Source: Kiritimatiellia bacterium (GTDB lineage: Bacteria; Verrucomicrobiota; Kiritimatiellia; RFP12; UBA1067). From it: a stretch of DNA of 64,000 nt. Location: assembly GCA_045636065.1 (NCBI GenBank), contig JAZTWW010000036.1:5404-69403 (forward strand), written 5' to 3'. How positions within the stretch are numbered: the first letter of the stretch is position 1; every line of letters starts with the position of its first letter. Positions 1 through 64,000 of this stretch are shown here, one piece after another. Made by a program: the position numbers and the translations under genes. Under the pieces are notes generated by a model. That model made no database searches. It was not told where the DNA came from and saw nothing but the letters and a program-made list of their open reading frames with translations.

Positions 1-70
1 CGCAGTGATCCGGAACATGTACGATTCTTTCATGCGGGAATTATACTATATACTGGGGAGTAATGCAAGC

Positions 71-220
71 GCCCATTCCAAGTCCATTCATTGGATTTAT
101 CACTTTTATCGCTTCTGCCCATTCACAGTCCATTCATTGGATTTATCGCTTTTATCGCGTTTATCCCTTTTATCCCTTCCCCTACGAATCCCCCTTCCCC
201 TACGAATCCCCCTTCCTCAT
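71..220 (+). repeat. intergenic repeat element, copy A: 46-nt unit tandemly duplicated (71-116, 117-162), TTTATCC tail, then 18-nt tandem repeat x2.3 (176-220)
   Basis: gcccattccaagtccattcattggatttatcacttttatcgcttct / gcccattcacagtccattcattggatttatcgcttttatcgcgttt, followed by cttcccctacgaatcccc x2. The unit recurs in inverse orientation at 49317-49362. Confidence 0.7.
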
Positions 221-747
221 TCGGTAAGCCAGACGATGTCGAAATCGGCGCCAGGGAGGAAGGATCCAAGAATGGCGGCCGCCTCGGCCTTGGCCTCGGC
301 GAGGAAGCGCTCGTGGCCGGCCTGGCGCTCGACGAGCGCCTGCGCCTTTGAAAGAAGCTCGCTTCTCGCGCGCATAAGTTTGGAGTCCTTCACGAACAGC
401 CCGGTGGAGGCGTCGTACTGGCGCGAGCGGGACATGTCCACCCTCGGGTGCGAGACTTTCGGAGGAGGCAGGGATATGACCGTCCGCCCGCCATCATCGC
501 TTTTTGAGATGCGCGAGAAATCTACGGTATAGATCGCATCGCCGACGATAAGGTAGTCGAGCCTCGTCTTGGACGTGCTGGCCGTAAGGCGCTCCGAGAC
601 GGACACGCAAAGTACGACAAGTTCGCCCATATCCTCGACGCCCTCGATGTCGAGCGTATGCTCCACCTTGGGCGCGGAGGCAAATATGCCCGTGTAGAGC
701 GCAAACACCCCTGCACCGGCAAGGAGAATGGAAAGAAGCCACTTCAT
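217..747 (-). CDS. membrane-anchored hypothetical protein (DUF4230-like); tandem paralog of the next gene
   Basis: N-terminal TM helix (LLSILLAGAGVFALYTGIF). Shares the ...ISL/ISV..PKVS..RVD...GLF... pattern with the ORF at 744-1436. The two ORFs overlap by 4 nt (ATGA). Confidence 0.4.
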   Translation of the reverse strand: MKWLLSILLAGAGVFALYTGIFASAPKVEHTLDIEGVEDMGELVVLCVSVSERLTASTSKTRLDYLIVGDAIYTVDFSRISKSDDGGRTVISLPPPKVSHPRVDMSRSRQYDASTGLFVKDSKLMRARSELLSKAQALVERQAGHERFLAEAKAEAAAILGSFLPGADFDIVWLTE

Positions 748-1436
748 TGCGCCTCCTTTCCGGCCCAGCCGAACGACCCGACCTTGTATCCCATCCTCGA
801 ATACATCGCCCCGAGAAGCGCCTCGGCGCGCCGCCGCGCGGCGTTCGCGACATCATCAGACGATGCAGCCGCCCTGATGCGCCTCTCGGCCTCTTCAAGG
901 ACGAGCGCGTGCATTTCGCCAACAGCCTTCTGCGACGTGAAAAGCCCCCTCTTCTGGTCGACGAGCTCCGTGGCGTCGCCGTCGACGCGCGCGCGGGAGA
1001 CCTTGGGCTGGGCAAGGCCCGAGACGGAGATCCTGCCGCCGCCGCCACCGGAAATCACCATGCCGGAGAGGTCCACGCCTATCAGAGCGTCGCCCTTTAC
1101 ATGGTATAGGGCCTTCACTCCGCCGGAATCGACCGACGCGAAATCTGATACGACAACCTTGAGAGGCGCAAGGCTCGATATGCGCCTTATCCGCTCCTGG
1201 ACAGGCTCATCCTCTTTGGAGACAAACGACAAGGCCGATCCCATCCAGGCACGGGAATACGCGACATGGAAAAAGGCCGCAACCGCAGCCACATTCAAGA
1301 TCCAAAGCAAGGGCGAGATTACGGGCAGGCGGAAGAACCGCCTTTTCCGCCGTTCGGGAGGACGCTGCCCGCCATTGGACGCGGGCTTCTCCACATCCTC
1401 GTCTACTGGGATGTCGTGTACGTCGTTGACTCCCAT
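744..1436 (-). CDS. membrane-anchored hypothetical protein (DUF4230-like paralog)
   Basis: TM segment (ISPLLWILNVAAVAAFF) followed by a region similar to the 217-747 product. The start is uncertain. Confidence 0.4.
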   Translation of the reverse strand: MGVNDVHDIPVDEDVEKPASNGGQRPPERRKRRFFRLPVISPLLWILNVAAVAAFFHVAYSRAWMGSALSFVSKEDEPVQERIRRISSLAPLKVVVSDFASVDSGGVKALYHVKGDALIGVDLSGMVISGGGGGRISVSGLAQPKVSRARVDGDATELVDQKRGLFTSQKAVGEMHALVLEEAERRIRAAASSDDVANAARRRAEALLGAMYSRMGYKVGSFGWAGKEAQ

Positions 1437-1663
1437 ACAAGCTCCTCCTCGTCCTCTATGCAGCCCCTGTCGACGAGAATCGCAACAAGCGCGATAAGCC
1501 CGGCCACCGCCACCGTCGCAAAGGCCTTCGCGAAAGCGGCCTTGAAGGAGGATCCCCGCACCTTTGGCGCCGCGGCGGCAGGCGCGGCGGCAAGAGCTTC
1601 AGCAGCCCCACCTGCGGCATCGCCCGTCTCGGCCGCGGGCCGTTGATCCGTTTCGCCTGCCAT
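1403..1663 (-). CDS. possible small membrane protein (or frameshifted N-terminus of the 744-1436 gene)
   Basis: Contains a TM-like stretch (ATVAVAGLIALVAILV). Overlaps the start region of the 744-1436 ORF in another frame. The ATG at 1663 lies 6 nt past the metK stop. Confidence 0.2.
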   Translation of the reverse strand: MAGETDQRPAAETGDAAGGAAEALAAAPAAAAPKVRGSSFKAAFAKAFATVAVAGLIALVAILVDRGCIEDEEELVWESTTYTTSQ

Positions 1664-1668
1664 AATGC

Positions 1669-2847
1669 CTACACCTCCGATTTGAGGGCATCGATCTTGT
1701 CCGTGCGCTCCCACGGGAAGATGTCGCGCCCGAAATGCCCGTATGACGCGCTCTGGCGGTAGTTCCAGCCGGAAGGATGCCTCAGGTCGAGTTCCTTTAT
1801 GATCGATCCGGGACGGAAATCGAAAACATTGCCGGATTTGAGTATGGCCTCAAGCCTTGCGTCGTCCACGCCGCGCGCGGTGCCGAACGTATCGACGCTG
1901 ACGCATATCGAAACGGGGGTGTCGATGCCAATGGCGTACGCCACCTGTATCTGGCACTTGCCGGCAAGGCCTGCGGCCACGATGTTCTTTGCCGCGTAGC
2001 GCGCATAGTATGCGGCGCTCCTGTCGACCTTCGAGGGATCCTTCCCCGAAAACGCGCCGCCGCCGTGCGCAGCCATGCCGCCGTATGTGTCGACGATTAT
2101 CTTGCGGCCCGTAAGCCCGGAGTCCCCGCATGGGCCGCCGACGACGAATTTTCCCGTTGGGTTGACGAAGAACCTCGTCCGCTCCGAAAGAAGCCCGGTG
2201 CCGCCGAGCACTTCACGGCATACATCGCGTATCGCACCGTATGTGGATTCGCACGCGCCCTCCTCGGTCGTCTGGTGCGACAGGACGACTGTATCTATCG
2301 CCACGGGGCGGTTGCCGTCGTAGACGACGCTGAGCTGGGCCTTGGCGTCGGGCCTGAGCATGGGCATGGCGCCGGAGTGGCGAAGCTCGGAAAAGCGGCG
2401 CATGAGCGCATGGCTCCACGCGAGAGGGAACGGCATGAGCGAAGGAGTCTCGTCCGTCGCGTAGCCGAACATCATGCCCTGGTCGCCTGCGCCCTGCATG
2501 GACTCGTCGCCCCTGTCGACGCCCTGTTTGATATCCGGGCTCTGGGCGTGGACGTTCGTAAGGTACCTGAAGGTGTCGTAGCTGAAGCTTTCGGCCGGAA
2601 CGTCATATCCGATATCCCTGACGACACCCCTTGCGATGGCCTCGGCGTCTATCGACTCGAAGCCCTTGCACGTGATCTCGCCCATGTTGACGACGAGATC
2701 GGGGCCGACCATCGTCTCGCACGCGACGCGCGCGGAATCGTCCGCCTTGAGGCATGCGTCGAGGATCGCGTCTGAGATCTGGTCGGCCACCTTGTCGGGA
2801 TGGCCTTCGCTCACTGATTCGGATGAGAATACGAACCTTTTCGACAT
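1669..2847 (-). CDS. metK: S-adenosylmethionine synthetase
   Basis: Full-length MetK-like sequence (GHPDKVADQISDAILDA..., GGGAFSGKDPSKVDRSAAY). Start placed at the internal ATG (MSKRF...) with a GAAGGAG RBS 7 nt upstream. The track ORF extends 18 codons upstream, probably from a non-ATG start. Confidence 0.95.
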   Translation of the reverse strand: MSKRFVFSSESVSEGHPDKVADQISDAILDACLKADDSARVACETMVGPDLVVNMGEITCKGFESIDAEAIARGVVRDIGYDVPAESFSYDTFRYLTNVHAQSPDIKQGVDRGDESMQGAGDQGMMFGYATDETPSLMPFPLAWSHALMRRFSELRHSGAMPMLRPDAKAQLSVVYDGNRPVAIDTVVLSHQTTEEGACESTYGAIRDVCREVLGGTGLLSERTRFFVNPTGKFVVGGPCGDSGLTGRKIIVDTYGGMAAHGGGAFSGKDPSKVDRSAAYYARYAAKNIVAAGLAGKCQIQVAYAIGIDTPVSICVSVDTFGTARGVDDARLEAILKSGNVFDFRPGSIIKELDLRHPSGWNYRQSASYGHFGRDIFPWERTDKIDALKSEV

Positions 2848-2889
2848 CTTGGACTCCTTCAAGACCGGAACCGCCTGCCCAGCTGAAGC

Positions 2890-2929
2890 AGACGGTTCCA
2901 ATCAACGACATTGATCTATGCAACCGTCT
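2890..2929 (-). terminator. intergenic stem-loop immediately after the fba stop (8-bp stem AGACGGTT/AACCGTCT with a nested 5-bp hairpin); no U-tract
   Basis: Perfect inverted repeat at 2890-2897 / 2922-2929 abutting the fba stop codon (2930-2932). Probably a processing or stability element or weak terminator in an fba-metK co-transcript. Confidence 0.3.
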
Positions 2930-3937
2930 TCAGCACTGGGCGAGCTTGCCGTCGGAACCGAGGACGTTGACGATCTTGTGGATGTACATCTTCTTCATGT
3001 TCTCGCGCGCAGGCGTGAGATACTGGCGCGGATCGAAGTGGCCGGGGTTCTCGGCGAAGTGCTTGCGGATCGCGGCCGTCATGGCGAGGCGGGAGTCGGA
3101 GTCGATGTTGATCTTGCAGACCGCGCTCTTGGAGGCCTCGCGAAGCTGCTCTTCGGGAATGCCGACCGCGTCGGGAAGCTTGCCGCCGTACTTGTTGATC
3201 GTGTCGACCTCGTCCTGCGGAACGGAGCTGGAGCCGTGGAGGACGATCGGGAAGCCGGGGAGCTTCTCCTCGATCTGGTGGAGAATGTCGAACGCGAGCG
3301 GCGGCGGAACGAGCTTGCCGGTCTTGGGATCGCGCATGCACTGCTCGGGCGTGAACTTGTAGGCGCCGTGGCTCGTGCCGATGGAGATGGCGAGCGAATC
3401 GCAGCCGGTGCGGGTAGAGAAGTCAATGACCTCCTCGGGCTTCGTGTAGTGGCTCTCCGCTGCGGAGACCTCATCCTCGACGCCGGCGAGAACGCCAAGC
3501 TCGGCCTCGACGGTGACGTCGTGGGCGTGGGCGTATTCAACAACCTTCTTCGTGAGGGCGATGTTCTCCTCATAGGGGAGGTGGGAGCCGTCGATCATCA
3601 CGCTGGAGAAGCCGGTGTCGATGCAGCTCTTGCAAGTCTCGAAGCTGTCACCATGGTCGAGATGGAGAACGATCTCGGGATGCTCGCAGCCGAGCTCCTT
3701 GGCGTAGGCTACAGCGCCCTCTGCCATGTACCTGAGAATCGTGGGGTTCGCATACTTGCGCGCACCCTTCGAGACCTGCATGATGACGGGGCTCTTCGTC
3801 TCGACCGCCGCCTGGATGATGGCCTGCATCTGCTCCATCGTGTTGAAGTTGAACGCGGGGATCGCATATCCGCCCTTGACGGCGCGTGCGAACATTTCGC
3901 GAGTGTTGACGAGTCCGAGCTCTTTGTAGCTTACCAT
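2930..3937 (-). CDS. fba: fructose-bisphosphate aldolase, class II
   Basis: Class II FBA sequence (LHLDHGDSFE, GTSHGAYKF, IVLHGSSSVPQ). Confidence 0.93.
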   Translation of the reverse strand: MVSYKELGLVNTREMFARAVKGGYAIPAFNFNTMEQMQAIIQAAVETKSPVIMQVSKGARKYANPTILRYMAEGAVAYAKELGCEHPEIVLHLDHGDSFETCKSCIDTGFSSVMIDGSHLPYEENIALTKKVVEYAHAHDVTVEAELGVLAGVEDEVSAAESHYTKPEEVIDFSTRTGCDSLAISIGTSHGAYKFTPEQCMRDPKTGKLVPPPLAFDILHQIEEKLPGFPIVLHGSSSVPQDEVDTINKYGGKLPDAVGIPEEQLREASKSAVCKINIDSDSRLAMTAAIRKHFAENPGHFDPRQYLTPARENMKKMYIHKIVNVLGSDGKLAQC

Positions 3938-3969
3938 TTTCTTGCCTTCCTTTTGTTTGGAAAATCGGA

Positions 3970-3990
3970 ATTGATATTATAGACTTTTTC
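3970..3990 (-). promoter_or_regulatory. putative -10 box (TATAAT at 3976-3981 on the minus strand) upstream of fba
   Basis: Minus strand reads gtcTATAATatc, about 35 nt upstream of the fba ATG, followed by an AAGGAAGG RBS. Confidence 0.4.
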
Positions 3991-4000
3991 CGCGTTGGAA

Positions 4001-4756
4001 TCAAGCGGAAATTTGCGCGCGCGCGAAGGCCGCCGCGACCGCGAGCGCGCTTACGACGTTGAGGGAGTTCTTGAGCCCGTGCGAAGGTATCTCCACCACT
4101 CCGTCCGCCATCGCAAGAACGTCGGGGTCGAGGCCGAAGCGCTCGTTGCCCACTATGAGCGCTGCCGGAAGCGACATTCTCCACTTCGCAACGTCAGTTG
4201 CCCCTTCGGCAGTCTCGAGCGCATACACCTTTACTCCCTCGGCCTTGAACGCGGCTATCCTTTCGCGGACGTCGGCGCAATGCTCCCATCCGACGGATTC
4301 GTCGGCTCCGAGGGCCGTCTTCTTCACCTGCGCGTTCTCCGGCGTAGGGGAGTATCCGCAAAGCACAACCTTCGAGGCTCCGAAGAAATCGGCCGTCCTG
4401 AATATTCCGCCCATGTTGAACGCGCTTCTCACGTTGTCGGCGACGATGTAGAGGGGGATCCTGTCCGCCTTGCCGGGCGTATCGACGCTTCTTATGCCCA
4501 TCTCGGCGTCGGTCACGCGCACCTTCCTGTCGAGGCGCTCAAGGGGAACGAGCGCCGCCTGGATGGAGCGCGCCCCCACGCCCGGCTGGACTAGATGCGC
4601 GAGGGACGCAAGATGCTTCTCTGGGCGCACCCTCAGGAAATCGAACGCTTCCTTGAGCCTTACGGACTCCTCATCCGTCCCAAGCGACGACTCTGCCGCC
4701 CTCACGAGCCTTAGCGCCTCGCGCCAGGCACCCCCCGGGATGTCTTCGCCCTGCAT
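4001..4756 (-). CDS. SpoU/TrmH-family RNA 2'-O-methyltransferase
   Basis: SpoU methylase C-terminal motifs (ALIVGNERFGL, EIPSHGLKNSLNVVSALAV). Start placed at an internal ATG (MQGEDIPGG). Confidence 0.8.
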   Translation of the reverse strand: MQGEDIPGGAWREALRLVRAAESSLGTDEESVRLKEAFDFLRVRPEKHLASLAHLVQPGVGARSIQAALVPLERLDRKVRVTDAEMGIRSVDTPGKADRIPLYIVADNVRSAFNMGGIFRTADFFGASKVVLCGYSPTPENAQVKKTALGADESVGWEHCADVRERIAAFKAEGVKVYALETAEGATDVAKWRMSLPAALIVGNERFGLDPDVLAMADGVVEIPSHGLKNSLNVVSALAVAAAFARAQISA

Positions 4757-4760
4757 GGCG

Positions 4761-6011
4761 TCACTCCGCTTCGGCGCGCGCAAAGATGCTCGCCGCGAGT
4801 TCGCGCAGGCTCTCGCCGCCCACATGCGGCACGGTGCTCGCCCATGCTATCTCACACTCTCGACCGTGCGTACCCTTGATCCTTGAATGGTCCTGGCTCG
4901 TTCTAGGAAGATACCATCTCTCGAGGAAGAGTTCGCACGGATCGTACCCGGGCTTGTTGTGGATATCTACGTGCGACGCCCAGTCCGGAGCCTCGCGCCT
5001 GTCGGTCCACCACGGGTACGCGCACCAGCTGCCCTCGCGCGAAACGAGGAGTATCTCTCCAGCAGAGCCGGCGGCCCAGTCCTGCGAGTCGCGGATCTCC
5101 ACCCTTTCGTATTCGCCGCTTGAGGAGAAGATCTTCGCCACCTCGGCGATGTCCCCCGGATCGCGGACGTAGACGTGCGCTATCTGATGGTCGCACATGG
5201 CGAACGCGCGGCTGCAGTTGAAATCGGGATACGCGGCATTCCCGACCATGCGCACCTTAAAGAGCCCCGCCTTCCTGAGCGCGAAGTTCGGGAATGAGGG
5301 AGCCTCCGTAACGGGCGCTATCCCGTAGTCGCCGATGACCGTGAACCCAGCCCCGGATTCCGCCGCGAATCTCTTGAGTTTCCTCAGCTGCCTTGCAAGC
5401 TCCCTCAAGGACGACCTCGCCTGGCGGCTGTCGGGCCCGTATCTCTGAAGATCGTAGTCGAGCGTAGGCAGATACAGAAACGCCGTGTCGACGTCATGCG
5501 CCGCCACCATCCCCTTGAAGCTCGCGATGCACTTGCGCCCCACCTTGGGCGAGGCGAACGGCCCCCAGTATCTGAAAAGCGGAAATTCCGCAAGCTCGCC
5601 AGCCGTCTCGGGCATCGTGTAGGAGGCCATCACCATGCCGCCGCCGTGCTTGTGTATGGGCGCGGGCGAGAAGACGGAATCGACGCTCTCGCCGAGGCTC
5701 TGCTGGAAGAAGTATAGCCCGACGGTTCCGCCCGAGGCGCGCTCCTTATCCCAGATGCGCGGCCCCGAAACGAGCGCGGAACTCTGCTCCCAGAACGATG
5801 GCCGGCGAAGTTCGCGCATGAATACGCCGTTGGAGGACATGCCGTTCTCCCTGACCTCGGCGGCCGTGCGCAGAACAGCCTGCGCAACGCACGTCACGGC
5901 CGGGAAGACGCCCTTCGCCGATCTGAAGGCCATGTCGTCCAGCCGGACGGCGCGCCGCCGCTTGAGCCATTCCCAGCCAAGCCCGGCGGCCATTACAACA
6001 AGGTGCTTCAT
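4761..6011 (-). CDS. alkaline-phosphatase-superfamily protein (type I phosphodiesterase / nucleotide pyrophosphatase-like)
   Basis: N-terminal MKHLVVMAAGLGWEWL and the overall pattern are typical of AP-superfamily metalloenzymes. Inference from motif resemblance only. Confidence 0.55.
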   Translation of the reverse strand: MKHLVVMAAGLGWEWLKRRRAVRLDDMAFRSAKGVFPAVTCVAQAVLRTAAEVRENGMSSNGVFMRELRRPSFWEQSSALVSGPRIWDKERASGGTVGLYFFQQSLGESVDSVFSPAPIHKHGGGMVMASYTMPETAGELAEFPLFRYWGPFASPKVGRKCIASFKGMVAAHDVDTAFLYLPTLDYDLQRYGPDSRQARSSLRELARQLRKLKRFAAESGAGFTVIGDYGIAPVTEAPSFPNFALRKAGLFKVRMVGNAAYPDFNCSRAFAMCDHQIAHVYVRDPGDIAEVAKIFSSSGEYERVEIRDSQDWAAGSAGEILLVSREGSWCAYPWWTDRREAPDWASHVDIHNKPGYDPCELFLERWYLPRTSQDHSRIKGTHGRECEIAWASTVPHVGGESLRELAASIFARAEAE

Positions 6012-6024
6012 CCCGCGCTCCGCC

Positions 6025-9000
6025 TCACTCCACTGAGAAGCGCGTCTCTGTCGAGGAAACGCCCTTCATGTCGGGGTCGTACATGTCCTCGACCGTCACG
6101 TCGGCCACAGCGAACGAGCCTGATGTGACGGCGCGGACCTTGTACTTGAGAGTGTAGTTCGTTCCGCTGTAGAGCGATCCGAACCAGATCCACCTGTCGT
6201 CGCGGATTTCGCTGTGGCCCCACGGCGTCACGCCGCCCTTGGATTCGCCGGCGCTGGAGGTGGCGCGCGTCTTGAGAGAGGAATCCTCTATCTCAAGCCC
6301 GCCGGGAAGGAGATCGCAGATGACGGCGTTCTCGATGTCGGCCGTAGAATTGCAGCTGATCTCGGCCGTAAGGAGATCGCCCTTGCGCGCGCTCGTCACG
6401 ATATCGCCGTTCTGGTTCCTGTAGATGCGCCTTACGGATATCGGCCAGTTCTTTGTTGCCGGGTTGCGCTCGACGCCGGTCCTGACGACCTTCACGAGGC
6501 GCACGGCCTCCTTGGGGAGCCTCACGCCTGCGGTGGCAAGGCCAAGGGCCGCCCACGCGTTGTCGCTCGTCGTGCCCCAGGCGCTTGAGTCCTTGCGGAC
6601 CATGAGGTTGAGCGCCGAAACGATCGGTGCGAGATCTTCGCCGCGCGAACCGGCCTTTGCAGCGATGTAGAGGGCGAAGCCCGCCGCCCTCGCCTTTCCG
6701 CCGTACTCGCCCATCCTCCACGCGCCGCTGCGCAGGGACTCGGCCAGAATCGCCTCGCCCTCGGCGGCGTAGCCGCCTCTTACGAGCGCCGCGGCGGCAA
6801 GGAACCTCGCCCTGTCGCTCTCCTTCGAGGCGAGGATGTTTCTCGCGGGCTGGAGGAACGATTCATCGCCCATCACGGCGAGGATGTATGTGGCATACGC
6901 CGCGTTGGCGCGCGCAGCAGAACCGCCCCTGTTTGCGATGCGCTTAAGCCACGTGTCGCTGCGCTCGACGGCGCTCTGGGGGAGCATCCCCGCGGCGACC
7001 GCTTCGGCGAAGAGGTGCTTCGCGAAAAGCGTACCCTCCGTCCAGGTGTCGTCGCCGTTGGGCCACATGGAGTAGCTGCCGTCGTACTGCTTCATGGAAA
7101 GGATGTTGGCATACGCCACCTCCATGCGCTTGGCGGCCTCCTCCAAGATGTTCGTGCCCTTTGCGAGCCCAAGCGCCTCGATCTCGCGCGCGGCGAGGAA
7201 CGGGAACGCCCTTGCGGCCGTCTGTTCGAGGCAGCCGTACGGATATCCCTCAAGCCAGTCCATTGCGCCGGAAAGCGTGGCGACGGGGGAGGTGAACTCC
7301 TCGATGCGCTCTTCGCCGTCGATCCAGTCGCGGTCGAGGGCGGGGAGAGGCGGATTCTCGCCGGGCGCGAGAAGGAAGTAGTAAACCTCCTCGACGGCCG
7401 GGCGCGGAGGCCTTGCAACGAACGTGTCGGACGAGTGCATCACCGTGCCGCCCATCTCGAACTCGGCATCGACCTTCATCTCGCCGATGAAATCGCCCGG
7501 GAGCTTCACCGGCAGCTCGACCGTGCACTGCGCGCCGTTCTCAAGAACGCCTTCGAACGTCTCGGCCTTGGAGCCGCACTTCATCGTGCACCTGTAAGCG
7601 CCAGCTGGAAGATCGTGGTTGAAGAGGGTCGCCTTGACGTTGAAGGAGTCGCCCGGGGCCGCAAAGTGCGGCGCAAGCGTCTCTACGCCGATCTTGCTGC
7701 GCACCTTAACGGGCCTTGACTTGCTGCCGACGGCTTCAGGCGAACTCGCGACGGCCATGACCCTCAATTCGCCGGAGAAATCCTCCGGAACGTCGAGCCT
7801 TACGGTGGCGGAACCGTCGGGGCCGACCTTGACCGGCGCAGAAACGAGCGCTACGGACGCGCGGGCCTTCGTCTTGCCGTCCTTCCTGAGACGGGATGCC
7901 AGGAGGGTGTCACCGCCGATCTCGCCGTTGGGGAGTATCTCCAGTTCAGGATAGACGAGCGAATAGAAGTCGAACGTGCCGTAGGGAAGCCCGTAGGCAA
8001 AGCCGTAGAAGTGTTCGTACGGGTCCGGGCTTTCGAAGCCGGTGAGCGAAAGGACGCCCTCATCCGTCGCCAGAATCTGGACCATCCCGCTCGCGAGGCC
8101 GCCGGCGGCGTCGAAGAGGGTTACGGCGACGTCGAGCGGTTTGCCGGGTTCGACCTTTTCGGGAACGGCAAGCCCGACTTTGAGCCTGTGCACCGCCGAC
8201 TGGTCGATTTCAAGCCGCGCGATGCCCGAGAGGCGCTTCATCTTCGGGGCGTTTTCGGTTACGAGCGTCACGGTGACGTAGTAGGCAGCCCCCTTGATGT
8301 CGGCAGGGATCTGAAGCGGAATCGTATTGAGGCCCTTTTCGACCTTCATCGAGAACGTCTCTTCAAGCCCCTTCCAGCCGGCGGCGATGTACGCACGGCC
8401 GGAGAAGCCGGTGCGGAACGTCACGGCGGCCCTCGATCCGGGCAGGTAGGACGAGGAGTCGCTTTCGAGCATGAGCGATGCGGGAGACTGGCTGCGCTCG
8501 CTTACATCGCCCTTCCAGTGCCAGAACTCCTTCTCCGTCACAAGCTTTCCGTCGGACGATGAAAGCGTCATCCGCCAGCAGCCGGAGGAAAGATCCTCCT
8601 CGCTCCACACAAGGCGTTGCGACCACGAATTGAGATCGGCCCCGGCAGGGACGGAAACGACCTTCGAAAGTTCCGGGTGAGCAATGGACTCCTCCACCCA
8701 CTCGACCCTTACGGACGAACCGTTCTTGACGTAGTGGTGGCGCCATTCCTTCTTTTCAAGCTTCACCTCGACGGTCATGCCGCCCGCCGCCGTGAACGGG
8801 GCGGAAGCTTCCGCCGGAGACTCCACGGAAAGAAGCCTCATATCGAACACCCTCGCGCGCTCGCCCGGGAAGGCGCTCCCCTCCCTGACGCCGATGAAGC
8901 GGTCGGTCGGGAACGTGACGACGCGGCTCCAGGCAGTTACGGTGCGTCCTGAAGGCGGAGTCACCTCGAACCTGTAGGCCGTCGATATCGGGATGTGGCA

Positions 9001-10353
9001 GTTGATGTCCTCGGCGAGGCCCGGATCGGTGCAGACAACCTTCTCGCCGTCGAGAGAACCGCTTGCAAGGGGGATTTCGTCATACTTGCTCCAGTCGTCG
9101 CAGCCGACGGTCCATCCCTCCCAGTGGGCGGGAAGCGTCGAGGCGGGAGAGGAGCTGCCGGTCAGCTTGTATGTCCCATCGGTGACCGGTGCGCCGAAAT
9201 AGTACTGCGCATTTGCGGTCAACGTGTTGGCGACGCCAAGGCCCACAATGGTGTCCTTCCCGGCGGAGAGCGTCGCGCGGATCCTGTCGGGCGTATAGGC
9301 GGAGACGTTGAAGTTCATGGAGCCGACGGTATCGTCGCCTACCTTGCAGCGCACGAGCCAAAGGCCCGTCGGTGCGCTCGCCGGAATCTCCCAAGACGTA
9401 GAGGCGAATCCATTTTCATCGGTTGTAAGACGGACGGAGCCGAAACGGTCGCCTTTGGCGTCGTTAAGCACGAGGTCGACCGGCGCACCCGCGAGGACGC
9501 CAAGACCGGAGACTGGCGAATTCCTTACGAGCACGCTTGCGTCGAACCTCTCGCCAGGGCGGACGATGTCGCGACCTGCAAAGACGAACGCACGCGGCTC
9601 TGAGAATGTCGTCGGATCGGCAGCGCGGACGCTGTCGGCGGTCTGTCCCCAGCGCGAACCGACTTCGAGATACGATATGTCGCCGCCCGTGGTGACGAGA
9701 ACGCCGGAAGGCCTATCGCCCTTGGCGTCGTATTCCGGGGAGAATTCTATCCTGACGGCCCCGTTCTCGCCGGTGACGCCGCTGCCGGCCACCTGGTTGG
9801 CGCGGGTAAGGATGGCGACGTCGGCACCTTCGACGGGCCTGCCGGTGGAAAGGTTGCATACGCCAACGTATGCCGCCCTCTCGCCCGTACCGTCGACGGC
9901 GGCCGATACGCCAAGGTCCGTAAGAGCGATCATGCGCGAGGCGGTGACGGTCATCATGTCGTCGCTCCAGCTCCAGCGGCGCCTCTTCGCGTCCGTTTCC
10001 ACATATACGTTATAGAGCCCGGGCCGCACGTCGCCGATTATCGAGCCGATATCGAGCATGCGGGTGACGGCCTTGTCGTAGGGGGGCGGAAGCTGCACCT
10101 GCCGGCGGGCGATCTCGCGCATCCGATCGTACTCGTAGTACGACTCGCCCACTCCATACAAAGCGATGTTGTTGTCATACGCCTTTTTGACGATAATTTC
10201 AATATTTGTGACGCCTTCGGACTCAACTGGAAGTTTCATTCCTCTTGAAGCGGGAAGATACGGCCCGTTTACAAGGAATTCGAAAGACGGTTCGGCGGCG
10301 GCGGAAAGGGCCACGGCGGATGCGAAAACTGCTGGCAAAAGGAAATTTTTCAT
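6025..10353 (-). CDS. bacterial alpha-2-macroglobulin family protein with thioester motif
   Basis: About 1,440 aa with a signal peptide (MKNFLLPAVFASAVALSAAA, no lipobox Cys). Thioester-type motif YPYGCLEQTAARAFPF (CxEQ). Start set at the internal ATG 10353. Confidence 0.85.
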   Translation of the reverse strand: MKNFLLPAVFASAVALSAAAEPSFEFLVNGPYLPASRGMKLPVESEGVTNIEIIVKKAYDNNIALYGVGESYYEYDRMREIARRQVQLPPPYDKAVTRMLDIGSIIGDVRPGLYNVYVETDAKRRRWSWSDDMMTVTASRMIALTDLGVSAAVDGTGERAAYVGVCNLSTGRPVEGADVAILTRANQVAGSGVTGENGAVRIEFSPEYDAKGDRPSGVLVTTGGDISYLEVGSRWGQTADSVRAADPTTFSEPRAFVFAGRDIVRPGERFDASVLVRNSPVSGLGVLAGAPVDLVLNDAKGDRFGSVRLTTDENGFASTSWEIPASAPTGLWLVRCKVGDDTVGSMNFNVSAYTPDRIRATLSAGKDTIVGLGVANTLTANAQYYFGAPVTDGTYKLTGSSSPASTLPAHWEGWTVGCDDWSKYDEIPLASGSLDGEKVVCTDPGLAEDINCHIPISTAYRFEVTPPSGRTVTAWSRVVTFPTDRFIGVREGSAFPGERARVFDMRLLSVESPAEASAPFTAAGGMTVEVKLEKKEWRHHYVKNGSSVRVEWVEESIAHPELSKVVSVPAGADLNSWSQRLVWSEEDLSSGCWRMTLSSSDGKLVTEKEFWHWKGDVSERSQSPASLMLESDSSSYLPGSRAAVTFRTGFSGRAYIAAGWKGLEETFSMKVEKGLNTIPLQIPADIKGAAYYVTVTLVTENAPKMKRLSGIARLEIDQSAVHRLKVGLAVPEKVEPGKPLDVAVTLFDAAGGLASGMVQILATDEGVLSLTGFESPDPYEHFYGFAYGLPYGTFDFYSLVYPELEILPNGEIGGDTLLASRLRKDGKTKARASVALVSAPVKVGPDGSATVRLDVPEDFSGELRVMAVASSPEAVGSKSRPVKVRSKIGVETLAPHFAAPGDSFNVKATLFNHDLPAGAYRCTMKCGSKAETFEGVLENGAQCTVELPVKLPGDFIGEMKVDAEFEMGGTVMHSSDTFVARPPRPAVEEVYYFLLAPGENPPLPALDRDWIDGEERIEEFTSPVATLSGAMDWLEGYPYGCLEQTAARAFPFLAAREIEALGLAKGTNILEEAAKRMEVAYANILSMKQYDGSYSMWPNGDDTWTEGTLFAKHLFAEAVAAGMLPQSAVERSDTWLKRIANRGGSAARANAAYATYILAVMGDESFLQPARNILASKESDRARFLAAAALVRGGYAAEGEAILAESLRSGAWRMGEYGGKARAAGFALYIAAKAGSRGEDLAPIVSALNLMVRKDSSAWGTTSDNAWAALGLATAGVRLPKEAVRLVKVVRTGVERNPATKNWPISVRRIYRNQNGDIVTSARKGDLLTAEISCNSTADIENAVICDLLPGGLEIEDSSLKTRATSSAGESKGGVTPWGHSEIRDDRWIWFGSLYSGTNYTLKYKVRAVTSGSFAVADVTVEDMYDPDMKGVSSTETRFSVE

Positions 10354-10433
10354 GGCGCAAAGTATATATGAAGACACGCCCCAAGTCAAGAGCGAGAAAT
10401 AAGAATTTTTTAACGGCTAAAACGCCCCGATTA

Positions 10434-11510
10434 TCAGGCGGAAAGAGCGGTTTTGAGGCGCTGGTCGAGGTCGGCCGACTGGAGGGCGTCGAGTACGCCC
10501 TGAAGATCACCCTCCACTATCCTGTCGAGGGAGTAGAGCGTAAGATCGATACGGTGGTCGGTAAGGCGGTTCTGGGGGAAATTGTATGTGCGGATGCGCT
10601 CGGACCGGTCGCCGCTGCCTCTCAGGCTCATCCTGTCGGCGCCGGCCTTCGCCTCCTCCTCGCGGCGCCTCTTGTCGAGGATGCGGGCCTTTAGGGTGGC
10701 AAGGCATTTCTCCTTGTTGCGCTGCTGGCTGCGCTCGTCCTGGCACTGTGCGACGAGACCGGTTGGAAGGTGCGTCATCCTTATGGCGGAATACGTGGTG
10801 TTGACGCCCTGCCCGCCATGGCCGCCAGCGCAGAAGATGTCTATCCTAAGATCCTTCTCGGGGATCTCGATATCGTCATCGTCCTCGTCGGCCTCGGGGA
10901 AGACTATTACGGTAGCGGCGCTGGTGTGGATGCGGCCCTGCGTTTCGGTTACGGGTATGCGCTGGACGCGGTGGCCGCCGCTTTCGAAGCGGAACGTACC
11001 GTACGCCCCTTCGCCCAGGACGGTGAAGATGACCTCCTTGTAGCCGCCGAGGTCGTTTTCGCTTTCGCTCATCACATTGAGTTTCCAGCCTCTCGCCTCG
11101 CAGTAGCGCGAATACATCCTGAAAAGGTCGCCCGCGAAAAGGGCCGCCTCGTCGCCGCCCGTTCCGGCGCGGATCTCGAAGACGGCATTGCGCCCTTCGA
11201 GGGGGTCTGGAGGAAGAAGCCCCGCCATGACCTGGCGTTCGGCCGCCGGAAGCTCGGCCTCTATCGCGGCGATCTCCTCCTGGGCCATGGCACCGAGTTC
11301 CGGATCGTCCACGAGCGCGCGGTTCCCTTCCAGGTCGTCGAGAAGCTTGAAGTACCGCTTTGTGGACGATTCCAGCTTCCTCAAGGCCGTATGCTCGCGT
11401 ACGATGGCGCGATACTTCGCACCATCCGCCATGACGGCGGGATCGCCCATGGCGTCTTCAACCTCTTTGAGACGCCCTAGCTTGGCCTCGATCTGTCCGC
11501 GCTCAACCAT
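10434..11510 (-). CDS. prfA: peptide chain release factor 1
   Basis: GGQ motif (GGHGGQGVNTTYSAIRMTHLPTG) and RF1-type PVT tripeptide (RIPVTETQGRIHTS). Confidence 0.93.
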   Translation of the reverse strand: MVERGQIEAKLGRLKEVEDAMGDPAVMADGAKYRAIVREHTALRKLESSTKRYFKLLDDLEGNRALVDDPELGAMAQEEIAAIEAELPAAERQVMAGLLPPDPLEGRNAVFEIRAGTGGDEAALFAGDLFRMYSRYCEARGWKLNVMSESENDLGGYKEVIFTVLGEGAYGTFRFESGGHRVQRIPVTETQGRIHTSAATVIVFPEADEDDDDIEIPEKDLRIDIFCAGGHGGQGVNTTYSAIRMTHLPTGLVAQCQDERSQQRNKEKCLATLKARILDKRRREEEAKAGADRMSLRGSGDRSERIRTYNFPQNRLTDHRIDLTLYSLDRIVEGDLQGVLDALQSADLDQRLKTALSA

Positions 11511-11524
11511 TGCCGCTATTCAAG

Positions 11525-11551
11525 AACATGCGAAAGGCCGGGAAGCTTCCT
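11525..11551 (-). terminator. possible intrinsic terminator or attenuator downstream of rpmE
   Basis: Minus-strand hairpin GGCCGGG-(13 nt)-CCCGGCC followed by UUUCGCAUGUUCUUG. The prfA start lies only 15 nt further on. Confidence 0.35.
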
Positions 11552-11599
11552 GCAACCCGGCCCTCCGCTCCTTCTGGTAGACGTACGATCTTGAAACGG

Positions 11600-11806
11600 C
11601 TACTTGGAGAACTTCGCGTAGCGCTTCTTGAACGTGTCGATACGGCCTTCCGTGTCGACGAGGGTCTTCTGCCCCGTGAAATACGGATGGCAGGCGGAGC
11701 AGGTGTTGACCTGCATCTCCTTCTTCGTGGAGCGGGTGTGGATGACGTTGCCGCACGCGCACGTGATCGTCGCGTCACCGTAGTTGGGATGGATTCCGTC
11801 TTTCAT
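11600..11806 (-). CDS. rpmE: 50S ribosomal protein L31 (Zn-binding type)
   Basis: [27 protein letters not shown]...[11 protein letters not shown]. Four Cys, consistent with type A L31. Confidence 0.93.
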
Positions 11807-11835
11807 CTTATGTGCCTTTCGAAAATTGAGCGCGT

Positions 11836-11864
11836 ATTATACATAATTTCGCCGCATTTGTCAA
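11836..11864 (-). promoter_or_regulatory. near-consensus sigma70-type promoter for rpmE: -35 TTGACA, 17-nt spacer, -10 TATAAT
   Basis: Minus strand: TTGACAaatgcggcgaaattatgTATAATacgcgc (TTGACA = plus 11859-11864, TATAAT = plus 11836-11841). About 30 nt upstream of the rpmE ATG. Confidence 0.55.
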
Positions 11865-11923
11865 TCCGGTTTTTAAGCGGCAAAATCGGCGTCACCCTGC
11901 CGGGCCGGCGATTGGTGCGGAAA

Positions 11924-12000
11924 TGGTGGATCCTGAGGGACTCGAACCCCCAACCTACGGAGTATGAGACCGCAGCTCTAACCAATTGAGCTAAGGATCC
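11924..12000 (-). tRNA. tRNA-Met (anticodon CAT; elongator type, could alternatively be tRNA-Ile2 if lysidinylated)
   Basis: 77-nt cloverleaf GGATCCT-TA-GCTC/AATTGGTTA/GAGC-T-GCGGT/CTCATAC/TCCGT-AGGTT-GGGGG/TTCGAGT/CCCTC-AGGATCC-A-CCA. 7-bp acceptor stem with G1-C72 (not initiator), U33, anticodon CAU, A37, encoded CCA. Confidence 0.85.
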
Positions 12001-12026
12001 ACTCGTCTGGGTTGCAGACGGCGCGT

Positions 12027-12055
12027 ATTATACCAAATATCGCCTGGACTTGCAA
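12027..12055 (-). promoter_or_regulatory. putative promoter upstream of the tRNA: -35 TTGCAA, 17-nt spacer, extended -10 TGGTATAAT
   Basis: Minus strand: TTGCAAgtccaggcgatattTGGTATAATacgcgc. The -10 is at plus 12027-12032, about 26 nt upstream of the mature tRNA 5' end. Confidence 0.5.
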
Positions 12056-12062
12056 GGGCGAA

Positions 12063-13526
12063 TCACTTGAACGAGATCACCTCCGTTACGGGCAGCGCGG
12101 CCGGGGACGTCTTCCTGATGAAGACCATGGAATTGCCCTCCGGTACGGGGATCCTAACCGACTGGGAACCGGCGAACACCTCGACTACGCCGCTAGCCGG
12201 GCGGTCGATGCGCGCAAACTTGACGTCCTTGGGAAGAGCGGTCCAGCTTCTGACGTCGGCTGCCGTGCAGCTGGCGGCATATGCGGCGGCCGAGGCCTGG
12301 GCGATCCTGAAGCCGAGCGCGGCGTTGCCGCTCGCGTTCTCGGCGGCGATGCCGAGGGCTATCTGCGCGCCGGTCCTCACCACGCAGCGGGTGACCTCGC
12401 GGGTGATCGCACCTCTAAGGTAGATGTCGTACTCGGTCTTGACGAGCCTGTCGATATCGGCAAGAAGCGTCATCTCCAGGGGGCCGGACGGAGTCGAGAC
12501 GGACCAGTTCAACGCGCCGTGCGAACGCTCCTTGAGAACGGGGAGCGCCATTCCGGCGTACATCACGTACCTGTTGGCGTAAGGAACGAGTATGAGCGGG
12601 AGCTTGAGCGACCACTCCTCGCGCTTGGGGCAGAGGCCGTCCTCGGCGTACACCCACACCTGGTTGACGGGCTGAACACCTGCGGCGCACTCGTTGGCAT
12701 CGCGGCGCGCGGGCGAATTGACGGGCAGCACTTCGGCGGCCTTCGAGAGGTCCGCCATGTCGCTGTCGCCGTTAAGCCAGCGGAAAGTGCCGATGACGTG
12801 CAGCGCGTAGGCGTTCACGTAGTCGCTCTTCGCGAGAGCGTCGATGTTGCCGGAGCGGCTCAGGTCGAAATTGCACTTTTCCTGGATCTGCACCCTCAAG
12901 GTGTCGTTGGCGAACGCCTTGGCGACTATATCGTCGCGGTTGCCCTGGGACTTGATCTTCTGCTTGCTCTCCTCGGCCGCGGCGCTTTCGCGGAGCTTCG
13001 CCTCGGAGGCGGCGATCTCTTTGCGCCTGTCGTCGAGCCAGCGCGACTGGTACGTGGAGGCGCGGTTGAACTCGATGCGCGCAAGCTCCTTGTTGTCGAC
13101 GCCGACACCCTGCGTGGAGGCGAAATCGATGCCCTTGTAGAGGCAGGTGAAGACGCGGTCAAGGCCGCCGCCGTCATAGCTGAACGAGGCGTCGTTGAGC
13201 ATCATGGCCTTGGTGGCCTGAGCGCCGCGCGCGAACACCGAAGTGGTGTCGTTCGCCGCAAAGAGGCGCTCTGCGATGTCGAACTGCCTTACGGAGTCCT
13301 CCTTGTTGCCGCCGATATGGTAGGCGGCACCGGAAAGGAGGCGCCAGAGAAGTTCATCCTCGTCGCCTTTGTCGGATTCGGCGAGCTTGGCCGTCTCCTG
13401 TGCAGGGACGGTGTACGATCCTATCGCAAGGCCGTTCTCGTAGTTCTGGAGGACCTTCTTGGTGGACGTGCAGCCCGCCGCGAGGACGGCGAGCGCCGTC
13501 CCCAGCGCAATTTCGCGCATTTTCAT
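12063..13526 (-). CDS. hypothetical lipoprotein
   Basis: Signal peptide with lipobox (ALAVLAAGC). No recognisable catalytic motif. Confidence 0.55.
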   Translation of the reverse strand: MKMREIALGTALAVLAAGCTSTKKVLQNYENGLAIGSYTVPAQETAKLAESDKGDEDELLWRLLSGAAYHIGGNKEDSVRQFDIAERLFAANDTTSVFARGAQATKAMMLNDASFSYDGGGLDRVFTCLYKGIDFASTQGVGVDNKELARIEFNRASTYQSRWLDDRRKEIAASEAKLRESAAAEESKQKIKSQGNRDDIVAKAFANDTLRVQIQEKCNFDLSRSGNIDALAKSDYVNAYALHVIGTFRWLNGDSDMADLSKAAEVLPVNSPARRDANECAAGVQPVNQVWVYAEDGLCPKREEWSLKLPLILVPYANRYVMYAGMALPVLKERSHGALNWSVSTPSGPLEMTLLADIDRLVKTEYDIYLRGAITREVTRCVVRTGAQIALGIAAENASGNAALGFRIAQASAAAYAASCTAADVRSWTALPKDVKFARIDRPASGVVEVFAGSQSVRIPVPEGNSMVFIRKTSPAALPVTEVISFK

Positions 13527-13546
13527 GGATTACCCCTTGCTGCGGC

Positions 13547-14115
13547 TTACCAGCCGGCGTTGAGGATCGGCATGTCGATGCCGCAGCGGTTGAAGTTCAG
13601 AAGGCCGATCTGGACGCCTTCAAGCCTCTCGGCGATGTTGACGAGGCCGATATTGAGGCTGTTCTGGACCTCGCAGCTGTTCACAAGGCCGATCTGGATG
13701 CCGCGCATGCGCCCGTCGACCTCGTTGATAAGGCCAATCTGGATGCCGTCGGCATCGTGCTCGGTGTAGTTGCCGAAGACGTTTACGCCAATGCCGGCGA
13801 AGACGTCGCTCCACCCGAAGAGACCGGCGTCGATGCCGTACATCTCGCGGTTGGCGCCCCAGCCGAGGTTGAGCCTCAGGCCGCGAACATCCCACGACTC
13901 GCCCGGGGCGGACCAGGGAAGGATCGTAACGGAAAGGAACGTCTGTCCGCCGCCGTAGCCGTAGCCTGTTTCGACCGTTCTAGGCGCGTATGCGACGTTG
14001 ACGGGGGCGGTAGGGCCGTATCCGTGGTCGTTCGCGACGCCGGAGTACGGGGTGAGAACCTGGGCTTCAATGGCGGCCGCGAATACGGCAGCTGCCACGG
14101 CGATCATCTTTTTCA
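13547..14115 (-). CDS. secreted repeat protein with tandem (I/V)QIGL(I/V)N repeats
   Basis: Signal peptide (MIAVAAAVFAAAIEA), a Gly/Tyr-rich region, then four repeats GIQIGLINEV / GIQIGLVNSC / SLNIGLVNIA / GVQIGLLNFN. GGAGG RBS and a TTTGGTATAAT -10 upstream. The start (GTG or ATG) is approximate. Confidence 0.55.
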
Positions 14116-14160
14116 CTGTCTTTCTCCTTCCATGCACGCGGAAGCCCACTTTGGCCAACC

Positions 14161-14200
14161 GCGCCATAATTATACCAAAATCACACCTTGCCGCACAAGC
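14161..14200 (-). promoter_or_regulatory. putative extended -10 promoter (TTTGGTATAAT) for the 13547-14115 gene
   Basis: Minus strand gtgaTTTTGGTATAATtatg. The -10 is at plus 14169-14174. Confidence 0.4.
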
Positions 14201-14208
14201 GAAAAAGT

Positions 14209-15723
14209 TCAATCGGTCCAGAACTTGAGCCACTCGGTGACGAGCAGCTTCGTCATGTCGCCGTTGAAGACGAGGCGCGTAGCATCAAGCATGCTGCGGG
14301 TATCGACAAGAGTCTTGAGATAGCGCGCCCTCACACCCTCGAACGGACGGTTCCGCACCTTGGGCGCCCCCTTCTCGAGGAAATACGCGATGCTCCACGC
14401 AAGGCGGTACTTTAGCGACCTCGCCTCGTCGCTTCCGTCGTAGAACTGGCGGTAGTCCATAAGCATCAGCGCAGGGATGAGCCCGGCGAGCGATTCGGCG
14501 TTCGTGCGGATGAACAGGGCCGCATCATCGTCCATCTCAACCTCCACGCCGCCCTCGCCGTCGAACGAAACGCGCTCGAACATCTCCGCATGGCCCTCGT
14601 TGAACCAGGGGCTCGCCTGTGCGAATGCGCAGGCGTAGGCGAGATACTGATGGAACGCCTCGTGGCGGAGCGTCCTTTCAAGCGAAGCCGCCTCGCCCGG
14701 CGGGAGCCACGCCGCAAGCTCGCGATGGACGGGATCCCACTGGCCCGCGCTCCATTCGGCGTCGCCTCCGACATACATGAGATACTCCTCGCGCGTCGCA
14801 AAAAGCCGCATCGAGGCGATGGAATCCTTTATGTCCAAGGGGCTTGGGGCGCTCTTGGCGAACGCCTCCCTCAAAATGGGAAGCTCGTTCGTGATGGCCG
14901 ATACAAGAGGCGCGCCTATCACGGGATCGATATCGTCGAGGATGCTGAGAGATCCGGTCTCGGCGGCGTGCCACTCATCATAGGCCGCAACGCTCCGCCT
15001 GCGGTCGAACTTGAGAAGCTCGCCCTCGGTGGCGTCCTTTCCGGGCGGCACGGCCATCGACCCGGCGCCTCCCACGATACCGTCAAGGAAGTCCTCGTCC
15101 CATCTGGCTCTGGCCTCCTCCATCCTGACGCCCTCGCCAGGTTCGAGGCTCGCCATCCACCAGCCGCCGTAATCGCCCTTCTCCTTAATCTTGAAGCACC
15201 ACGCCCAGACGAGGGCATCACCATCGAGCGCGGGGTATTCGACGAGCGCATCGAAGTTCCGCCTCTGGCTGCGGCGCGGCTTCACGGGGGCGGAGAGGTC
15301 TACGGGCGAAAGCGCCTTGACGGCTTCGTCCCTCGCATGTTCGTCATCCCTGCCAAGCGCGACGCGCCTCGCAAGCCAGGCCCCGCGTTCGAGCGGCGGA
15401 ATGGATGGATCGGACGGAAGCCGCACATCGAGGCGCGCGAGCGTGAGAACGGTCCCGTCGGCGTCGATCCACCTGCCGACGACGCTTTGGCCCGTCCACA
15501 GATCTAGGACGCTGTACCTGTCGACTATGCGCCTATCCTCGCCATCTCGCGAGACGAGATAGCTCTCGGCGTCCGGCATCTCAAGGGGCAGAGGCTCGCC
15601 GCCTTTGAGAAGCGGGACGGCTATGGCCGATCCCTCCAGCTCCACTGCGGGCGTGAACCTCAGCGCGGCGTACGCGCTACTGGTCAAGGCTAGGGCGGCC
15701 AATATGAACGCACTGGAACGCAT
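14209..15723 (-). CDS. secreted putative zinc-metallopeptidase-like protein (HExxH; DUF1570-like)
   Basis: Signal peptide (MRSSAFILAALALTSSAYA). HEAFHQY followed 18 residues later by NEGHAEMFE (gluzincin-like third-ligand spacing). Confidence 0.55.
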   Translation of the reverse strand: MRSSAFILAALALTSSAYAALRFTPAVELEGSAIAVPLLKGGEPLPLEMPDAESYLVSRDGEDRRIVDRYSVLDLWTGQSVVGRWIDADGTVLTLARLDVRLPSDPSIPPLERGAWLARRVALGRDDEHARDEAVKALSPVDLSAPVKPRRSQRRNFDALVEYPALDGDALVWAWCFKIKEKGDYGGWWMASLEPGEGVRMEEARARWDEDFLDGIVGGAGSMAVPPGKDATEGELLKFDRRRSVAAYDEWHAAETGSLSILDDIDPVIGAPLVSAITNELPILREAFAKSAPSPLDIKDSIASMRLFATREEYLMYVGGDAEWSAGQWDPVHRELAAWLPPGEAASLERTLRHEAFHQYLAYACAFAQASPWFNEGHAEMFERVSFDGEGGVEVEMDDDAALFIRTNAESLAGLIPALMLMDYRQFYDGSDEARSLKYRLAWSIAYFLEKGAPKVRNRPFEGVRARYLKTLVDTRSMLDATRLVFNGDMTKLLVTEWLKFWTD

Positions 15724-16981
15724 ACGAGAAGACGCTTCCGAGAAGTATTATCTGCCAGCTGACGTAGAGCCAGGCGAGGAGGATCGGGAAGAACGCGAAG
15801 GAGCCGTAGAGGGCGTTCGAGTTCGCCACGCCCACCTGGGCGACGGCGCAGAGCTTCAACCATCCGAAGAAGAGGAGCGATGTTATAAGCCCGCTCCTGA
15901 GCGCGGCCCTGGGCCTCACCTTCGTATTGGGCATGAAGAGGTAGAAGCATGCAAGGGCGAGCGACGCGAACACGTAGGAGAGCATGAAGCTGAAGAACTT
16001 CGACTGGATAAGCCCGATTATGAACGTTCCGACGACCTTCGTCATCTCAAGCTGTCCGAGGGCGAACTCGATGCAGCTTATGGCGAACTTCAGGATCGGC
16101 ACGGACAGGGCGCCTGCGATGAGAAGAGGCAGGACTATCGTTATGAAAACATAGAGGATGCACTGCTTCCAGAGGGGACGTGCCTTCTTTACGTACCATA
16201 TCTCGTTGCAGCTGTGCTCGACCATCGCGAGACTGGATATGACCGTCCAGACGAGCATCGCAAGGCCGACCCACCCGAGCGTATGGACGTTGAACTGGTC
16301 GATCTTGTCGAAAACGGTATTGGACATCTCGCGCAGCCTCGAACCGAGTTCGCGCGCGGCGTTCTTCCTGCCCGTCAGCTTGCGCTGCTCCTCGATCTCC
16401 TTGATGCGCGCAGCGAACCTTTCATCGGCAAGCGCAGTCGCCGCATCCTCGCCCGAAGCGGGATCCATCACGATGTTGTGCCCGTCAGGCTCTATCTCAG
16501 CTTTGATATCAAGATCCTTCTTCTCCCCCGCGCCACCTGCGGGGATGTCGCCGATCACGACCTCGTTGACAGGCTTGACCTCCTCCTTAGGGTCGTAGAA
16601 CCAGCTTCCTATGTTGTCAAGGAACCTCTCGGCGTTGCCGTCAGGGTTCTGGCCGTTCTCGATCTCGGATATGAGCGAATCTATCTGCCCGTTTATCTTG
16701 TTGCGGGCGAAATCGCCTGCGCCGAGCGTCCTTGCCAGGAGGAGGAGAAGGCAGAGGATCGGCACGAATGCGAGAAGCGAGTAGTACGTAAGCCCGGCCG
16801 CGTGAAGGCCGCACCTGCCGGTGACAAACCCCTTGCCGGCGAGCGTCATGAACCTGGTGAAATTGACTAGAGAGCGCTTTATGACGCCCATTTTCGATAC
16901 ATCGCTCTCCCAGATGCCCTCGCCGAGAAACGCGAACACCCTTTTCATCACAGCACCTATGCCGAAATCGAAGCCCATCAC
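15677..16981 (-). CDS. YihY/BrkB (virulence factor BrkB / RNase BN-like) family inner-membrane protein
   Basis: HAAGLTYYSLLAFVPIL signature and multiple TM segments. Confidence 0.8.
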   Translation of the reverse strand: MMGFDFGIGAVMKRVFAFLGEGIWESDVSKMGVIKRSLVNFTRFMTLAGKGFVTGRCGLHAAGLTYYSLLAFVPILCLLLLLARTLGAGDFARNKINGQIDSLISEIENGQNPDGNAERFLDNIGSWFYDPKEEVKPVNEVVIGDIPAGGAGEKKDLDIKAEIEPDGHNIVMDPASGEDAATALADERFAARIKEIEEQRKLTGRKNAARELGSRLREMSNTVFDKIDQFNVHTLGWVGLAMLVWTVISSLAMVEHSCNEIWYVKKARPLWKQCILYVFITIVLPLLIAGALSVPILKFAISCIEFALGQLEMTKVVGTFIIGLIQSKFFSFMLSYVFASLALACFYLFMPNTKVRPRAALRSGLITSLLFFGWLKLCAVAQVGVANSNALYGSFAFFPILLAWLYVSWQIILLGSVFSYAFQCVHIGRPSLDQ

Positions 16982-18168
16982 CGCACCTCCCCTGTTTGAA
17001 AGACGTAGAACGTGGATACGTGCCCGGGAACGTTCGCAAGCACCGGCTTAAGGCCGGAGACTGGCATCGAGGCGGGCGCGAAGATGAACATGACCGTTAT
17101 CTTCTCCGCCGCTGCGCCGGAGGCCTTGATGAGCCCCGTAAGCTCGCTCCAGTCGGAGATGGCCGTCTCGCGCGGCTTGAGAACGGGATCGAGGCCCTCG
17201 CCGCTCCAGTCCTCTTCGATGTAGACGAACTTTCGCGTTCCATCGGGGGCGACATGCACCTCGAACGGCTGGAATATGCGCCCAGGACGGTCGCGCCATC
17301 CGTCCTCGGGAAGGAAGGCGCAGAAGAAGAACTCGCCTTTTGCGCGCCCGTTCATCTTGAGCGACGGGCCGTCGAGAAGGGAGAACGCCTTGGCCGCGAC
17401 GGCCGCCTCGGAAAGCGGAACGCCATCCTCGAAGGCAAGATCGACGTAGAGATCGCCCTTGGCTCCGGCGGGATCGCCGCGCAGGGATTCGATCACGGCC
17501 TTCAGATCGGCGTCTTTGCCTATCCTTACGGTCTTCCTCACGGCGCTTGACGCCCCGTCCCACGATATGCGCACCTCCATCTCTGTGCCACGCTCAAAAG
17601 TGGACTTCGGGGAGAAGCGCCCATATGTTACGCTCTGCTCGAGTACGCCGTCGAGCTGCATGAGGCTTGGCGCATGGTTGTAGAGCGCCCAGACGGCGCA
17701 CGGCATCTCTGAATCCGCAATGGGGGCCCCCGATCCGTCGCGCTTGCCGCCGGTCCACCTTGAATCGGCGACGAGGATCGCCCCGCCGCCCTCCTCCGGC
17801 GGCGCACCGTCGGCTATCCAGAACGAGGCCGGCTTGAACTCGCCGCCCTTCAGCCTGGCCTCCACCTTCACGCGCGGGCCTTCCGGCCACAGCACGGCCT
17901 TGAACGGATCGGGACTCATCCCCCGCGGAACGGACGCCTCGTCCATCGCCTTGGCGATGGCGGCCGGGGAATCGTCCGTCACGAGGAAGGTCTCGTAGTC
18001 GTGGTCGCTGAGCGGGCCGACGGCGAAGAACTCCAGGGTGTCGCCTGCCGCCACACCTGCCGTTTTCGCGGTGAACGTTACGGCGTGCGAGGACTTCTCG
18101 ACCGTAACGGAAGCCGTCAGCGACGCGGCGGCAAGGGCCGCGGAAAGGGCGGAAAGGGCCTTCTTCAT
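16978..18168 (-). CDS. secreted hypothetical protein
   Basis: N-terminal signal peptide (MKKALSALSAALAAASLTASV). No recognisable domains. Confidence 0.5.
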   Translation of the reverse strand: MKKALSALSAALAAASLTASVTVEKSSHAVTFTAKTAGVAAGDTLEFFAVGPLSDHDYETFLVTDDSPAAIAKAMDEASVPRGMSPDPFKAVLWPEGPRVKVEARLKGGEFKPASFWIADGAPPEEGGGAILVADSRWTGGKRDGSGAPIADSEMPCAVWALYNHAPSLMQLDGVLEQSVTYGRFSPKSTFERGTEMEVRISWDGASSAVRKTVRIGKDADLKAVIESLRGDPAGAKGDLYVDLAFEDGVPLSEAAVAAKAFSLLDGPSLKMNGRAKGEFFFCAFLPEDGWRDRPGRIFQPFEVHVAPDGTRKFVYIEEDWSGEGLDPVLKPRETAISDWSELTGLIKASGAAAEKITVMFIFAPASMPVSGLKPVLANVPGHVSTFYVFQTGEVR

Positions 18169-18186
18169 TGCGCCTCCACTAAGATG

Positions 18187-19401
18187 CTATTTGACGAACC
18201 TCTCCATCGTACGCTTGAAGCCTGCGCGCGAACGCTCGATGATGGCCTCGTCCACGCTGCAGGAGAGGCGCACGTGTCCGGGCATGCCGAAGCCGCGCCC
18301 CGGAACGACGAGGATAAGCTCCTCGGCGAGCGCATCGGTGAATGCGATATCGTCGCCGCCGGGGGCCTTGGGGAAGAAGTAGAACGCGCCCTTCGGCTCG
18401 GCGAACTCGATGCCGGCGTCCCTCAGCACATCGGACATCAGCTTCCTGCGGCGGTCGTAGATCTCAAGGTCGACTGTCTCGCTCAAAAGCGCGGCCGCGA
18501 GTCTCTGGCCGATCACGGGCGCGTTCACGAAGCCGAGCGTACGGTTGGTGAGCGTCAGCGCGGCCGCAAGCGTATCGACGCCGGGCATGGCGGAGTTGAG
18601 GGCCGTGTAGCCGATTCGCTCGCCGGCTAGCGAAAGCGTCTTCGAGAAGCTGCCCAGCACGACGCTCCACGGGGTGAGCGGAAGGACGGGCGCCACCTTC
18701 GCGCCGTCGTAGGCGAATGCGCGGTACGGCTCGTCGCTCAGGAGATAGACGGGGCGGGCGTCTTCGCCGAGATCCTTCTCGCGTGCGGCATTGACGTCCG
18801 TCACGAGCTTCGCGAGGCTCTTCATCTCATCCTCGCTGTAGATCGCGCCCGTCGGGTTGTTTGGCGAGTTGACCAGGATTGCGCGCGTTCTTGGAGTTAC
18901 GGCGGCGGCGATCCCCTCAAGATCGATGCCGAAATCGTCGCGCTTTGTGATGACGGGCTTGAGTACGCCGCCGAAGTGGCCGCAGTAGCTCGCGTACTCG
19001 ACGAAGTACGGCGCGGGGACGATGATCTCGTCGCCAGGCTCGACGGTGGCGCGGAAGAAGGAGACGAGCGCCCCGGCCGCGCCGACTGTCATCACGACGC
19101 ATCCGGCGGGGACGGCAACCCCCTGCTGCGCCGAGAGATAGCCTGCCATCGCCTCCCTTACGGCGGGGATGCCGGCGTTGGGGCAGTATCCGAGGCCAAG
19201 GGGTTTCACCGCATCGGCCGCGATCGCTTCAAGCGCGGCCCTCGCCTTGGCGGGCGGCGGCACATCCGGGTTGCCGAGAGAGAAATCGCAGACAGCGTCC
19301 GCGCCGTGCCGGCGCTTCAGTTCCATGCCCTTCTCGAACATGCGGCGTATCCAGCTGGATCCCGCCATCGACTTCATTATGTCGTCAGTAATCGTTTTCA
19401 T
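18187..19401 (-). CDS. pyridoxal-phosphate-dependent aminotransferase, class I/II
   Basis: Fold-type I aminotransferase pattern including the SFSKTLSLAGERIGY PLP-lysine region and NPTG. Confidence 0.85.
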   Translation of the reverse strand: MKTITDDIMKSMAGSSWIRRMFEKGMELKRRHGADAVCDFSLGNPDVPPPAKARAALEAIAADAVKPLGLGYCPNAGIPAVREAMAGYLSAQQGVAVPAGCVVMTVGAAGALVSFFRATVEPGDEIIVPAPYFVEYASYCGHFGGVLKPVITKRDDFGIDLEGIAAAVTPRTRAILVNSPNNPTGAIYSEDEMKSLAKLVTDVNAAREKDLGEDARPVYLLSDEPYRAFAYDGAKVAPVLPLTPWSVVLGSFSKTLSLAGERIGYTALNSAMPGVDTLAAALTLTNRTLGFVNAPVIGQRLAAALLSETVDLEIYDRRRKLMSDVLRDAGIEFAEPKGAFYFFPKAPGGDDIAFTDALAEELILVVPGRGFGMPGHVRLSCSVDEAIIERSRAGFKRTMERFVK

Positions 19402-19605
19402 GGTGCTATTTTACCACATTCCCCCCACCGGCGCAAGAGTTTTGGTTTCAAGGGCTATCGCCGCCTCCAATGCGCCGCGATCCACACCGGTCTGACCACC
19501 GGAAACGATCTTGACGTTCGCCACCCGTTTCGTAATGGGATTATCTGTTGTCATATGCCACTCCCCCCTGTTTCTGCAACTGTTGGACGTTTCTCATCTT
19601 TGCAT

Positions 19606-20036
19606 CTACTCCACAACTTCCCAATGCCCAAAACGTTTCCCCCCTACACGCTTTATTCGTTTATTATCTTGCAGAATATTCATGTAACGAACAAGCGTCC
19701 GTCTTGCTACACTCAGTCTTTCCGACAGTTGATCTATAGTAACGGATGGCTCCTTTTCAATAACGCTAACAATCCTTAGTGCCATAGTGCCATCTAAAGT
19801 GCCATCCACAGTGCCGCTTTCGAGCAACTTCTCTCTCAATCCGTTTCCTGCAAGTGCGACCTTTGCCTCAAACGCCGTAACGAGCCGGAATGAGAACTCC
19901 GCCTTGCCATTGCCGTTCGCTTCAAGTTCATCCTGCACCATGTTGATGCCGCGATTGTAGCAGTTGACTTAGTCCGTTCAACCCGGTACGTCTCCGTGGA
20001 CGCAAGCAGTTGTTCCAATTCACTCTGCGTTAACAT
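19606..20036 (-). pseudogene. decayed copy of the AlbA_2/HATPase_c_4 wHTH regulator (central ~450 codons deleted plus frameshift)
   Basis: The ORF at 19836-20036 (MLTQSELEQLLASTETYRVERTKS) matches the N-terminus of the intact gene at 25465-27222 (MKTLDELQILLAQGEGETVEFKETTG). The overlapping out-of-frame ORF at 19606-19941 matches its C-terminal GT-repeat linker plus wHTH. GGAGAGGAGG RBS and TATGGTATAAT promoter lie upstream. Confidence 0.6.
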
Positions 20037-20087
20037 AGCGTTTCCTCCTCTCCAAATTATACCATAACATCCGCCGCGCTGCCATCA

Positions 20088-20225
20088 AACCTCGTCAGTC
20101 AGTTTGCGCAGTTCTTCGCGGATGCGCTCGGCCTCTTCCTCGTCACCATGCATGACGGCAGGTTCAAGCAAAGCGTCAAGTCGCTTGATCGCCTCAATCG
20201 TATCGTCTCTCTGCGGCATCGCCAT
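20088..20225 (-). CDS. possible small acidic protein (45 aa)
   Basis: ATG...TGA ORF encoding MAMPQRDDTIEAIKRLDALLEPAVMHGDEEEAERIREELRKLTDEV, ending 49 nt upstream of the pseudogene start. Weak evidence. Confidence 0.25.
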
Positions 20226-20344
20226 AGTCTCTGCTACACAAAAAAAATCTATCCCTCTATCCTCCCAACCGTATCATCTCGACCGTATCACAAGGGTCTG
20301 TCCCTCGCAATTCATCTAATCCTTAACAATTCCACCGACTTTCT

Positions 20345-21079
20345 TTACAGAATAGACACATACCCCAAGCCATCGTTGGAGTCTGCGGCACCTAGAACCA
20401 GATGATCCAGAAAGCCAATTTCCAAGGAACGCGCGAGGCGTCTAAGCGTTTTCGTCAATGCCACGTCCTTCTTGCTGGGCGTCGGATCGCCGCTCGGATG
20501 ATTGTGTGCGACATAGATGTAACTCGCACTCCAGCGGACAGCATCCCGGAAGACCTCCCGCGCATAGACACGTGACGAATCAACCGACCCGCGGAACAGG
20601 CAGATTGGCTCGCAAATCGGATGCTTCCGCGCGTTCAGCGGTAGCACCCAGAAGCATTCCTGTTCTTCCTGCTCAAGTGCCGCGGTCCGGAACAGGCGAT
20701 AGGCCTCCCGTGCCGATGTCACCTTCATCAGACGAACCTCTTCCGGCTCCGGCCGTGCCGCCCGATACCCCAGCTCAAACGCCGCGGCAAGTTCCAAGCA
20801 CTTCACATGCCCAAGGCCCAGGATCGGTTTCTCCTTGTGCTCGGCATTGTACTTCTCGATCCGTGCCTCGATTGTCCGCCAATCCGAAGTGACAAGCCGC
20901 TGGATGGACCCAAATGCCGCGATCAGCCGACGGGACAGTTCCATTACATCACATCCAGCCGAACCCGTGCGCAGCAGAATTGCCAATATCGCCTCCGACG
21001 GGACCGAATGCGGACTGGCCGCACGCTCCATCTGCTCGCGCGGCTTCAGTTCCCCAGACTTCTTCTTGAAATTATTCAT
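20345..21079 (-). CDS. radC: RadC-family JAB/MPN domain protein
   Basis: JAMM motif HNHPSGDPTPSKKD and an N-terminal HhH-like segment (LGLGHVKCLELAAAF). Start overlaps the hsdR stop. Confidence 0.85.
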   Translation of the reverse strand: MNNFKKKSGELKPREQMERAASPHSVPSEAILAILLRTGSAGCDVMELSRRLIAAFGSIQRLVTSDWRTIEARIEKYNAEHKEKPILGLGHVKCLELAAAFELGYRAARPEPEEVRLMKVTSAREAYRLFRTAALEQEEQECFWVLPLNARKHPICEPICLFRGSVDSSRVYAREVFRDAVRWSASYIYVAHNHPSGDPTPSKKDVALTKTLRRLARSLEIGFLDHLVLGAADSNDGLGYVSIL

Positions 21080-24000
21080 TACGCTGCAGTATCCGGCAAT
21101 GCATAGAAATAGTTGTAAACTTCTTCAAGCAACTCGTCCTGCACCTTCGGCGAAGCCAACGCATCCGGCAAATCGGCATACAGGACATTCACAATCTCCG
21201 TCCGCACATCCGCACAAGTCGATGCCTTATCCCGCCAGTTCTCGACCGTAGACACCAAGGCCCGAAGCCGCGCAAGCAGCTCTTTAGCCACGCCCTTGAC
21301 CCTCTTCAAATCTGCCTGGGACAATTTCTCCTTCGACCTCAGGATGTCAAAGACCGCCAGCTGCTGGTTATCGTCCAGCTCCTCGCGGATATACCGCGCC
21401 TGTTCCTCGGTCACATCCTTCATGAGCTTTAGCAACTCCTGCAGGGCCTTTTCAATCGCCGCCTTGTCGTGTGCCTTATTGTACTCCTCGATAATCTCCT
21501 GCAAGGCCTGATAGTAGTTCTGGCAATGGGGGTTCTGCACGACCATGGACGAAATGACGTCCTCCGCCTTCTCGGACAGCTGCTTCAGAAGGAGCTTCTT
21601 GTACTTGTAACCCTCAATTGACTTCGCCATCCGCGAGAAGTCCAGCTTGCTCAGATCAAGCGCCACCTCATCGCACTTCTCGGCAACTGACGGCAAGGCG
21701 TTCTTCACATGGTCGCCGATGGTCTGCTGCAACTCCGCGAACAACGCCGTCAGGTCGGTCTTCTCCGCCTCACGGTGGTGCTCAATGTGCGAACGAATCT
21801 CACGAATGGCGTCCCGCTTGGCGCGGATCGTATCGCTGAGCTCGTCCGAATCAATGAACTTGGCGATGTCGTCCATCTTATTCGCCACGGCAATGAACGC
21901 CCGCGCGACATTATCCGGCGACGCCACCGCGTCTGCCGCGGTCTTCAGCATCTGCGGACGCGCCATCACATCCGCATCCAGCAACGCTTTGAGCCGGAAG
22001 CCATTGTCGGACAGCAATTTCACGTCCGCCGCAATCGCCTCTTCGTAATGCTTCAAGAGTTCTTCGATCGGCGGTAGCGGATTCTTCGGCTCTCCACCCT
22101 CGCCACCGATAACGCCGGTGAAGTCGGCGAGCGCACGGCCCAACGCATCGATGAGCCCGATGTAATCGACAATCACGCCATTGCGCTTGCCCTCGAACAC
22201 CCGATTCGCCCGCGCAATTGCCTGCATGAGCGTGTGCGCCTTGAGCGGCTTGTCGAGATAGAGCGTTCCCAGACACGGCACATCAAAGCCCGTCAGCCAC
22301 ATCGCGCACACAAAGGCGACGCGGAACGGATTCTGCGCCTTCTTGAAGTCCTTCTCCAGCTCCTTGCCCGCGATGTCCCGCTTGTAGGGCTTGATGTCGA
22401 TGCCGAATTTCTTGAAATACTCGACATCCCCCTGCTCCTGACTGATGACGAGCTCCATCCGCGTCTCTTTCATCCACGCGACACGCTCCTCCAGCTCTTG
22501 CTGGCGTTCGGCCGTCCGCCGCGCCTTCTTAACGGGATCCTTCGCCGACTCGTCCAGTTCCTCGGTGTACTTCTCCCACTCCGCGATAACGGCCTTCCAC
22601 GTGCGATACGCCGCGACCTTGTTGACGCTCACGAACATGGCCTTGCCGCTCCGCCACCGCGCAGAGTAGTCCCGCACGAAGTCCTTCGCCTTGATCGCGA
22701 TGGTCTCCGGCGCCATGTAAATCATGATCTTGGACTTGATGGCGTCATCCACCCGCTTGCGGTCCTGCGGATCGAGGTCCTCCTGCTCCACCGCCTCGAT
22801 GAGCTCCTGGTTGATGGACGGCGAATCGATGCCAAGCTTGTTGACCCGCGTCTTGTAGAAGAGCGGCACGGTTGCATGGTCCTCGACCGCGCGGTTGAAG
22901 TCGTAGACGGACACATACTGCCCGAACTGCTTCTCCGTCAAGTCACCGCGCTGAAGCGGCGTTCCCGTGAACCCGATGCGCGAGGCATCCGGCAGGAACC
23001 TGAGCATGTTGTCCGCGAAGATGCCGTTGTTGGTGCGGTGCGCCTCATCGGAGAAGATGACGATCTCATGGTCAGGATGAATCGGCGTCCATGTCGAGGA
23101 ATTGAACTTGTGGATCAGCGTGAACAGGAAACGGTCGTTCCCCTCCAGCCGTTTCCGCAGCCGCTCGCCGGACGACGGCATGCACGATTTCGGAAGCGCA
23201 TCGCCGAGGCATCCGCAGCTCGCGAACGTCCCGGCAATCTGCTCGTTCAGCTCGTCGCGGTCCGTCACGATCAAGAAGGACGGCGAACCGCCCGACTTGC
23301 GCAGGATCTTTCGCGCAAGGAACACCATCGAATAGCTCTTGCCCGACCCCTGCGTGTGCCAGAAGACGCCGATCTTCCCGTTCTTCTCCTGCCGCTTCAG
23401 ATAACTCCGATAGGCATTATTCACCCCGAGATACTGGTGGTTGCGGGCGAACACCTTGAACATGTTCCCGTCGTTCGAATCGAAGAGGATGAAGTTCTCC
23501 ACCAGATCGAGGAAGTTCGCCCGCGGGCACACCCCTTCGATAAGCTTCTTCAGCGACACGACCGCCTTGTCATCCTCGGCATGGCGCTTCCACTCCCCGA
23601 AGAACTCCCAGTCACTCCCGAGCGCCCCGATGTGCGTCTCGTTGCCGTTTGAGAAGACCAGCATCGCGTTGAAGCGGAACAGCTCGGGAATCGCGGCAAG
23701 ATAGTCCTTGTAGTTCTTGTCGTATCCTTCCTTGTCCTTGTGGGACGGCTTCTTGAACTCCATGAAGAGAAGCGGCAGTCCGTTCACGAAACCGATCAGG
23801 TCGGGACGCTTCACGAATCCCGGCGCGGTCACCCACAGCTCGCGTACGCACAGGAACTCGTTGTTCGGTCCCGTCGGATCGTCGAAGTCGATCAGCTTCG
23901 CCCGCCGCTCCGCCTCGCCGTCCTCTCCGAATTCCTCATCCGTCACCTTCACGCCGTCCCGGACGAACTCATACGCCTCGGAGTTGAGCTGCATCAGCGA

Positions 24001-24258
24001 CTTTCCGTGCTCGACGGTCTTCAGTTTTTCAATCGCCTCTTCAACCTGCGCATCCGTTATCCAGTCTCCGTTGATCCGCTTGAGTGCCGCCCGCACCGAC
24101 CGCCACAGCACCGTCTCCGACTTGTCCGCCCGCCCGAGCATCCCGTTCGGTCCAAACGTCTCGGCATCATACGCCAACACGCTCGTCCACCCGACGGCCT
24201 CCATCATTTTCGCCGCGGGTTCCTGCACGATGTTTTGTTCGGAATAGGTCCAGCTCAT
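21079..24258 (-). CDS. hsdR: type I restriction enzyme, R (endonuclease/translocase) subunit
   Basis: 1,059 aa with the N-terminal nuclease region, SF2 helicase motifs (GSGKSYSMV Walker A, DEAH box [11 protein letters not shown]) and a C-terminal helical domain. Confidence 0.92.
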
Positions 24259-24262
24259 GTGC

Positions 24263-25468
24263 TCACACCTCGATTTCCCCGCTCATCAACTTCGGCAACA
24301 GCCGATCCCGCGCCTCGGTGAGCGTACGGATTTGGCTGCGCATCGTTTGAATCTGTAAAGTCATATTACCAAGAACAGTAAATAACTTACTATCAAAATC
24401 ACCCAATTGAATTTCGGAGTCAAGGAATTCGTCAAAGGCAAAATTATTGATGCCGTTTGCACCCGCGTTTTTAAACACCTTCATTTTCCCTGACGACTGC
24501 AAATACTTGATATGCCATGCCAAAACAATTGACATTTGATTGTCTATCGGGCGCATGAACTTACAAAAGCTTGCGCATATCACAACATCATCAAACCAAG
24601 ATAACATATCATCCGAGACAAGCAAACTTCTTCCAATGTTATCGATATTACCATTTGACAACTCAATGATTATATCCCCACTAATTAATCGTTTGGTCTC
24701 TATATCATGCTTAGAATGAACTCTCAAAGGAATAGAGCTCTTGTTACCATACGATAAATCGTCAATATCAGTTCCTCGAATAACGTAACCACATTCGGTA
24801 AACTTGCCAATACTATTTTCTTTACCCCATCCCCCATTGGCATAATGGCGCAAAATCTCCCAAATCCTCTTCTTCTCCCCCTTGCCATCCTTGAACCATT
24901 CGCGATAGAGGCGCATGGCGGCCTCTTCCAGAAGCGCGATCTGCTTGCGGCAATTCGCAATCGCCGAATCGTAGTCGGAGAGTATCGCGACAATTTGCGA
25001 CCTTACATTCTTCTCCGGCACAGGGATCTCTAAATTCCGCAATTGATCAAGTGATATGTATTGCTGACTTGACCCTCGAAAATTACCGCGCAGAGCACCC
25101 TGTCCCATTGGGCTCGTCAAATAATAATAAAGCCATTTCGCTTTTTCCTCATCCCCGGACATTTTAAACAATGCAATATTCTTAATGGCATAATCGGGAT
25201 CATCCTTAACAATGGCACATTCCCCAACCGTGCCAATCATCGTCATCAGAATATCCCAGCGATCAACTTTGCTTCTCTCGTTGATCTTCCTATAATCTTT
25301 TTCTGAAATCAAATAAGCATCTTCAACCCGAACAACACCCTGCTTCACAACCTTTGATGTCACTAGCGGCTTTCCTCCACCCTCTACAGATTTGGGGCTA
25401 TCGTGCGTTCCATCGCGAACAGAAGCACAAAATTCAGCCGCCTTTTGCAAAACCCACTTGCTCATCAC
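24263..25468 (-). CDS. hsdS: type I R-M specificity subunit
   Basis: Two target-recognition domains separated by a conserved central repeat. Very AT-rich DNA relative to its surroundings. Sits between the regulator and hsdR with 4-nt spacing or overlaps. Confidence 0.85.
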
Positions 25469-27222
25469 CGCGCCTCCCCGACGAGATGGTAGCCACCAGT
25501 CTTCTTGCTGCCGCGGTGCTCGACCTTTCCGGCCGCGATCAATGCGGCAAGGGCTCGCTCAACAGTGGCCTTGCTCTTGCCAACGCGCAAGACAATCTCC
25601 GGCTTGTTAATTCCCGGTCGCGATTTTATCGCCTCATTTATCGCCTCATTTATCGCCTCAGGGGATTTTATCGCCTCACCCTTTTGGCCAGTTTTTCGAT
25701 AAGGCATCTGCTTGTCGTTACGCGACTGTATGATCTTGGCCTCTCGCAAGGTCGACAAAGCATTGTTGATGGTACGCAAGGCCATCCCCGTCCTCGCGCA
25801 AATCTGCGGAATTGTCACGCTTTTATCGGCAATAAGCTCGTGAAGCACGGTCTCAACATTCGCACGTGCATCCTTGCGAAGCTTTGGAAGACGAGCGAGC
25901 AGTTCCCCGATGTTATCCGCAGCTGTAGTGCCAATTATCGTCCAACCTGTGCCAGATAATCCGTGACCAGTGCCAGTTCTGTCCGAAGCAGTGCCAGTTC
26001 TTGCGGCAACAATGCCATTTCTTTGATCGGGCGTATTGACGCCTGTCCAATCTGGGCGCTTGAAAATGGTGGTGACACAACCGTATTCTTCTTTGACCTT
26101 TGGTACGGGCAACCCCACCCTGACACATTCATTGGCAATCCGAGTAAGCCCGCGTCCCCATGTCTCGATGGATTTGCGCAGATACAGGACGCGCGCGATT
26201 TTCTCATTCCGCGGTTCCGAATGTTGGATTGGCGGTGAATACAATCTGGCGAGGTTGAAATCTGACGGGAACTTCCCGGGGTTCTTGATTTCAACCCGGT
26301 CATCGTAGATGGCGAGGTAAATCGTTTGGCTGCGGTTTTCGTAGCTGCGATGGGCAAAGGCGTTCACCAACGCTTCGCGGAGTGCGTCCGCAGGAATCTC
26401 CAGCTCTTCGTCTCGTTCGATCTTGCCGCTCGTCCATGCCGCCAGATTCAAATGCTTGAAGCAGAAAGCCATCGCAGCGTCTATCATCTTGAAGACATTG
26501 CCCTGCACATGGGAATTGTCGAGGAACACCCGCTGATCAGTTCCCTTGAACCATCCCATCTTAATTTCGAGTTGCGGATAATCGATGCGATCCGCCTTCC
26601 CGAAAAGCACGGCGGCACCATTCAACAGAGTTCCATTCTTCCTCAGCTTGAAATGGTCGAGCAACGAGGCGGCGTTTTCGGTATCGACACTTTCATCAAG
26701 CCGCCCGACCCGCACCGCCTTTCGCGCCGTATCTCGAATGACATCCAAATCAAGATCGTCGAGCGACAGTTCCGGATTCGGCTGATCTTCCCATTCGCTC
26801 CTGAATCCACCCCTCGCAAGGAGCATCCGCTCGTACTCCTCCTGGCTCATTACAGTCGTTGAGGACTGCACACGCTTGTGCGGCTTTCCATCGTAGATAT
26901 AGGGCTTGCGGTTCCCGCCATCGACATGACACACGATGGCCGTATGCGTGTCGTCAATAGGAACATACGAAACCTCAATATCCGCCGCAGGCTCGAACTT
27001 CTGAAATGCCTCGAAAAGATCGCGCTTTGTCGTATCGGCAATCAGCTGTCCTGTCAGTCGGCCCTTGCGTGTCACGCCGAAAACAACCGTGCCTCCATCC
27101 TTGTTTAGAAACGCGCACAAAGTCTCGCAGGCGTCAACGCGCTGTCCGGTCGTTTCCTTGAATTCGACCGTCTCGCCTTCGCCCTGGGCAAGCAGAATTT
27201 GCAGTTCATCTAATGTCTTCAC
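25465..27222 (-). CDS. AlbA_2 (Schlafen-like) + HATPase_c_4 + C-terminal wHTH putative transcriptional regulator
   Basis: N-terminal ...LQILLAQGEGETVEFKETTGQ... signature of the AAA-4/AlbA_2 family. C-terminus has a GT-rich linker, an AINEAINEAIK repeat and two wHTH-like segments. Overlaps hsdM (ATGA) and hsdS (ATGA). Confidence 0.8.
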   Translation of the reverse strand: MKTLDELQILLAQGEGETVEFKETTGQRVDACETLCAFLNKDGGTVVFGVTRKGRLTGQLIADTTKRDLFEAFQKFEPAADIEVSYVPIDDTHTAIVCHVDGGNRKPYIYDGKPHKRVQSSTTVMSQEEYERMLLARGGFRSEWEDQPNPELSLDDLDLDVIRDTARKAVRVGRLDESVDTENAASLLDHFKLRKNGTLLNGAAVLFGKADRIDYPQLEIKMGWFKGTDQRVFLDNSHVQGNVFKMIDAAMAFCFKHLNLAAWTSGKIERDEELEIPADALREALVNAFAHRSYENRSQTIYLAIYDDRVEIKNPGKFPSDFNLARLYSPPIQHSEPRNEKIARVLYLRKSIETWGRGLTRIANECVRVGLPVPKVKEEYGCVTTIFKRPDWTGVNTPDQRNGIVAARTGTASDRTGTGHGLSGTGWTIIGTTAADNIGELLARLPKLRKDARANVETVLHELIADKSVTIPQICARTGMALRTINNALSTLREAKIIQSRNDKQMPYRKTGQKGEAIKSPEAINEAINEAIKSRPGINKPEIVLRVGKSKATVERALAALIAAGKVEHRGSKKTGGYHLVGEAR

Positions 27223-29021
27223 AACCCCAGCCCCTTCAAGTTCTTGTCGATGGACTTCATAAGCGCGGCAGATTCGTCTTGCAGTTTCAACAGCTCGGCG
27301 TGAATCTCCTTCATGCGCGACTTGAAATCAACCGTGTCCTTTGGCGGCGGCGGAACGCCCACGTAACTGCCGGGGTTGAGCGACCACTTCTTTGCTTCGA
27401 TGTCGGCAACCGCGGCAGATTTGCAAAGCCCGGGGGTGTCCTCGTAGGTTCCCTTTTCGCCGAACTTGGACACAAGCCAATCTCGCTCTGCGGCAAGTTC
27501 GTCGCGCTCTTTGCGGACGGCCTCGGCTTGCTCGGCTTTACGAAGAAGGTCTTTCTTCTCGTTCCGCCAACCCTTCTCCTTCGCCGCCTCGACCTTCTCT
27601 ACCTCAGCGCGGAACTTCGCCGGATCGCCTGCCGCCTTCACCTGCAAATCAAGCGCGGAAAGCGCCGCCTTGTAATCCTCCAGCAGCTTCGCGTACTTCT
27701 CCTTCTCGCCGCGCCAGAGCCAGCGGATCGCCGAGATATTCCGAATCTGCCACGGCGTCCACTCGTTGTGCGTCGTGTCGATCACATGGAAGTAATTCCG
27801 CATGTCGAGGAAAAGCACCTCGTTCTTCCGCGTCGCCGGCTTCTGCTTGTCAAAGAACCAAAGCGTACACGGCAGCGACTTCGTGAAGAAGAAGTTGTTG
27901 CCGACGCTCAGCATTGAATCGACATGTCCCGACTTGACGAGCTTCGAGCGGATCAGCTGCTCGTTGCCGTCCGCATCGGGAGCGGATGCCGCCATCACGA
28001 ATCCCGCCTTGCCGGTCGCGTTCAGGTAGGAATAGAAATACTGGATCCAAAGGTAGTTGCCGTTGGAAACGATGTCGTCCTTGTTCACGCCTGGAGAGCC
28101 GAAGACAAGCCGTGGATCGTTCAGGACCGACTTGCCCTTCAATCCGTGACAGTTGAACGGCGGATTCGCCATCACGTAGTTGCATTTGCCGCGCAGATGA
28201 TGGGCGTCATTGAAGAACGTGTTCGCGCCCTCTCCGTAGGCGATCTTCGACGGATCGAACCCGTGCACGGCCATGTTCATCAGACAGATCTTGCCGTTCG
28301 TATCCGTCTTTTCCTGTCCGAAGAACGTCAACAGCTGGTTCGCGTTCCCGCCCGACTCCGAAACGAAGTCGCCGGACGAAATGAACATGCCGCCCGATCC
28401 GCAAGCTGGATCCAGCACGATGCCCTTCTTCGGTTCCAGGAAGCTCACGATCAGCCGTACGATCGGTTTCGGCGTGAAGAACACGCCATCATCACTCGCC
28501 ACCTGCGGTGCAAAGCATCCGAGGAAGTATTCGTAGATACGCCCGAACGCGTCATCGCCCAACTTGGAAATCTTCTCGTCCGCGAAGTTCCGCAAGAGCC
28601 CACGCAGCAAGTCCGGCGTCAGCTGATTGTAGGTCTTGGGAAGAACGCCCTTCAACACCGGCATCGCATCCTCAATCGCCTTCATCGCATCATTGACCGC
28701 CTTGCAGATATCGGCATTCTCAGGGAGCCCCGTCAGATAGTCGTACCGCGCATTCTCCGGTACGAACATGGCGGACTCCTTGATGAAGTCATCCGCCCGC
28801 ACCGGCCGCGGCACTCCATTCCGACACGGCCAGTTCTTCGACTCCTTAAGCTTCTTCTCAATCAGCCGGAACCGAAACGTCGCATGCCGCAGAAATATGA
28901 TGCCCAGTACCGGCATGTAATACATCTGCGATGTGAGCGACGACTCATTTCTCAGCGAGTCCGCCGTCTCCCACAGGCTCTTCTCCAACTCATCCAACGA
29001 TGTCTGCTGTTCAGTTGTCAT
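27219..29021 (-). CDS. hsdM: type I R-M N6-adenine DNA methyltransferase subunit
   Basis: HsdM N-domain, motif I VLDPACGSGGMF, motif IV MANPPFN. Confidence 0.92.
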   Translation of the reverse strand: MTTEQQTSLDELEKSLWETADSLRNESSLTSQMYYMPVLGIIFLRHATFRFRLIEKKLKESKNWPCRNGVPRPVRADDFIKESAMFVPENARYDYLTGLPENADICKAVNDAMKAIEDAMPVLKGVLPKTYNQLTPDLLRGLLRNFADEKISKLGDDAFGRIYEYFLGCFAPQVASDDGVFFTPKPIVRLIVSFLEPKKGIVLDPACGSGGMFISSGDFVSESGGNANQLLTFFGQEKTDTNGKICLMNMAVHGFDPSKIAYGEGANTFFNDAHHLRGKCNYVMANPPFNCHGLKGKSVLNDPRLVFGSPGVNKDDIVSNGNYLWIQYFYSYLNATGKAGFVMAASAPDADGNEQLIRSKLVKSGHVDSMLSVGNNFFFTKSLPCTLWFFDKQKPATRKNEVLFLDMRNYFHVIDTTHNEWTPWQIRNISAIRWLWRGEKEKYAKLLEDYKAALSALDLQVKAAGDPAKFRAEVEKVEAAKEKGWRNEKKDLLRKAEQAEAVRKERDELAAERDWLVSKFGEKGTYEDTPGLCKSAAVADIEAKKWSLNPGSYVGVPPPPKDTVDFKSRMKEIHAELLKLQDESAALMKSIDKNLKGLGL

Positions 29022-29043
29022 TGCATCACTTTCTCAAATTTGG

Positions 29044-30702
29044 TCAACTCCAATCTCTTGGATTTATGCCATTGGCAGCAGCCGTCTTCTTGAACATTAT
29101 TTTCAACCCCGCTGTAAATCTCGCGACCGCCTGCTGATTTGATGAATCCGCGACCCAAAACCTCATCAACTCAATAAAAAAAGGTTCATACCTGCTCCAA
29201 ATCGCTTTTGTTTCAGCTCGGCGAACTCCTTCTGTACTCCTTCCCGATGCATGCAAATCACTTATCTTCCGTTCCATGGCCTCCCAATCGCTCTCAATCC
29301 TACTGAAATATGTCCGACTATAACCATTATTAGTAGCTGCAGGGGAATGCCAAAAAGTGTCTGCGCCACCATGACACAACCTCTTGCCATACTCGAATAG
29401 AAATTGCTCTGGAGATTTGTTATCACCAGGCAATACTATAAGATTGTTTGTAACATCCTGTTTTTTATCGCCATCCAAAACCGCAAAGGCAGTGGATTTC
29501 ACGGACAAGCACCCGTCTTTAAAAATCGTCTCAAGATTAGTTGCCCCAATGAAAGATCCGACGAAATGGAAATGTGTTCGCAAGTGCTCTATCCCTGATC
29601 CCCGACAGAAGATATGATCCAGCAAAACACCCAAAACGACCCTTGCCTCATCATCCTCTGCAAGCACCGGGATCTTCCGTCCCTCATACAAATCCCTGCG
29701 GGTACAATTCTTCAGATGCATCCTGATTTTAAACATATCAGGATCCGGCAATACACTTATATGATCAAGGTCGTCGATGAAGTATATAACATTGTCGCCC
29801 TTCGTCAGCACATCTTCTAGCAACGCAAGGCTATGCGTTGTACAAATGACTTGAATCTTATAGTCTGTTGCATATTTTCGCAGCAACTCGCACAGTTCAA
29901 TCTGCAAAGACGGATGAAGAGTAGCATCAAGCTCATCAATCAACAAAACGCTTTCTGTAAAACCTGTTTTAGTCGACAACTTCTCATAGTAATATCGCAG
30001 CGACACTAATGCACGCAAAATACATAATACATTATCCTCTCCCGATGAAATCGTGTTCGAATCTACACCCTGCACCGTTGTCTCAAATTCTTCACAGCAC
30101 TTCAATGATGCAACATTACTTACCACATGCTTTGCGCCCATCTCTATTCGGGTCAACCGCTTATATAGGTCCGCCAGCTCATTGTTATATTCCACAGGCA
30201 ACTGTTTTCCAACGCGTCTGGTTGCAACATCATCCGCCAGCTCTCCTCGCGGAAGCAATCGAGGCAAGCCCAAATAGATCACTGGCATCTCAGGCAACTT
30301 CTCATGGGTTCCTGGCGCATAATTTGGTTTTACCGCAAAGCGAAAATTCTGATCTGACCTGTGTCGTCTAAAATTCAAAGCCAACCCATTCTCGTAGTTG
30401 ATTGTAAACAACGTGCCCACAATACCACGCGCTGGGTCACGATATTTTTTATCGCCCCGAACCAACGATTCAATTTTGCAATTCATCCCAGCATTGATAC
30501 GGGCAATGATGCTGACACACGCGCCGTCAAGCATTCGAGGATTCGCCGACTGCTTAGCTCGCTTGTACGCATTACTAATCATATGTAAAACAGAACTTTT
30601 ACAAGTTCCGTTTGTGCCTGATATAATATTCACGCCCGGACAAAAGTCCAAATCCAAGCCCTTCAGCTTGCGATATTGCACAATTGACAATTTCGAAATC
30701 AT
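29044..30702 (-). CDS. OLD/GajA-like ABC-type ATPase with C-terminal TOPRIM-like region (solo, no helicase partner)
   Basis: Walker A GTNGTCKSS, ABC-signature-like SGEDNV, Walker B/D-loop LLIDELDATLHP, H-loop ICTTHS. The C-terminal ~200 aa has an acidic Glu motif (IPVLAEDDEARVV) and a DxD motif (AFAVLDGDKK) spaced as in TOPRIM. 552 aa matches class 1 OLD/GajA length. Confidence 0.6.
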   Translation of the reverse strand: MISKLSIVQYRKLKGLDLDFCPGVNIISGTNGTCKSSVLHMISNAYKRAKQSANPRMLDGACVSIIARINAGMNCKIESLVRGDKKYRDPARGIVGTLFTINYENGLALNFRRHRSDQNFRFAVKPNYAPGTHEKLPEMPVIYLGLPRLLPRGELADDVATRRVGKQLPVEYNNELADLYKRLTRIEMGAKHVVSNVASLKCCEEFETTVQGVDSNTISSGEDNVLCILRALVSLRYYYEKLSTKTGFTESVLLIDELDATLHPSLQIELCELLRKYATDYKIQVICTTHSLALLEDVLTKGDNVIYFIDDLDHISVLPDPDMFKIRMHLKNCTRRDLYEGRKIPVLAEDDEARVVLGVLLDHIFCRGSGIEHLRTHFHFVGSFIGATNLETIFKDGCLSVKSTAFAVLDGDKKQDVTNNLIVLPGDNKSPEQFLFEYGKRLCHGGADTFWHSPAATNNGYSRTYFSRIESDWEAMERKISDLHASGRSTEGVRRAETKAIWSRYEPFFIELMRFWVADSSNQQAVARFTAGLKIMFKKTAAANGINPRDWS

Positions 30703-30720
30703 TTCAACCTCGCTTCCTCA

Positions 30721-31590
30721 TCAGATGAAAAGTCTATCCATCCCAACACGACGAACTTCGGACATTGTAGGAATCAACTCTTTTCGCCCGAAAAACATCA
30801 CTTCTTTCCCGTTCCCATTGTTTGCCAAACTATAGTTGAGCGTAAACTTTCTGCTGGGAAGTCCCTTGTAAATCTTGCATATCTGCGGCACGTCATCATA
30901 CGAAACGATCCAAGGGCACGTAACATCTGACTTGATCTTGGCACACAAAGCCTGATGTTTCTTCTCATCAAAGAAATTCTGATACAAGTCTTTCCCCTTA
31001 CGGTAATACGGGGGGTCAAAATAGACAAAAGCGTTTGCCTCAAACTGTTTAAGCTGCCTGGAAATAAAGCTCTCCACGTCTCTGTTGAACACATGGATTT
31101 GCTTTCTCTTTCGTCCGATCGCTTCTATCTTTTTTGATAAGTCATTCTTCGGATAACGCACATCAAGTTTCCACGCGCCCTGCTCCATTCCCCCAATCGG
31201 TCCCGAAGATAAAATACCCGAATGATTTGTGCGATTCAAAAAGAAAGTCGCAAAGCCATATTCCAATGCGTATTTCTTCCCCGTCAGGTAAATCTCTCGT
31301 TGCTTCTTCCATTCATCAAGTGTGACGGGGGTACTATGAAGCATATCAATAAATGCATCATTCTCTTGTACAACAGCCTTCCAGAACGAATAAATTGCGG
31401 GATCCGAATCGTTGATCACAATTTCAGAGACAACATCACGCAAAAGCAAATCTATCGCTATTCCAGCACCTCCAGCGAACGGCTCAACATACACAGAACA
31501 ATTATCACCGGACTTGTTTACCAACAACTCAATGAGTTTGCTGATTTTATATTTTCCACCGGGATATCGTAGTGGTGACGGATTACCCAT
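30721..31590 (-). CDS. D12-class (Dam-like) N6-adenine DNA methyltransferase
   Basis: YPGGK (Dam K-WAGGK equivalent), motif I EPFAGGAGI, FFLNRTNHSG (Dam NRTxFNG region), motif IV VYFDPPYY. Confidence 0.85.
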   Translation of the reverse strand: MGNPSPLRYPGGKYKISKLIELLVNKSGDNCSVYVEPFAGGAGIAIDLLLRDVVSEIVINDSDPAIYSFWKAVVQENDAFIDMLHSTPVTLDEWKKQREIYLTGKKYALEYGFATFFLNRTNHSGILSSGPIGGMEQGAWKLDVRYPKNDLSKKIEAIGRKRKQIHVFNRDVESFISRQLKQFEANAFVYFDPPYYRKGKDLYQNFFDEKKHQALCAKIKSDVTCPWIVSYDDVPQICKIYKGLPSRKFTLNYSLANNGNGKEVMFFGRKELIPTMSEVRRVGMDRLFI

Positions 31591-32878
31591 TGCTCGCTCC
31601 CCTTTCTCTCTTGCAGTGAAGTCTTAACAGCCCGCCAACAATCAAAGACATCGCAATCGTTTGCGCAAGATTATAACTCCCCGTGTAATTATGTGCGCCC
31701 GTCTGCAACAACCCAACGATGTTGCTTTTAGTGACGGCATTTTGCGCCAAGAAAGTTTTTTGGTCCTGCGAAAGCGATGCCTTGGCATCATCAAAGCCAT
31801 TCATCACCAATGCACTCATGTCGCGAGAGGACGAACACTTTGCAATCAACTCGCACTCCAAGCGCAATGCCATACGGATAAGTGCAGGGAATCGATCCGA
31901 TAAATTGTCTTTATGCTTTTCATAGTAATTATACAAGTCCAGAATATCGCGATACAAATTTGCCGGCTCACCAACATCCAAATCTAATTTTCCGCCGAAG
32001 AGAGCCATTGACGAAGAGCCAACCCTCCTAGGCAATCGTGCAGCCTGTTGTGCATCCGTGGAGGAAACATTTAAACATTGAAAATCATCTGACTTCAAAT
32101 CAACGTCATGATATTCTTTATCTGCGTCAGCATCAACAATGGCCTTCAACTTTGGATCAATCAAAACGCAAAGCGGCTCTTTGCGCCCATTTCGCGTACT
32201 AATCCTCTTGTCTTTTACCAGAGAAAAAATGTGCTCTAACAGCCTCTGCGTATCCTTGGCATTATGCCGAGACGAGACGCGTCCCTTTTCAATCTTTATG
32301 CCGATGCTTTTCATCCTCGGATTCGTCAGCACCTCTTCGCGCACAAATCGCTGATTTAGATAACTCGTCGCCTCAACCCTTCCATCCAACATTTCATTCA
32401 ATTGCAGCAACACACTCTTGGGTTGCTTCATGAATTTATACAGGAACACATCACGCGCTATCTGATCCCACGAGCCTGTATCCGCATGTTTACGCCAAAC
32501 ACTCTCAATAGCAACATCCTCAGATGCCACACAACAAGGCAAAACCTCAGGGCAATCTGGCATCTTGAATTTCAAGTCACAAAACTCAGGATACAACCCC
32601 AACTTAAGCATCGCAAGGATTACACGCCTATTCCCATCATAAACGATTGGCGCACCATTCTTGTAAACAACCGTGGGCAATTCGCTGAAATCATAACGTG
32701 CCCCCATCTTCTTCGCGAGTTTCTTGATCTCCCACTTCTTACCCGCATCAACAAGCGCATGCCGGATGACAGTCTCATTTTTACTCCTTGACGAAATGGG
32801 GTCACGTGGATTCTCCGTCCAAAGAACCAAATCCCTGACAGGGATTTTCTCTACAGTCTGTTTTTCTTGATTATCCAT
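31583..32878 (-). CDS. ParB/Srx-fold (ParBc-like) N-terminal domain protein with ~320-aa unknown C-terminal region
   Basis: IPVRDLVLWTENPRDPI...VYDGNRRVILAMLKLG matches ParB (P..NPR...iaGeRRlrAa). The start codon overlaps the Dam gene end by 8 nt. Start set at an ATG (the track start is a TTG 4 codons upstream). Confidence 0.6.
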   Translation of the reverse strand: MDNQEKQTVEKIPVRDLVLWTENPRDPISSRSKNETVIRHALVDAGKKWEIKKLAKKMGARYDFSELPTVVYKNGAPIVYDGNRRVILAMLKLGLYPEFCDLKFKMPDCPEVLPCCVASEDVAIESVWRKHADTGSWDQIARDVFLYKFMKQPKSVLLQLNEMLDGRVEATSYLNQRFVREEVLTNPRMKSIGIKIEKGRVSSRHNAKDTQRLLEHIFSLVKDKRISTRNGRKEPLCVLIDPKLKAIVDADADKEYHDVDLKSDDFQCLNVSSTDAQQAARLPRRVGSSSMALFGGKLDLDVGEPANLYRDILDLYNYYEKHKDNLSDRFPALIRMALRLECELIAKCSSSRDMSALVMNGFDDAKASLSQDQKTFLAQNAVTKSNIVGLLQTGAHNYTGSYNLAQTIAMSLIVGGLLRLHCKRERGASNG

Positions 32879-32905
32879 ACAGTGATCCAATTATGGTGTT
32901 TATAA

Positions 32906-33475
32906 TTATAACATTTTAATGGTGGGGAGCACGAGATGATGGGCAATCTTCGCGCGAGCGAGGAACATCAAATCGACAATCCCGACGAATCGCGCTTTGA
33001 CATATTCCTGCCAGGTCTTGCCTTTGGGAAATTTTATGTTGCCCTTGCCACAGGTCGATTCCCAGCCGAACTCTGTTCCGGGATCAAACTTGACGACTTC
33101 AGCGCTGAACGGACTAGAATCAGGCTTCTTCCTCCCGAACCAAGCGACATCAACAAGGTTGTTCTGCTTGTTGCAAATCCATGACGGAGTAAAGACCTCT
33201 GAACGTTTCACCACGCGCTGACGCTGCTCCTCGGCGCTCTTGTCGACACGCGGACGGATCACGGGATTGTCCTTGTCGACAATCTGCTCTATCCGAATCT
33301 CGTCACCGGCACCGAATCCCTTGCCGCGCTCAGCATAGTCATCCGTCGCCCAAATAAGGTTTCGCCACGTCGATCGGTCTTTCAAGAGTACGGCAAGCAC
33401 TTCTTCTGGAATGTTCCATTCCAGAATGTCGCGGCCAAAGCCGCTTGTCCCCTTTGTGTTTTGCTTAATCATCAT
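32906..33475 (-). CDS. hypothetical protein (possible degenerate gamma-class MTase N-terminal fragment)
   Basis: SEVFTPSWICNKQNNLVD resembles MTase motif X (GxVyTPxxiVxxMv). KFDPGTEFGW is at most a degenerate motif I. No other motifs were found. Confidence 0.4.
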   Translation of the reverse strand: MMIKQNTKGTSGFGRDILEWNIPEEVLAVLLKDRSTWRNLIWATDDYAERGKGFGAGDEIRIEQIVDKDNPVIRPRVDKSAEEQRQRVVKRSEVFTPSWICNKQNNLVDVAWFGRKKPDSSPFSAEVVKFDPGTEFGWESTCGKGNIKFPKGKTWQEYVKARFVGIVDLMFLARAKIAHHLVLPTIKML

Positions 33476-33483
33476 TTCTAGGT

Positions 33484-33496
33484 TAATATTATACCA
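33484..33496 (-). promoter_or_regulatory. putative extended -10 (TGGTATAAT) overlapping the ORF6N stop, upstream of the 32906-33475 gene
   Basis: Minus strand caggaaTGGTATAATatt. The -10 is at plus 33488-33493, only about 12 nt before the ATG (near-leaderless). Confidence 0.35.
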
Positions 33497-34448
33497 TTCC
33501 TGTCGTTTTTACGCCCACCACAAACACTGACTTCTTGATGCGGCGAATATCGGCGGAATCTAGCTTCGTGAAGGCGAAGCACTTCTTGCCGAGGTCTTTC
33601 AGCGATGCGCCTATCAGGTAGAGTTCCTTGTCATCGACGATGAGAAAGCGGTCATGGAACGATTCATTGTAGCGAACGGAGAGCTCCGGGTATTGGGCGT
33701 TGAAGGTCTTGATATCGGCATCGGAAATCTTGCGGTGCGGCATGTGCTTCTTGTCGTAATGCTCCGACGTGAAGACCGTCACCTTCACGCCCTTGCGCTT
33801 CTTCGCGAAGAGGTCGAGCACCTCCGTCGTCGCCCAGTTGTCGATGAGCATCAGCGAACTCTTCGCTCCAGCGACCAGCTTCAGCACCAACGCCCGCGCA
33901 TCCCACAGCTGCCCGTCGTAAAACACGCCCTGAATAGGCGTTTCAGTCGCGTCAATGCGCTGCAGGATGGAATCTACTTTCGCATCCGTGGCAATCTGCC
34001 GCTTCTCCACCGCCTCGATTCGCTGAAACATCTGCGCGTTCGCAAGCAAGAACCGACGCATCGCAGAGAAGGCCCGCATAATGCGGATGTTCACTTCGAT
34101 GGCCGTAGGCGAACGGAGGACGCTGCTCAACATGGCAATACCATTTTCCGTAAAAGCGTATGGGAGCTGACGATCACCGCCCCAACTTGAGATGCCATTT
34201 TGGCATTTCAAGTTATCCCATTCTTCGGCGGACAGTCTGAACATGAAGTCCTCCGGGAATCGCTCTTCGTTGCGCTTGACCTGCCTGTTCAACGCCCCGG
34301 TCGCCACGCCATACAACCTTGCCACATCGCGATCAAGTATGACCTGCACTCCTCGAATAGGCTTGATCAACGCCTGAATGTTGCCCGTATCACTCACGAC
34401 AACAGCCTGTACTTGCTGACCGGAAATGGCATTCCCATTCTGCCTCAT
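33489..34448 (-). CDS. ORF6N (KilA-N-like) domain protein with unknown C-terminal domain
   Basis: IRGVQVILDRDVARLYGVATGALNRQVKRNEERFPEDFMFRLSAEEWDNL is a typical ORF6N/Rha-like N-domain. Start set at the ATG 34448 (AAAGGAGG RBS 5 nt upstream). Confidence 0.65.
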   Translation of the reverse strand: MRQNGNAISGQQVQAVVVSDTGNIQALIKPIRGVQVILDRDVARLYGVATGALNRQVKRNEERFPEDFMFRLSAEEWDNLKCQNGISSWGGDRQLPYAFTENGIAMLSSVLRSPTAIEVNIRIMRAFSAMRRFLLANAQMFQRIEAVEKRQIATDAKVDSILQRIDATETPIQGVFYDGQLWDARALVLKLVAGAKSSLMLIDNWATTEVLDLFAKKRKGVKVTVFTSEHYDKKHMPHRKISDADIKTFNAQYPELSVRYNESFHDRFLIVDDKELYLIGASLKDLGKKCFAFTKLDSADIRRIKKSVFVVGVKTTGMV

Positions 34449-34596
34449 GCCGCCTCCTTTACATCCGCAATCCGCTTGAGCAGCAGACAACTGGACTTAT
34501 CGCAATTTGCGACAAGTTCATACGTTTCAAGCCGCACGTCTGGCCGGACGGTCCCGTTCGGCTGGTCCACGGCAATCTGGGTTTCGCTTGCGCTCA
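34446..34596 (-). CDS. possible 49-aa upstream ORF translationally coupled (ATGA) to the ORF6N gene
   Basis: MSASETQIAVDQPNGTVRPDVRLETYELVANCDKSSCLLLKRIADVKEAA. Its stop overlaps the ORF6N start. A TTTGGTATAAT -10 lies 16 nt upstream of its ATG. Confidence 0.3.
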
Positions 34597-34604
34597 TTTG
34601 GGCT

Positions 34605-34640
34605 TTCCTTCTGGCGAATATTATACCAAATTACGCGCTA
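34605..34640 (-). promoter_or_regulatory. putative operon promoter (extended -10 TTTGGTATAAT) at the right edge of the defence island
   Basis: Minus strand aaTTTGGTATAATattcgccag. The -10 is at plus 34612-34617. It is the first promoter-like element upstream of the co-directional gene string from 34596 down to 20345. Confidence 0.45.
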
Positions 34641-34700
34641 TGGCGCAACGAGCGCAATCGGTCGGCGACGGGGGTGGAGGCGAGGGGAAAGGGGATCTGG

Positions 34701-35564
34701 CTATGGCTTGAGATGCGAGAGCTTTTCGGAGATTGACTTGAGAAGTTCGCCCTGCTCGCGCAGGAGGGTGTCGCGCGCGGCCTCCCTCGCTTCACGCGCA
34801 GCCTTTTCCTTGGCATCCTTGTCCTTAGTCATCCTCTCCATAAGCCCTGACGATATGATGCCCGTGGGGATGGCGACCGCAGCAAGGCCGGAGAAGGCGA
34901 TGAACGCCCCGATTAAGCGGCCGATGGCGGTTACCGGGTAGATGTCACCGTAACCGACGGTCGTAAGCGTAGCTACGGCCCACCAGAGCCCCGAGAATGC
35001 GTTTCTGAACACCTCCGGCTGCACCCGGTGTTCGGCGGAATACATGAGAAGCGAGGACATCAGCATCAGAATCGCCACGAAAAAGAGCGATCCTAGAAGC
35101 TCGCGCTTCTTGGCCGCCATCACCTCGCCAAGCGATTTCATCGCGTCGAAATAGCGGTTGAGCTTGAATATCCTGAGAAGCCGCACAAGCCGAAGCGCCC
35201 TTATACCGAGCATGGTCCCTGGCAGGAACATCGGTAGCCAGAACGGCAGGATCGAGACAAGATCCACTATCGCCATCGGCGAAATCACATATCTGAGGCG
35301 CGACGCCAGAACGCCGCTTTCCGGATAGAGGAAATCGGCCGTCAAGATCCTAAGGGCGTATTCGATCGTAAATACGATCGATACCACCCCTTCAACTAGC
35401 ACAAGGACTTCGATCACCTCCGGCTCAAGATCGAAGGTGGATGCAAACACGATCGCGACGCTCGCCATGATAAGCGTCGTTATAACCCAGTCGAAAGCCC
35501 TGCTCAGGAGCGATTTCCCCTCGTCCGGCTCGACTATCTCGTAGATCTTCCTGCGGCATTCCAT
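34701..35564 (-). CDS. potassium channel (voltage-gated/Kch-like ion transport protein)
   Basis: K+ selectivity filter TVGYGD and an S4-like basic segment (RALRLVRLLRIFKL). Confidence 0.85.
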   Translation of the reverse strand: MECRRKIYEIVEPDEGKSLLSRAFDWVITTLIMASVAIVFASTFDLEPEVIEVLVLVEGVVSIVFTIEYALRILTADFLYPESGVLASRLRYVISPMAIVDLVSILPFWLPMFLPGTMLGIRALRLVRLLRIFKLNRYFDAMKSLGEVMAAKKRELLGSLFFVAILMLMSSLLMYSAEHRVQPEVFRNAFSGLWWAVATLTTVGYGDIYPVTAIGRLIGAFIAFSGLAAVAIPTGIISSGLMERMTKDKDAKEKAAREAREAARDTLLREQGELLKSISEKLSHLKP

Positions 35565-35638
35565 CTCTTTTACCCTTTCCTTTAAAATCCTGGCCTATCC
35601 GCCCTAAAGCCCCATCTCCGCACGATTGCGCGACGCCA

Positions 35639-36790
35639 TCACCCGGCATACGAGTGGAGCCCTGCAAAGAGGCGGGAGAAATTGACCCAAAGAAGCGTAA
35701 GGACGATAAGCGCAAAGCCTGCCCAGAGAATCGCGCGCGCCATGCGCCCCTCGCGCGGGACGTGGAAAAGCGCCGCAAATACGAGCCACGTGACAAGGCT
35801 CCATGTCTCCTTCGGATCGAAGCTCCACCATGCGCCCCAGCATATCTCGCCCCACATGGAGCCGAGGGCCATCCCGGTGGTGATGAACGCGAATCCAAGG
35901 GGCACAAGCGCTGCAAGCCCGTTCAAGGCCGATCTCGCCAGAATGACATACCCGAAAATGTACGCACCCACATGCGGGACGAAAAACGGGCTTTGCAGGG
36001 CGGGGGGTAGACCGCCCGTGCGGCCTTTCATTGCAACCGCCCCTGCGAGGAGAACGGCCTCAAGCATGAAATCGGCGACTCCAAACCCCTTGCCCTCCAT
36101 GCGTCTTGAAGAGAGCGCCACAAAAGGAAGCGCTGCGGCGGAAACGAGAAGGAAGCCCTTCACGTCCGCCAGCGGCACGTGCCCCGTCCTCCATGTGTAG
36201 ATGACGGCCATGACGGTTGCGGCCAAGCCCATCGCGAAGACCGTGGCCATGGAGAGAACCGGTGCCGAGCCCTGAGGGGGGCATCTGCGGCGAAGCGGCA
36301 GCACCGCGTAAAGCCATGCGCCTAAAAGGAGGAACGCGAATCCTGCGAGCGCCAGCGGCCAGGTGCGGTCGCGCATGGCCGTAAGGACGCTCCCCTTAAA
36401 AGTTCCGCCACGCATGTCCGGCACCTCGAACCACGAACTCTGGAGGATAAAGTCGCAGCCTTTGCGCCACGGCCTGTTGACGCCTATCTCCGTGCGTTCG
36501 CGATCGACCCAGATTTCGCTTAGATACGCGCTGGGGCTTCCATCGGGGTACTCTTCGATGCGGAACGACTTAAGCCATATCTCCCTTCCAAACGGCTTTC
36601 TGCCCATTGAAAACGGCATTTTGCCGTAATAGGCATCCGCCATGGCGGAACCTTGGACCGCCGCAGCGTCCGGAAGAAGCTCCATTTCGACGCTCTCGGC
36701 GCCTCCCGATATTCGCCATATGTATGCGGCGACGAGTATGGCGGCCCCAAGATGCATAAGCCGCCTAGCCCACGACCGCAGCGACATCAT
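35639..36790 (-). CDS. ccsA: cytochrome c biogenesis protein, CcsA/ResC family (WWD domain)
   Basis: WGEICWGAWWSFDPKETWSLVTWLVFAALFH matches the CcsA haem-handling WWD motif. ~150-aa N-terminal extension. Confidence 0.7.
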   Translation of the reverse strand: MMSLRSWARRLMHLGAAILVAAYIWRISGGAESVEMELLPDAAAVQGSAMADAYYGKMPFSMGRKPFGREIWLKSFRIEEYPDGSPSAYLSEIWVDRERTEIGVNRPWRKGCDFILQSSWFEVPDMRGGTFKGSVLTAMRDRTWPLALAGFAFLLLGAWLYAVLPLRRRCPPQGSAPVLSMATVFAMGLAATVMAVIYTWRTGHVPLADVKGFLLVSAAALPFVALSSRRMEGKGFGVADFMLEAVLLAGAVAMKGRTGGLPPALQSPFFVPHVGAYIFGYVILARSALNGLAALVPLGFAFITTGMALGSMWGEICWGAWWSFDPKETWSLVTWLVFAALFHVPREGRMARAILWAGFALIVLTLLWVNFSRLFAGLHSYAG

Positions 36791-37599
36791 CAGGCCCCCG
36801 CCATGTGGACGTCGAGCTGCGGGAACGGGATCGTTATGCCGCTCTTTTCATAGGCGGAGACTATCGCAGGGAGAGCGGCGAAGTATACGCTCCAGTAGTC
36901 GGCGCCCTTCACCCATGCGCGAATGCTCAGCATGACCGCGGAATCGTCGAGCGACGTTACCTCCGCCATCGGCGCCGGGGCGGCGAGAACGCCTTTAAGG
37001 CCCTTTACCGCATCGAGCGCGACGGCCTTGGCCTTGGCGAGATCCGTTCCGTACGCTACGCCGACTTTCATCTCCACGCGCCTCGTTCCAAGGGCGTTGA
37101 AGTTCACTATCGTCGTCCCCCACACGAGCTTGTTGGGGATGACGAGCTTCTTGTTGTCGGGCGTAGCGAGCGTTGTCGCCATCATGTTGAGCTCCTTGAC
37201 CGTTCCGTCCTGCCCGGCGACGCTGACGAAGTCGCCGACGTTGAACGGCCTGTTGAGGGCGATCATCATGCCGGCGGCGAAGTTGCTCATCGAATCCTGG
37301 AAGGCGAAACCGACGATGAAGCCTGTTACGCCAAGGCCCGCTATGAGCGGCCCCACATTGACGCCAAGCCTCTCAAGGGCCATTATTATCACGAACGCCC
37401 AAGCAAGCTTCTCAAGGACATTGATGGTGAAAGTCTGCATTATCCCCGAAAGCTTCGTCTTGGAGAGGGCCGCTTCAAGGAGCTTTCTCATCATCTTTAT
37501 GACGATCCACCCCACAAGGACGACAGCCGCGGCTATCGCCACGTTCACAAGGAGCGCAACGGCGTTTGTCTTGATCCAGATCTTTACGGCATCCATCAC
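36790..37599 (-). CDS. mechanosensitive ion channel, MscS family
   Basis: MscS TM3 and beta-domain pattern (GVNVGPLIAGLGVTGFIVGFAFQDSMSNFAAGMMIALNRPFNVGDFV). Confidence 0.85.
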   Translation of the reverse strand: MMDAVKIWIKTNAVALLVNVAIAAAVVLVGWIVIKMMRKLLEAALSKTKLSGIMQTFTINVLEKLAWAFVIIMALERLGVNVGPLIAGLGVTGFIVGFAFQDSMSNFAAGMMIALNRPFNVGDFVSVAGQDGTVKELNMMATTLATPDNKKLVIPNKLVWGTTIVNFNALGTRRVEMKVGVAYGTDLAKAKAVALDAVKGLKGVLAAPAPMAEVTSLDDSAVMLSIRAWVKGADYWSVYFAALPAIVSAYEKSGITIPFPQLDVHMAGA

Positions 37600-38474
37600 T
37601 CCATCCCTTCCGGCCTCAGCGATTCAAGCATCGCCTTCCTGTCGGCCTTTATCCCCGTCCAGATTTCAAAGCTCTTCGCCCCCTGCCCAACAAGGAACTC
37701 GAGCCCGTCCACGGCCTCGGCCCCGGCAGACTTCGCAAGCGCCGCAGTAGGCGGAAATGCGGCGGTAGGTATTATATCGAGGACGAACTGCCCTTCCCTG
37801 AAGGCCTCCCGTCCAAGCGCGGCCGGATCGCCTGGCTTGAGCCCGAGAGGCGTCGCGTTGACGACGATATCCGCCTCGCGCGCGGCATCGCACCATATGG
37901 CCATATGCCCGCCGCCTTCAACCGCCGGGGAAAGCGCGTCGATCCTCGTCCCGCTCGCTATGTCCGAAAGCCTGGCCGCAAGGCGTTCCGCCTTCCCTTC
38001 GCTCCTAGCCGCGAGGGCCAGCGATGACGCCCCCTCGATGCAGCAGGCTGCGGCAAGCGCCGATCCGGCGCCGCCAAGGCCGATGATGAAAACTTTCGCG
38101 CCCTTTATGGTCCGGCCCCTTGCGGCAAGGCAGGAGAGGAAACCGTCGACATCGGTGTTCCAGCCCGATATCGCACCGTCGCTCTCGAATCTTATCGTGT
38201 TGCAGGCGCCGTAGCGCCTTACGCTTTCATCGACGCGATCGAGAACTCCTATCACCGCCTCCTTGTGCGGGACGGTGACATTAAGCCCGAGATACCCTTC
38301 GCGCCCGAGAGCGCGCACCGTTTCCGCAAGGGCTTCCGGCGCGACATCGATCTTGCCGTACGAGCCGTCAAAACCCGTTGCGGCGAAATTCGCCGCGTGC
38401 ATCCTGGGCGACAGCGAATGCGCCACAGGATGGCCTATCACGGCGAATTTCGCGGCTGCCACCTGGCCCCTCAC
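37596..38474 (-). CDS. aroE: shikimate dehydrogenase
   Basis: AVIGHPVAHSLSPRMH..., NTD..G, NVTVPHK. Confidence 0.85.
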   Translation of the reverse strand: MRGQVAAAKFAVIGHPVAHSLSPRMHAANFAATGFDGSYGKIDVAPEALAETVRALGREGYLGLNVTVPHKEAVIGVLDRVDESVRRYGACNTIRFESDGAISGWNTDVDGFLSCLAARGRTIKGAKVFIIGLGGAGSALAAACCIEGASSLALAARSEGKAERLAARLSDIASGTRIDALSPAVEGGGHMAIWCDAAREADIVVNATPLGLKPGDPAALGREAFREGQFVLDIIPTAAFPPTAALAKSAGAEAVDGLEFLVGQGAKSFEIWTGIKADRKAMLESLRPEGME

Positions 38475-38725
38475 TTCGCCTTCGGCGCGCGCCGGCTCGT
38501 GGCCTCGATGACGTTCACCTGGTTCCTGAGCTGCGAAAGGATCTGCTGGATGATGTCATCGTCGCCCATGACGTCCATCTTCATGCGGCTGACGCTACCA
38601 TCCTCCGTAGGACCGACCTGGAGCGTCTGGATGTTGTATCCGCGCCCGGATATCAGCCCCACAATCCGCGCCAGCACGCCGGGTCGGTTCTCAACGAAGC
38701 AGTTTATGCGATGAAGTTCACTCAT
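38471..38725 (-). CDS. ilvN: acetolactate synthase small (regulatory) subunit, short ACT-only form
   Basis: ACT-domain N-terminus (ENRPGVLARIVGLISGRGYNIQTL). Immediately downstream of ilvB. Confidence 0.85.
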   Translation of the reverse strand: MSELHRINCFVENRPGVLARIVGLISGRGYNIQTLQVGPTEDGSVSRMKMDVMGDDDIIQQILSQLRNQVNVIEATSRRAPKAK

Positions 38726-38735
38726 TTTCGCCCCC

Positions 38736-40487
38736 TCAGCAGTCCATCTGTTCGAATATCATGCCGCTCACCGGCTGGCCGCCAGGCTGCATGGGATACA
38801 CGTTGGCGCGCGGCTCGACGATCACCTCCACGAGAGACGTCCTGTCGCTCATGATGGCGCTTCTAAGAGCATCATCGAGCTTGGCGGGATCGACAACCCT
38901 TACGGCGTCAGCGCCGTGCGCCTTGGCGAGCATGACGAAATCGGGCCTGTAGTCGTAGTCGAGCTTGCTTTCGTCGATGCGCTCGTTTGCCATGCGCCCC
39001 TTCGCCGCGAGTATGGATCCGGAGTATCTCCTGTTGTAGAAGAGCTCCTGCCACTGGCGGACCATGCCGAGGCACTCGTTGTTGATAATGACGAACGTGA
39101 CGGGAAGCTGGTGCTCGACCGCGACGACGACCTCCTCGAACGTCATCTGCGCACCGCCGTCGCCGCAGATGCAGACTATGCGCTTGTTGCGCCTCGCGAT
39201 CTGCGCGCCGATGGCTGCCGGGAAGCCGAAGCCCATCGTTCCCATGCCGCCCGACGAAAGGAAGTGCCTAGGCTTGTTGTGGCGGAAGAACTGCGCAGCC
39301 CACATCTGGTGCTGCCCGACGTCCGTGACGACTATGGCATGCCCGTCCGTCACGCGGTCCACCGCCTCGACGACGCTCTGCGGCATGATGACGCCCTCGT
39401 GCATCTGGCGGTAGGTGACGGGACGGTCCTTCTTCCACTTGGCGATGCGCTTGAGCCACTCGGTGTGCTTCGCCGGGTGGATGCGCGCGTCGACCGTGGA
39501 TATGACGTCCTTCACGTCGGCGTGGATGGCGAGATACGTCTTGACGTTCTTCCTCAAGTTCGCCTGGTCGCAGTCCACATGGACTATCTTCGCGTTGGGG
39601 GCGTACAGCTCCTTCTTGCCTGTCACGCGGTCGGAGAAGCGGCAGCCGAGGGCAAGGACGAGATCGGCCTCGTTGATGGCGTAGTTTGCGGCGCACGTTC
39701 CGTGCATGCCGGCCATCCTGAGCGAAAGCGGGTCGTGCTCGTTGAAGGCGCCAAGGCCCATAAGCGTCGTGGCGACGGGGATCTCCGCCTTGTGCGCGAG
39801 ATCGGAGACGTCGCGCGCAGCGCCAGCGGCTATGACTCCGCCGCCGACGTAGAGTACGGGCCTCTTGGCCTCGTTGATGAGCTTCGCGAGCTTCGTGATC
39901 TCCTGCGTTGACGCCACGCACTCCGGGTGGTAGGCGCGCATGGTGACGCGCTCGGGATAGACCGCCTTCGTAAGCTGCTGCTGGACGTTCTTCGGTATGT
40001 CGATCGCGACCGGCCCGGGCTTACCGTGCGTTGCGATGTAGAACGCCTGCGCGACGATGTTGGGGATCTCGTCCGCAGAATGGACAAGGAAGCTGTGCTT
40101 CGTCACGGCGCGCGAAATGCCCACCATGTCGACCTCCTGGAAGGCGTCCGTGCCGATCTGCGTAAGGGGCACCTGCCCCGTGATGCAGATGAGCGGCACG
40201 CCGTCGGAGTTTGCCGTGGCAAGGCCCGTTATCGTGTTCGTCGCTCCCGGGCCGCTCGTGACGATGCAGACGCCCGGCTTTCCGCACGCGCGCGCATAGC
40301 CGTCGGCCATATGGATGCTGCCCTGCTCGTGGCGCCCGAGGATGAAGGCGAAGGGCGCATCGGCAAGCCTGTCGAACATGTCGAGGGCGCTGCCCCCCGG
40401 GTATCCGAACACCACCTGCACGCCCGCCTTCACGAGCGAGTCAACGAGCGCCTGAGCGCCTGTAACTTCTTTTCTTCCTGTCATCAC
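38736..40487 (-). CDS. ilvB: acetolactate synthase large subunit (ThDP-dependent)
   Basis: Full-length ALS (VFGYPGGSALD, ThDP-binding GDGGAQMTFEE...NN). Confidence 0.93.
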   Translation of the reverse strand: MMTGRKEVTGAQALVDSLVKAGVQVVFGYPGGSALDMFDRLADAPFAFILGRHEQGSIHMADGYARACGKPGVCIVTSGPGATNTITGLATANSDGVPLICITGQVPLTQIGTDAFQEVDMVGISRAVTKHSFLVHSADEIPNIVAQAFYIATHGKPGPVAIDIPKNVQQQLTKAVYPERVTMRAYHPECVASTQEITKLAKLINEAKRPVLYVGGGVIAAGAARDVSDLAHKAEIPVATTLMGLGAFNEHDPLSLRMAGMHGTCAANYAINEADLVLALGCRFSDRVTGKKELYAPNAKIVHVDCDQANLRKNVKTYLAIHADVKDVISTVDARIHPAKHTEWLKRIAKWKKDRPVTYRQMHEGVIMPQSVVEAVDRVTDGHAIVVTDVGQHQMWAAQFFRHNKPRHFLSSGGMGTMGFGFPAAIGAQIARRNKRIVCICGDGGAQMTFEEVVVAVEHQLPVTFVIINNECLGMVRQWQELFYNRRYSGSILAAKGRMANERIDESKLDYDYRPDFVMLAKAHGADAVRVVDPAKLDDALRSAIMSDRTSLVEVIVEPRANVYPMQPGGQPVSGMIFEQMDC

Positions 40488-40526
40488 TTCTTGCGTTCCT
40501 TATTCTCTGGAAACCCTTTTCATCCA

Positions 40527-41636
40527 TTACATTCCCGGATTGTTGGCAAGCCACGCCTGCGCATTGCGGTCGCCGCGCGCGGCGCGCGACCTTATGCGCC
40601 AGACCATGCCCTTCTGCCCGTTGGCGGCGGTGCCGATACCCTTGTCGTAGCAACCGGCTATGTTCTCCATCGCCGGCCAGAATCCGTACTCGGCCGCCCT
40701 CCTGAACATGAGAAACGCCTCGCGGGGATTGCTCTTTACGCCTCTGCCGTCGCGCAGGGCCTCGGCGTAGGCGTTCATCGCCTCGACGCATCCGGCGTCG
40801 GCGCTAAGCTTCATGAGCCGCGCACCCTCGGCCTCGTCCCTCTCGACTCCATCGCCTTTCATAAGGGCCGTGGCGTAGTTGTACATTCCGTAGGCGTTCC
40901 CCAGATCGCTCGATTTCCTGTACCACCTCGCCGCGAGCTGCACGTCCTTGGGGACGACTATCCCCTCGTGGAAATGGTAGCCGATATTGTTTATCGCCTC
41001 GGGGTGCCCCCTTTCGGCGGCCGTCCTGAAGCAGTTGAACGCGCTCTCGGCGTCGACCTCAGTGCCAAGGCCGCGCGCGAGGCACATGCCGAGATTATAA
41101 AGCCCGTTGACGTCATTCTGGTCGGCGGCGCGCCTGAAGTACCCGAGCGCATCCTTAAGTGCGGCGTTCGTCTCGTCCTCCGGGAGCGCGTCGGCGAGCG
41201 TCGTCGTCACGAGGAGCGATCCCCATGCGTTCAAAGCCTGCGGGTTGCCGCAGATGGCGGCACGCCTCAGCATGTTCGTGTCCTCGGATTCAAGCGACAG
41301 CAGATACCACGCCAGGCCGTTGTTCTTCTCCTTGGCAAGGCGCATGATGAGATTCGTGGAGGTGCGGATGTACTCGTCGCGCGTCTGCGCGTCTATGCGC
41401 GCGGCCTTCGGCGCGCCATGCTCGCGGGAGACTATCGCCGTGACTATTCTCGCGACGGCCCGCCTCGGGGTGTTCTTCTCCGCCTTCGCCATGGTGGCAA
41501 CCTCTTGCGCAGCCACTTCGTAGCTTTTCGGGGAGCCGCTCGCCTTCGAGTTGAGAAGGCGCATTATGGCATCCTCCGAGTTGCCGTAGGCCACGCACGC
41601 AATTGCCGCCGCGAATGCAAGTGCAAATATCTTCAT
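40527..41636 (-). CDS. Sel1-like repeat (TPR-like) secreted protein
   Basis: Signal peptide then multiple Sel1 repeats (GxGV..D...AxxWYRKAA-like units, e.g. ARWYRKSSDLGNAYGMYNYATALMKGDGVERD). Start placed at MKIFALAF. Confidence 0.75.
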   Translation of the reverse strand: MKIFALAFAAAIACVAYGNSEDAIMRLLNSKASGSPKSYEVAAQEVATMAKAEKNTPRRAVARIVTAIVSREHGAPKAARIDAQTRDEYIRTSTNLIMRLAKEKNNGLAWYLLSLESEDTNMLRRAAICGNPQALNAWGSLLVTTTLADALPEDETNAALKDALGYFRRAADQNDVNGLYNLGMCLARGLGTEVDAESAFNCFRTAAERGHPEAINNIGYHFHEGIVVPKDVQLAARWYRKSSDLGNAYGMYNYATALMKGDGVERDEAEGARLMKLSADAGCVEAMNAYAEALRDGRGVKSNPREAFLMFRRAAEYGFWPAMENIAGCYDKGIGTAANGQKGMVWRIRSRAARGDRNAQAWLANNPGM

Positions 41637-41652
41637 TCCCCCACCTTCCATG

Positions 41653-42933
41653 CTAGCGCGACTCCGGGAGCTTTATCTCAGACTCCTCGCGCGTCGTCAG
41701 ATCCTTGATTCTCGCCTTGCCGGAGGCGACATCGTCCGGCCCGAGATATACGGCCTTCGCGCACGTTCCGGCACCGGCCCTCTGGAAGAACTGCTTCGGC
41801 TTGGAACGCCTGAGCGAGAGGTTGACGTCTTCGCCTGAGCGCCTCAACATGGAGGCGAGCGCAAGGGCGGCAGGGCGCTCGGCATCCGTCATCCAGCCGA
41901 CTGCGACCCCCTTCTTTGGAAGCGGGGCATCCTCGCCGAAGCGCGATTTGAGAAGCTCCGTTACGACGACATCCCCGAAGCCGAGCCCGACGGCAGGCGT
42001 CGGATCGCCGCCTATCGTAGTCAGGAGGCTATCGTATCTGCCGCCGCCGAAGATGGCACGGAACTCGCCTTTCACGTCGAACGCCTCGAAGACGATTCCC
42101 GTATAGTAGCTCAGGCCCCTTATGACGCTCACGTCGAACATGAGCGCATCGGCGAACCCTGCAACGCGCGCAAGGGCGAAAAGCTCCTCAAGCTGCGCGA
42201 TGGCCGGGCTGGACTCGCCCGCCATGGCCTTCGCCGCGTCGAGATCCTTCACCGAAAGGAGCGCAAACGTCTTCTCGATCCCGTCCTGGTCGAGCCCGCC
42301 CTCGGTAAGGATGTACTTTATCTCCTCGTCGGGGATCTTCCCGCGCTTGTCAAGCGCCAGAAACACGCTCGCATGCCTCTCGGCCGGGATTCCGCTCGCG
42401 GCCAGAAGCTCGGCGAGAAGCGCGCGGCTGGAGACGTGGACCTTGAAGTCGTCCGGCGTAAGGCCCATGCGCCTCAGGGCGTCGACAGCCGCTCCGAGCA
42501 CCTCGGCCTCGGCAAGGACGGAATCCTCGCCTACTATGTCCATGTTCCACTGGTAGTGCTCGCGCTTGCGGCCCTTCGTCATGCGCTCGTACCTGAAGCA
42601 CTGCGCAATCGTCGTCCACTTTATCGGGAAGGAAAGGTTGTGCTGCCTGGCCGCCACCATGCGCGCCAGGGTAGGAGTCATCTCAGGCCTCAGGGCGATA
42701 TGCCTGTCGCTCTTGTCGAAGAAATGGTATATCTGGTCCCCGACCTCCTCGCCCGACTTTCTGGCGAGAAGATCGTAGCTCTCAACGACGCACGCGTCGT
42801 ACCGCTCGAAACCCGCGGCGTCCCCCGCGGCGCGGAACGCATCGAAAACGCGCGTGCGCCACGCCATGTCCCCGGGATAGAAATCCCTCATGCCGCGCGG
42901 CGGATCGAACGAAATCCTGGTCTCATTTGCCAT
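41653..42933 (-). CDS. hisS: histidine--tRNA ligase
   Basis: Class II aaRS motifs (GMRDFYPGDM, FRYERMTKGRKREHYQWNMDI, GGGRYD). Confidence 0.93.
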   Translation of the reverse strand: MANETRISFDPPRGMRDFYPGDMAWRTRVFDAFRAAGDAAGFERYDACVVESYDLLARKSGEEVGDQIYHFFDKSDRHIALRPEMTPTLARMVAARQHNLSFPIKWTTIAQCFRYERMTKGRKREHYQWNMDIVGEDSVLAEAEVLGAAVDALRRMGLTPDDFKVHVSSRALLAELLAASGIPAERHASVFLALDKRGKIPDEEIKYILTEGGLDQDGIEKTFALLSVKDLDAAKAMAGESSPAIAQLEELFALARVAGFADALMFDVSVIRGLSYYTGIVFEAFDVKGEFRAIFGGGRYDSLLTTIGGDPTPAVGLGFGDVVVTELLKSRFGEDAPLPKKGVAVGWMTDAERPAALALASMLRRSGEDVNLSLRRSKPKQFFQRAGAGTCAKAVYLGPDDVASGKARIKDLTTREESEIKLPESR

Positions 42934-42954
42934 ATCAAACGAATCTCCTTGAAT

Positions 42955-42995
42955 GCAACGCTGAATTGTACCATATTTTCCCGCGTTTGTGAAGC
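42955..42995 (-). promoter_or_regulatory. putative extended -10 promoter (TGGTACAAT) upstream of hisS
   Basis: Minus strand ggaaaataTGGTACAATtcag. The -10 is at plus 42965-42970. Confidence 0.4.
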
Positions 42996-44393
42996 TTAGA
43001 CGATCTCGAAACTCTGGCCGGGGGACGGGGCGACGGCGTGAGGGGCGCCGTGCTCCTTCAAAAGATCAACCATCGCCTTCACCTTCTCAGGCTCGCCATG
43101 GACGGCGAACGCATGCTTCACGTTGGACTTTATCCCGTCGAACCAGTCCATGAGGCCGTTGCGGTCGGCGTGGGCAGAAAGGGCGTTGATCGTATGGACG
43201 CGGGCGCGGAATGGGACGCTCTCGCCGAGGACCATCAGCGGATCGCGCCTTTCGACGACCTTGCGCCCCAAAGTGTTCTCGGCCTGGAAGCCGACTATAA
43301 GGACGATGTTCCTGGGATCAGGCACTATGTTCTTCAAATGGTGGACGACACGGCCGCCTTCGCACATTCCGCTCGCGGCTATTATCACCATGGGGCCGGG
43401 CGCGTCGTTGAGCGACATCGACTCCTGCACCGATTCCACGAACTTCAGATTCGGTACGGAAAGAGGGTCCACGCCGACCCTGAGAAGATCGCTCGCATCC
43501 TCGTTGTAGCACTCGCGGTGCTGGCGGTAGAGCCGCGTCGCCTTGAGCGAAAGCGGCGAATCGATGTAGCAGGGTATCTCGGGGATCCTGCCCGCTGCAT
43601 GCAGACGGTTCAGGTAGTAGAGAATCTGCTGCGTCCTTCCGACGCTGAAGGCCGGGATGAGCAGCTTGCCGCGCTGCTGCACGATGTCCTCGATATAGCT
43701 TTTAAGCCGCCCCGAGACATCGTCCGCGCTTGGATGCACCCTGTCGGCGTACGTGGACTCGATTATGACCGCGTCCGCGCCATCCGGGTACTCGTAGTGC
43801 CTGAGGATCGGCTGGTCTGGCTGCCCGAGGTCCCCCGAGAAGACGAGCCTCAGGTTCCGGCCCCTGTCGCCGGCGACGTCGATCTGCGTTATGGCGCTTC
43901 CGAGGATGTGCCCGGCGTTGTGGAACATCGCCGTGACGCCGCGCCCGAGATCTATGACGCGCTTCATCGGCTCCGGGCGCATAAGGCTCATGAGAAGGTC
44001 GACGTCGTTCTCCTCGTAGAGCGGCTCGAAGAGATGCTTGCCCTGCGCCTTGCGCTTCTTGTTTATGTACTCCAGATCGCGCATCTGCAGGAAGCAGCTG
44101 TCCCGCAGGAGGACGCCGCACAGGTCGGCCGTAGCAGGCCTCGCGTAGACGGGGCCGCGATAGCCCCGCCTCACGAGCTGCGGAAGATTCCCCGCGTGGT
44201 CAATGTGGGCGTGCGAGAGGACTACCGCATCGATGGATCTCGGATCGACGGGAAGGTTCCTGTTGATCTCGAAAGCCTGCTTGCGGTGGCCCTGGTAGAG
44301 TCCGCAGTCTAGAAGAATGCGCACTCCGTTCGCCTCGACGAGGTGCATGGATCCCGTCGTGGTCTCGGCCGCCCCCATGAACGTCACGCGCAT
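42996..44393 (-). CDS. MBL-fold metallo-hydrolase with beta-CASP/RNA-metabolising domain (RNase J/CPSF-like)
   Basis: HAHIDHAGNLP metallo-beta-lactamase motif, downstream beta-CASP-like His/Asp motifs. 465 aa. Confidence 0.75.
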   Translation of the reverse strand: MRVTFMGAAETTTGSMHLVEANGVRILLDCGLYQGHRKQAFEINRNLPVDPRSIDAVVLSHAHIDHAGNLPQLVRRGYRGPVYARPATADLCGVLLRDSCFLQMRDLEYINKKRKAQGKHLFEPLYEENDVDLLMSLMRPEPMKRVIDLGRGVTAMFHNAGHILGSAITQIDVAGDRGRNLRLVFSGDLGQPDQPILRHYEYPDGADAVIIESTYADRVHPSADDVSGRLKSYIEDIVQQRGKLLIPAFSVGRTQQILYYLNRLHAAGRIPEIPCYIDSPLSLKATRLYRQHRECYNEDASDLLRVGVDPLSVPNLKFVESVQESMSLNDAPGPMVIIAASGMCEGGRVVHHLKNIVPDPRNIVLIVGFQAENTLGRKVVERRDPLMVLGESVPFRARVHTINALSAHADRNGLMDWFDGIKSNVKHAFAVHGEPEKVKAMVDLLKEHGAPHAVAPSPGQSFEIV

Positions 44394-44403
44394 CGCGGCG
44401 GCC

Positions 44404-45042
44404 TCACTTAGCCTTGATGCTACCGAACGGGCTCAGCGTCTCGCCCTCGCGCACATCGGCGTAGGCCGGCGTTCCGGCGGCCACCTGGCCCCTGTCGCCC
44501 ACTTTCACGTTGGGGCAGAGGCAGCTGTTTGTGGCGAGATAGCCGAACTTGCCGAGCGAGGAGTGCCCGCTCATGGTCGCCCCGGGGCAGAGCTGCGCGA
44601 AATCGTCGACGGTGCAGTCATGGCCGACGCCGCTGCGGGTGTTGACGATGACGAACTTGCCGATGTTGCACCCGACGCTCACGACGGCGAGCGCGCCCAC
44701 GTAGACGCCGTGCCTCAGATCGACTGTCGGCGCGACCACCGCGCTCGGGTCGATGATGGCCGGGAAGTCGTGCCCCCTAAGACGGCGGTATATCTTCTCG
44801 CGCACGGCATTGTCGCCGATGGCAACGACGACCGCGGCTCCGGGATAGTCGCGGCTCGCCTCTTCAGGGCTGCCGAGATAGGGATAGCCCTCCATGGAAC
44901 CCTTGCCCTTCCCCTTTGCGGGGTCATCGTCCGACACGCCCAGTATGTTCCACGTGGGCTGGACGGAGTTTATGCGCTCCAGCGTCCAGGCGACCTCGCG
45001 GCCCCAGCCGCCGGCGCCAACTATCATTATGTCACGAATCAT
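44404..45042 (-). CDS. NeuD/PglD-family sugar O-acetyltransferase (left-handed beta-helix)
   Basis: N-terminal Rossmann-like MIVGAGGWGREV followed by hexapeptide repeats. Confidence 0.7.
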   Translation of the reverse strand: MIRDIMIVGAGGWGREVAWTLERINSVQPTWNILGVSDDDPAKGKGKGSMEGYPYLGSPEEASRDYPGAAVVVAIGDNAVREKIYRRLRGHDFPAIIDPSAVVAPTVDLRHGVYVGALAVVSVGCNIGKFVIVNTRSGVGHDCTVDDFAQLCPGATMSGHSSLGKFGYLATNSCLCPNVKVGDRGQVAAGTPAYADVREGETLSPFGSIKAK

Positions 45043-45664
45043 CTTTACCTCCTTTAAGCTCTCCTTTGAACTCGCCCATGGTGGCCTCGCCCTCGGCGTT
45101 CACGCCCCTTGCGGTGAACACCTGGACTGCCGTCAACGCGAGGATCTTGAGGTCAAGCCACAGGCTAGCATTAATAGTATACCATAAATCGTACCTGAAT
45201 TTCATCTCCCAATCCAAAAAATTTCTTCCGTGGATCTGGGCCCAGCCGGTTATGCCGGGCTTAACGTCGTGCCGGCGCATCTGTTCGGGGGTATATCTTT
45301 CAAGGTATCTTATGGGCAGCGGCCTCGGCCCGACAAGGCTCATCGTCCCTTTTAGGACAAGCAGCAGCTCGGGGAGCTCGTCGAGGCTCGTGGCCCTCAG
45401 GATGCGCCCGAACCTCGTGAGGCGCTCGCTGTCGGGCCCGTCCCCCTCGAGCATCGTGCGGAACTTCACGATCTCGAACGGCTTTCCCTTAAGCCCCGCG
45501 CGTATCTGGCGGAAAAAGATGGGCCGCCCCAGCTTTACTGCCACCAAGGCGGCCACAACGGCCATGACCGGCACCCATACGGGCGCGGCAAGAAGTGTCA
45601 GCGTGATGTCTAAAAGCCTTTTCACGCCGGCGCCCGCCAATCTATACGGCCTTGTTGCCCTCAC
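45032..45664 (-). CDS. bacterial sugar transferase (PglC/WbaP C-terminal-domain-like polyprenyl-phosphate hexose-1-phosphate transferase)
   Basis: KRLLDITLTLLAAPVW...AVKLGRPIFFRQIRAGLKGKPFEIVKFRTM is the signature of this family. Confidence 0.8.
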   Translation of the reverse strand: MRATRPYRLAGAGVKRLLDITLTLLAAPVWVPVMAVVAALVAVKLGRPIFFRQIRAGLKGKPFEIVKFRTMLEGDGPDSERLTRFGRILRATSLDELPELLLVLKGTMSLVGPRPLPIRYLERYTPEQMRRHDVKPGITGWAQIHGRNFLDWEMKFRYDLWYTINASLWLDLKILALTAVQVFTARGVNAEGEATMGEFKGELKGGKDDS

Positions 45665-45994
45665 CCATGACGACGACCTTGGCGGGGAACGAGGCGGCCT
45701 CCTCGACCGGGACCGAAGCGAACGCCATGACTATGAGCCTGTCGCCGACATGGCCCTTCCATGCGGCCGCCCCGTTGAGGCAGCAGACGCCCGAGCCGCG
45801 CGGCCCGGGTATCACGTACGTCTCGAAACGCTCGCCGTTGTCCACGTTGGCGCAGAGGATCTTCTCGTTGTTGAAGAGGCCCGCAGCCTCCATGAGATCG
45901 ACGTCCACCGTAAGCGAACCCGTGTAGTCGAGGTTGGCCTCCGTCACGCGGATGCGGTGCAGCTTTGATCTGAGAAGCGTTACGCACACTCCCA

Positions 45995-45998
<4 letters not shown>
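45642..45998 (-). CDS. panD: aspartate 1-decarboxylase
   Basis: [25 protein letters not shown]...[17 protein letters not shown] (cleavage-site Gly-Ser context). Confidence 0.9.
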
Positions 45999-47302
<1,304 letters not shown>

Positions 47303-47304
47303 TT

Positions 47305-47916
47305 CTACACCGCCTTGGGCTCTACCACGCGGTCGATGAGCCCCCACGCCCTGGCCTCTTCCGCGCTCATGAAGTGGTCGCGGTCTGTGTCCTTCACGAC
47401 TTCGTCGAAGGTCTTGCCGCTATGCTTCGCGAGGATCTCGTTGAGCCTGTCCTTGAGGCGCAGGATTTCGCGGGCGGTTATCTCTATGTCGCTCGCCTTG
47501 CCCTCGGCGCCGCCCCAGGGCTGGTGGATCATTATGCGCGCATTGGGGAGCGCAAAGCGGCGGCCCTTTGCGCCGGCCGTGAGAAGGACGGCGCCCATCG
47601 AGGCGGCCTGCCCTATGCAGTACGTGGCGACGGGGCAGGTGATGAACTGCATCGTATCGTATATGGCAAGACCCGCCGTGACGCTGCCGCCCGGCGAGTT
47701 GACGTATACGCTTATCTCCTTCTTGGCGTCCTGCGCCTGGAGAAAGAGGAGCTGCGCGACGACGGCGTTCGCCATCTCGTCGTGCACCTCGCCGCTGATG
47801 AACACGATGCGGTCGAGCAGGAGCCTCGAATAGATGTCGTAGGAGCGCTCGCCGCGCGAGGTCTGCTCCACGACAACCGGAACAAGATAGTCCTTGATCA
47901 TTTCAGGTCCGTTCAT
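47305..47916 (-). CDS. clpP: ATP-dependent Clp protease proteolytic subunit
   Basis: ClpP catalytic region ([11 protein letters not shown] Ser, ...HQP... His). Start set at [10 protein letters not shown] (ATG at 47916). The track ORF extends 88 codons further via non-ATG codons. Confidence 0.93.
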
Positions 47917-47927
47917 GGCTTGTGGAA

Positions 47928-49223
47928 TCACTTGACGGACGAGACCACGAACTCGATGGCCTTGGTGCGCTTTATCTGGGTCGCAAGCATATGCTCTTCG
48001 CCGTTCGCGCGGACGTTCTTGAGAGCCACCTCGGGGGTTACGGGGTTCTTGGCGGCCTTGGCGATCTCGCCGGCCTCCTTGAGAAGCTCCTCCTCGGAAA
48101 CCGTGATGGACTCGGCCTCGGCGATGGCGTCGAGGATGTAGCCCATGCGCACCTGGCTCTTGGCGCTCTCCCTGCAATCCTCGAGGATCTTGTCGCGGTT
48201 CTCCTCCAGATAGGAGGTGGAAAGGCCCATTCCGCCGACGCGCTCGGCGAGGCGCTGGAGGTTGAGCTGGGTCTGGTTGTACACGCGGCTCGGGGGAAGC
48301 TCGAAGTCGCTGCCGGCGAGGAGCGCTTCCGCTACCTGGCGGCGGAGGTCATCGTCCGCAATGCGCTTCGCGTCCGCCTCAAGGCGCTCGCGGAAGCTGG
48401 CCTTGAGCGCATCGAGCGACTCGGCCTTGGCGGCCTCGAGGAACGCCGCGTCATCGGGTATGCGACGGACGCGGAAGCTCTTGACGGTGACGTCGTAGCT
48501 TCCCGTCTTGCCTATAAGCTCAGCGGGGGCGGGAGCGGCGAACGTGACGGCGATGCCGGTTTTAGACTCGCCGGCCTTCATGCCCTTGACGGCCTCAAGG
48601 ACTTCGGGGATGAAGCGGCCTGTCTCGACCTGCGTCCAGAAATCGGTGCCCGAACCGACGGCCTTCGCGTCTGCGGAGATCTCCTCGACCGGCTTGCCGT
48701 CGACCGTGCCCTTGAAATCGATGCAGAGGAAGTCGCCCTCGGAGACGGTGTCGCCCTCCTTGGCGTCCTCGAACTTGGCGAAGGCCTTGCGGTACGCCTC
48801 AACGCGCTCCTCGACCTCGGAGTCGGCGACCGTCGTGGGCTTGCGCTCGACCGCGATGCCCTTGTACTTGGGAAGCTTCACCTCGGGGGCGACCTCGACG
48901 ACGGCGGTGAACTCGACGCCCGTCTCAGGCGAGAACTTGACGTCCTTCGCGCCGATGTCGGCGATGGGCTTAAGTCCCGACTCCTTGACGGCCTTGGGGC
49001 AAAGCTCCCTCAGGCAGGCGTTGGCGGCCTCTTCCTGGATGCGGTCGGCGAACTGCTCCTTGACCAGCTGTACGGGAGCCTTCCCCTTGCGGAAACCGCG
49101 GATTTCGCCGTTTCTCACGAAAAGATTCACCACCTTGTTGTAATAAGGCTTTACTTCCTCGGCGTCCGCGACGACCTTGAGGTTTATGACGCATGCACTC
49201 TCGGCATTCTTATCGATCTTCAT
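47928..49223 (-). CDS. tig: trigger factor
   Basis: Full-length Tig (N-terminal ribosome-binding region, FKBP-like PPIase region [18 protein letters not shown]). tig-clpP-clpX gene order. Confidence 0.9.
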
Positions 49224-49249
49224 TTGACTCGCCTTTCTTGGAAAAAATC

Positions 49250-49295
49250 AACGGCATAGTATACCATATTCTCTCAAATTCCGCAACGCCGCCGG
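49250..49295 (-). promoter_or_regulatory. putative tig promoter (-35 TTGCGG, 17-nt spacer, extended -10 TGGTATACT)
   Basis: Minus strand TTGCGGaatttgagagaataTGGTATACTatgccg. The -10 is at plus 49258-49263, about 35 nt upstream of the tig ATG. Confidence 0.5.
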
Positions 49296-49299
49296 AAAA

Positions 49300-49440
49300 C
49301 AAGCCGCTTTGGAAAGGGATAGAAGGGATCTACGCGATAAAAGCGATAAATCCAATGAATGGACTTGGAATGGGCAAAAGGGATACAAGCGATAAATCGG
49401 TCGCATAAAGGCAGCGGTTTGGTGTGAAGCACAAGCGGAG
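49300..49440 (-). repeat. intergenic repeat element, copy B (module X + module Y + tail) in the tig / W-repeat-gene divergent region
   Basis: Minus-strand reading: cctccgcttgtgcttcacaccaaaccgctgcctttatgcgac (module X, shared with 63554-63596), then gcccattccaagtccattcattggatttatcgcttttatcgcg (module Y, shared with 71-162), then atcccttctatccctttcc. Confidence 0.7.
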
Positions 49441-49517
49441 GTGCGCAATTCGCCATGCTTCGCGATTGACTCCAACCGTGGGATTTGGTAAAATTCGCGG
49501 CGAAAGGAACAAGGGGC

Positions 49518-51728
49518 ATGAAGAGTCAGGTGGAATCTTCGGCGGCCGGCACGGCCGCTGCATGGGTGCGCAAGGCCGTGGCGGTTGCGGCGATAGCGCT
49601 TTTTGCGGCCGGGGCGAAGGCGGACGACAGGGTGAACCTGTGGCCGCTTTACTACCGCGACGCCGACGGTTTCTCCGCAATCTGGCCGATAGTTTCCGTC
49701 TCCGGCAACCATTATGCCGTAAGGCCGCTCTATTCATGCTACTACGGAACTGAGCATAACGTCCTCTGGCCGATCGCACAGTTCGATACCGCCACCGGTG
49801 ACAACCGCATCTTCCCGGTATACTGGGGCAAGCGGTATTTCTTTGTATTCCCCGTCTTTGGCTGGAGCAAGGGGCTTGTGTCCGCCGGCGTCCTGTACTG
49901 GCACTACTGGGACAGGCACAAGACGGTAGACACGCTCTTCCCCCTCTGGTGGTGGGAAAGCAGAAACGATGGAAAGGACAGGACGTTCTGGTTCGCGGCG
50001 GGGCTTGGCGGCGGCAAGTGGAGCCGGGATTCGGGCATTTGGGAGCACTGGCTGCATCCGTTCTACTACTACGACCCCGATACGTTCATGTCGCTCCTGT
50101 ACTTCGACGACAGGTCCAGCTCGCTGCGTGTAAGGGCCATCCCGCTTCTGATGTCGGCATATTTGAACGGCCACGGGAAGGACGGCTTTTTCTCGCCATA
50201 CTTCACAAGATGGACATCGAGGGATGACGGTTCGACGCACACAAGGCTTCTCATGGGTCTTGCGGGATGGAACAGCCCCAAAGAGGGGGAGATGACGTTC
50301 TGGAGCGTGCCTTTCTTCTATACGAGCCCCGATTCCTTCGTCTCGCCGCTTTGGATATCTGAAAACGGCGGCGACGAGAGGTATAAGCTGGCCCCGCTTC
50401 TCCTCTCGGGATGGTACGGCAATCCATCGACAGGCGAATCGCATTGGCGCTTCCTCCTTGGGATGGCTGGAACCGACAGGGATGCTAAGGGGAATTTCGA
50501 ATCGTGGTGCTTCCCCGCGTACTACAAGGGCCGCGACATGTTCATAACGCCGCTCTACGGCGAATCGGGGGACTCGCGCTGGCTCTTCCCGGTATGGTAC
50601 GACGACAGCGATACGTTCGCCTCGGCAGCATGGTGCCACAAGCGAGGCGAGGACGGCTCCATCGACTGGTGGATGTGTCCGCCTCTTCTGTCCCGCTATT
50701 CGTACGACCGCGAAAGATCCGTCTCAAGGTTTACGGCGCTTCTCGGCCTCGCCGGCTGCGAAAGCGGCAAAGACGGGCTTGAAAGCCACTGGTTCATGCC
50801 GTTCTACTACCATGACGCCAACATGACAATGTACACTCCTCTCGCCGGCAGGCGCGGCGACTCGAGATGGATCGCGCCTCTTTACTACACCGACGAGACG
50901 TATTTCCTTTCGGCTCTATGGTGCAGCGAATCACGCCTTGGCGGCAAGTCGTTTGAATGGTGCGTGCCGCCTCTTTTGACGTGGTACTCGCGCAACGGCG
51001 ACTTCACGGAATGGGGCACGTACCTCATATACAGGGCGAACTCCAAGGGCGAATTCAAGTCGATACCCTACACCCATCGCCTGAGCGGCGGGTACGAAGA
51101 GTCTCTTTCCATGCTCGACTCCGCCACGCTCGACGACTCTATAAAGATCTGGGAGGAGCCGGTAACTAACAGGGATGGGGTAGTGTCGATGCGCCGCACG
51201 GCGGATAGGGTCAACCAGTACGACAAGCGCACTTTCATGCTCCTTTCCGACATGGACAGGGAAGTTCTCGGGTATCTTACCGGCGGGCATGACGATAATG
51301 GTTGCACCAACTATCTCCTGAAGGCGGCTTCAAAGGCAGGAAACTACCTTGTCGTGAACAGGGGAACGGAAAGGAAGGTCACCTACTCGTCCATAACGAG
51401 GGAGAAGACCGGCGATGTCGAAAAGGACGATTTGACTGTTCTCCTTTCGCTTCTCTACTGGTCCGAGTGCAGATACGACAGGATGACCGGCTCGACAAGT
51501 TCCGAAAGAAGCCTCCTCTGGCGCGTATGGCGCAGGAAAGAGAAGGACGGGGATGTCTCGGTGGACGCCATCCCCGGCTTCACGTACGATTCGAGGAAGG
51601 ACGGCTACAGGAAGACGTCGCTGCTCTGGCGGCTCTTCCGCTACGAGAACGATCCCGAAAAAGGGACGGCCGTGGACCTGCTGTTCATTCCCGTATGGCG
51701 CGCCTCCCGCCCCTCAACCGGCGACTGA
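49518..51728 (+). CDS. secreted W/Y/P-rich tandem-repeat protein (about 45-50-aa units, beta-propeller-like?)
   Basis: Signal peptide (MKSQV...AVAVAAIALFAAGAKA). Repeats such as FWSVPFFYTSPDSFVSPLWISE..., WCFPAYYKGRDMFITPLYGESGDSRWLFPVWYDDSDTF..., HWFMPFYYHDANMTMYTPLAGRRGDSRWIAPLYYTDETYF.... The only sizeable + strand gene in the window. Start set at the ATG 49518 with an upstream purine-rich RBS. Confidence 0.55.
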   Translation: MKSQVESSAAGTAAAWVRKAVAVAAIALFAAGAKADDRVNLWPLYYRDADGFSAIWPIVSVSGNHYAVRPLYSCYYGTEHNVLWPIAQFDTATGDNRIFPVYWGKRYFFVFPVFGWSKGLVSAGVLYWHYWDRHKTVDTLFPLWWWESRNDGKDRTFWFAAGLGGGKWSRDSGIWEHWLHPFYYYDPDTFMSLLYFDDRSSSLRVRAIPLLMSAYLNGHGKDGFFSPYFTRWTSRDDGSTHTRLLMGLAGWNSPKEGEMTFWSVPFFYTSPDSFVSPLWISENGGDERYKLAPLLLSGWYGNPSTGESHWRFLLGMAGTDRDAKGNFESWCFPAYYKGRDMFITPLYGESGDSRWLFPVWYDDSDTFASAAWCHKRGEDGSIDWWMCPPLLSRYSYDRERSVSRFTALLGLAGCESGKDGLESHWFMPFYYHDANMTMYTPLAGRRGDSRWIAPLYYTDETYFLSALWCSESRLGGKSFEWCVPPLLTWYSRNGDFTEWGTYLIYRANSKGEFKSIPYTHRLSGGYEESLSMLDSATLDDSIKIWEEPVTNRDGVVSMRRTADRVNQYDKRTFMLLSDMDREVLGYLTGGHDDNGCTNYLLKAASKAGNYLVVNRGTERKVTYSSITREKTGDVEKDDLTVLLSLLYWSECRYDRMTGSTSSERSLLWRVWRRKEKDGDVSVDAIPGFTYDSRKDGYRKTSLLWRLFRYENDPEKGTAVDLLFIPVWRASRPSTGD

Positions 51729-51788
51729 CGCCGGAAATTCGCCTAAGGGATGCGGGTTGGCGCGCCAGATGGGATTATCGAAACCAGA

Positions 51789-52928
51789 TCAGAATTCGTA
51801 GCCGAGGGCGAGGCGAAGGACGAGATCGGGCTTTTCGATTGAGCCGTTTACGGATTCGGAATGGATGTCCATGTCCTTCTGGCAGAAGCGGGCAAGGACA
51901 TCGAGCGAAATGTCGAAGCTGCAGATCCTGACGGTCGAGCCAAGACCGGCTATGCCGTAGCAGCGCCACTCGTCGAAAGTCTTGTGCGAGACATACCTTC
52001 CGCCCTCGCCGAACGAGGCGGAGACGGAATAGTCGAACTCGCTTCTCGTGACACCGAGGCCCAAGGTTCCGGTAAGGCGCCAGAAGTCCGTAACCTCCCA
52101 CCACGGCTTGAGCATGAAGGCAAATTCCCACTCTTCGTAGTCGCCTGTGGCGTTTATGGAATAATGGCCTGTATACGAACTGTAGTCGATCGTACCGGCG
52201 CCAAAGTCGCTGTAGTCGAGAACAGGACCGAATCCGCCGGAGCCGCCGGCACCGTAATACCCGCCGGACTCCTGAAGATAGGGAGAGGTGAGAACAGCAT
52301 AGTTGCTTGAGCCCGCGCTCGGCGTATAGACGTAGCTGGAACCGTCCATGTACGTTCCTGACGCCTTCGCCTTGAAGCAGCCGTTCCTCTTCATCCACGA
52401 CACCCCGAAGGCGAAATCAACACCGAATCCGCTTTCGTGCGCATACAAGGTGCGCGCGAGCTCAAGCGATGCGCCGTAGACGCTGGCGCTGTCGGAGGCG
52501 CTTCCGGAGATGCCGCCAAGCTGCGCGGAGTTGAGCGTCATCGCGCCGGTCGTGCGGTCAAGCCCGCTGACGGGAATGCGCCAGTTCTGCGTATACGGTG
52601 CCGACATGTTTCCGCTTGAAGGGTCGATGAACGCCCCGCCGAGGAACGAAACCCTCTCGCCGTTCGCCAGACGCTCCGAGATGTCGGATGGCGAACCGAT
52701 CGCCTGCGACGTGGCCGTCGAGTACGACGATCTCGGCGCGGAAAAGCCCATCTTTGTCTTGAGCCCGAAGCCCATGTTACCGCCGGCCGAAACGCGCCAT
52801 GGTCCGAAGCCGCGCCTCTCGCGCGAGACAAGCCCCTCGGAAGGCGTACCGGCCTCGCCGACCTCCACGTCCGCGAAGGCAAATGCCGCCGAGATTGCGG
52901 CAATGGCCGCAAATGCGAATCTGTTCAT
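51789..52928 (-). CDS. outer-membrane beta-barrel protein (C-terminal Phe)
   Basis: Signal peptide MNRFAFAAIAAISAAFAFA. Alternating amphipathic beta-strands with Gly/Ser/Tyr-rich loops. Ends ...LRLALGYEF, a typical OMP C-terminal signature. Start overlaps the stop of the upstream giant gene. Confidence 0.65.
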   Translation of the reverse strand: MNRFAFAAIAAISAAFAFADVEVGEAGTPSEGLVSRERRGFGPWRVSAGGNMGFGLKTKMGFSAPRSSYSTATSQAIGSPSDISERLANGERVSFLGGAFIDPSSGNMSAPYTQNWRIPVSGLDRTTGAMTLNSAQLGGISGSASDSASVYGASLELARTLYAHESGFGVDFAFGVSWMKRNGCFKAKASGTYMDGSSYVYTPSAGSSNYAVLTSPYLQESGGYYGAGGSGGFGPVLDYSDFGAGTIDYSSYTGHYSINATGDYEEWEFAFMLKPWWEVTDFWRLTGTLGLGVTRSEFDYSVSASFGEGGRYVSHKTFDEWRCYGIAGLGSTVRICSFDISLDVLARFCQKDMDIHSESVNGSIEKPDLVLRLALGYEF

Positions 52929-52942
52929 CTTATACCCCCTTC

Positions 52943-55900
52943 TCACTTGACGCTGTCGGCGATCGAAAGCTTCACCTTGAAGAACGAATAGCCCTCAGGG
53001 ACTTCAGCCGAGAAGCTGCCGTCTTCATCGCACTCCACAGTCGAGATTTCGGCAAACTCCTCTCCAAGCGACTTTGCACCCCAAAGTACGATGGAGGACC
53101 CCGCGCCGAGCGAACCGCGCTCGGAGCCGGCGCCAATCTCGACCGTACCGCTTATGGTGCCGTCCTCAACCAAGAAGTCCGCGAGCTTCAGATACGGCTC
53201 GCTGCTCTCCGTGACGGCTGCGCCGACGGCAAGCGATGCGTTCAGGTTCGCGACTGCAAGCGGCTTCGACGCGGACTTGAGCGAGACTGCGGAGAGGGAA
53301 TTTAGAAGCGGCGTGTTGGCGACGACCTCCACGAAGCTTGTGCATTCGCACGATTCATACCGCACGTACGCGACAAGGTTGTCAAGCTCGGGAACGTCCT
53401 TCGGGTTTCTCGGCCAGTACGACGGCGCATAGAGGAGTATCTCCGAAAGCGCTGCGTTGACCCAGACGGAATCGAACCAGGCCGCTCCCCATACGCCGGA
53501 ATCGGGGCCTTCCAGGCCGTTCTCGGCGAAACGGTCCTTGAGCGGCACCTTGAAGAATTCGACGCCGTCAATGGTCTCCACTGTGGAAACGGCCTTGTTG
53601 GCCTTGGCGTCCCAGAGCTGGATGCCGTCGCGCTTCTCGAGGAGGAAGCACATGTTGGTGACGGTGCCCGCCCAGCCGTCGCCGTCCTTTACCTCAAGGG
53701 CGATCTCCGGAACGTACATGCCGGAGAGCCAGTCAACGTTCCATTCCAGGGAGTCTAGCGTCACCACGGCGCCATCCCAGACGAGAGCGTACGTCGAAAG
53801 CTTCGCGCACCTTATGACGAGTTCGCCGGTCTCTTCGTTCACATTGAAGCATTCACCAAGTTCGTTCGCATTTGCGACGCCCTCGGGAAGGACCGCCACC
53901 GACCCGGTGGCAGGATCGCCCTCGACCTCCTCGTGGTAGCGGGCAACCCTGAAGTTGCGGCGGCCGCCAAGGGTGAAAGGCATAACCGACTCTACGAGCC
54001 CGTTGAAGAGCGAAAGGTCGTGGATGTTCGTGCTGAAGACGCCGTCCACGTACTTCGCGAGCGTGAAGTCCAGCGGCTTGACGTGACCCGCAGTAACCGC
54101 ATCCCTGATGCGCGAATACCCGCGTGTCGTGTCGGCGGCCGGCATGTCCTTCACCGTGAAGCGGATCTCGATCGATTTCCCGCGCTCGCCAGGGTTCACG
54201 GCCTTTCTGGCGATATCGTCAATGCCGCCTGCAACGGCGGGATAGTCGCCCGCGGCGGAGTTGTCCACGACGGAAGATCTGTCCCCGCCCGGATCCTCGA
54301 TCGTCTTCTCGCCCTTGCGCTCCGTATCGGGATCGTTATCGGCGAAAACGAGCGTCGTTATCGTCGTCACGTCGCCCTTGCCGCCGACGGCCTGGACGAC
54401 GACATCGTACGCGCCGGCGGACGGCAGTTCGCATACGTAGCGCCACGGACTCGACGACCCGAACACGCGCCCTTGGATGGCATCTTCGATCGTGGAGCCG
54501 ACGCCCCATGCGACGATGGAGGATATGCTCTCGAACTCCTCGCCCTCTATATCGCCGGAGACGACCACGTTTGTCGTCCAGACCGCGAAGAGGTCGTTCG
54601 TCACACCAAGCTCGAACTCGTCCGACACGAACTGCCTGTCGGCGAAGTCAAGATCGGCAAGGCCCTCCGCTTCCTCGTTGAAGCTCCAGCCGAGGTGGTT
54701 GAAGTTCTTCTTCTTGAAGGCGCAATCGCTCAGGCGCTGAGCGGGGGTGACAAAGCGCATCTCGACGTCCATCTCGCCGGAATCGGAGCCGTTGCCAAGG
54801 TACCTTATCCAGTAGAAGTCCACGTCAATCTCGAGGATGACCGTGATCGTGGCCGGCTTAAGGCCAATCATGTCATCCTCCCAGCACTTCCCTTCAAGAG
54901 TGATCGTGCGGACAATCTCCCTGGAGCCGGAGCTGCACGCCGCTTCAATGTCCGCCCTTGTGAACGGAACCATCCAAGAGACGCCCGTCATGTACGTCTG
55001 GCACTTGAGCTTCCTCAAGCGGAAGAACTCGCCGGCATCGGCCATAAGCCCCCACTCCTCGGCTTCGCCAGCCAGTATCTCAACTGCCGTGAAGGTCTTG
55101 TCGGTCGTCGATATCGTGACTGCCGCGTGCGCGGGGTCGGTGAATCTCGGCGTATGGATGATCTGTTCGACCATATGCGGCCATGGCACGCATAGCGGGA
55201 AGAAGAGATCCCCATCCTTTTCGATGAGCGCACACGAATCCATGCGAAGCCTGATTGTGGCCTCGGGGAACGGGAAACAGCTTTCAGGGGCCTTTTCTTC
55301 AATGACGAGCGGGATGGATGCCGTATACGTGCCGCCAAGGAGGATGCCGTCCTTCTGCACGGTCACGCTTGCCGTGTATTCGCCCGGATCGATCGGCGCC
55401 TCCGCGCTCTCCGTCCCGTCGGACGCCGTGTATACGATGTCGGAGACCGTTGCGCCCGTATTTATCACGAAAGTATTGAGGTTCGACACCGCAACTTCAA
55501 GCGGGGTCGCATCGAAGACCTTGCGGCCGCCCTCGACGGACGGGACGAGCTCTATGCCCATGGGAGAAGCGTTGCATTTGATTGAACGCAGCACGTTGCC
55601 GGGGCAGGTTGCAGTCACCTTCGCGCCATCCTCCTCGAAGCTCCATATGTGCAGGGAATGGCCTTCCGTCTCGATGGGAAGCTCCTTCTCGTTGATCCTG
55701 TACGTACCCTTGACAACGAGGTTGCAGCCCTCGGCAGTAGTCACTGTGACCGAAGCGGTATAGAGGCCGGCCTCGACGGGGACGCCGTCAAAAGGCTCGC
55801 CGTCCTTCGTGTAGGTGATCTCTCCAAGCTCAGCGCCCGTAATGGTCTCGAACGCGCCGGCGCTCACGAAGAGGTTGAAGATGTCCGTTATGATCTCGGA

Positions 55901-58756
55901 GAAACCCTCGTCCTCGGAAAGCCTGGTAAGAAGCTCAAGTATGCCGGCCGCATCGAGGTTTGAGAGGTCGCTTTCGAGGATCGCACCCGCCATGTCGAGA
56001 AGATTCGCGTTGCTGAGTACGGACGCCACGGTCGACATGTTTATAGCATAGAACTCGGCTGGATGCTCGTTGCGGTCGTAGTCGACTCTGATCTGCGGCA
56101 GAAGGCCGAACTTGCGGATGCCGACGACGCCTACGAGCTGACGGCCGGAGCAGTGCGAGATCTGCAAAGTGCCGTCCGCAAAGACCTTTGTGCAAGTCGC
56201 CACAAGGACGCGGTTCGCGAGCGAAACAAGCCTGTAGTGGTGTTCGTGCTTCTCGACGCACCAGTAGCTGCCCCTGCGCACGATGTCGTATCCCTCGGCG
56301 ATGAAGGATTCGTCGGGCTTGACGGAGAAGCGCCCGCCGCTGATGGATACGCTTCCGCCTTCGTTGCGGATCGTTCCGGTGAAAGTGCCGCCCTCGATGA
56401 CGAGGTCGCCCGTATTCACTATAACGGTATCGTCAGAAGATCCGGGGTTGGCCGAGACCTTGCCGGTGGAACCGGCGCTCGAATCCTTTATGGTGAGTTT
56501 GCCGTTGTTCTGGAAGAGGGGGCCGTCCTGAACGGCCGTCACCGTGAAGCCCGCGAGATCGTACGTCTTGCGGCCGCACTGGAGGTTCAATATGCCATAC
56601 CTCTCGGGCGTAATGTAAGTCTTGGCGGCGGTGTAGCTCTTTCCGGCGGAGATCTCCATCGCATCGCCCGTGGCGCGCTCCAGATAGGTCGCGGCATCCT
56701 TGACGTGTATGCCGTCCATGCTCGCCTCGCCGGCCAGGATTTCAAGGCCTTCGAGCCTAAGTGTCCAGCTCTCAGCCTCCCCTTCCTCGGGGACCGGCTC
56801 CGTCACCACGGCATAAGCCGTATATCTGCCGGGTTCAACCGGGGCCGATTCAAGGGTGGCACCGGCTTCATCCAGATATCCCACCTCGCCGATCGTAGCG
56901 CCCGTAAGCGCGAATTTCTCAGCTCCTTCAAGGATGGCTTCAGCCGGAACGCCGTCGCGGTAGTGGCCCTCGGCATACGCCTCGTTACGCGAATCCTTGG
57001 ATACGATCGACAGGTCGAGCGATCCCTCGGTATACGCAAGGAAGCATCCAGGAGCCGCGCAGGACGCCGTGAGCGTAACGCCGTCGTCGGAAAGAGAATA
57101 GCTCCAGTCGTGGGTGTGCTGGGGATAGACCTGCTCGCCATCCCCGTTCAAAAGGAAGATGCTGTCCAGGCCGAGGCTTACGGTGAATTCCGTATCCTTG
57201 AGGCCCTGGACGTCTCCTTGCGTTTCATCGCCCCAGGCGACGCTTCCGCAGACGATCGAGAACTCGAGATTCTCCGCGCCTGATTCCACCGCGGCCGCCA
57301 CATCATCGGCAAAGATGGATACGGTCCATGTCAGGGTATCGAAATATGTGTACGACACCGGATTTATCAAAAAGCCGTCGATCTCGTAGTAGGTGGCCTG
57401 GTTTGTCGTTGCGGAAAGCCCGTACCATTCGCCGTCGAGGATCTCGTTGCCGTACGCTACCTCATCCTCCCCCACCGCTACAGCGGCATGTTTTGCATCC
57501 GTGTACTGGACGCGGGTCGCGACCTGCTGGAAGAAATATGTATCGTACTCGGTGACTTCATGCGGCCAGCGGATCTCGACGGCGGCCTCCCAGCGCTCGC
57601 CGAACTCGTCGTTCTTGTATACGAGCAGAACGGAATCGGTGATGTCGAGGCGGCGGCTATTGGCAGGATCGATCGTTCCATACGCGGGATCGCCTGAGCG
57701 TATGCTCATCGCATCTTCGGCGAACTCGCCCGTGGGTTCGACTATCTTCCATGTTGCGCTTGCCGAACCGGCATAGTTTCCCGTTCCGTTTATGGTCACG
57801 GTGTATTCGCCAACTGTAGAGGCCGTAAAGACGCTATCCTCAGAAACCGTGTAGTCGGTCCCCTCCTGAAGGGTGGCGTTCCCAAGCGTGACGCTTGAAA
57901 TCTCGATCTGGATGTCGCAGTCGCGCACTATGACCTCCGTCGCCGAGAGTGTGATCGCGGCGTCGGTTATCTGGGTAGGCTCATTGAACACAAGCTTCCA
58001 TACGTCGCCATCCTTGACGGCCGAGAAGTTGTCGGGGTATCCGACAGGCTCCACGAAGAACTCCATGCCCTTTTCGCCCATTGCCGCGATGACGCCCGCC
58101 GCCACGGCAAGCTCCATGTCGCCGTACACCTTGCCGTCGACGAGCGCAAGCGCGGGATACCAGATTTTTCCGTTGCCGTCCTTGAGGACCGTTGTCTTCG
58201 GGACCGTTATCGTGTACGTATCGCCGCCTACGGTGAGCGTTGCGACATAGTCCTTGCCCTCCAGCGAGAGCGCATGCATCGTCTCCGGCGTAACCCACAC
58301 GTTCCAGTCCGTATACTTCATGTAGGATGTGGTGCCGCCAAGCTGGAACTCGTTCTTGATTCCGCTCCCATCGGGCGAATTCTCGACCATGATGCCAATA
58401 ATGCTCCTGGCGACTGCATAGTCATCGACCGATCTGCCGGCGTTGTCGCTGAAGGCCGCGTGCGTATCGGCGGTTTTGGTGCCGGTGTACTTTATGTTCA
58501 GAATGGTACCGGTATAGGAGAGCGCCCATGTACGCCTTAAGCCGGCATACCAGCCTTCCTCCTCGCGGTTTAGGCTGTCGTTGGACGATGGCGACATGTA
58601 GACGAGCTCATTGGCCGTCCAATCGTTTCCATTTGCCGTTAGCGCCCCTGTCGCTGCAACAACCGAGTCGGTAGTCACGTCGACGGCAAACGCCGGGATG
58701 GCGCATGCGAGCATAAACAAAGGCACAATAAACCGTTTGCAGCTGCATTTAACCAT
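52943..58756 (-). CDS. giant secreted/surface protein (~1,937 aa; Ig-like/beta-rich repeats, adhesin-like)
   Basis: Signal peptide (KRFIVPLFMLACAIPAFA). Long T/S/G/V/D/E-rich beta-type sequence with no catalytic motifs. Start set at the ATG 58756 (GAGGTG RBS). The track start at 58786 is a GTG inside an 18-nt tandem duplication. The 3' end overlaps the OMP gene start (ATGA). Confidence 0.7.
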   Translation of the reverse strand: MVKCSCKRFIVPLFMLACAIPAFAVDVTTDSVVAATGALTANGNDWTANELVYMSPSSNDSLNREEEGWYAGLRRTWALSYTGTILNIKYTGTKTADTHAAFSDNAGRSVDDYAVARSIIGIMVENSPDGSGIKNEFQLGGTTSYMKYTDWNVWVTPETMHALSLEGKDYVATLTVGGDTYTITVPKTTVLKDGNGKIWYPALALVDGKVYGDMELAVAAGVIAAMGEKGMEFFVEPVGYPDNFSAVKDGDVWKLVFNEPTQITDAAITLSATEVIVRDCDIQIEISSVTLGNATLQEGTDYTVSEDSVFTASTVGEYTVTINGTGNYAGSASATWKIVEPTGEFAEDAMSIRSGDPAYGTIDPANSRRLDITDSVLLVYKNDEFGERWEAAVEIRWPHEVTEYDTYFFQQVATRVQYTDAKHAAVAVGEDEVAYGNEILDGEWYGLSATTNQATYYEIDGFLINPVSYTYFDTLTWTVSIFADDVAAAVESGAENLEFSIVCGSVAWGDETQGDVQGLKDTEFTVSLGLDSIFLLNGDGEQVYPQHTHDWSYSLSDDGVTLTASCAAPGCFLAYTEGSLDLSIVSKDSRNEAYAEGHYRDGVPAEAILEGAEKFALTGATIGEVGYLDEAGATLESAPVEPGRYTAYAVVTEPVPEEGEAESWTLRLEGLEILAGEASMDGIHVKDAATYLERATGDAMEISAGKSYTAAKTYITPERYGILNLQCGRKTYDLAGFTVTAVQDGPLFQNNGKLTIKDSSAGSTGKVSANPGSSDDTVIVNTGDLVIEGGTFTGTIRNEGGSVSISGGRFSVKPDESFIAEGYDIVRRGSYWCVEKHEHHYRLVSLANRVLVATCTKVFADGTLQISHCSGRQLVGVVGIRKFGLLPQIRVDYDRNEHPAEFYAINMSTVASVLSNANLLDMAGAILESDLSNLDAAGILELLTRLSEDEGFSEIITDIFNLFVSAGAFETITGAELGEITYTKDGEPFDGVPVEAGLYTASVTVTTAEGCNLVVKGTYRINEKELPIETEGHSLHIWSFEEDGAKVTATCPGNVLRSIKCNASPMGIELVPSVEGGRKVFDATPLEVAVSNLNTFVINTGATVSDIVYTASDGTESAEAPIDPGEYTASVTVQKDGILLGGTYTASIPLVIEEKAPESCFPFPEATIRLRMDSCALIEKDGDLFFPLCVPWPHMVEQIIHTPRFTDPAHAAVTISTTDKTFTAVEILAGEAEEWGLMADAGEFFRLRKLKCQTYMTGVSWMVPFTRADIEAACSSGSREIVRTITLEGKCWEDDMIGLKPATITVILEIDVDFYWIRYLGNGSDSGEMDVEMRFVTPAQRLSDCAFKKKNFNHLGWSFNEEAEGLADLDFADRQFVSDEFELGVTNDLFAVWTTNVVVSGDIEGEEFESISSIVAWGVGSTIEDAIQGRVFGSSSPWRYVCELPSAGAYDVVVQAVGGKGDVTTITTLVFADNDPDTERKGEKTIEDPGGDRSSVVDNSAAGDYPAVAGGIDDIARKAVNPGERGKSIEIRFTVKDMPAADTTRGYSRIRDAVTAGHVKPLDFTLAKYVDGVFSTNIHDLSLFNGLVESVMPFTLGGRRNFRVARYHEEVEGDPATGSVAVLPEGVANANELGECFNVNEETGELVIRCAKLSTYALVWDGAVVTLDSLEWNVDWLSGMYVPEIALEVKDGDGWAGTVTNMCFLLEKRDGIQLWDAKANKAVSTVETIDGVEFFKVPLKDRFAENGLEGPDSGVWGAAWFDSVWVNAALSEILLYAPSYWPRNPKDVPELDNLVAYVRYESCECTSFVEVVANTPLLNSLSAVSLKSASKPLAVANLNASLAVGAAVTESSEPYLKLADFLVEDGTISGTVEIGAGSERGSLGAGSSIVLWGAKSLGEEFAEISTVECDEDGSFSAEVPEGYSFFKVKLSIADSVK

Positions 58757-58791
58757 AACACACCTCACTTCTTTAACACACCTCACTTCTT
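58756..58791 (-). repeat. perfect 18-nt tandem duplication (aagaagtgaggtgtgtta x2 on the minus strand) covering the RBS and start of the giant gene
   Basis: Plus strand taacacacctcacttctt at 58756-58773 and again at 58774-58791. Confidence 0.75.
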
Positions 58792-58842
58792 TGCAATGTC
58801 GCGCACATCACACGGAAACATGGATAAAGTGGGCGCAACCAT

Positions 58843-58873
58843 CTGGTTCAAAAAAAGAACCAGTTTAATTATA
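58843..58873 (+). terminator. canonical intrinsic-terminator-like hairpin oriented on the + strand (CTGGTTC-AAAAAAA-GAACCAG then TTTAATTAT), overlapping a minus-strand TTTGATATAAT -10 element
   Basis: 7-bp stem at 58843-58849 / 58857-58863, 7-A loop, T-rich tail on the + strand. The minus-strand -10 (TATAAT) is at plus 58868-58873, upstream of the giant gene. Confidence 0.4.
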
Positions 58874-58898
58874 TCAAATCTGCGGGCCGTCTGCAATC

Positions 58899-59813
58899 TC
58901 AAAAAAGCTCGACGGGCATCTTCCTGAGTTCGCCCGGAATGTCGACGACGAACCTCGGCAAGGCAAGCCCCCCGATGCGCTCCGCACAGCAGGCGGAAAG
59001 CTCCTGCGCCCTTTCGATGGGAACGCGGAAGTGGTCTATGCCCGGTATAGGATCGCACTGGAAGACGTAGTACGGCCTCACCCTTGCGCGCTGGAGCGAT
59101 CTGAAAAGCTCAAGAAGCGTCTCGACATCGTCGTTGACGCCTGCAAGAAGAACGGTCTGGCAGCTCACCGGTATGCCGGCATCGACAAGGCGTGAACATG
59201 CGGCCACGGCTTCGGCGGTAAGTTCGTCCGGGTGGTTGAACTGCGTGTTGAGCCAGACCTTCTTCGATTCGGCGAGCCGCGAGACGAGCCCGGGCGTGAG
59301 CCTCATGGGATTCGTGCATGGGGCGCGCGTACATAGCCTTACGACATCGATCTGCTCGAGCGTTGCGAAAGAATCGATGAAGCGCATGACCTCGTCGTCC
59401 GGCAGGACGAGCGGATCGCCTCCTGAGACGAGCACATCGCGCACCTTGGGGTGCGAATGGACGTAAGCGACGGCCTGCGCGAGATCCTCGTCGGTTCTTA
59501 CGACTGGAACGCTTTTGAGGATATGCTTGCGCGTACAGTGGCGACAGTTCATGAAACAGCTGTCGCTGGCCATGACGAGAACGCGGTCCTCGAAACGCTG
59601 CACGAGCCCGGGACATCCGGTTGAGGCGGCCCCATCCCCCATCTCGCCGAAGGGATCGGCGCTTTCGAACCCGTCGGGGGCTATTTCGCGGATATCCGGC
59701 ATCACCTGCTTCGCGAACGCGGGGCTTTTCGCCGCAAGCGCGCGGCAGTAGGCGTTCGCCACATAGGGGAAGCGCTCAACAACCGCCTTCATTTTCATTC
59801 CGGAGTCTTTCAA
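58899..59813 (-). CDS. KamA-family radical SAM protein (lysine 2,3-aminomutase / EpmB-like)
   Basis: CxxxCxxC radical-SAM cluster motif in KamA context (SDSCFMNCRHCTRK). The 304-aa length is typical of EpmB/YjeK-like members. Confidence 0.8.
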   Translation of the reverse strand: MKDSGMKMKAVVERFPYVANAYCRALAAKSPAFAKQVMPDIREIAPDGFESADPFGEMGDGAASTGCPGLVQRFEDRVLVMASDSCFMNCRHCTRKHILKSVPVVRTDEDLAQAVAYVHSHPKVRDVLVSGGDPLVLPDDEVMRFIDSFATLEQIDVVRLCTRAPCTNPMRLTPGLVSRLAESKKVWLNTQFNHPDELTAEAVAACSRLVDAGIPVSCQTVLLAGVNDDVETLLELFRSLQRARVRPYYVFQCDPIPGIDHFRVPIERAQELSACCAERIGGLALPRFVVDIPGELRKMPVELF

Positions 59814-61726
59814 GCGGTAGCCTCCGGGATTTCACGCTCCTCGCATATCCAGTGGCGCACCTTGGCGCCGGCGGCGTGGCACACTTCGGCTATGTGCTTA
59901 AGGCGCGCTTCGCCGATAAGGCACGTGATGACGACCGTATCGATCTTCTCGCGCTCAATCGTGGCGGCGGCGTCCTTTAGGGTGCCGAAGATGGGGATCG
60001 TCCCGATGCGGTGGCCCTTGAGGAGGATGTCGTCGTCGAGGATGCCGACTATCAGGCGTTTCGTCTGGCCGGTGGCCCTTACGAGCTCGCGCCTGTAGGA
60101 GCGGTACCTGAGCCCGGCGCCGTACACGAGTATCCTTTCGACGTCCGGCTGCGATTCAAGCTGCACGCGGCCTATAAGATAGAATATGTCGCGGACGATT
60201 CCCCGCATGGCACGCCACCATGTAAGGCCGAGGCTTCCGAGGGCGAAATAAATTATCGCAAGGCTTTCGAGGCGCGGAATCGCCATGTCGAGGAAGAAGA
60301 TGGCGGCCGTGCCGATTGCCGTTCCGAGGAAGGAAGCTATCATGAGGCGGAAGAAGTCGGCCGTGGTGGCCCTGCTCCAGACGGTCCTGTAGCATCTGAA
60401 TACGACGAGACTCAGGAACGCTGGGACGATGAATATCGGGAAGATGCGCCTTATTGTCGGGAGATCGGGGGTAAGCCCGGCAAGCGACACCGCGACTATC
60501 CATGCAAGGCAGAGAACGAGTATGTCGATGACGATGGAGACGGGCACCCTGAGCATCCTTCTGCGGCGGAACGTGTGGAGATCCCGCCTGAAGGCGACGT
60601 TCTTGAGAAGACGGCCGGCGTCCCAGAGCTCGATGCGCTCCATGTCCTTCACTACGACGTACGTGCCGACGACGAACGCTATTATGTAGAGGCCCGCCGC
60701 ACGGTTCTTGAGCGCGAGGCCCAGCATGCCTATACCGACAAGGCCTATCGCCATGAGATAGAGCGTCTTTGCGGCCGTTCGCTGGTTTGCGACCTGCCTG
60801 AGGATCCTGTGGTGGAGATGGTCGGCATCGGCCGTCATCAGCTTTCCGTTCCCGACGGGCCTGCCCTTTTCCTGCTTCTTGAGAGCCGCCCTTATCGTAC
60901 GCCTTATGATGGCAAGGCTCGTATCGAAGATCGGAACGCCCATCGCGAGGATCGGAACGCCTATCGAAAGGAAGAGCGATTCCCTGGAGCCTGTCAGGAG
61001 CGAAATGGTGGCAAGCGAGAAGCCAAGGAACATCGAGCCCGTATCGCCGAGGAATATGCTCGCCGGGTGGAAGTTGTACCTGAGGAAGGCGAGGCATCCG
61101 CCGGCGAGCGCGCAGTGGGCTATCATGGCGCCGGGGCGGCCCGAGAAGAGGAGCGCGCCGCCCATGCCGACGCATGCTATGAACGCAAGGCCGCTCGCAA
61201 GCCCGTCAAGGCCATCTATTAGGTTGAACGCGTTTATTGCACCGACGATCCAGAACACTGTAAGAAGCACGTCCAGCCATTCGGGAATCATCGGCAGCGC
61301 ATTGTGGAAACCCGCCCCGCAGAGGAAATGGACCGCAAGCGCCACGATTATCTGACCGAGCAGCTTCACCTTCGGCGGAAGCGAGAACTTGTCGTCCGCA
61401 AGGCCGATCGCGACGAGCACGGCGGCAATCGCGTTGAAGCGGTAGACGATTGCGTTATCGACGCCAGGGATGACGCCGTTGCCGGTAATGAGGGCGTATG
61501 CGACCGTCACCGCACCGGAGGCGATGAATATCGCAAGCCCGCCGGCGCGGGGGATAGGCGTCTTGTTGATGCGCCTGGGGCCGGGCTTGTCGACCATCCC
61601 AAGGCGGCTGAAGAGTTTGCGGCAGAGAGGCACAAGCACCAGGCCGAGCAGAAGGGAGCCGAAGAACACGGCCAAATACGGCGCTGCTGCGTCGAAAGCG
61701 CTTTCAAGTGCGTTCAAAATGGTCAT
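59810..61726 (-). CDS. polyprenyl-phosphate N-acetylhexosamine-1-phosphate transferase (GT4 MraY/WecA family) fused to a C-terminal cytoplasmic Rossmann/CoA-binding-like domain
   Basis: About 10 TM segments with MraY/WecA family motifs (...NAFNLIDGLDGLASG...). C-terminal VYGAGLRYRS...ILDDD... resembles the N-terminal domain of WbaP/EPS priming transferases. Confidence 0.8.
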   Translation of the reverse strand: MTILNALESAFDAAAPYLAVFFGSLLLGLVLVPLCRKLFSRLGMVDKPGPRRINKTPIPRAGGLAIFIASGAVTVAYALITGNGVIPGVDNAIVYRFNAIAAVLVAIGLADDKFSLPPKVKLLGQIIVALAVHFLCGAGFHNALPMIPEWLDVLLTVFWIVGAINAFNLIDGLDGLASGLAFIACVGMGGALLFSGRPGAMIAHCALAGGCLAFLRYNFHPASIFLGDTGSMFLGFSLATISLLTGSRESLFLSIGVPILAMGVPIFDTSLAIIRRTIRAALKKQEKGRPVGNGKLMTADADHLHHRILRQVANQRTAAKTLYLMAIGLVGIGMLGLALKNRAAGLYIIAFVVGTYVVVKDMERIELWDAGRLLKNVAFRRDLHTFRRRRMLRVPVSIVIDILVLCLAWIVAVSLAGLTPDLPTIRRIFPIFIVPAFLSLVVFRCYRTVWSRATTADFFRLMIASFLGTAIGTAAIFFLDMAIPRLESLAIIYFALGSLGLTWWRAMRGIVRDIFYLIGRVQLESQPDVERILVYGAGLRYRSYRRELVRATGQTKRLIVGILDDDILLKGHRIGTIPIFGTLKDAAATIEREKIDTVVITCLIGEARLKHIAEVCHAAGAKVRHWICEEREIPEATA

Positions 61727-62430
61727 GGAAGCTCCTTTTCAAGTGCGGACATGAACTCCTCCATCATGCCCATGTCGCCCGCATCGGTCAAGTCGAGACC
61801 TCTCTGACTGCCTGGACGGGAGGCGTTTATGGTAACCATCACCCAGCGGTCAACCCGGTTGTGGAGAGATCTGTCGAGGACATCCCTGAATATGCGATCG
61901 ATATGGGATGACGTCCTGAATCCCTCCTGGTTGAAGAACGTGTATGCAAGGGCCGCAGACTCGAGGCCATGGCCGGAGAAGCCGACTATGTTGAACGGAC
62001 GGCCGTTTATGTCCGCCTGCCTCTTGACCTTCATCTGGAAGCCCTGGGACGGGAGACAGAGCTCCGGACGGTGGAGCGATGCCCTGGAAACGCCGCCCAG
62101 CACCATTGAAACGGTGAAATGCACTCCCATCGGCGAGATGAAAAGCCGCTTCGTTATGCGCGTATCGGCTGGCAGGACCCTGAACTCGGCAAGCGACATG
62201 CCTTTCAATTCGCCGCCGCACGCGGGACACTTTTCCGCCCCCTCAAGATCGGCGAGGGCGTAGCTCATCGAGCACTGCTCCTCCTGGCAGTACATTATCC
62301 CGTCAGAACGGTATCCGGGGAGATCCTGCGGAAGCGAATGGTCTAGGGGTGGAAGGATCTGCGGATCGGGACTCAACGCCTGATAGGCGAAGATGGGGAT
62401 GAGGATGGCTGCGAATATCCAGCGTTTCAT
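61723..62430 (-). CDS. exosortase-associated EpsI-family protein
   Basis: Periplasmic protein encoded immediately downstream of, and overlapping (ATGA), the exosortase gene. Its size and position match EpsI. Call is by synteny, with weak motif support. Confidence 0.55.
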   Translation of the reverse strand: MKRWIFAAILIPIFAYQALSPDPQILPPLDHSLPQDLPGYRSDGIMYCQEEQCSMSYALADLEGAEKCPACGGELKGMSLAEFRVLPADTRITKRLFISPMGVHFTVSMVLGGVSRASLHRPELCLPSQGFQMKVKRQADINGRPFNIVGFSGHGLESAALAYTFFNQEGFRTSSHIDRIFRDVLDRSLHNRVDRWVMVTINASRPGSQRGLDLTDAGDMGMMEEFMSALEKELP

Positions 62431-63329
62431 TCCGCACCTCCCTTGCCCACTTTGGCGGCGCGCTGTCTTCTTCTGTCGAAGAGTCTGTCGATTATCTCGC
62501 TTACAGCAAGCATGAGGAGTATCGCCACGATGAAGACTATGTAGCCGGAATAGTCATGGTAGAATCCGGTGCCGAACTCATGGCCGAACGCGGCGCTCAC
62601 GAGGCATATGGAGACTATCCTTACAACGTTTCCTATTACGGCCAGCGGAACGGAGAAGGCGAAAAGTATCGCCCTTCTCGTCCAGGTGGGCTGGTAGAGC
62701 CTTGCGTAGGCGGCCGTGAGCGCCATAAGGGCGAAGAGGCTCCTGAGGCCGCTGCATGGCTCCGCCACGTCAATTGAGAACGGGACCGAACCGGTTGCGT
62801 AGATCGCAGTCCCCTGCTGGACCGCCGATATGCCGAACCCGTTGAGAACGCCCAGCGCCGTCGAGCTTGCAAGGAGGCGCAGGTGGATCGTTACGACATC
62901 GAGAAATGTCGCAAGGGGTATGGTGAAAAGGAGGTAGGCCGCCGGGAATGCGCATCTTTTTGCCGTCCGCCAGCCGAAGAACGCCCATGGGAGCGCTATG
63001 CAAAGCCCTATGAAACCGAGCTGTTCAAGCCTTAGCTGAAGGCCTCTTGCGCCTATGAACGCGAGGGCCAGGCAGGGGAGGGTTGCAATGAAGCCTGCGA
63101 TGCTCGGCTTGCCAAGCGATTCGGCGATGGCCTTCCTGTCCTCCCAGAGAAGGTAGATCGAAAAGAGCGGCACGAGGGCGCCGAAGGTCATATCCTCTTC
63201 TTTTGCGTTGAAAAAGATATCTATTGCGCGTCCGAACATCGCATGGAAGCCGATGAGAGCCGCACAAACCGTCACCCAAAATGGAATGTACTTTCCTGTG
63301 TCGCCTTTAACCAACAATCCCCCTTTCAA
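62427..63329 (-). CDS. exosortase (Xrt family transpeptidase)
   Basis: 8-TM protein with the exosortase active-site region DVAEPCSGLRSLFAL (Cys-Ser-Gly-x-Arg) and a downstream conserved Asn/Arg region. Confidence 0.75.
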   Translation of the reverse strand: MKGGLLVKGDTGKYIPFWVTVCAALIGFHAMFGRAIDIFFNAKEEDMTFGALVPLFSIYLLWEDRKAIAESLGKPSIAGFIATLPCLALAFIGARGLQLRLEQLGFIGLCIALPWAFFGWRTAKRCAFPAAYLLFTIPLATFLDVVTIHLRLLASSTALGVLNGFGISAVQQGTAIYATGSVPFSIDVAEPCSGLRSLFALMALTAAYARLYQPTWTRRAILFAFSVPLAVIGNVVRIVSICLVSAAFGHEFGTGFYHDYSGYIVFIVAILLMLAVSEIIDRLFDRRRQRAAKVGKGGAE

Positions 63330-63337
63330 AGGTAGGG

Positions 63338-63360
63338 CAATATTCTACCATATTATGGGG
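63338..63360 (-). promoter_or_regulatory. putative extended -10 (TGGTAGAAT) upstream of the exosortase gene
   Basis: Minus strand ccataatatgGTAGAATattgccc. The -10 is at plus 63342-63347, about 13 nt before the ATG. Confidence 0.35.
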
Positions 63361-63551
63361 GGAACCGCAACAGTTTGCCGCTCCGCAAGTGGCGCAGCTC
63401 GCTTCATATGGGCCGCGGGGAGAGGCGCAGTTTTATTTAGCACGCTGCGCAATGCTCCTCGTCCGTGACCCTCACCTCCGGTTGTTTTTCGCGCTCCCAT
63501 CCCTTAAGGACGATTGGGTCGCGCGAAAAACAATCCTCGGTGTTTCCCGGA

Positions 63552-63600
63552 CGAGGACATTGCCTCCGCTTGCGTTGCACACCAAACTGCTGCCTTTATG
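63552..63600 (+). repeat. intergenic repeat element, copy C (module X only)
   Basis: cctccgcttgcgttgcacaccaaactgctgcctttatgcgac, about 88% identical to the module in copy B. Lies in the 370-nt gap upstream of the exosortase gene. Confidence 0.6.
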
Positions 63601-63699
63601 CGACTTGGGGAGAAGCGGCAGCACCCTTGCTCCGCTTTGGTGGGAGGGAGGCATGGGAGCGGAAGCGAGGGGATGCCGAGTGACAGTTACCCAGCTTTT

Positions 63700-63978
63700 T
63701 CAATCTGCCCTTGTGAATGTGCCGTCAAAGTTCTGGTGGTAGGTGCCGATGCCATTTGTTGCATACCATCCGAAACCGCCTTCCTCGATCTCGGTGCCGT
63801 CAGTCAGCCTTGCTCTCCTTGGACCCGAGCTGGCGCAGGATGGTGTTGTGGCAGATTGTGCTGCCATACCGAGCATAGCTCCACCAATGACTATTCCTGT
63901 TACAACCACTATAAGGAGAAACACCGATGTGATAAGGGTGACGCCGGCCGAAAAGCCAAGGAATGTCATGGCAAGCAT
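63700..63978 (-). CDS. 3' part of a membrane-protein gene (truncated by the window end or starting near it)
   Basis: Open frame to the window edge. TM-like segment (VTLITSVFLLIVVVTGIVIGGAMLGMAA). Start not determinable. Confidence 0.3.
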   Translation of the reverse strand: MLAMTFLGFSAGVTLITSVFLLIVVVTGIVIGGAMLGMAAQSATTPSCASSGPRRARLTDGTEIEEGGFGWYATNGIGTYHQNFDGTFTRAD

Positions 63979-64000
63979 GTAGGCAATCGAGTCAAGCCAG

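Follow-up and report, generated by a model that had tools for sequence, protein, structure and literature searches.

The closest described relative of the locus presented here is PD-lambda-5, a kind of system known since 2022, when Vassallo et al. reported it from a prophage of E. coli ECOR7. PD-lambda-5 is annotated as 'ParB/HEPN, methyltransferase', is regarded as a compacted R-M+Abi system and gives E. coli broad anti-phage protection (PMC9519451), blocking nearly all of the coliphages tested (PMC9519451). Its cloning needed a strain without mrr (PMC9519451), which implies that its methylase is active. Our literature search found no paper on its mechanism. Anantharaman et al. (2013) had earlier catalogued R-M-like settings in which HEPN domains share a polypeptide or an operon with ParB-like domains and DNA methylases, among them Saro_3948 and the MAE_28990 family (PMC3710099). 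These families mostly keep the Rx4-6H motif, whereas the protein discussed below does not, and its likeness to Saro_3948 and MAE_28990 is one of architecture alone. A further group, the type IV enzymes GmrSD, BrxU and SspE, joins a DUF262 ParB-like NTPase to a DUF1524 HNH domain and attacks modified DNA without a cognate methylase.

The window, i.e., the 64,000-nucleotide stretch of a Kiritimatiellia bacterium analysed in this work, holds what looks like a divergent form of PD-lambda-5 that at present goes unannotated. As in that system, two co-directional genes encode a ParB/HEPN protein (A) and then a D12 Dam-like methylase (B), and both A proteins keep R...H-N in their C-terminal helical domain. 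On the other hand, the window A protein has 431 aa against 501 in E. coli PD-lambda-5, BLASTP aligns the two at less than 30% identity over 78 aa only, and their C-terminal domains belong to different sequence families. The window lineage is also mostly chromosomal, whereas canonical PD-lambda-5 sits in enterobacterial prophages, and the window locus adds an OLD-like ATPase that the experimentally active E. coli system does without. With GmrSD, BrxU and SspE the A protein shares an N-terminal nucleotide-binding domain of ParB/Srx fold and a C-terminal effector of nuclease type in one polypeptide, but with DGNRR in place of their DGQQR and a HEPN-like domain in place of HNH; in a Pfam scan, one canonical PD-lambda-5 A member only gave a faint GmrSD_N match (E 0.13). 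The locus (Table 1) is chromosomal and lies inside a low-GC defence island, together with a type I R-M system and PDC-S05. We consider it likely that A, B and the ATPase form a methylation-based, R-M-like anti-phage module, a divergent three-gene kind of PD-lambda-5.

Table 1. Positions, in window coordinates, of the genes and protein domains of the PD-lambda-5-like locus.
Feature	Position	Strand	Basis
A gene, 431-aa ParB/Srx + middle domain + HEPN-like protein	31583..32878	-	ORF
ParB/Srx N-terminal domain of A, about aa 7-118; invariant ENPR (22-25), DGNRR (81-85)	32525..32860	-	
Middle helical domain of A, about aa 119-290; invariant R129-K130-H131, G135-S136-W137, T228-R229...R232	32009..32524	-	alignment, model
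C-terminal HEPN-like four-helix domain of A, about aa 300-425; invariant R310-D311, R339, H396, Y398	31604..31981	-	
A/B 8-nt overlap, ATGGGTAA	31583..31590	-	sequence
B gene, 289-aa D12-class (Dam-like) N6-adenine DNA methylase	30721..31590	-	ORF, PF02086, PADLOC PD-Lambda-5_B
Probable accessory gene, 552-aa SMC/Rad50/OLD-like ABC ATPase with Toprim-like C-terminal half	29044..30702	-	

A first, sequence-only reading of the window had placed the methylase and the ParB-like gene where we find them and had given their overlap correctly as 8 nt, but it had reversed their order: on the minus strand the A gene comes first, and it is the ATG of the methylase (31590) that falls within the last 8 nt of the A gene. 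The length of 431 aa is counted from an ATG; counted from an alternative TTG at 32890 it would be 435 aa. The overlap is accompanied upstream by a Shine-Dalgarno-like stretch, AAGGGGAG, and the same 8-nt overlap recurs in contigs L092-L095, with one of 4 nt in L001. This placement of the methylase start within the stop region of A marks a predicted translational coupling of A to B. The ATPase gene follows 18 nt after the methylase, has its own GAGG ribosome-binding site and is probably the third gene of the unit. A promoter/terminator scan of the locus gave counts not above those of shuffled sequence, so that the transcription units were judged by gene spacing only.

The product of the B gene belongs to the D12 class (Pfam PF02086, E 1e-21; TIGR00571 dam, E 4e-18), in agreement with the hallmarks YPGGK, FAGGAG, NRTNHSG and FDPPY, all of which had been read from the sequence and are present in the translation; DPPY is intact in all 89 of 89 related methylases. 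The PADLOC model PD-Lambda-5_B (PDLC04018) matches it at E 7.7e-106 over positions 4-282 of 291, and along its whole length it shares 40% identity with the methylase of E. coli PD-lambda-5 (locus L085; E 5e-73).

The A protein was modelled by AF2 (pLDDT 88.6) in three parts: a ParB/Srx N-domain, a middle domain closed by a linker of low confidence (aa 274-288), and a HEPN-like bundle at the C-terminus. The ParB N-domain proposed earlier, with NPRDPI and DGNRRVILAMLKLG, is found in the translation and takes the ParB/Srx fold in the model, including the phosphate-binding GxxR / DGxxR arginine motif. The following 320 or so residues, in which no motif had been recognised, contain a confidently modelled middle domain, the HEPN-like bundle and a series of positions invariant in the family alignment (RKH...GSW, STR...R, LYRD, R339 and AH396-x-Y398). 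Neither the HEPN-like domain nor the ATPase figures in the sequence-only reading. In the fold search the best structural matches were partition ParB and KorB, and the Foldseek alignments to ParB cover 270-290 columns; judging from the model, the similarity may thus reach past the N-domain into the DNA-binding region of ParB. At the position of ParB box III (ENLQR, placed as in Spo0J), whose residues CTP hydrolysis requires, the family has (W)RKHAD with the invariant R129-K130-H131, a replacement that makes CTP hydrolysis like that of partition ParB doubtful. Identity with a CTPase partition ParB (ParABS) was considered and rejected on account of this replacement and of the lack of a recurrent ParA-like neighbour in the 80 neighbourhoods examined.

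The canonical Rx4-6H motif of HEPN domains is absent from the C-terminal domain in the family alignment. The histidine H396 is invariant (consensus LLHTGAHNY), but with no arginine 4-6 residues upstream; an invariant arginine, R339, stands some 57 residues before it, a pattern shared by canonical PD-lambda-5 A. Neither the A protein nor the ATPase showed any of the classical restriction endonuclease folds (PD-(D/E)XK, HNH, GIY-YIG, PLD). The Pfam scan, which covered the window protein, 30 members of its family and 25 A proteins of canonical PD-lambda-5, returned noise and no ParBc or HEPN match, NCBIfam gave nothing meaningful, a PDB sequence search with the family profile gave chance matches to FtsY only, and an exact-sequence lookup returned no record for the window protein.

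Eight PD-Lambda-5_A models of PADLOC match the ParB N-domain of the window A protein, the best of them (PDLC04007) over aa 14-97 only and at E 6.3e-9, as against 7e-168 over the full length for the E. coli A protein (L085). Compared by hhalign, the window A family and the canonical A family are related with a probability of 96.5% (E 7.8e-10) over aa 7-237, where the middle domain aligns with the canonical middle region and its KHTG...W motif, and the motifs NPR / GNRR / KH..G..W / R...H-N run in parallel through both families. The C-terminal regions alone gave no significant hhalign match between window-type and canonical A (E 0.21), and the link there was drawn from bridge proteins instead. 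The bridge proteins P0481, P0483, P0489, P0468 and P0499 combine the N-terminal ~300 aa of canonical PD-lambda-5 A (E 1e-70 to 5e-31) with a window-type C-terminal domain (E 2e-49 and weaker; 44% identity, E 6e-30), and the gene of P0481 lies directly upstream of a 289-aa D12 methylase. The remote homology over aa 7-237, together with these natural chimeras, places the window A protein, as a mosaic, in an extended superfamily of PD-lambda-5 A proteins. A genes also occur stacked: in L019 a window-type and a canonical A gene stand in tandem upstream of a single methylase, and related arrangements occur in L018 and L041. As far as sequence comparison goes, chimeras and stacked genes mark the C-terminal helical domain as an exchangeable, putative effector.

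The association of A with a methylase extends well beyond the window. The homologues collected number at least 1340, with lengths of about 410-430 aa, and in the neighbourhoods of 80 genomic relatives from diverse bacterial phyla a D12 methylase is nearby in every case (80/80), on the same strand and -20 to +100 nt downstream of the A gene in 73 of them. This pairing, which answers the proposal to check co-occurrence of the ParB-like family with D12 methylases, is far beyond chance. Only three gene families recur in these neighbourhoods, and no ParA-like family is among the recurrent ones. The window-type lineage is mostly chromosomal (Bacteroidota, Verrucomicrobiota/Kiritimatiellia, Proteobacteria, Patescibacteria and others); a tblastn search of the INPHARED phages with the A protein came back empty, and IMG/VR holds 3 loci only. 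The earlier suggestion of an R-M-like pair with a non-canonical, ParB-fold partner is supported by the PD-lambda-5 architecture, the full-length methylase match, the profile homology of A, the chimeras and the synteny.

The third gene invites a different division of labour, in which the functional R-M-like pair is the methylase with the OLD-like ATPase/Toprim protein acting as an ATP-dependent DNase, and the ParB/HEPN protein is a separate add-on, i.e., an Abi backup or a regulator. OLD-family proteins are established nucleases, and the window ATPase, which falls below every curated family threshold and has no match in a Pfam Toprim search, carries the invariants E349-D350-x-E352 and D410-G411-D412 in its Toprim-like C-terminal half. 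Homologous ATPases accompany the same methylase lineage, with no ParB protein beside them, in a P2-like prophage hotspot of E. coli (L086), at the icd integrase site (L083), in phage phiNP (L081) and in Sporomusa (L087), and the L086 ATPase is 40% identical to that of the window over its full length. The label 'R-M+Abi' given to PD-lambda-5 by Vassallo et al. (PMC9519451) can be counted on the same side. We nevertheless consider this division unlikely. The ATPase adjoins the A-B pair, upstream or downstream, in 15 of the 80 window-type loci; 60 of the 80 are without any ATPase, as is the active E. coli PD-lambda-5, so the pair of ParB/HEPN protein and methylase appears self-sufficient, and the presence of the ATPase is patchy even among closely related methylases. 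In Faecalicoccus a canonical A gene and the methylase gene flank that of the ATPase. The occurrence of one methylase lineage with the OLD-like ATPase, alone or in addition to ParB/HEPN, suggests one methylase serving several effectors. Among OLD-family proteins, Gabija GajA, PARIS AriA, Septu PtuA and the ATPase described here, only the last is uniquely linked to a Dam-like methylase, and our literature search found no named module of ATPase and Dam.

It is very unlikely, in our view, that the ParB-like protein serves modification as a cofactor or regulator, loading, targeting or throttling the methylase on DNA in a modification-only or epigenetic module. Such accessories with a ParB/Srx fold do exist, DndB being a regulator of phosphorothioation and DpdB an ATPase needed for 7-deazaguanine insertion (PMC12839542), and the translational coupling of A and B, as well as the lack of a classical endonuclease fold, would fit a role of this kind. 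A cofactor, however, would hardly carry a conserved domain of effector type that is swapped as a cassette between A lineages, nor would the same methylase lineage be expected where any ParB protein is missing. Two A genes for one methylase suit effectors better than cofactors, and E. coli PD-lambda-5 actively blocks phages (PMC9519451). As for an orphan, phage-derived Dam beside a partition- or plasmid-type ParB engaged in segregation or transcriptional silencing and with no role in defence, the ParB fold with its best structural matches and the prophage location of canonical PD-lambda-5 speak for it, but it is hardly credible for a chromosomal locus inside a defence island whose A protein ends in a HEPN-like domain, belongs to a family nearly absent from viral collections and, instead of clustering with the partition, plasmid or terminase ParB proteins that lack a methylase, has the methylase in all 80 neighbourhoods and no recurrent ParA-like neighbour.

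The reading that we prefer is that of the R-M-like anti-phage module. Defence by the window variant would follow by extrapolation from its E. coli relative, and the working that we infer for it, from that phenotype to each biochemical step and the substrate of the HEPN-like domain, could be as follows. The B methylase would methylate a short motif across the host chromosome and so set a mark of self. The A protein would bind DNA through its ParB/Srx and middle domains and be licensed only on unmethylated incoming DNA, possibly by means of a nucleotide-bound switch around the invariant arginines of DGNRR. Licensing would then turn on the HEPN-like domain, with its invariant R339 and H396, to cleave nucleic acid and stop the infection; RNA would be the most likely target, by analogy with other HEPN effectors. 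The order of A before B and their 8-nt overlap could ensure that the A protein, which may be toxic, is made only where the protective methylase is translated as well, whilst the ATPase would be a second, optional effector relying on the same methylase.

Somewhat further, it is possible, if doubtful, that one Dam-like methylase provides a shared mark of self for interchangeable effectors, both ParB/HEPN proteins whose C-terminal domains can be swapped and OLD-like ATPase/Toprim proteins, and that the ParB/Srx domain is a nucleotide-gated DNA clamp that senses missing N6-methyladenine and switches on a non-canonical, R...H HEPN-like nuclease. If true, the methylation status of DNA would feed straight into an RNA-targeting or abortive response, a restriction logic not known from R-M systems of types I-IV. 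PD-lambda-5 is among the broadest-acting systems of the E. coli functional screen, and the window-type branch is spread across diverse phyla with its methylase partner always kept. The A superfamily is far more modular than current profiles show, Pfam recognising nothing of the window-type protein and PADLOC its first ~100 residues only, and on the evidence of the chimeras and of the stacked A genes, R339 and H396 stand out as targets for mutation. Defence annotators will under-call the window-type family, and a dedicated profile would recover hundreds more loci.

We think it likely that the locus is a restriction-modification-like system, built around the 431-aa ParB-like protein (A) and the 289-aa Dam-like methylase (B). 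The D12 motifs cited in the sequence-only reading are present in the methylase (Pfam MethyltransfD12, E 1e-21; DPPY is kept in 89 of 89 methylases), as are the ParB-type motifs NPRD and DGNRR in the 431-aa protein. The same reading described an 8-nt overlap between the two genes (ATGGGTAA), which is real, but the order is the other way round: the ParB-like gene comes first, and the methylase start codon, with AAGGGGAG ahead of it, lies inside the last codons of that upstream gene. The ATPase gene begins 18 nt past the methylase stop and has its own GAGG ribosome-binding site.

The suggested co-occurrence of the ParB-like family with D12 methylases was borne out in all 80 genomic loci encoding relatives of A (Kiritimatiellia, Bacteroidota, Beta-, Gamma- and Alphaproteobacteria, Verrucomicrobiota, Chloroflexota, Saccharibacteria, Woesebacteria, Omnitrophota, Fibrobacterota, Spirochaetota, Gemmatimonadota and others), and in 73 of them the methylase starts -20 to +100 nt downstream of the A gene on the same strand. 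Clustering of all neighbouring ORFs at these loci gave only three recurrent families, namely A (80), the methylase (80) and the ATPase (15), each remaining family occurring at five loci or fewer. The window A family is mainly chromosomal, given that it is nearly missing from viral collections. Three loci stack two ParB/HEPN paralogues, window-type and canonical, per one methylase: in L019 (7995-11567) a window-type A is followed by a canonical A and the single methylase, in L041 (772-4310) a canonical A lies upstream of a window-type A and its methylase, and in L018 (3051-9245) a canonical A-B pair has a window-type A at 2.4 kb distance. In an E. coli lambdoid prophage (L084, 3262-5566) and a Pseudomonas phage (L082, 4001-6233) PD-lambda-5 A and B are convergent, not co-directional, with 3' ends overlapping by about 20 nt in the latter.

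PADLOC models place the window methylase, near full length, in PD-Lambda-5_B (E 7.7e-106). PD-lambda-5 was recovered through functional selection in E. coli, is annotated 'ParB/HEPN, methyltransferase' in the supplement, and required an mrr-less strain for its cloning (PMC9519451). L085, an E. coli locus in a P2-like prophage hotspot, was treated as canonical PD-lambda-5 because of the profile scores of its 501-aa A protein (E 7e-168 against PD-Lambda-5_A) and its B protein (E 8e-122 against PD-Lambda-5_B), and because its span of 2460 bp agrees with the published 2461 bp. Over its full length, the window methylase shares 40% identity with this B protein (E 5e-73). The BLASTP alignment of window A with L085 A is limited to 78 N-terminal residues (29%), and eight PD-Lambda-5_A models match window A at residues 14-97 only (best E 6.3e-9).

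Window A belongs to a family that is coherent: its full-length homologues number at least 1340 (about 410-430 aa), and the family profile gathers 335 clusters at 50% identity from 1.84 billion representatives. Neither this family nor the canonical A family has a Pfam domain match. Profile-profile comparison aligns the two families with 96.5% probability (E 7.8e-10) over window residues 7-237, which take in the ParB domain and the greater part of the middle domain; compared alone, the C-terminal regions show no significant similarity. In the joint alignment just two residues are at least 90% conserved in both families, in the same columns: an arginine (R339) and a histidine (H396, followed by Asn). 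The strongest link is provided by natural chimeras (P0481, P0483, P0489, P0468, P0499), whose first ~300 residues match canonical PD-Lambda-5_A models (E 1e-70 to 5e-31), and which also match the last ~150 positions of the window-family profile (E 2e-49 and weaker); in P0481 the C-terminus shares 44% identity with window A residues 276-425 (E 6e-30). Immediately downstream of the P0481 gene comes a 289-aa D12 methylase, with CBASS-like and ParDE genes alongside. Profile homology and chimeras together show that window A is a mosaic protein within an extended PD-lambda-5 A superfamily, and that its C-terminal domain behaves as an exchangeable cassette.

The AlphaFold2 model of window A (average pLDDT 88.6; residues 274-288 form a disordered linker) makes ParB and HEPN-like fold assignments reasonable. 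Its top Foldseek ranks are CDP/CTP-bound ParB dimers (probability 0.89-0.99, E about 5e-3), with alignments of 270-290 columns, which may thus reach into the ParB DNA-binding region. HEPN proteins listed for the model are LAS1L (6.8), a HEPN toxin (6.7) and 4nqf (6.7), and further Roquin, Las1, sacsin HEPN, AbiA, Csm6, LsoA and RnlA. Invariant in the family alignment are E22-N23-P24-R25 and D81-G82-N83-R84-R85 in the ParB N-domain, R129-K130-H131 and G135-S136-W137 in the middle domain, and R310-D311, R339, H396 and Y398 in the C-terminal bundle. Two features that define related families are missing from window A: ParB box III (ENLQR), which drives CTP hydrolysis and, by comparison with the Spo0J motifs, has RKH in its place, and the HEPN Rx4-6H motif.

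The genes of interest all lie on the minus strand of a low-GC stretch (GC 0.45-0.56, flanks 0.60-0.64), an island crowded with defence genes on the same strand, at whose borders neither integrase nor tRNA was seen. The 189-aa ORF, which ends 15 nt before a TTG start and 27 nt before an ATG of the ParB-like gene, covers just the N-terminal half of its methylase model; it is probably a remnant left by truncation, perhaps through insertion of the cassette. A 51%-identical homologue of the ORF6N + PLD-like protein lies upstream of the pair in a Kiritimatiellaeota locus (L001).

Features of the low-GC island and the only tRNA of the window, in 5' to 3' order of the minus-strand genes
Feature	Coordinates	Strand	Remarks
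Low-GC stretch	20000-35000		
ORF6N + PLD-like gene	33489-34490	-	333 aa; PADLOC candidate system PDC-S05, E 8e-109
189-aa ORF	32906-33475	-	type II methylase model PDLC03390, positions 6-146 of 327 only, E 2e-35
ParB-like gene	32878-31583	-	431 aa
D12 methylase gene	31590-30721	-	289 aa
ATPase gene	30702-29044	-	552 aa; AAA_15/AAA_21
Type I R-M system	21079-29021	-	complete; directly downstream of ATPase gene
HsdM	27219-29021	-	type I R-M
AlbA_2/HATPase_c_4/wHTH gene	25465-27222	-	between hsdM and hsdS, 4-nt overlaps
HsdS	24263-25468	-	type I R-M
HsdR	21079-24258	-	type I R-M
RadC/JAB gene	20345-21079	-	RadC-like; after hsdR
tRNA-Met	11924-12000		sole tRNA

The C-terminal half of the ATPase has no Pfam match and is likely a Toprim domain: its beta-alpha-beta pattern, in which one strand is followed by invariant E349/D350/E352 and another by D410-G-D412, resembles the Toprim signature, and the PADLOC ATPase-Toprim model aligns to residues 218-416. 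Among the 80 loci the ATPase lies immediately upstream of the window-type pair in 11, downstream in two and on both sides in two; in Faecalicoccus a homologue separates a canonical PD-lambda-5 A gene from the methylase. The A-B-ATPase-HsdM order of the window recurs in four gut-metagenome contigs, and the closely related metagenome contig L092, whose ATPase is 88% identical to the window's, carries HsdS and a Fic gene in the slot after hsdM. ATPase-bearing and ATPase-less loci are interleaved in the methylase tree, a pattern suggestive of frequent gain and loss. In a less likely rival reading, the ATPase itself would be the real restriction partner. Homologues of the ATPase also pair with PD-lambda-5 B-like methylases where there is no ParB protein: in an E. 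coli P2-like prophage hotspot (L086, 3150-5710; ATPase 40% identical over full length), an integrase site beside icd and intE (L083, 1388-4027), Citrobacter phage phiNP (L081, 2122-4801) and Sporomusa (L087, 5001-7565). Such pairs look like a separate two-gene module, for which no name was found in the literature searched and whose ATPase has no strong PADLOC match (best HEC-04, E 3e-22). The methylase looks like a hub, with the ParB/HEPN protein, the ATPase or the two together serving it.

For the restriction-modification-like reading we infer the activities, substrate and phenotype of the window variant as follows. The methylase would mark self DNA; A would sense unmethylated DNA via the ParB domain and the middle domain, perhaps with bound nucleotide, and sensing would switch on the HEPN-like C-terminal domain to cut nucleic acid. 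The order of A before B, with overlapping codons, would couple synthesis of the dangerous protein to synthesis of its protective partner, and the ATPase would be an optional second effector. Less probably, the ParB protein could be a modification cofactor, DndB- or DpdB-like. An orphan Dam beside a partition ParB is the weakest alternative, the neighbours of the A gene including no ParA-like family in the ORF clustering of the 80 loci.

Gene anatomy, homology and synteny are what the analysis shows directly. The kind of system is one already known: a 2013 catalogue covers ParB-HEPN fusions and HEPN/ParB/methylase operons (PMC3710099), and validation of PD-lambda-5 followed in 2022 (PMC9519451), with no mechanistic study of it in the literature searched. 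What is new is a sister lineage of A, widespread yet outside current Pfam and PADLOC profiles, evidence for a C-terminal effector domain swapped among A lineages, and a three-gene form that recurs with an OLD-like ATPase as its third member.

Follow-up and report, generated by a model that had tools for sequence, protein, structure and literature searches.

A putative family of lineage-specific, minisatellite-like mosaic repeats in intergenic DNA of a Kiritimatiellia bacterium

What are the short modules that recur in the DNA upstream of tig in a Kiritimatiellia bacterium? The stretch analysed here, referred to as the window, comprises 64,000 nt. From its letters alone, the original prediction derived a family of intergenic repeats composed of a 42-nt module X, a 46-nt module Y and arrays of the 9-mer GSGATAAAW, and compared it to REP/MITE-like elements or clustered transcription factor binding sites. 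Thorough catalogues of small interspersed repeats exist for a few model pathogens. To our knowledge, there is no description of such a repeat from Kiritimatiellota, a phylum known mostly through metagenomes. The repeats analysed here are real, lineage-restricted and mosaic in order and orientation. The reading preferred below is that they form a small family of mosaic intergenic repeats, minisatellite-like and specific to this lineage, which comprises X, Y, the 9-mers and an 18-mer; we give it about an even chance of being correct.

X, Y and the 9-mers were recovered by a repeat search, by blastn and in shuffling tests of the 9-mers (Table 1). The original prediction was right in describing the repeats as modular, intergenic and imperfectly conserved (blocks of 89-90% identity), and its layout of the three loci needed little revision. 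At locus A, the announced tandem of Y is found at 71-162 (46 nt x 1.9; TRF score 155, 92% matches), and the tail comprises the 9-mers and an 18-mer tandem which occurs only here and runs up to the stop codon of the DUF4230 gene (217-747). As anticipated, locus A is oriented oppositely to locus B: positions 94-181 match 49311-49398 in inverted orientation over 88 nt with 89% identity (blastn E 5e-23). Within Y unit A1, positions 71-112 are 98% identical to 49334-49375. Locus B had been described as X, Y and tail upstream of tig; the identity of tig was confirmed, and the Y content amounts to about 1.5 units, one full unit plus a 24-nt partial one designated Y'. Locus C had been predicted to carry X alone between 63552 and 63600; X is present, but its position had to be corrected to 63563-63604. 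The two X copies are inverted relative to each other and share 90% identity over 42 nt (E 4e-9). No further copy of X or Y was detected in the 64-kb window with blastn or nhmmer.

Table 1. Repeat modules, tandem arrays and promoters at loci A, B and C (window coordinates)
Feature	Position	Strand	Details	Basis
Promoter-like site, locus A	40..68	-	TTGCAT (63-68), 17-nt spacer, TATAAT (40-45), ATG 31-33	Read by eye; -35 matches 3/6 and was therefore missed by the automatic scan
Y unit A1	71..116	-	46 nt; purine-rich strand GCGATAAAAGTGATAAATCCAATGAATGGACTTGGAATGGGC	Repeat search, TRF period 46, nhmmer E 2e-14
Y unit A2	117..162	-	46 nt; head-to-tail with A1, 89% identity to A1	
9-mer array, locus A	142..178	-	4.1 copies; TTTATCSCT on plus, GSGATAAAW on minus strand	TRF, pattern search
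18-nt perfect tandem, locus A	174..216	-	CCCTTCCCCTACGAATCC x 2.4	TRF score 86, 100% matches
tig promoter	49258..49286	-	TTGCGG (49281-49286), 17-nt spacer, TATACT (49258-49263), upstream TG	
9-mer array, locus B	49316..49351	+	GGGATAGAA GGGATCTAC GCGATAAAA GCGATAAAT	
Y unit B	49330..49375	+	46 nt; 41/42 identical to unit A1	nhmmer E 1.4e-15
Y' (partial Y unit)	49376..49399	+	24-nt 9-mer end, AAAAGGGATACAAGCGATAAATCG; directly abuts X	
X module, copy B	49400..49441	+	42 nt	Repeat search, blastn, nhmmer
Promoter-like site of the 736-aa gene	49466..49494	+	TTGACT, 17-nt spacer, TAAAAT, TG-extended; 10/12 matches	Promoter scan
Hairpin element	63455..63562	-	About 108 nt; abuts X copy C; dG -80.7 kcal/mol, z -5.8	
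X module, copy C	63563..63604	-	42 nt	Repeat search, blastn, nhmmer

Homologues of Tig assign the genome to Kiritimatiellia. Nearly all genes of the window are located on the minus strand. Locus B occupies the 295-nt gap between tig (47928-49223, minus strand), with clpP and clpX downstream, and a gene encoding a secreted protein of 736 aa (49518-51728, plus strand). Its modules take up about 180 nt separating two divergent promoters. The tig promoter is kept in the relatives L005 and L007, to which homology begins at about 49290. The promoter-like site of the 736-aa gene is found 25 nt downstream of X copy B. At locus A, the promoter-like site serves a gene that runs off the left window edge, and is separated from the end of Y by 2 nt. 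X copy C is situated 95 nt past the stop codon of a lineage-specific gene for a 239-aa membrane protein and about 235 nt upstream of the start codon of the exosortase gene (product 295 aa) that belongs to an exosortase-EpsI-GT4-radical-SAM operon.

Alignment of loci A and B revealed a shared collinear part made up of the 9-mers, a Y unit and the 9-mer end of a further one. Past this part, locus A continues with the rest of Y, and locus B with the unrelated module X. Whole blocks shared by the two loci are 89-98% identical, spacers included. The Y unit of locus B has the sequence of unit A1 and the flanks of unit A2, which suggests exchange between copies. A 20-nt core of Y, GTCCATTCATTGGATTTATC, is identical in all three units (0 expected by chance) and holds a direct repeat, CCATTC[C/A]-N4-CCATTCA, with an 11-bp period. 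The imperfect palindrome AAATCCA-N5-TGGACTT, also part of the core, is the source of the sole, weak hairpin of Y. The 9-mer GSGATAAAW is found 13 times in the window versus 1.84 times expected, an approximately 7-fold excess that none of 100 shuffles reached. Four of these 13 occurrences (GCGATAAAW, 25624-25674) were rejected as family members: they code for an AINEAINEAIK linker in a SLFN_AlbA_2/wHTH protein. The GC content is 40-43% in Y, 46-47% in the arrays and 57% in X compared to 59% in the window. One strand of Y contains 67-73% purines, and all modules have about 70% purines on one strand.

Y can be read without a stop codon in five of its six frames. Therefore, gene callers place spurious ORFs over the repeats, and for this reason protein collections were searched for further copies. 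Using an 81-aa ORF spanning X and Y as query against 1.84 billion representative proteins, two matches were obtained, P0124 and P0127. Both are spurious ORFs that read through Y arrays on other ENA metagenome contigs (1,166 nt for P0124, 7,951 nt for P0127), and they are collinear with each other (E 1e-21). In P0124, the order is Y'-Y-9-mers, a new tandem module Z (GELQATLGVADGALQATLGV) and a second Y in another frame. In P0127, a Y tail and Z precede a block that is collinear with the entire array of locus A (62% aa identity, E 1e-13). About 25 residues further on, the last 10 nt of X, the hairpin of locus C and the DNA upstream of the exosortase gene follow (80% over 65 residues, E 4e-27); most of X is not recognisable in the P0127 ORF. 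Judged from these sequences, the family extends past the window, includes more modules and combines them in a mosaic of varying order and orientation. Thus, the repeats proposed in the original prediction have related copies elsewhere, namely on the P0124 and P0127 contigs. Other searches returned little. In GTDB genomes and JGI metagenomes, the 20-mer core of Y had a single chance match in a coding sequence of Anaerolineales; in IMG/VR, the Y core, the X core and a double 9-mer gave chance or coding matches only; and blastn with the repeats against phages and plasmids yielded no match. Concatenated six-frame translations of the repeats compared with proteins gave nothing at E<=1, probably due to saturation with low-complexity words, and none of nine spurious repeat ORFs was present in the protein collection upon exact look-up. 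The exact products of the DUF4230, metK and aldolase genes, looked up with a view to the DNA left of the window, were likewise without an entry.

Both X and Y are missing from the corresponding intergenic DNA in relatives with 89% (L005, L006) or 68% (L007, L008) identical Tig and in relatives with 78% (L015) or 64% (L016-L018) identical DUF4230 protein. Nhmmer models of X and Y found no match in about 75 kb of relatives' DNA, and no comparable dispersed repeat was found in about 50 kb of such DNA. In L005-L008, the genes for exosortase, EpsI, GT4 and radical SAM as well as tig, clpP and clpX are contiguous. The genome of the window carries an insertion of 9.6 kb between radical SAM and tig that encodes a 1937-aa surface protein, a 379-aa protein and the 736-aa protein. 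Locus B is located at the tig-side edge of this insertion, with homology to L005 setting in again some 20 nt past the repeat. The 239-aa gene and X are absent from the NUDIX-exosortase interval in L007 and from the DNA upstream of the exosortase gene in L005. At locus A, the neighbours of the DUF4230 gene differ in the relatives at 78% and 64% identity, and neither X nor Y is found there. All three loci coincide with synteny differences versus the relatives. The modules are missing in these relatives, but their intergenic DNA has diverged or been rearranged too far to yield nucleotide-exact junctions or target-site duplications.

The repeats are not an assembly artefact. Locus B is present in three independent ENA assemblies (L001/L119, L120), identical save for one SNP. 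A variant copy of X at locus C was found in L009 and L010, and the 9-mer and 18-mer tail of locus A in the Logan contig L014 from another sample, where the 18-mer array has three substitutions. The sequence just past X differs between strains that are 99% identical elsewhere: in L009 and L010, an unrelated 343-nt segment replaces the 108-nt hairpin beside X copy C. The copy number of Y at locus B did not change across the window, L001/L119 and L120, three assemblies only. The L014 contig ends inside the locus-A repeat.

Taken together, several extragenic motif types are combined in different ways: X+Y'+Y+9-mers at locus B, Y+Y+9-mers+18-mers at locus A, X+hairpin at locus C, and Y+Z+Y or Y-tail+Z+Y-Y+hairpin on the other contigs. 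As in MIRU-type minisatellites, defined here by tandem units of about 40-100 nt at several dispersed intergenic loci, Y is repeated 1.9 times at A, 1.5 times at B and at least twice on each of two further contigs. The near-identity of whole blocks including their spacers, the lack of orthologous copies, the variable order and orientation and the location at gene-content breakpoints argue for recent copying over conserved regulatory sites. The family probably spread by slippage and ectopic recombination. The nested tandem periods of 9, 18 and 46 nt point to slippage, by which modules would have grown locally through head-to-tail duplication. Blocks of about 40-150 nt may then have been copied between intergenic regions via ectopic or illegitimate recombination and gene conversion; recombination is favoured over transposition, since hallmarks of MITEs are lacking. 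Copies would have built up in spacer DNA upstream of promoters where close relatives differ in gene content, i.e. at the edge of the 9.6-kb surface-protein insertion beside tig, in the DNA preceding the exosortase operon, a region prone to turnover, and at the rearranged DUF4230 locus. Some results count against the mosaic family: each module has only two loci, a number that refers to the window alone, and the Y copy number is constant at locus B, where active slippage might show some variation. We infer that any influence on neighbouring genes is indirect, through promoter context, possible protein binding or homology for recombination, instead of resting on a dedicated function.

The main rival reading, which is possible but clearly the less probable one, regards the modules as cis-regulatory arrays with putative sites for lineage-specific DNA-binding proteins, e.g. 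a winged-helix response regulator or a nucleoid-associated protein. They might co-regulate envelope and surface functions, i.e. the 736-aa protein, tig, the exosortase operon and the gene left of locus A. Their placement fits: the modules fill the about 180 nt from the -35 box of tig to that of the 736-aa gene, the location between divergent promoters is also expected of a regulatory array, Y at locus A ends 2 nt from a -35 box, and in a relative a Y array is found upstream of the exosortase operon (P0127 contig). However, the distance to the promoter spans -38 to beyond -200, and the modules are missing at the same promoters in relatives at 89, 78, 68 and 64% identity although these promoters are conserved. 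The 9-mers as a conserved feature of the tig promoter were rejected: the A-rich CGTAAAA and CGATAAAAT motifs of L005 are opposite in orientation and non-homologous. OmpR/PhoB-type sites consist of 7-nt direct repeats with an 11-bp period. The 7-nt direct repeat in the Y core matches this geometry, and the invariance of the 20-nt core in three of three units with varying flanks could reflect selection for protein binding. That the modules are not RNA-like also fits. By contrast, identity that covers spacers and motifs alike indicates recent duplication instead of motif selection. A fixed polarity from 9-mers over Y and promoter to the gene is true for locus A and the 736-aa gene, but fails at tig and the exosortase locus of P0127, whose Y arrays, relative to the downstream gene, point the other way than at locus A and at the 736-aa gene; orientation is therefore two versus two. 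Sigma-54 and ECF promoter readings of X were rejected by eye due to wrong spacing.

It is unlikely that the modules are remnants or non-autonomous derivatives of mobile elements, either MITE-like or ends of elements with subterminal recombinase-binding repeats at the borders of accessory DNA. Such an origin would agree with lineage-restricted, near-identical copies at three synteny breakpoints and with the AT-richness of Y relative to the window that is expected of a MITE (X is nearly at window GC). Furthermore, no more than about 20 nt separate locus B from the edge of the 9.6-kb insertion that faces tig, a strain-specific replacement was found directly beside X, and the adjoining 108-nt hairpin is MITE-like in appearance. 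Yet X and Y as ends of the insertion were rejected, since the other end is without X or Y, and at locus C, X is about 210 nt off the insertion junction. A local inverted-repeat search did not find terminal inverted repeats bounding any X or Y copy, and the flanks of locus B share only a chance-level match of 7-8 nt (CCGCTTTG / CAAGCGG). X and Y contain neither a palindromic unit of the REP/BIME kind nor a strong fold. Ten flanking and other proteins were scanned, and no transposase or integrase was among them; the gene left of locus A, whose product starts MKESYMFRITA and which runs off the window, could encode a transposase. The lack of matches in phage, plasmid and IMG/VR collections also speaks against mobile elements. 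Hence, the label REP/MITE-like in the original prediction does not apply in the strict sense: terminal inverted repeats, a palindromic unit, a stable hairpin and, among the ten proteins, a transposase are all lacking.

A further, rather speculative idea is that the modules serve as landing pads for a recombinase or for homologous recombination that swap accessory envelope genes and intergenic cassettes, and would constitute an undescribed class of non-palindromic, strand-asymmetric elements. This would explain both the copies at gene-content differences and the change beside X in strains that are 99% identical, but we consider it improbable.

Transcribed RNA elements, be it 3'-UTR or 5'-UTR modules, small RNAs or a purine-rich CsrB/Rsm-type sponge with GGA motifs, are very unlikely, and the original prediction had correctly argued against a structured RNA. 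The strong strand asymmetry would suit an RNA, and the modules at loci A and C follow a gene that lacks a predicted terminator and have their purine-rich strand in its sense direction. However, the modules are found either way round with respect to the adjacent genes, and a promoter/terminator scan found neither a promoter nor a terminator of their own in X or Y. Rfam yielded no match at the gathering threshold and none at E<=5 over the three loci. X folds like its shuffles on both strands (z +0.67 to -0.56), and so does the purine-rich strand of Y and the arrays (z -0.17 to -0.73). On the pyrimidine-rich strand, a modest excess was calculated for Y (z -1.79) and for 71-162 and 49305-49445 (about -2.7, to -2.75), which mostly traces to a 7-bp hairpin present once per Y unit. 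Neither a conserved RNA structure nor a highly base-paired fold was found in X or Y. Locus A contains 10 GGA in 146 nt. This is within the expectation from base composition: the observed 10 and 7 GGA were reached by 211 and 494 of 2000 shuffles, and no hairpins present GGA. A sponge for CsrA was consequently rejected.

That the 9-mers form an origin-proximal cluster of weak DnaA boxes for DnaA titration or regulation is effectively refuted at the sequence level, in agreement with the original prediction: they contain TTATC, and the right end of the window is probably a few kb from dnaA, dnaN and an oriC-like box cluster (by synteny with L007), but they read TTATC[G/C/A]C[T/G]T and never match positions 7-9 of the lineage box TTATC[C/A/G]ACA (read in L007), which is absent from X, Y and the 9-mers, and the single match to TTATCNACA in the window, at 39080 and elsewhere than the repeats, corresponds to chance expectation.

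The finding is real but ordinary in kind. For metagenome-assembled genomes of Kiritimatiellia, a defined repeat family would explain assembly breaks and spurious small ORFs. In addition, it would offer markers for strain typing and mark hot spots of gene turnover around envelope loci such as exosortase and large surface proteins. If they bind a regulator or guide recombination, they would provide a first handle on regulation or genome plasticity in this uncultured lineage.

How do X and Y compare with known repeat systems? In function only, an analogy can be drawn to OmpR/PhoB sites and plasmid iterons, which are direct repeats with helical period: Y has its 11-bp repeat, and contiguous 9-mer arrays are located upstream of promoters. 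Unlike these sites, the modules are not conserved at orthologous promoters, and 9 bp does not correspond to a helical period.

Repeats such as BOX, BIME and NIME are composites of distinct short modules in intergenic DNA (PMC3049150). Since X and Y lack the defining features of the BOX, BIME, NIME and MIRU families, the relation is an analogy and not membership, and the likeness to BOX, BIME and NIME is in architecture only. BIMEs of enterobacteria such as E. coli are, like the repeats described here, extragenic mosaics of several short motif types in variable arrangement. Their building block is an imperfectly palindromic unit (REP) of about 35-40 nt that alternates in orientation, whereas X and Y are non-palindromic and strand-asymmetric with at most a weak 7-bp hairpin in Y. 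The MIRU minisatellites of Mycobacterium tuberculosis share with Y units of tens of nt that are arranged head-to-tail at dispersed, mostly intergenic loci (PMC3635867). MIRUs are located within operons and differ in copy number from strain to strain, whereas the modules here are located in promoter regions and locus B did not differ in three assemblies.

In BOX elements, the boxB unit measures about 45 nt. The BOX elements of S. pneumoniae (boxA - boxB(n) - boxC) consist of distinct short modules, one of which is variably tandem (PMC3049150), as is Y with 1.5-2 units. Like X and Y, they have open frames on both strands that provoke spurious ORF calls, and are found near promoters. In contrast to X and Y, BOX elements have terminal inverted repeats in boxA and boxC and a stable stem-loop; they also give rise to target-site duplications. 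Their terminal modules are fixed, whereas no constant terminal modules exist here and the orientation of Y to its neighbours varies by locus. The host phylum of BOX is unrelated to Kiritimatiellia, and the two are likened by architecture, not by sequence.

NIMEs are concentrated beside genes for surface proteins and may favour recombination and the turnover of genes. These composite repeats of Neisseria comprise 70-200 bp (PMC3049150). They are bounded by inverted dRS3 repeats of about 20 bp that are phage integration targets, while no bounding repeat was seen here. In their location, the modules resemble NIMEs: they are found beside a lineage-specific surface-protein insertion and in the turnover-prone region upstream of the exosortase gene.

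The hairpin beside X copy C, the copy of the 42-nt intergenic module upstream of the exosortase gene, varies between strains. It folds with a dG of -80.7 kcal/mol (z -5.8). In L009 and L010, two contigs from independent assemblies that are otherwise 99% identical to the window, an unrelated 343-nt segment takes the place of these 108 nt. This segment, too, folds strongly, and it contains the 21-nt direct repeat AAGGCTGGCTTGAGATTAGCC twice. The 108-nt version recurs in a more distant metagenome contig, the one encoding the spurious ORF P0127. An Rfam search with this strain-variable site returned no match.

Features of the window and of related contigs, with their coordinates.
Feature	Position	Strand	Context
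Near-perfect hairpin, about 108 nt	window 63455-63562	minus	directly after X copy C
343-nt segment substituting for the hairpin	L009 2214-2552		strain comparison
Extended -10 motif TTTGGTATAAT, recurrent	window 11830-11853, 12021-12044, 34614-34637	minus
TATAAT hexamer (site including ATG)	window 31-45	minus	gene running off left edge
12-nt coding tandem GAGGCGATAAAT x 3-4	window 25625-25674		encodes AINEAINEAIK linker
5-6 clustered boxes TGTTGATAA / TTATCAACA	L007 4250-4350		between rlmL and HTH gene
Boxes TTATCCACA and TTATCGACA	L007 1585-1863		between dnaA and dnaN

The interval between the radical-SAM gene and tig holds a lineage-specific 9.6-kb insertion (window 49518-58786) that codes for three proteins of 1937, 736 and 379 aa. 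None of them has a significant Pfam domain. The 1937-aa and 736-aa proteins carry signal-peptide-like N-termini, and the 379-aa protein, judged by eye, is putatively outer-membrane-like. Over the RBS and start codon region of the gene for the 1937-aa surface protein, an 18-nt unit is duplicated perfectly in tandem (TAACACACCTCACTTCTT x 2.1, window 58756-58792).

Copies of TTTGGTATAAT lie on either side of tRNA-Met and upstream of one other gene. The same TG-extended -10 type is present at the promoters of tig, the exosortase gene and the 736-aa gene. Because TATAAT precedes the ATG of the gene running off the left edge by only 6 nt, its mRNA may be leaderless. At locus A, the minus strand of the 18-mer array (window 174-216) has GGGGG and GGGG runs 2-7 nt apart that could form a G-quadruplex.

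The AINEAINEAIK linker belongs to an SLFN_AlbA_2/HATPase_c_4/wHTH protein, whose gene adjoins putative type I restriction-modification genes (read by eye); the tandem sits within a low-GC3 island at about 24.2-32.9 kb. The 8-mer GCGATAAA occurs both in this tandem and in the intergenic 9-mers, probably a coincidence. Where GC content is low, next to a small ORF that looks like an antitoxin gene, the window has the short direct repeats GGATAGAGGGATAGA and ACCGTATCA x 2 (20240-20300). Their likeness to the GGGATAGA 9-mers is weak, and the two are probably not related.

In L007, a relative whose tig is 68% identical, both the box cluster and the dnaA-dnaN boxes probably belong to oriC. Synteny with this contig would place the window's right end a few kb away from an equivalent oriC-like region.

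Follow-up and report, generated by a model that had tools for sequence, protein, structure and literature searches.

Results

Organization of the locus

The gene pair described here comes from an uncultured gut Kiritimatiellia bacterium, and is located on the minus strand of a stretch of 64,000 nucleotides of DNA that was analysed as a whole (hereafter the window). The window is chromosomal, as it carries tig-clpP-clpX, hisS, prfA, metK and a tRNA-Met gene. The pair consists of a gene for a very large secreted protein (the giant) and, directly 3' of it, a gene for an outer-membrane protein (the barrel). Judging from their relatives, both open reading frames (ORFs) are genuine genes, since the giant has 12 full-length orthologues and the barrel has 20 homologues in a family of about 115 clusters. 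The positions of the two genes and of their features are listed in Table 1.

Table 1. Features of the giant-barrel gene pair, in positions of the window
Feature	Positions	Strand	Basis and remarks
Non-coding gap between radical-SAM gene and giant gene, 112 nt	58787-58898	minus	hairpin at 58843-58863 and A+T-rich stretch TTGATATAATTAAA
Giant gene, secreted protein of 1,937 aa	52943-58756	minus	ORF list and translation; stop codon TGA (52943-52945) included
Sec signal peptide of giant, aa 1-24	58685-58756	minus	read from sequence; MVKCSCKRFIVPLFMLACAIPAFA followed by VD (...AIPAFA/VD)
N-terminal region of giant, aa ~25-545, in common with the paralogue giant A	57122-58684	minus	BLASTP
Barrel-associated C-terminal module of giant, aa ~1693-1937	52946-53680	minus	ends ...EGYSFFKVKLSIADSVK
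Intergenic spacer, 14 nt	52929-52942	minus	GAAGGGGGTATAAG; Shine-Dalgarno-like run as ribosome-binding site; conserved ATG not overlapped
Barrel gene, outer-membrane protein of 379 aa	51789-52928	minus	stop included; signal peptide, variable N-terminal tail of ~25 aa, predicted eight-stranded barrel
Barrel loop L1, aa 64-128, extracellular by topology	52545-52739	minus	DSSP on model; contains a helix; motifs FLxGAxIDP and YTQNWRxP (alignment A1)
Barrel loop L2, aa 202-246, extracellular by topology	52191-52325	minus	motifs TPSxGSxN, GGYYGxG and GPVLDxSDF
C-terminal beta-signal strand of barrel	51792-51821	minus	...PDLVLRLALGYEF (...LALGYEF); G376 nearly invariant and F379 invariant in alignment A1, both nearly invariant in A3

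The ATG start of the giant gene is preceded by GAGG. The TGA stop of this gene (52943-52945) and the ATG start of the barrel gene (52926-52928) are separated by 14 nt. A sequence-only reading had earlier described a two-gene arrangement at this place; the two ORFs, their signal peptides and the ...LALGYEF end of the barrel all stand, and the overlap of stop and start codons that it had reported has given way to the 14-nt spacer. Such an overlap (GTGA) arises only with an upstream GTG start, which would lead to a barrel protein of 385 aa; this GTG is not the start conserved among the homologues, to which the ATG of the 379-aa protein corresponds. In the related loci with called genes, the spacer between the two genes is 11-28 nt long, with one case of a 4-nt overlap. 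The giant and barrel genes are thus tightly linked without overlapping in the window, and are almost certainly co-transcribed.

Further 5' of the giant gene lie a radical-SAM gene, a gene for a GT4 sugar transferase, an EpsI-like gene and an exosortase gene. The non-coding gap that separates the radical-SAM gene from the giant gene likely represents the boundary of the two-gene unit and its putative promoter region; a promoter scan called no sigma-70 site in this gap. We have treated these four genes as unrelated neighbours, because they are not found beside the pair at other loci and because the giant has no PEP-CTERM tail. The possibility that the giant is a PEP-CTERM/exosortase cargo was thus rejected: the protein ends in ...VPEGYSFFKVKLSIADSVK, without a hydrophobic helix or an Arg-rich tail, and the exosortase gene is not beside the pair elsewhere.

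The giant protein and its relatives

The full-length orthologues of the giant comprise a protein identical to it (P0022) and 11 others (P0023-P0033) with 54-64% identity. Compared with the window protein, the longer orthologues, of ~2,270-2,350 aa, contain an inserted segment of ~330-410 residues. The signal peptide, as read from the sequence, has no lipobox; the homologues have equivalent cleavage sites of the form ...AFA/(T/D), and the Cys residue at position 18 is not conserved among them. The giant matches no Pfam or NCBIfam family at cut-off, a sequence search of the PDB returned no relative, and no internal repeats were detected in a BLAST search of the protein against itself at E <1e-3. 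Similarly, no enzyme or ligand-binding domain was recognisable in it by the Pfam, NCBIfam and PDB sequence searches.

In BLASTP comparisons, P0035 and the upstream proteins of two related loci (L010 and L012) align to aa 7-545 of the giant with 38-39% identity. Within this region, aa ~266-350 form an MBG-like Ig stretch, with short matches to large MBG-domain adhesins of Gram-positive bacteria. The Pfam matches of the window protein itself in this part are restricted to sub-threshold hits to CBM_X2 and Sgo0707_N2 at aa 285-310, and the MBG_3 cut-off is exceeded by its paralogues P0035 and P0036. Many related loci encode, directly upstream of the pair, another large protein of 1,165-1,717 aa, which we call giant A; the window has no gene for it. 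Giant A shares with the giant ~250-545 residues at the N-terminus and, at the tail, the short motif EFFK(I/L)xIE. The giant's ~245-aa C-terminal module, searched for with a hidden Markov model (HMM), was not found in giant A. Taken together, the giant looks like a large multi-domain protein that is made mostly of Ig/Fn3-type sandwiches and resembles an adhesin; its beta-rich character was examined for the last 288 residues, in a structural model of moderate confidence.

The barrel protein and its predicted fold

An AlphaFold2 (AF2) model of the barrel, for which 21 homologues were used as input, is confident over residues 44-379 (mean pLDDT 85). According to DSSP, the model contains eight strands, of which b2, b3 and b4 measure ~32-35 residues, and b5 and b6 ~23-25 residues. 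The strands form a closed barrel that superposes on OmpA at 1.5 Å; the next structural matches are a Legionella porin of the eight-strand class, the N-terminal domain of OprF, a designed eight-strand barrel, TtoA, OmpW and NspA. In agreement with this, OmpA, Ail and OmpX were matched in a Foldseek comparison with a probability of 1.0 and target TM-scores of 0.5-0.63, and the TM-scores against FadL were <0.2. At the sequence level, a profile search of the PDB found OmpX with no better than a weak E value (~0.1), and the window barrel has no Pfam match at E up to 1 and belongs to no NCBIfam family at cut-off. Within its family, however, five of 61 members match Pfam OMP_b-brl (best E 1.8e-6), and two of 61 match the OprF membrane domain. 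Existing Pfam models therefore reach only a few members of the family. As predicted by the model, the barrel is an eight-stranded outer-membrane barrel of the OmpA/OmpX/OprF class, and the OMP_b-brl and OprF matches of its relatives point to the same class independently of the model.

The protein has in common with OmpA, OprF, OmpX, Ail, NspA and OmpW the closed antiparallel barrel of eight strands that the model predicts, and differs from these proteins in several aspects. With 379 aa it is about twice their size, it has strands of ~32-35 residues and structured loops of 65 and 45 residues, and it lacks the periplasmic OmpA_C peptidoglycan-binding domain; furthermore, an obligate pairing with a large secreted protein is not typical of those families. 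Since three of the strands have ~32-35 residues, the barrel is expected to protrude in part well beyond the membrane and to be capped by the loops. On the periplasmic side there are only short turns and the N-terminal tail, which is short, variable in the alignment and disordered in the model. The protein ends in a beta-signal strand; a terminal aromatic residue is a mark of BAM substrates.

Loops L1 and L2 are placed outside the cell by the usual topology, in which both termini are periplasmic. In the close clade, the two loops are conserved on a par with the strands (majority fraction of 0.69 for L1 versus 0.66-0.80), and their motifs are invariant. Such conservation is unusual for exposed loops, and would fit a binding surface. 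In the wider barrel family, L1 and L2 diverge faster than strands b5-b8.

Distribution of the family and conservation of the pair

A word-indexed search for barrel homologues returned 21 proteins with lengths of 370-404 aa. Of these, one has the same sequence as the window barrel, and the other 20 are 38-66% identical to it. When run with a profile, the word-indexed protein search found mostly the same close relatives, plus one distant relative labelled Kiritimatiellae. A HMMER profile search of 1.84 billion protein representatives yielded 115 clusters at E ≤1e-3, 58 of which were matched at E ≤1e-30, and the full-length matches were mostly 340-420 aa long. A GTDB scan detected the barrel in only two reference genomes, i.e. 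a metagenome-assembled genome (MAG) named 'Kiritimatiellia bacterium' and 'Verrucomicrobia bacterium UBA3841'; the remaining loci are from ENA, JGI and Logan metagenome assemblies. A scan with the pattern of a 23-row alignment found only four close metagenome loci. By the results of these searches, the two-gene cassette is specific to the Kiritimatiellia (PVC group) and forms a lineage-restricted family.

There are 13 distinct loci in which the upstream gene is readable, and in all 13 the barrel gene directly follows, on the same strand, a gene whose product is a large secreted protein. These loci are the window, L001/2, L003-5/7, L006, L008, L009, L010/12, L013/14, L015/16, L017, L018, L019, L023 and L024-27. 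A lineage-specific, dedicated pair had been suggested before on the basis of the window alone, and this suggestion is supported by the related loci; the opposite situation, a generic porin beside unrelated genes in relatives, was never encountered among the 13. Each locus contains exactly one barrel, and a barrel without a partner was never seen in the readable loci. The genes farther out vary between the loci, and include those for histidine kinases, priA, Mla genes, esterases and glycosidases. Three barrels with an identity of at most 40% to the window barrel have a readable context, namely P0062 (40%, locus L023), P0021 (38%, L009) and P0098 (~28%, L024); for a further one, P0176, the upstream gene lies beyond the contig end. 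Outside the readable loci we infer three further barrel-giant pairs from contigs of matching length, and by extrapolation the coupling might hold for all of the ~115 clusters.

Beside the barrel-family loci in L012 and L021/L022 there are genes for a secretin and for a PilN-like protein or a pseudopilin (N_methyl). This neighbourhood occurs in these two loci only, and could be a coincidence.

The C-terminal module of the giant

The part of the giant that accompanies the barrel is located at its C-terminus. In an AF2 model of aa 1650-1937 (mean pLDDT 61), this module consists of a mixed alpha/beta domain (aa ~1693-1801), a linker (aa ~1802-1850) and a terminal beta-sandwich of seven strands (aa ~1851-1933), which is modelled with a pLDDT of 66-88. 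The linker is of low confidence in the model and is probably flexible. The module HMM was run against every stop-to-stop ORF of 80 aa or more from the window and 27 loci. The matches were the genes immediately upstream of each barrel, and there was no other match among the 919 of these ORFs that have at least 150 aa.

The distant loci indicate how much of the giant is kept together with the barrel. In L023, a 443-aa tail of the partner can be read, and aligns with aa 1502-1937 of the giant at 31% identity. In L024 the partner has only 844 aa, ends in ...VPEGTAFFRFRLDADDTLK, and matches the giant solely at aa 1699-1937 (31.5% identity, E 4e-26). In L009, a search with filters off revealed that the partner has kept the first domain of the module (E 9e-10), which is followed by ~270 unrelated residues. 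The terminal sandwich has thus been replaced in this protein, so that the module is not obligatory in all its parts. Loops L1 and L2 of the L009 barrel have diverged no differently from those of P0062, whose partner has the full module. Judging from these comparisons, the element that is co-inherited with the barrel is the C-terminal module of ~245 aa or its first domain.

Discussion

A proposed docking model for the pair

The analysis has identified a real, conserved and previously unannotated gene pair, in which the known logic of a cargo tail and an anchor barrel would recur in a little-studied phylum. We propose that the C-terminal module of the giant has in the barrel a dedicated dock at the cell surface, the giant itself being exported by another route, and we consider the chances for and against this proposal to be about even. 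The giant would be exported by Sec and would then cross the outer membrane via another machine, plausibly a secretin-based type II-like system. Its C-terminal module of ~245 aa would then bind the barrel, presumably at a face made up of the protruding sheet and the loop cap, and the barrel would thereby hold the giant at the cell surface. The surface location of the giant is suggested by its domain types and by the topology of the barrel, and module-barrel binding, like the binding face and the export route, is a deduction from the comparisons described above.

It had also been supposed in the sequence-only reading that the pair could resemble two-partner, inverse-autotransporter or usher-like systems, i.e. 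that the barrel could be the outer-membrane translocator of the giant in the manner of TpsB for TpsA, of an usher for pilins, or of an autotransporter beta-domain acting in trans. The tight and conserved adjacency of the genes and the Sec signal on the giant are in agreement with such a function, and so is the fact that the cassette encodes no other transporter. It is nevertheless highly improbable. The reading itself had remarked that the barrel is small and has no known anchor or TPS motifs, and this holds true: no POTRA, ShlB, autotransporter, inverse-autotransporter or usher match was found with Pfam and NCBIfam, and eight strands are predicted. The barrels known to conduct proteins are built of 12 to 36 strands, and eight-stranded barrels of the OmpA/OmpX class are not known to provide a polypeptide channel. 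The largest number is that of SprA, with 36 strands (PMC9143113). A closed eight-stranded barrel, which superposes on OmpA as closely as the modelled one does, cannot conduct a 200-kDa polypeptide; provided that the model is right, this removes the two-partner, usher and autotransporter-in-trans readings alike, and the short, variable N-terminal tail, which is disordered in the model, also argues against them. Of the two functions left open in the phrase "surface-anchoring or secretion pair", anchoring thus remains and secretion through the barrel does not.

The other explanations that have to be weighed accept that the barrel is not a conduit. One of them is that the giant is periplasmic and is held from below, through the turns of the barrel or its N-terminal tail, as a structural element of the envelope. 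The giant has a Sec signal only, searches with Pfam and NCBIfam found in it no signal of any known type for export across the outer membrane, and a gene for a dedicated exporter was not found within the 64-kb window, all of which would agree with a periplasmic protein. The conserved and elaborate parts of the barrel, however, are its loops, which the topology places outside the cell, its periplasmic parts being short, variable or disordered, and MBG/Ig-type domains are known from surface adhesins; a tether of this kind is therefore rather unlikely. We also regard it as unlikely, to a similar and slightly greater extent, that the two proteins are partners in uptake, the barrel being an importer of small hydrophobic molecules of the OmpW/AlkL type, the giant a surface protein that captures the ligand and passes it on, and a shared substrate the reason for the linkage. 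OmpW is indeed among the structural matches, but OmpA, OprF and NspA score at least as high, family members match the OMP_b-brl and OprF profiles and not that of OmpW, and the giant has no recognisable ligand-binding or enzyme domain. Moreover, docking would still be needed for such a partnership, which would thus extend the docking model and not replace it.

Finally, the pair might be a coincidental operon; the barrel would then serve an independent structural function as a small outer-membrane protein of a general kind, and the synteny would simply have been inherited within a narrow clade. Most of the loci do come from one clade, in which the barrels have 49-66% identity, and the fold class is very common among outer-membrane proteins. 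Against this, the coupling is kept at 40%, 38% and ~28% barrel identity, where all other neighbours have changed and the partner retains only the C-terminal module or its first domain, and there is one barrel per locus, never without its partner. Mere coincidence is therefore quite improbable.

Comparison with known systems

The closest parallel to the proposed dock is found in the T9SS (type IX secretion system) of Bacteroidota, in which proteins with a C-terminal domain (CTD) of type B are held on the cell surface by a cognate, adjacently encoded barrel of the PorP/SprF type, e.g. SprB by SprF in Flavobacterium johnsoniae and PG1035 by PorP in Porphyromonas gingivalis (PMC9143113). As in these cases, a very large Sec-exported protein with a conserved C-terminal domain is encoded next to a dedicated barrel that is not the translocon, and the body of the cargo varies while its C-terminal domain and the barrel are kept together. 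On the other hand, the pair described here belongs to the Kiritimatiellia in the PVC group and not to the Bacteroidota, its barrel is predicted to have eight strands whereas PorP-like proteins are 14-stranded barrels of the FadL type (PMC9143113), and the binding of cargo and barrel, demonstrated there, is here deduced. Membership of the pair in the T9SS itself was rejected: NCBIfam searches at E up to 1 gave no T9SS C-terminal-domain or PorP/SprF model, and the FadL TM-scores are <0.2. In addition, no genes for the T9SS core (SprA/Sov and PorK/L/M/N) were seen in the 64-kb window and the loci of ~20 kb.

More tentatively, and with odds that we would place somewhat below even, the Kiritimatiellia may have an unrecognised surface-display system, in which a dedicated, tall eight-stranded barrel of the ~115-cluster family would recognise a module of ~245 aa (or its first domain of ~110 aa) that is carried by large secreted proteins with no other relationship to each other. 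The export route would possibly involve a secretin, and the system would be convergent with the pairing of type B CTD and PorP in the T9SS, with another class of barrel and another way of export.

With two-partner secretion, the pair has in common the adjacency of the genes and the combination of a large, beta-rich protein bearing a Sec signal with an outer-membrane barrel. In our case, however, the element of linkage is C-terminal and not N-terminal, and the barrel gene is located 3' of the cargo gene. An assignment to the TpsA/TpsB class was rejected, as the barrel has no POTRA or ShlB match at E up to 1 and is not a 16-stranded Omp85 protein, and the giant has no TPS (Haemagg_act) domain. 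Likewise, the pair does not belong to the classical or inverse autotransporters, in which a 12-stranded beta-domain (Autotransporter, IAT_beta) and its passenger are parts of the same chain. A more remote comparison can be made with Glt of Myxococcus xanthus, a multi-protein motility machine. Its outer-membrane proteins are reported to serve as a platform which retains the adhesin CglB (PMC9946355); that such proteins hold a surface adhesin and do not export it is a likeness in concept. CglB is described there as an outer-membrane lipoprotein with a vWA domain (PMC9946355), and the layout of the genes differs from that of the giant-barrel pair. Between this pair and Glt/CglB, no relationship in sequence or domains was found.

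Significance of the pair

Kiritimatiellia are common in gut and sediment communities and are nearly uncultured. If the docking model is true, it would provide a rule to predict which proteins of these bacteria are anchored at the surface, and a function for a barrel family of ~100 sequence clusters; it would also constitute a second, independent case of the cargo-tail and anchor-barrel logic of the Bacteroidota type IX system. If, instead, an adhesin and a structural outer-membrane protein do no more than share a conserved operon, the practical benefit would be limited to better annotation.

A last observation concerns two cysteine residues, C184 of the barrel and C1909 of the giant, both of which are present in all close pairs and both of which are absent in L024. 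Their joint absence from L024 represents one evolutionary event, and an intermolecular disulfide between them is possible. The alignment column of C184 is otherwise occupied by hydrophobic residues (I, L, V, A or F), suggestive of a buried position.

Conserved cysteines and C-terminal ends

A cysteine of the barrel, the 379-aa outer-membrane protein (Cys184), and one in the terminal beta-sandwich of the giant, the 1,937-aa Sec-signal protein encoded upstream (Cys1909), are both kept in all close pairs and in that of locus L023, and both are missing from the distant pair of locus L024. As their joint presence and absence amounts to a single evolutionary event, it is a hint only. In most homologues the terminal sandwich also holds a second cysteine (...EPYC...), which is Leu in the giant of the window, so that Cys1909 would be unpaired there.

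A short tail of the form (F/W/Y)F(K/R)(V/I/L)x(V/I/L) recurs at the extreme C-terminus of several large secreted proteins that the related loci encode and that are otherwise unrelated; among them are a NAGPA-domain protein, a Flg_new-repeat protein and all the partner proteins encoded directly upstream of barrel genes. The tail may be the sign of a more widespread terminal sandwich or sorting class in the lineage.

Genes near the pair

Directly 5' of the barrel-linked giant, many related loci encode a second large secreted protein of 1,165-1,717 aa, giant A, which shares with that giant the N-terminal ~250-545 residues, lacks its C-terminal 245-aa module and ends in EFFK(I/L)xIE(K/R)D; the window contains no giant A gene. 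Secretin genes lie near barrel-family genes in two loci, L012 and L021/L022, and in the latter a 1,553-aa Choice_anch_L/CLIPPER/CARDB protein comes after the barrel.

In the window, an exosortase-type locus (58899-63329, minus strand) adjoins the giant directly upstream. No PEP-CTERM protein was seen within the window, nor does the giant itself belong to that class.

Features of the window and of related loci
Feature	Position	Strand	Remark
Barrel Cys184	~52377-52379		barrel aa 184
Giant Cys1909	~53030-53032		giant aa 1909
Tail-bearing proteins	L001 14565-17525; L024 6285-9296
Giant A	L010 107-4828; L012 3241-7968; L013 4396-7893; L003 1-2988
Secretin, PilN-like gene	L012 16884-22176
Secretin, two N_methyl pseudopilin genes	L021/L022 6049-9917
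Radical-SAM protein	58899-59813	minus	exosortase-type locus
GT4 sugar transferase	59810-61726	minus	same; CoA_binding_3 domain
EpsI-like DUF3485 protein	61723-62430	minus	same
Exosortase EpsH	62427-63329	minus	same
747-aa ORF	49485-51728	plus	convergent with barrel gene
Bacterial alpha-2-macroglobulin, 1,454 aa	6025-10389	minus	MG2, bMG3, bait region, TED, bMG10
RadC	within ~20300-34500	minus	low-GC island
HsdR, type I restriction-modification	21079-24258	minus	same
HsdS, type I restriction-modification	24263-25468	minus	same
Schlafen/AlbA_2-HATPase_c_4 protein	25465-27222	minus	same
HsdM, type I restriction-modification	27219-29021	minus	same
AAA_15/AAA_21 ATPase	29044-30702	minus	same
D12 adenine methylase	30721-31590	minus	same
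ORF6N protein	33489-34490	minus	same

Other genes in the window

The N-terminus of the 747-aa ORF resembles a signal peptide, and its sequence contains many repeats rich in W/Y/F, of the form (W/F)P(L/F)YY...F.SPL; it was assigned to no Pfam family, and a counterpart is absent beside the pair in the other loci. The alpha-2-macroglobulin gene is unrelated to the giant-barrel pair. Finally, an island on the minus strand (~20300-34500), with a GC content of 44-56% against about 60%, looks like an acquired defence island.
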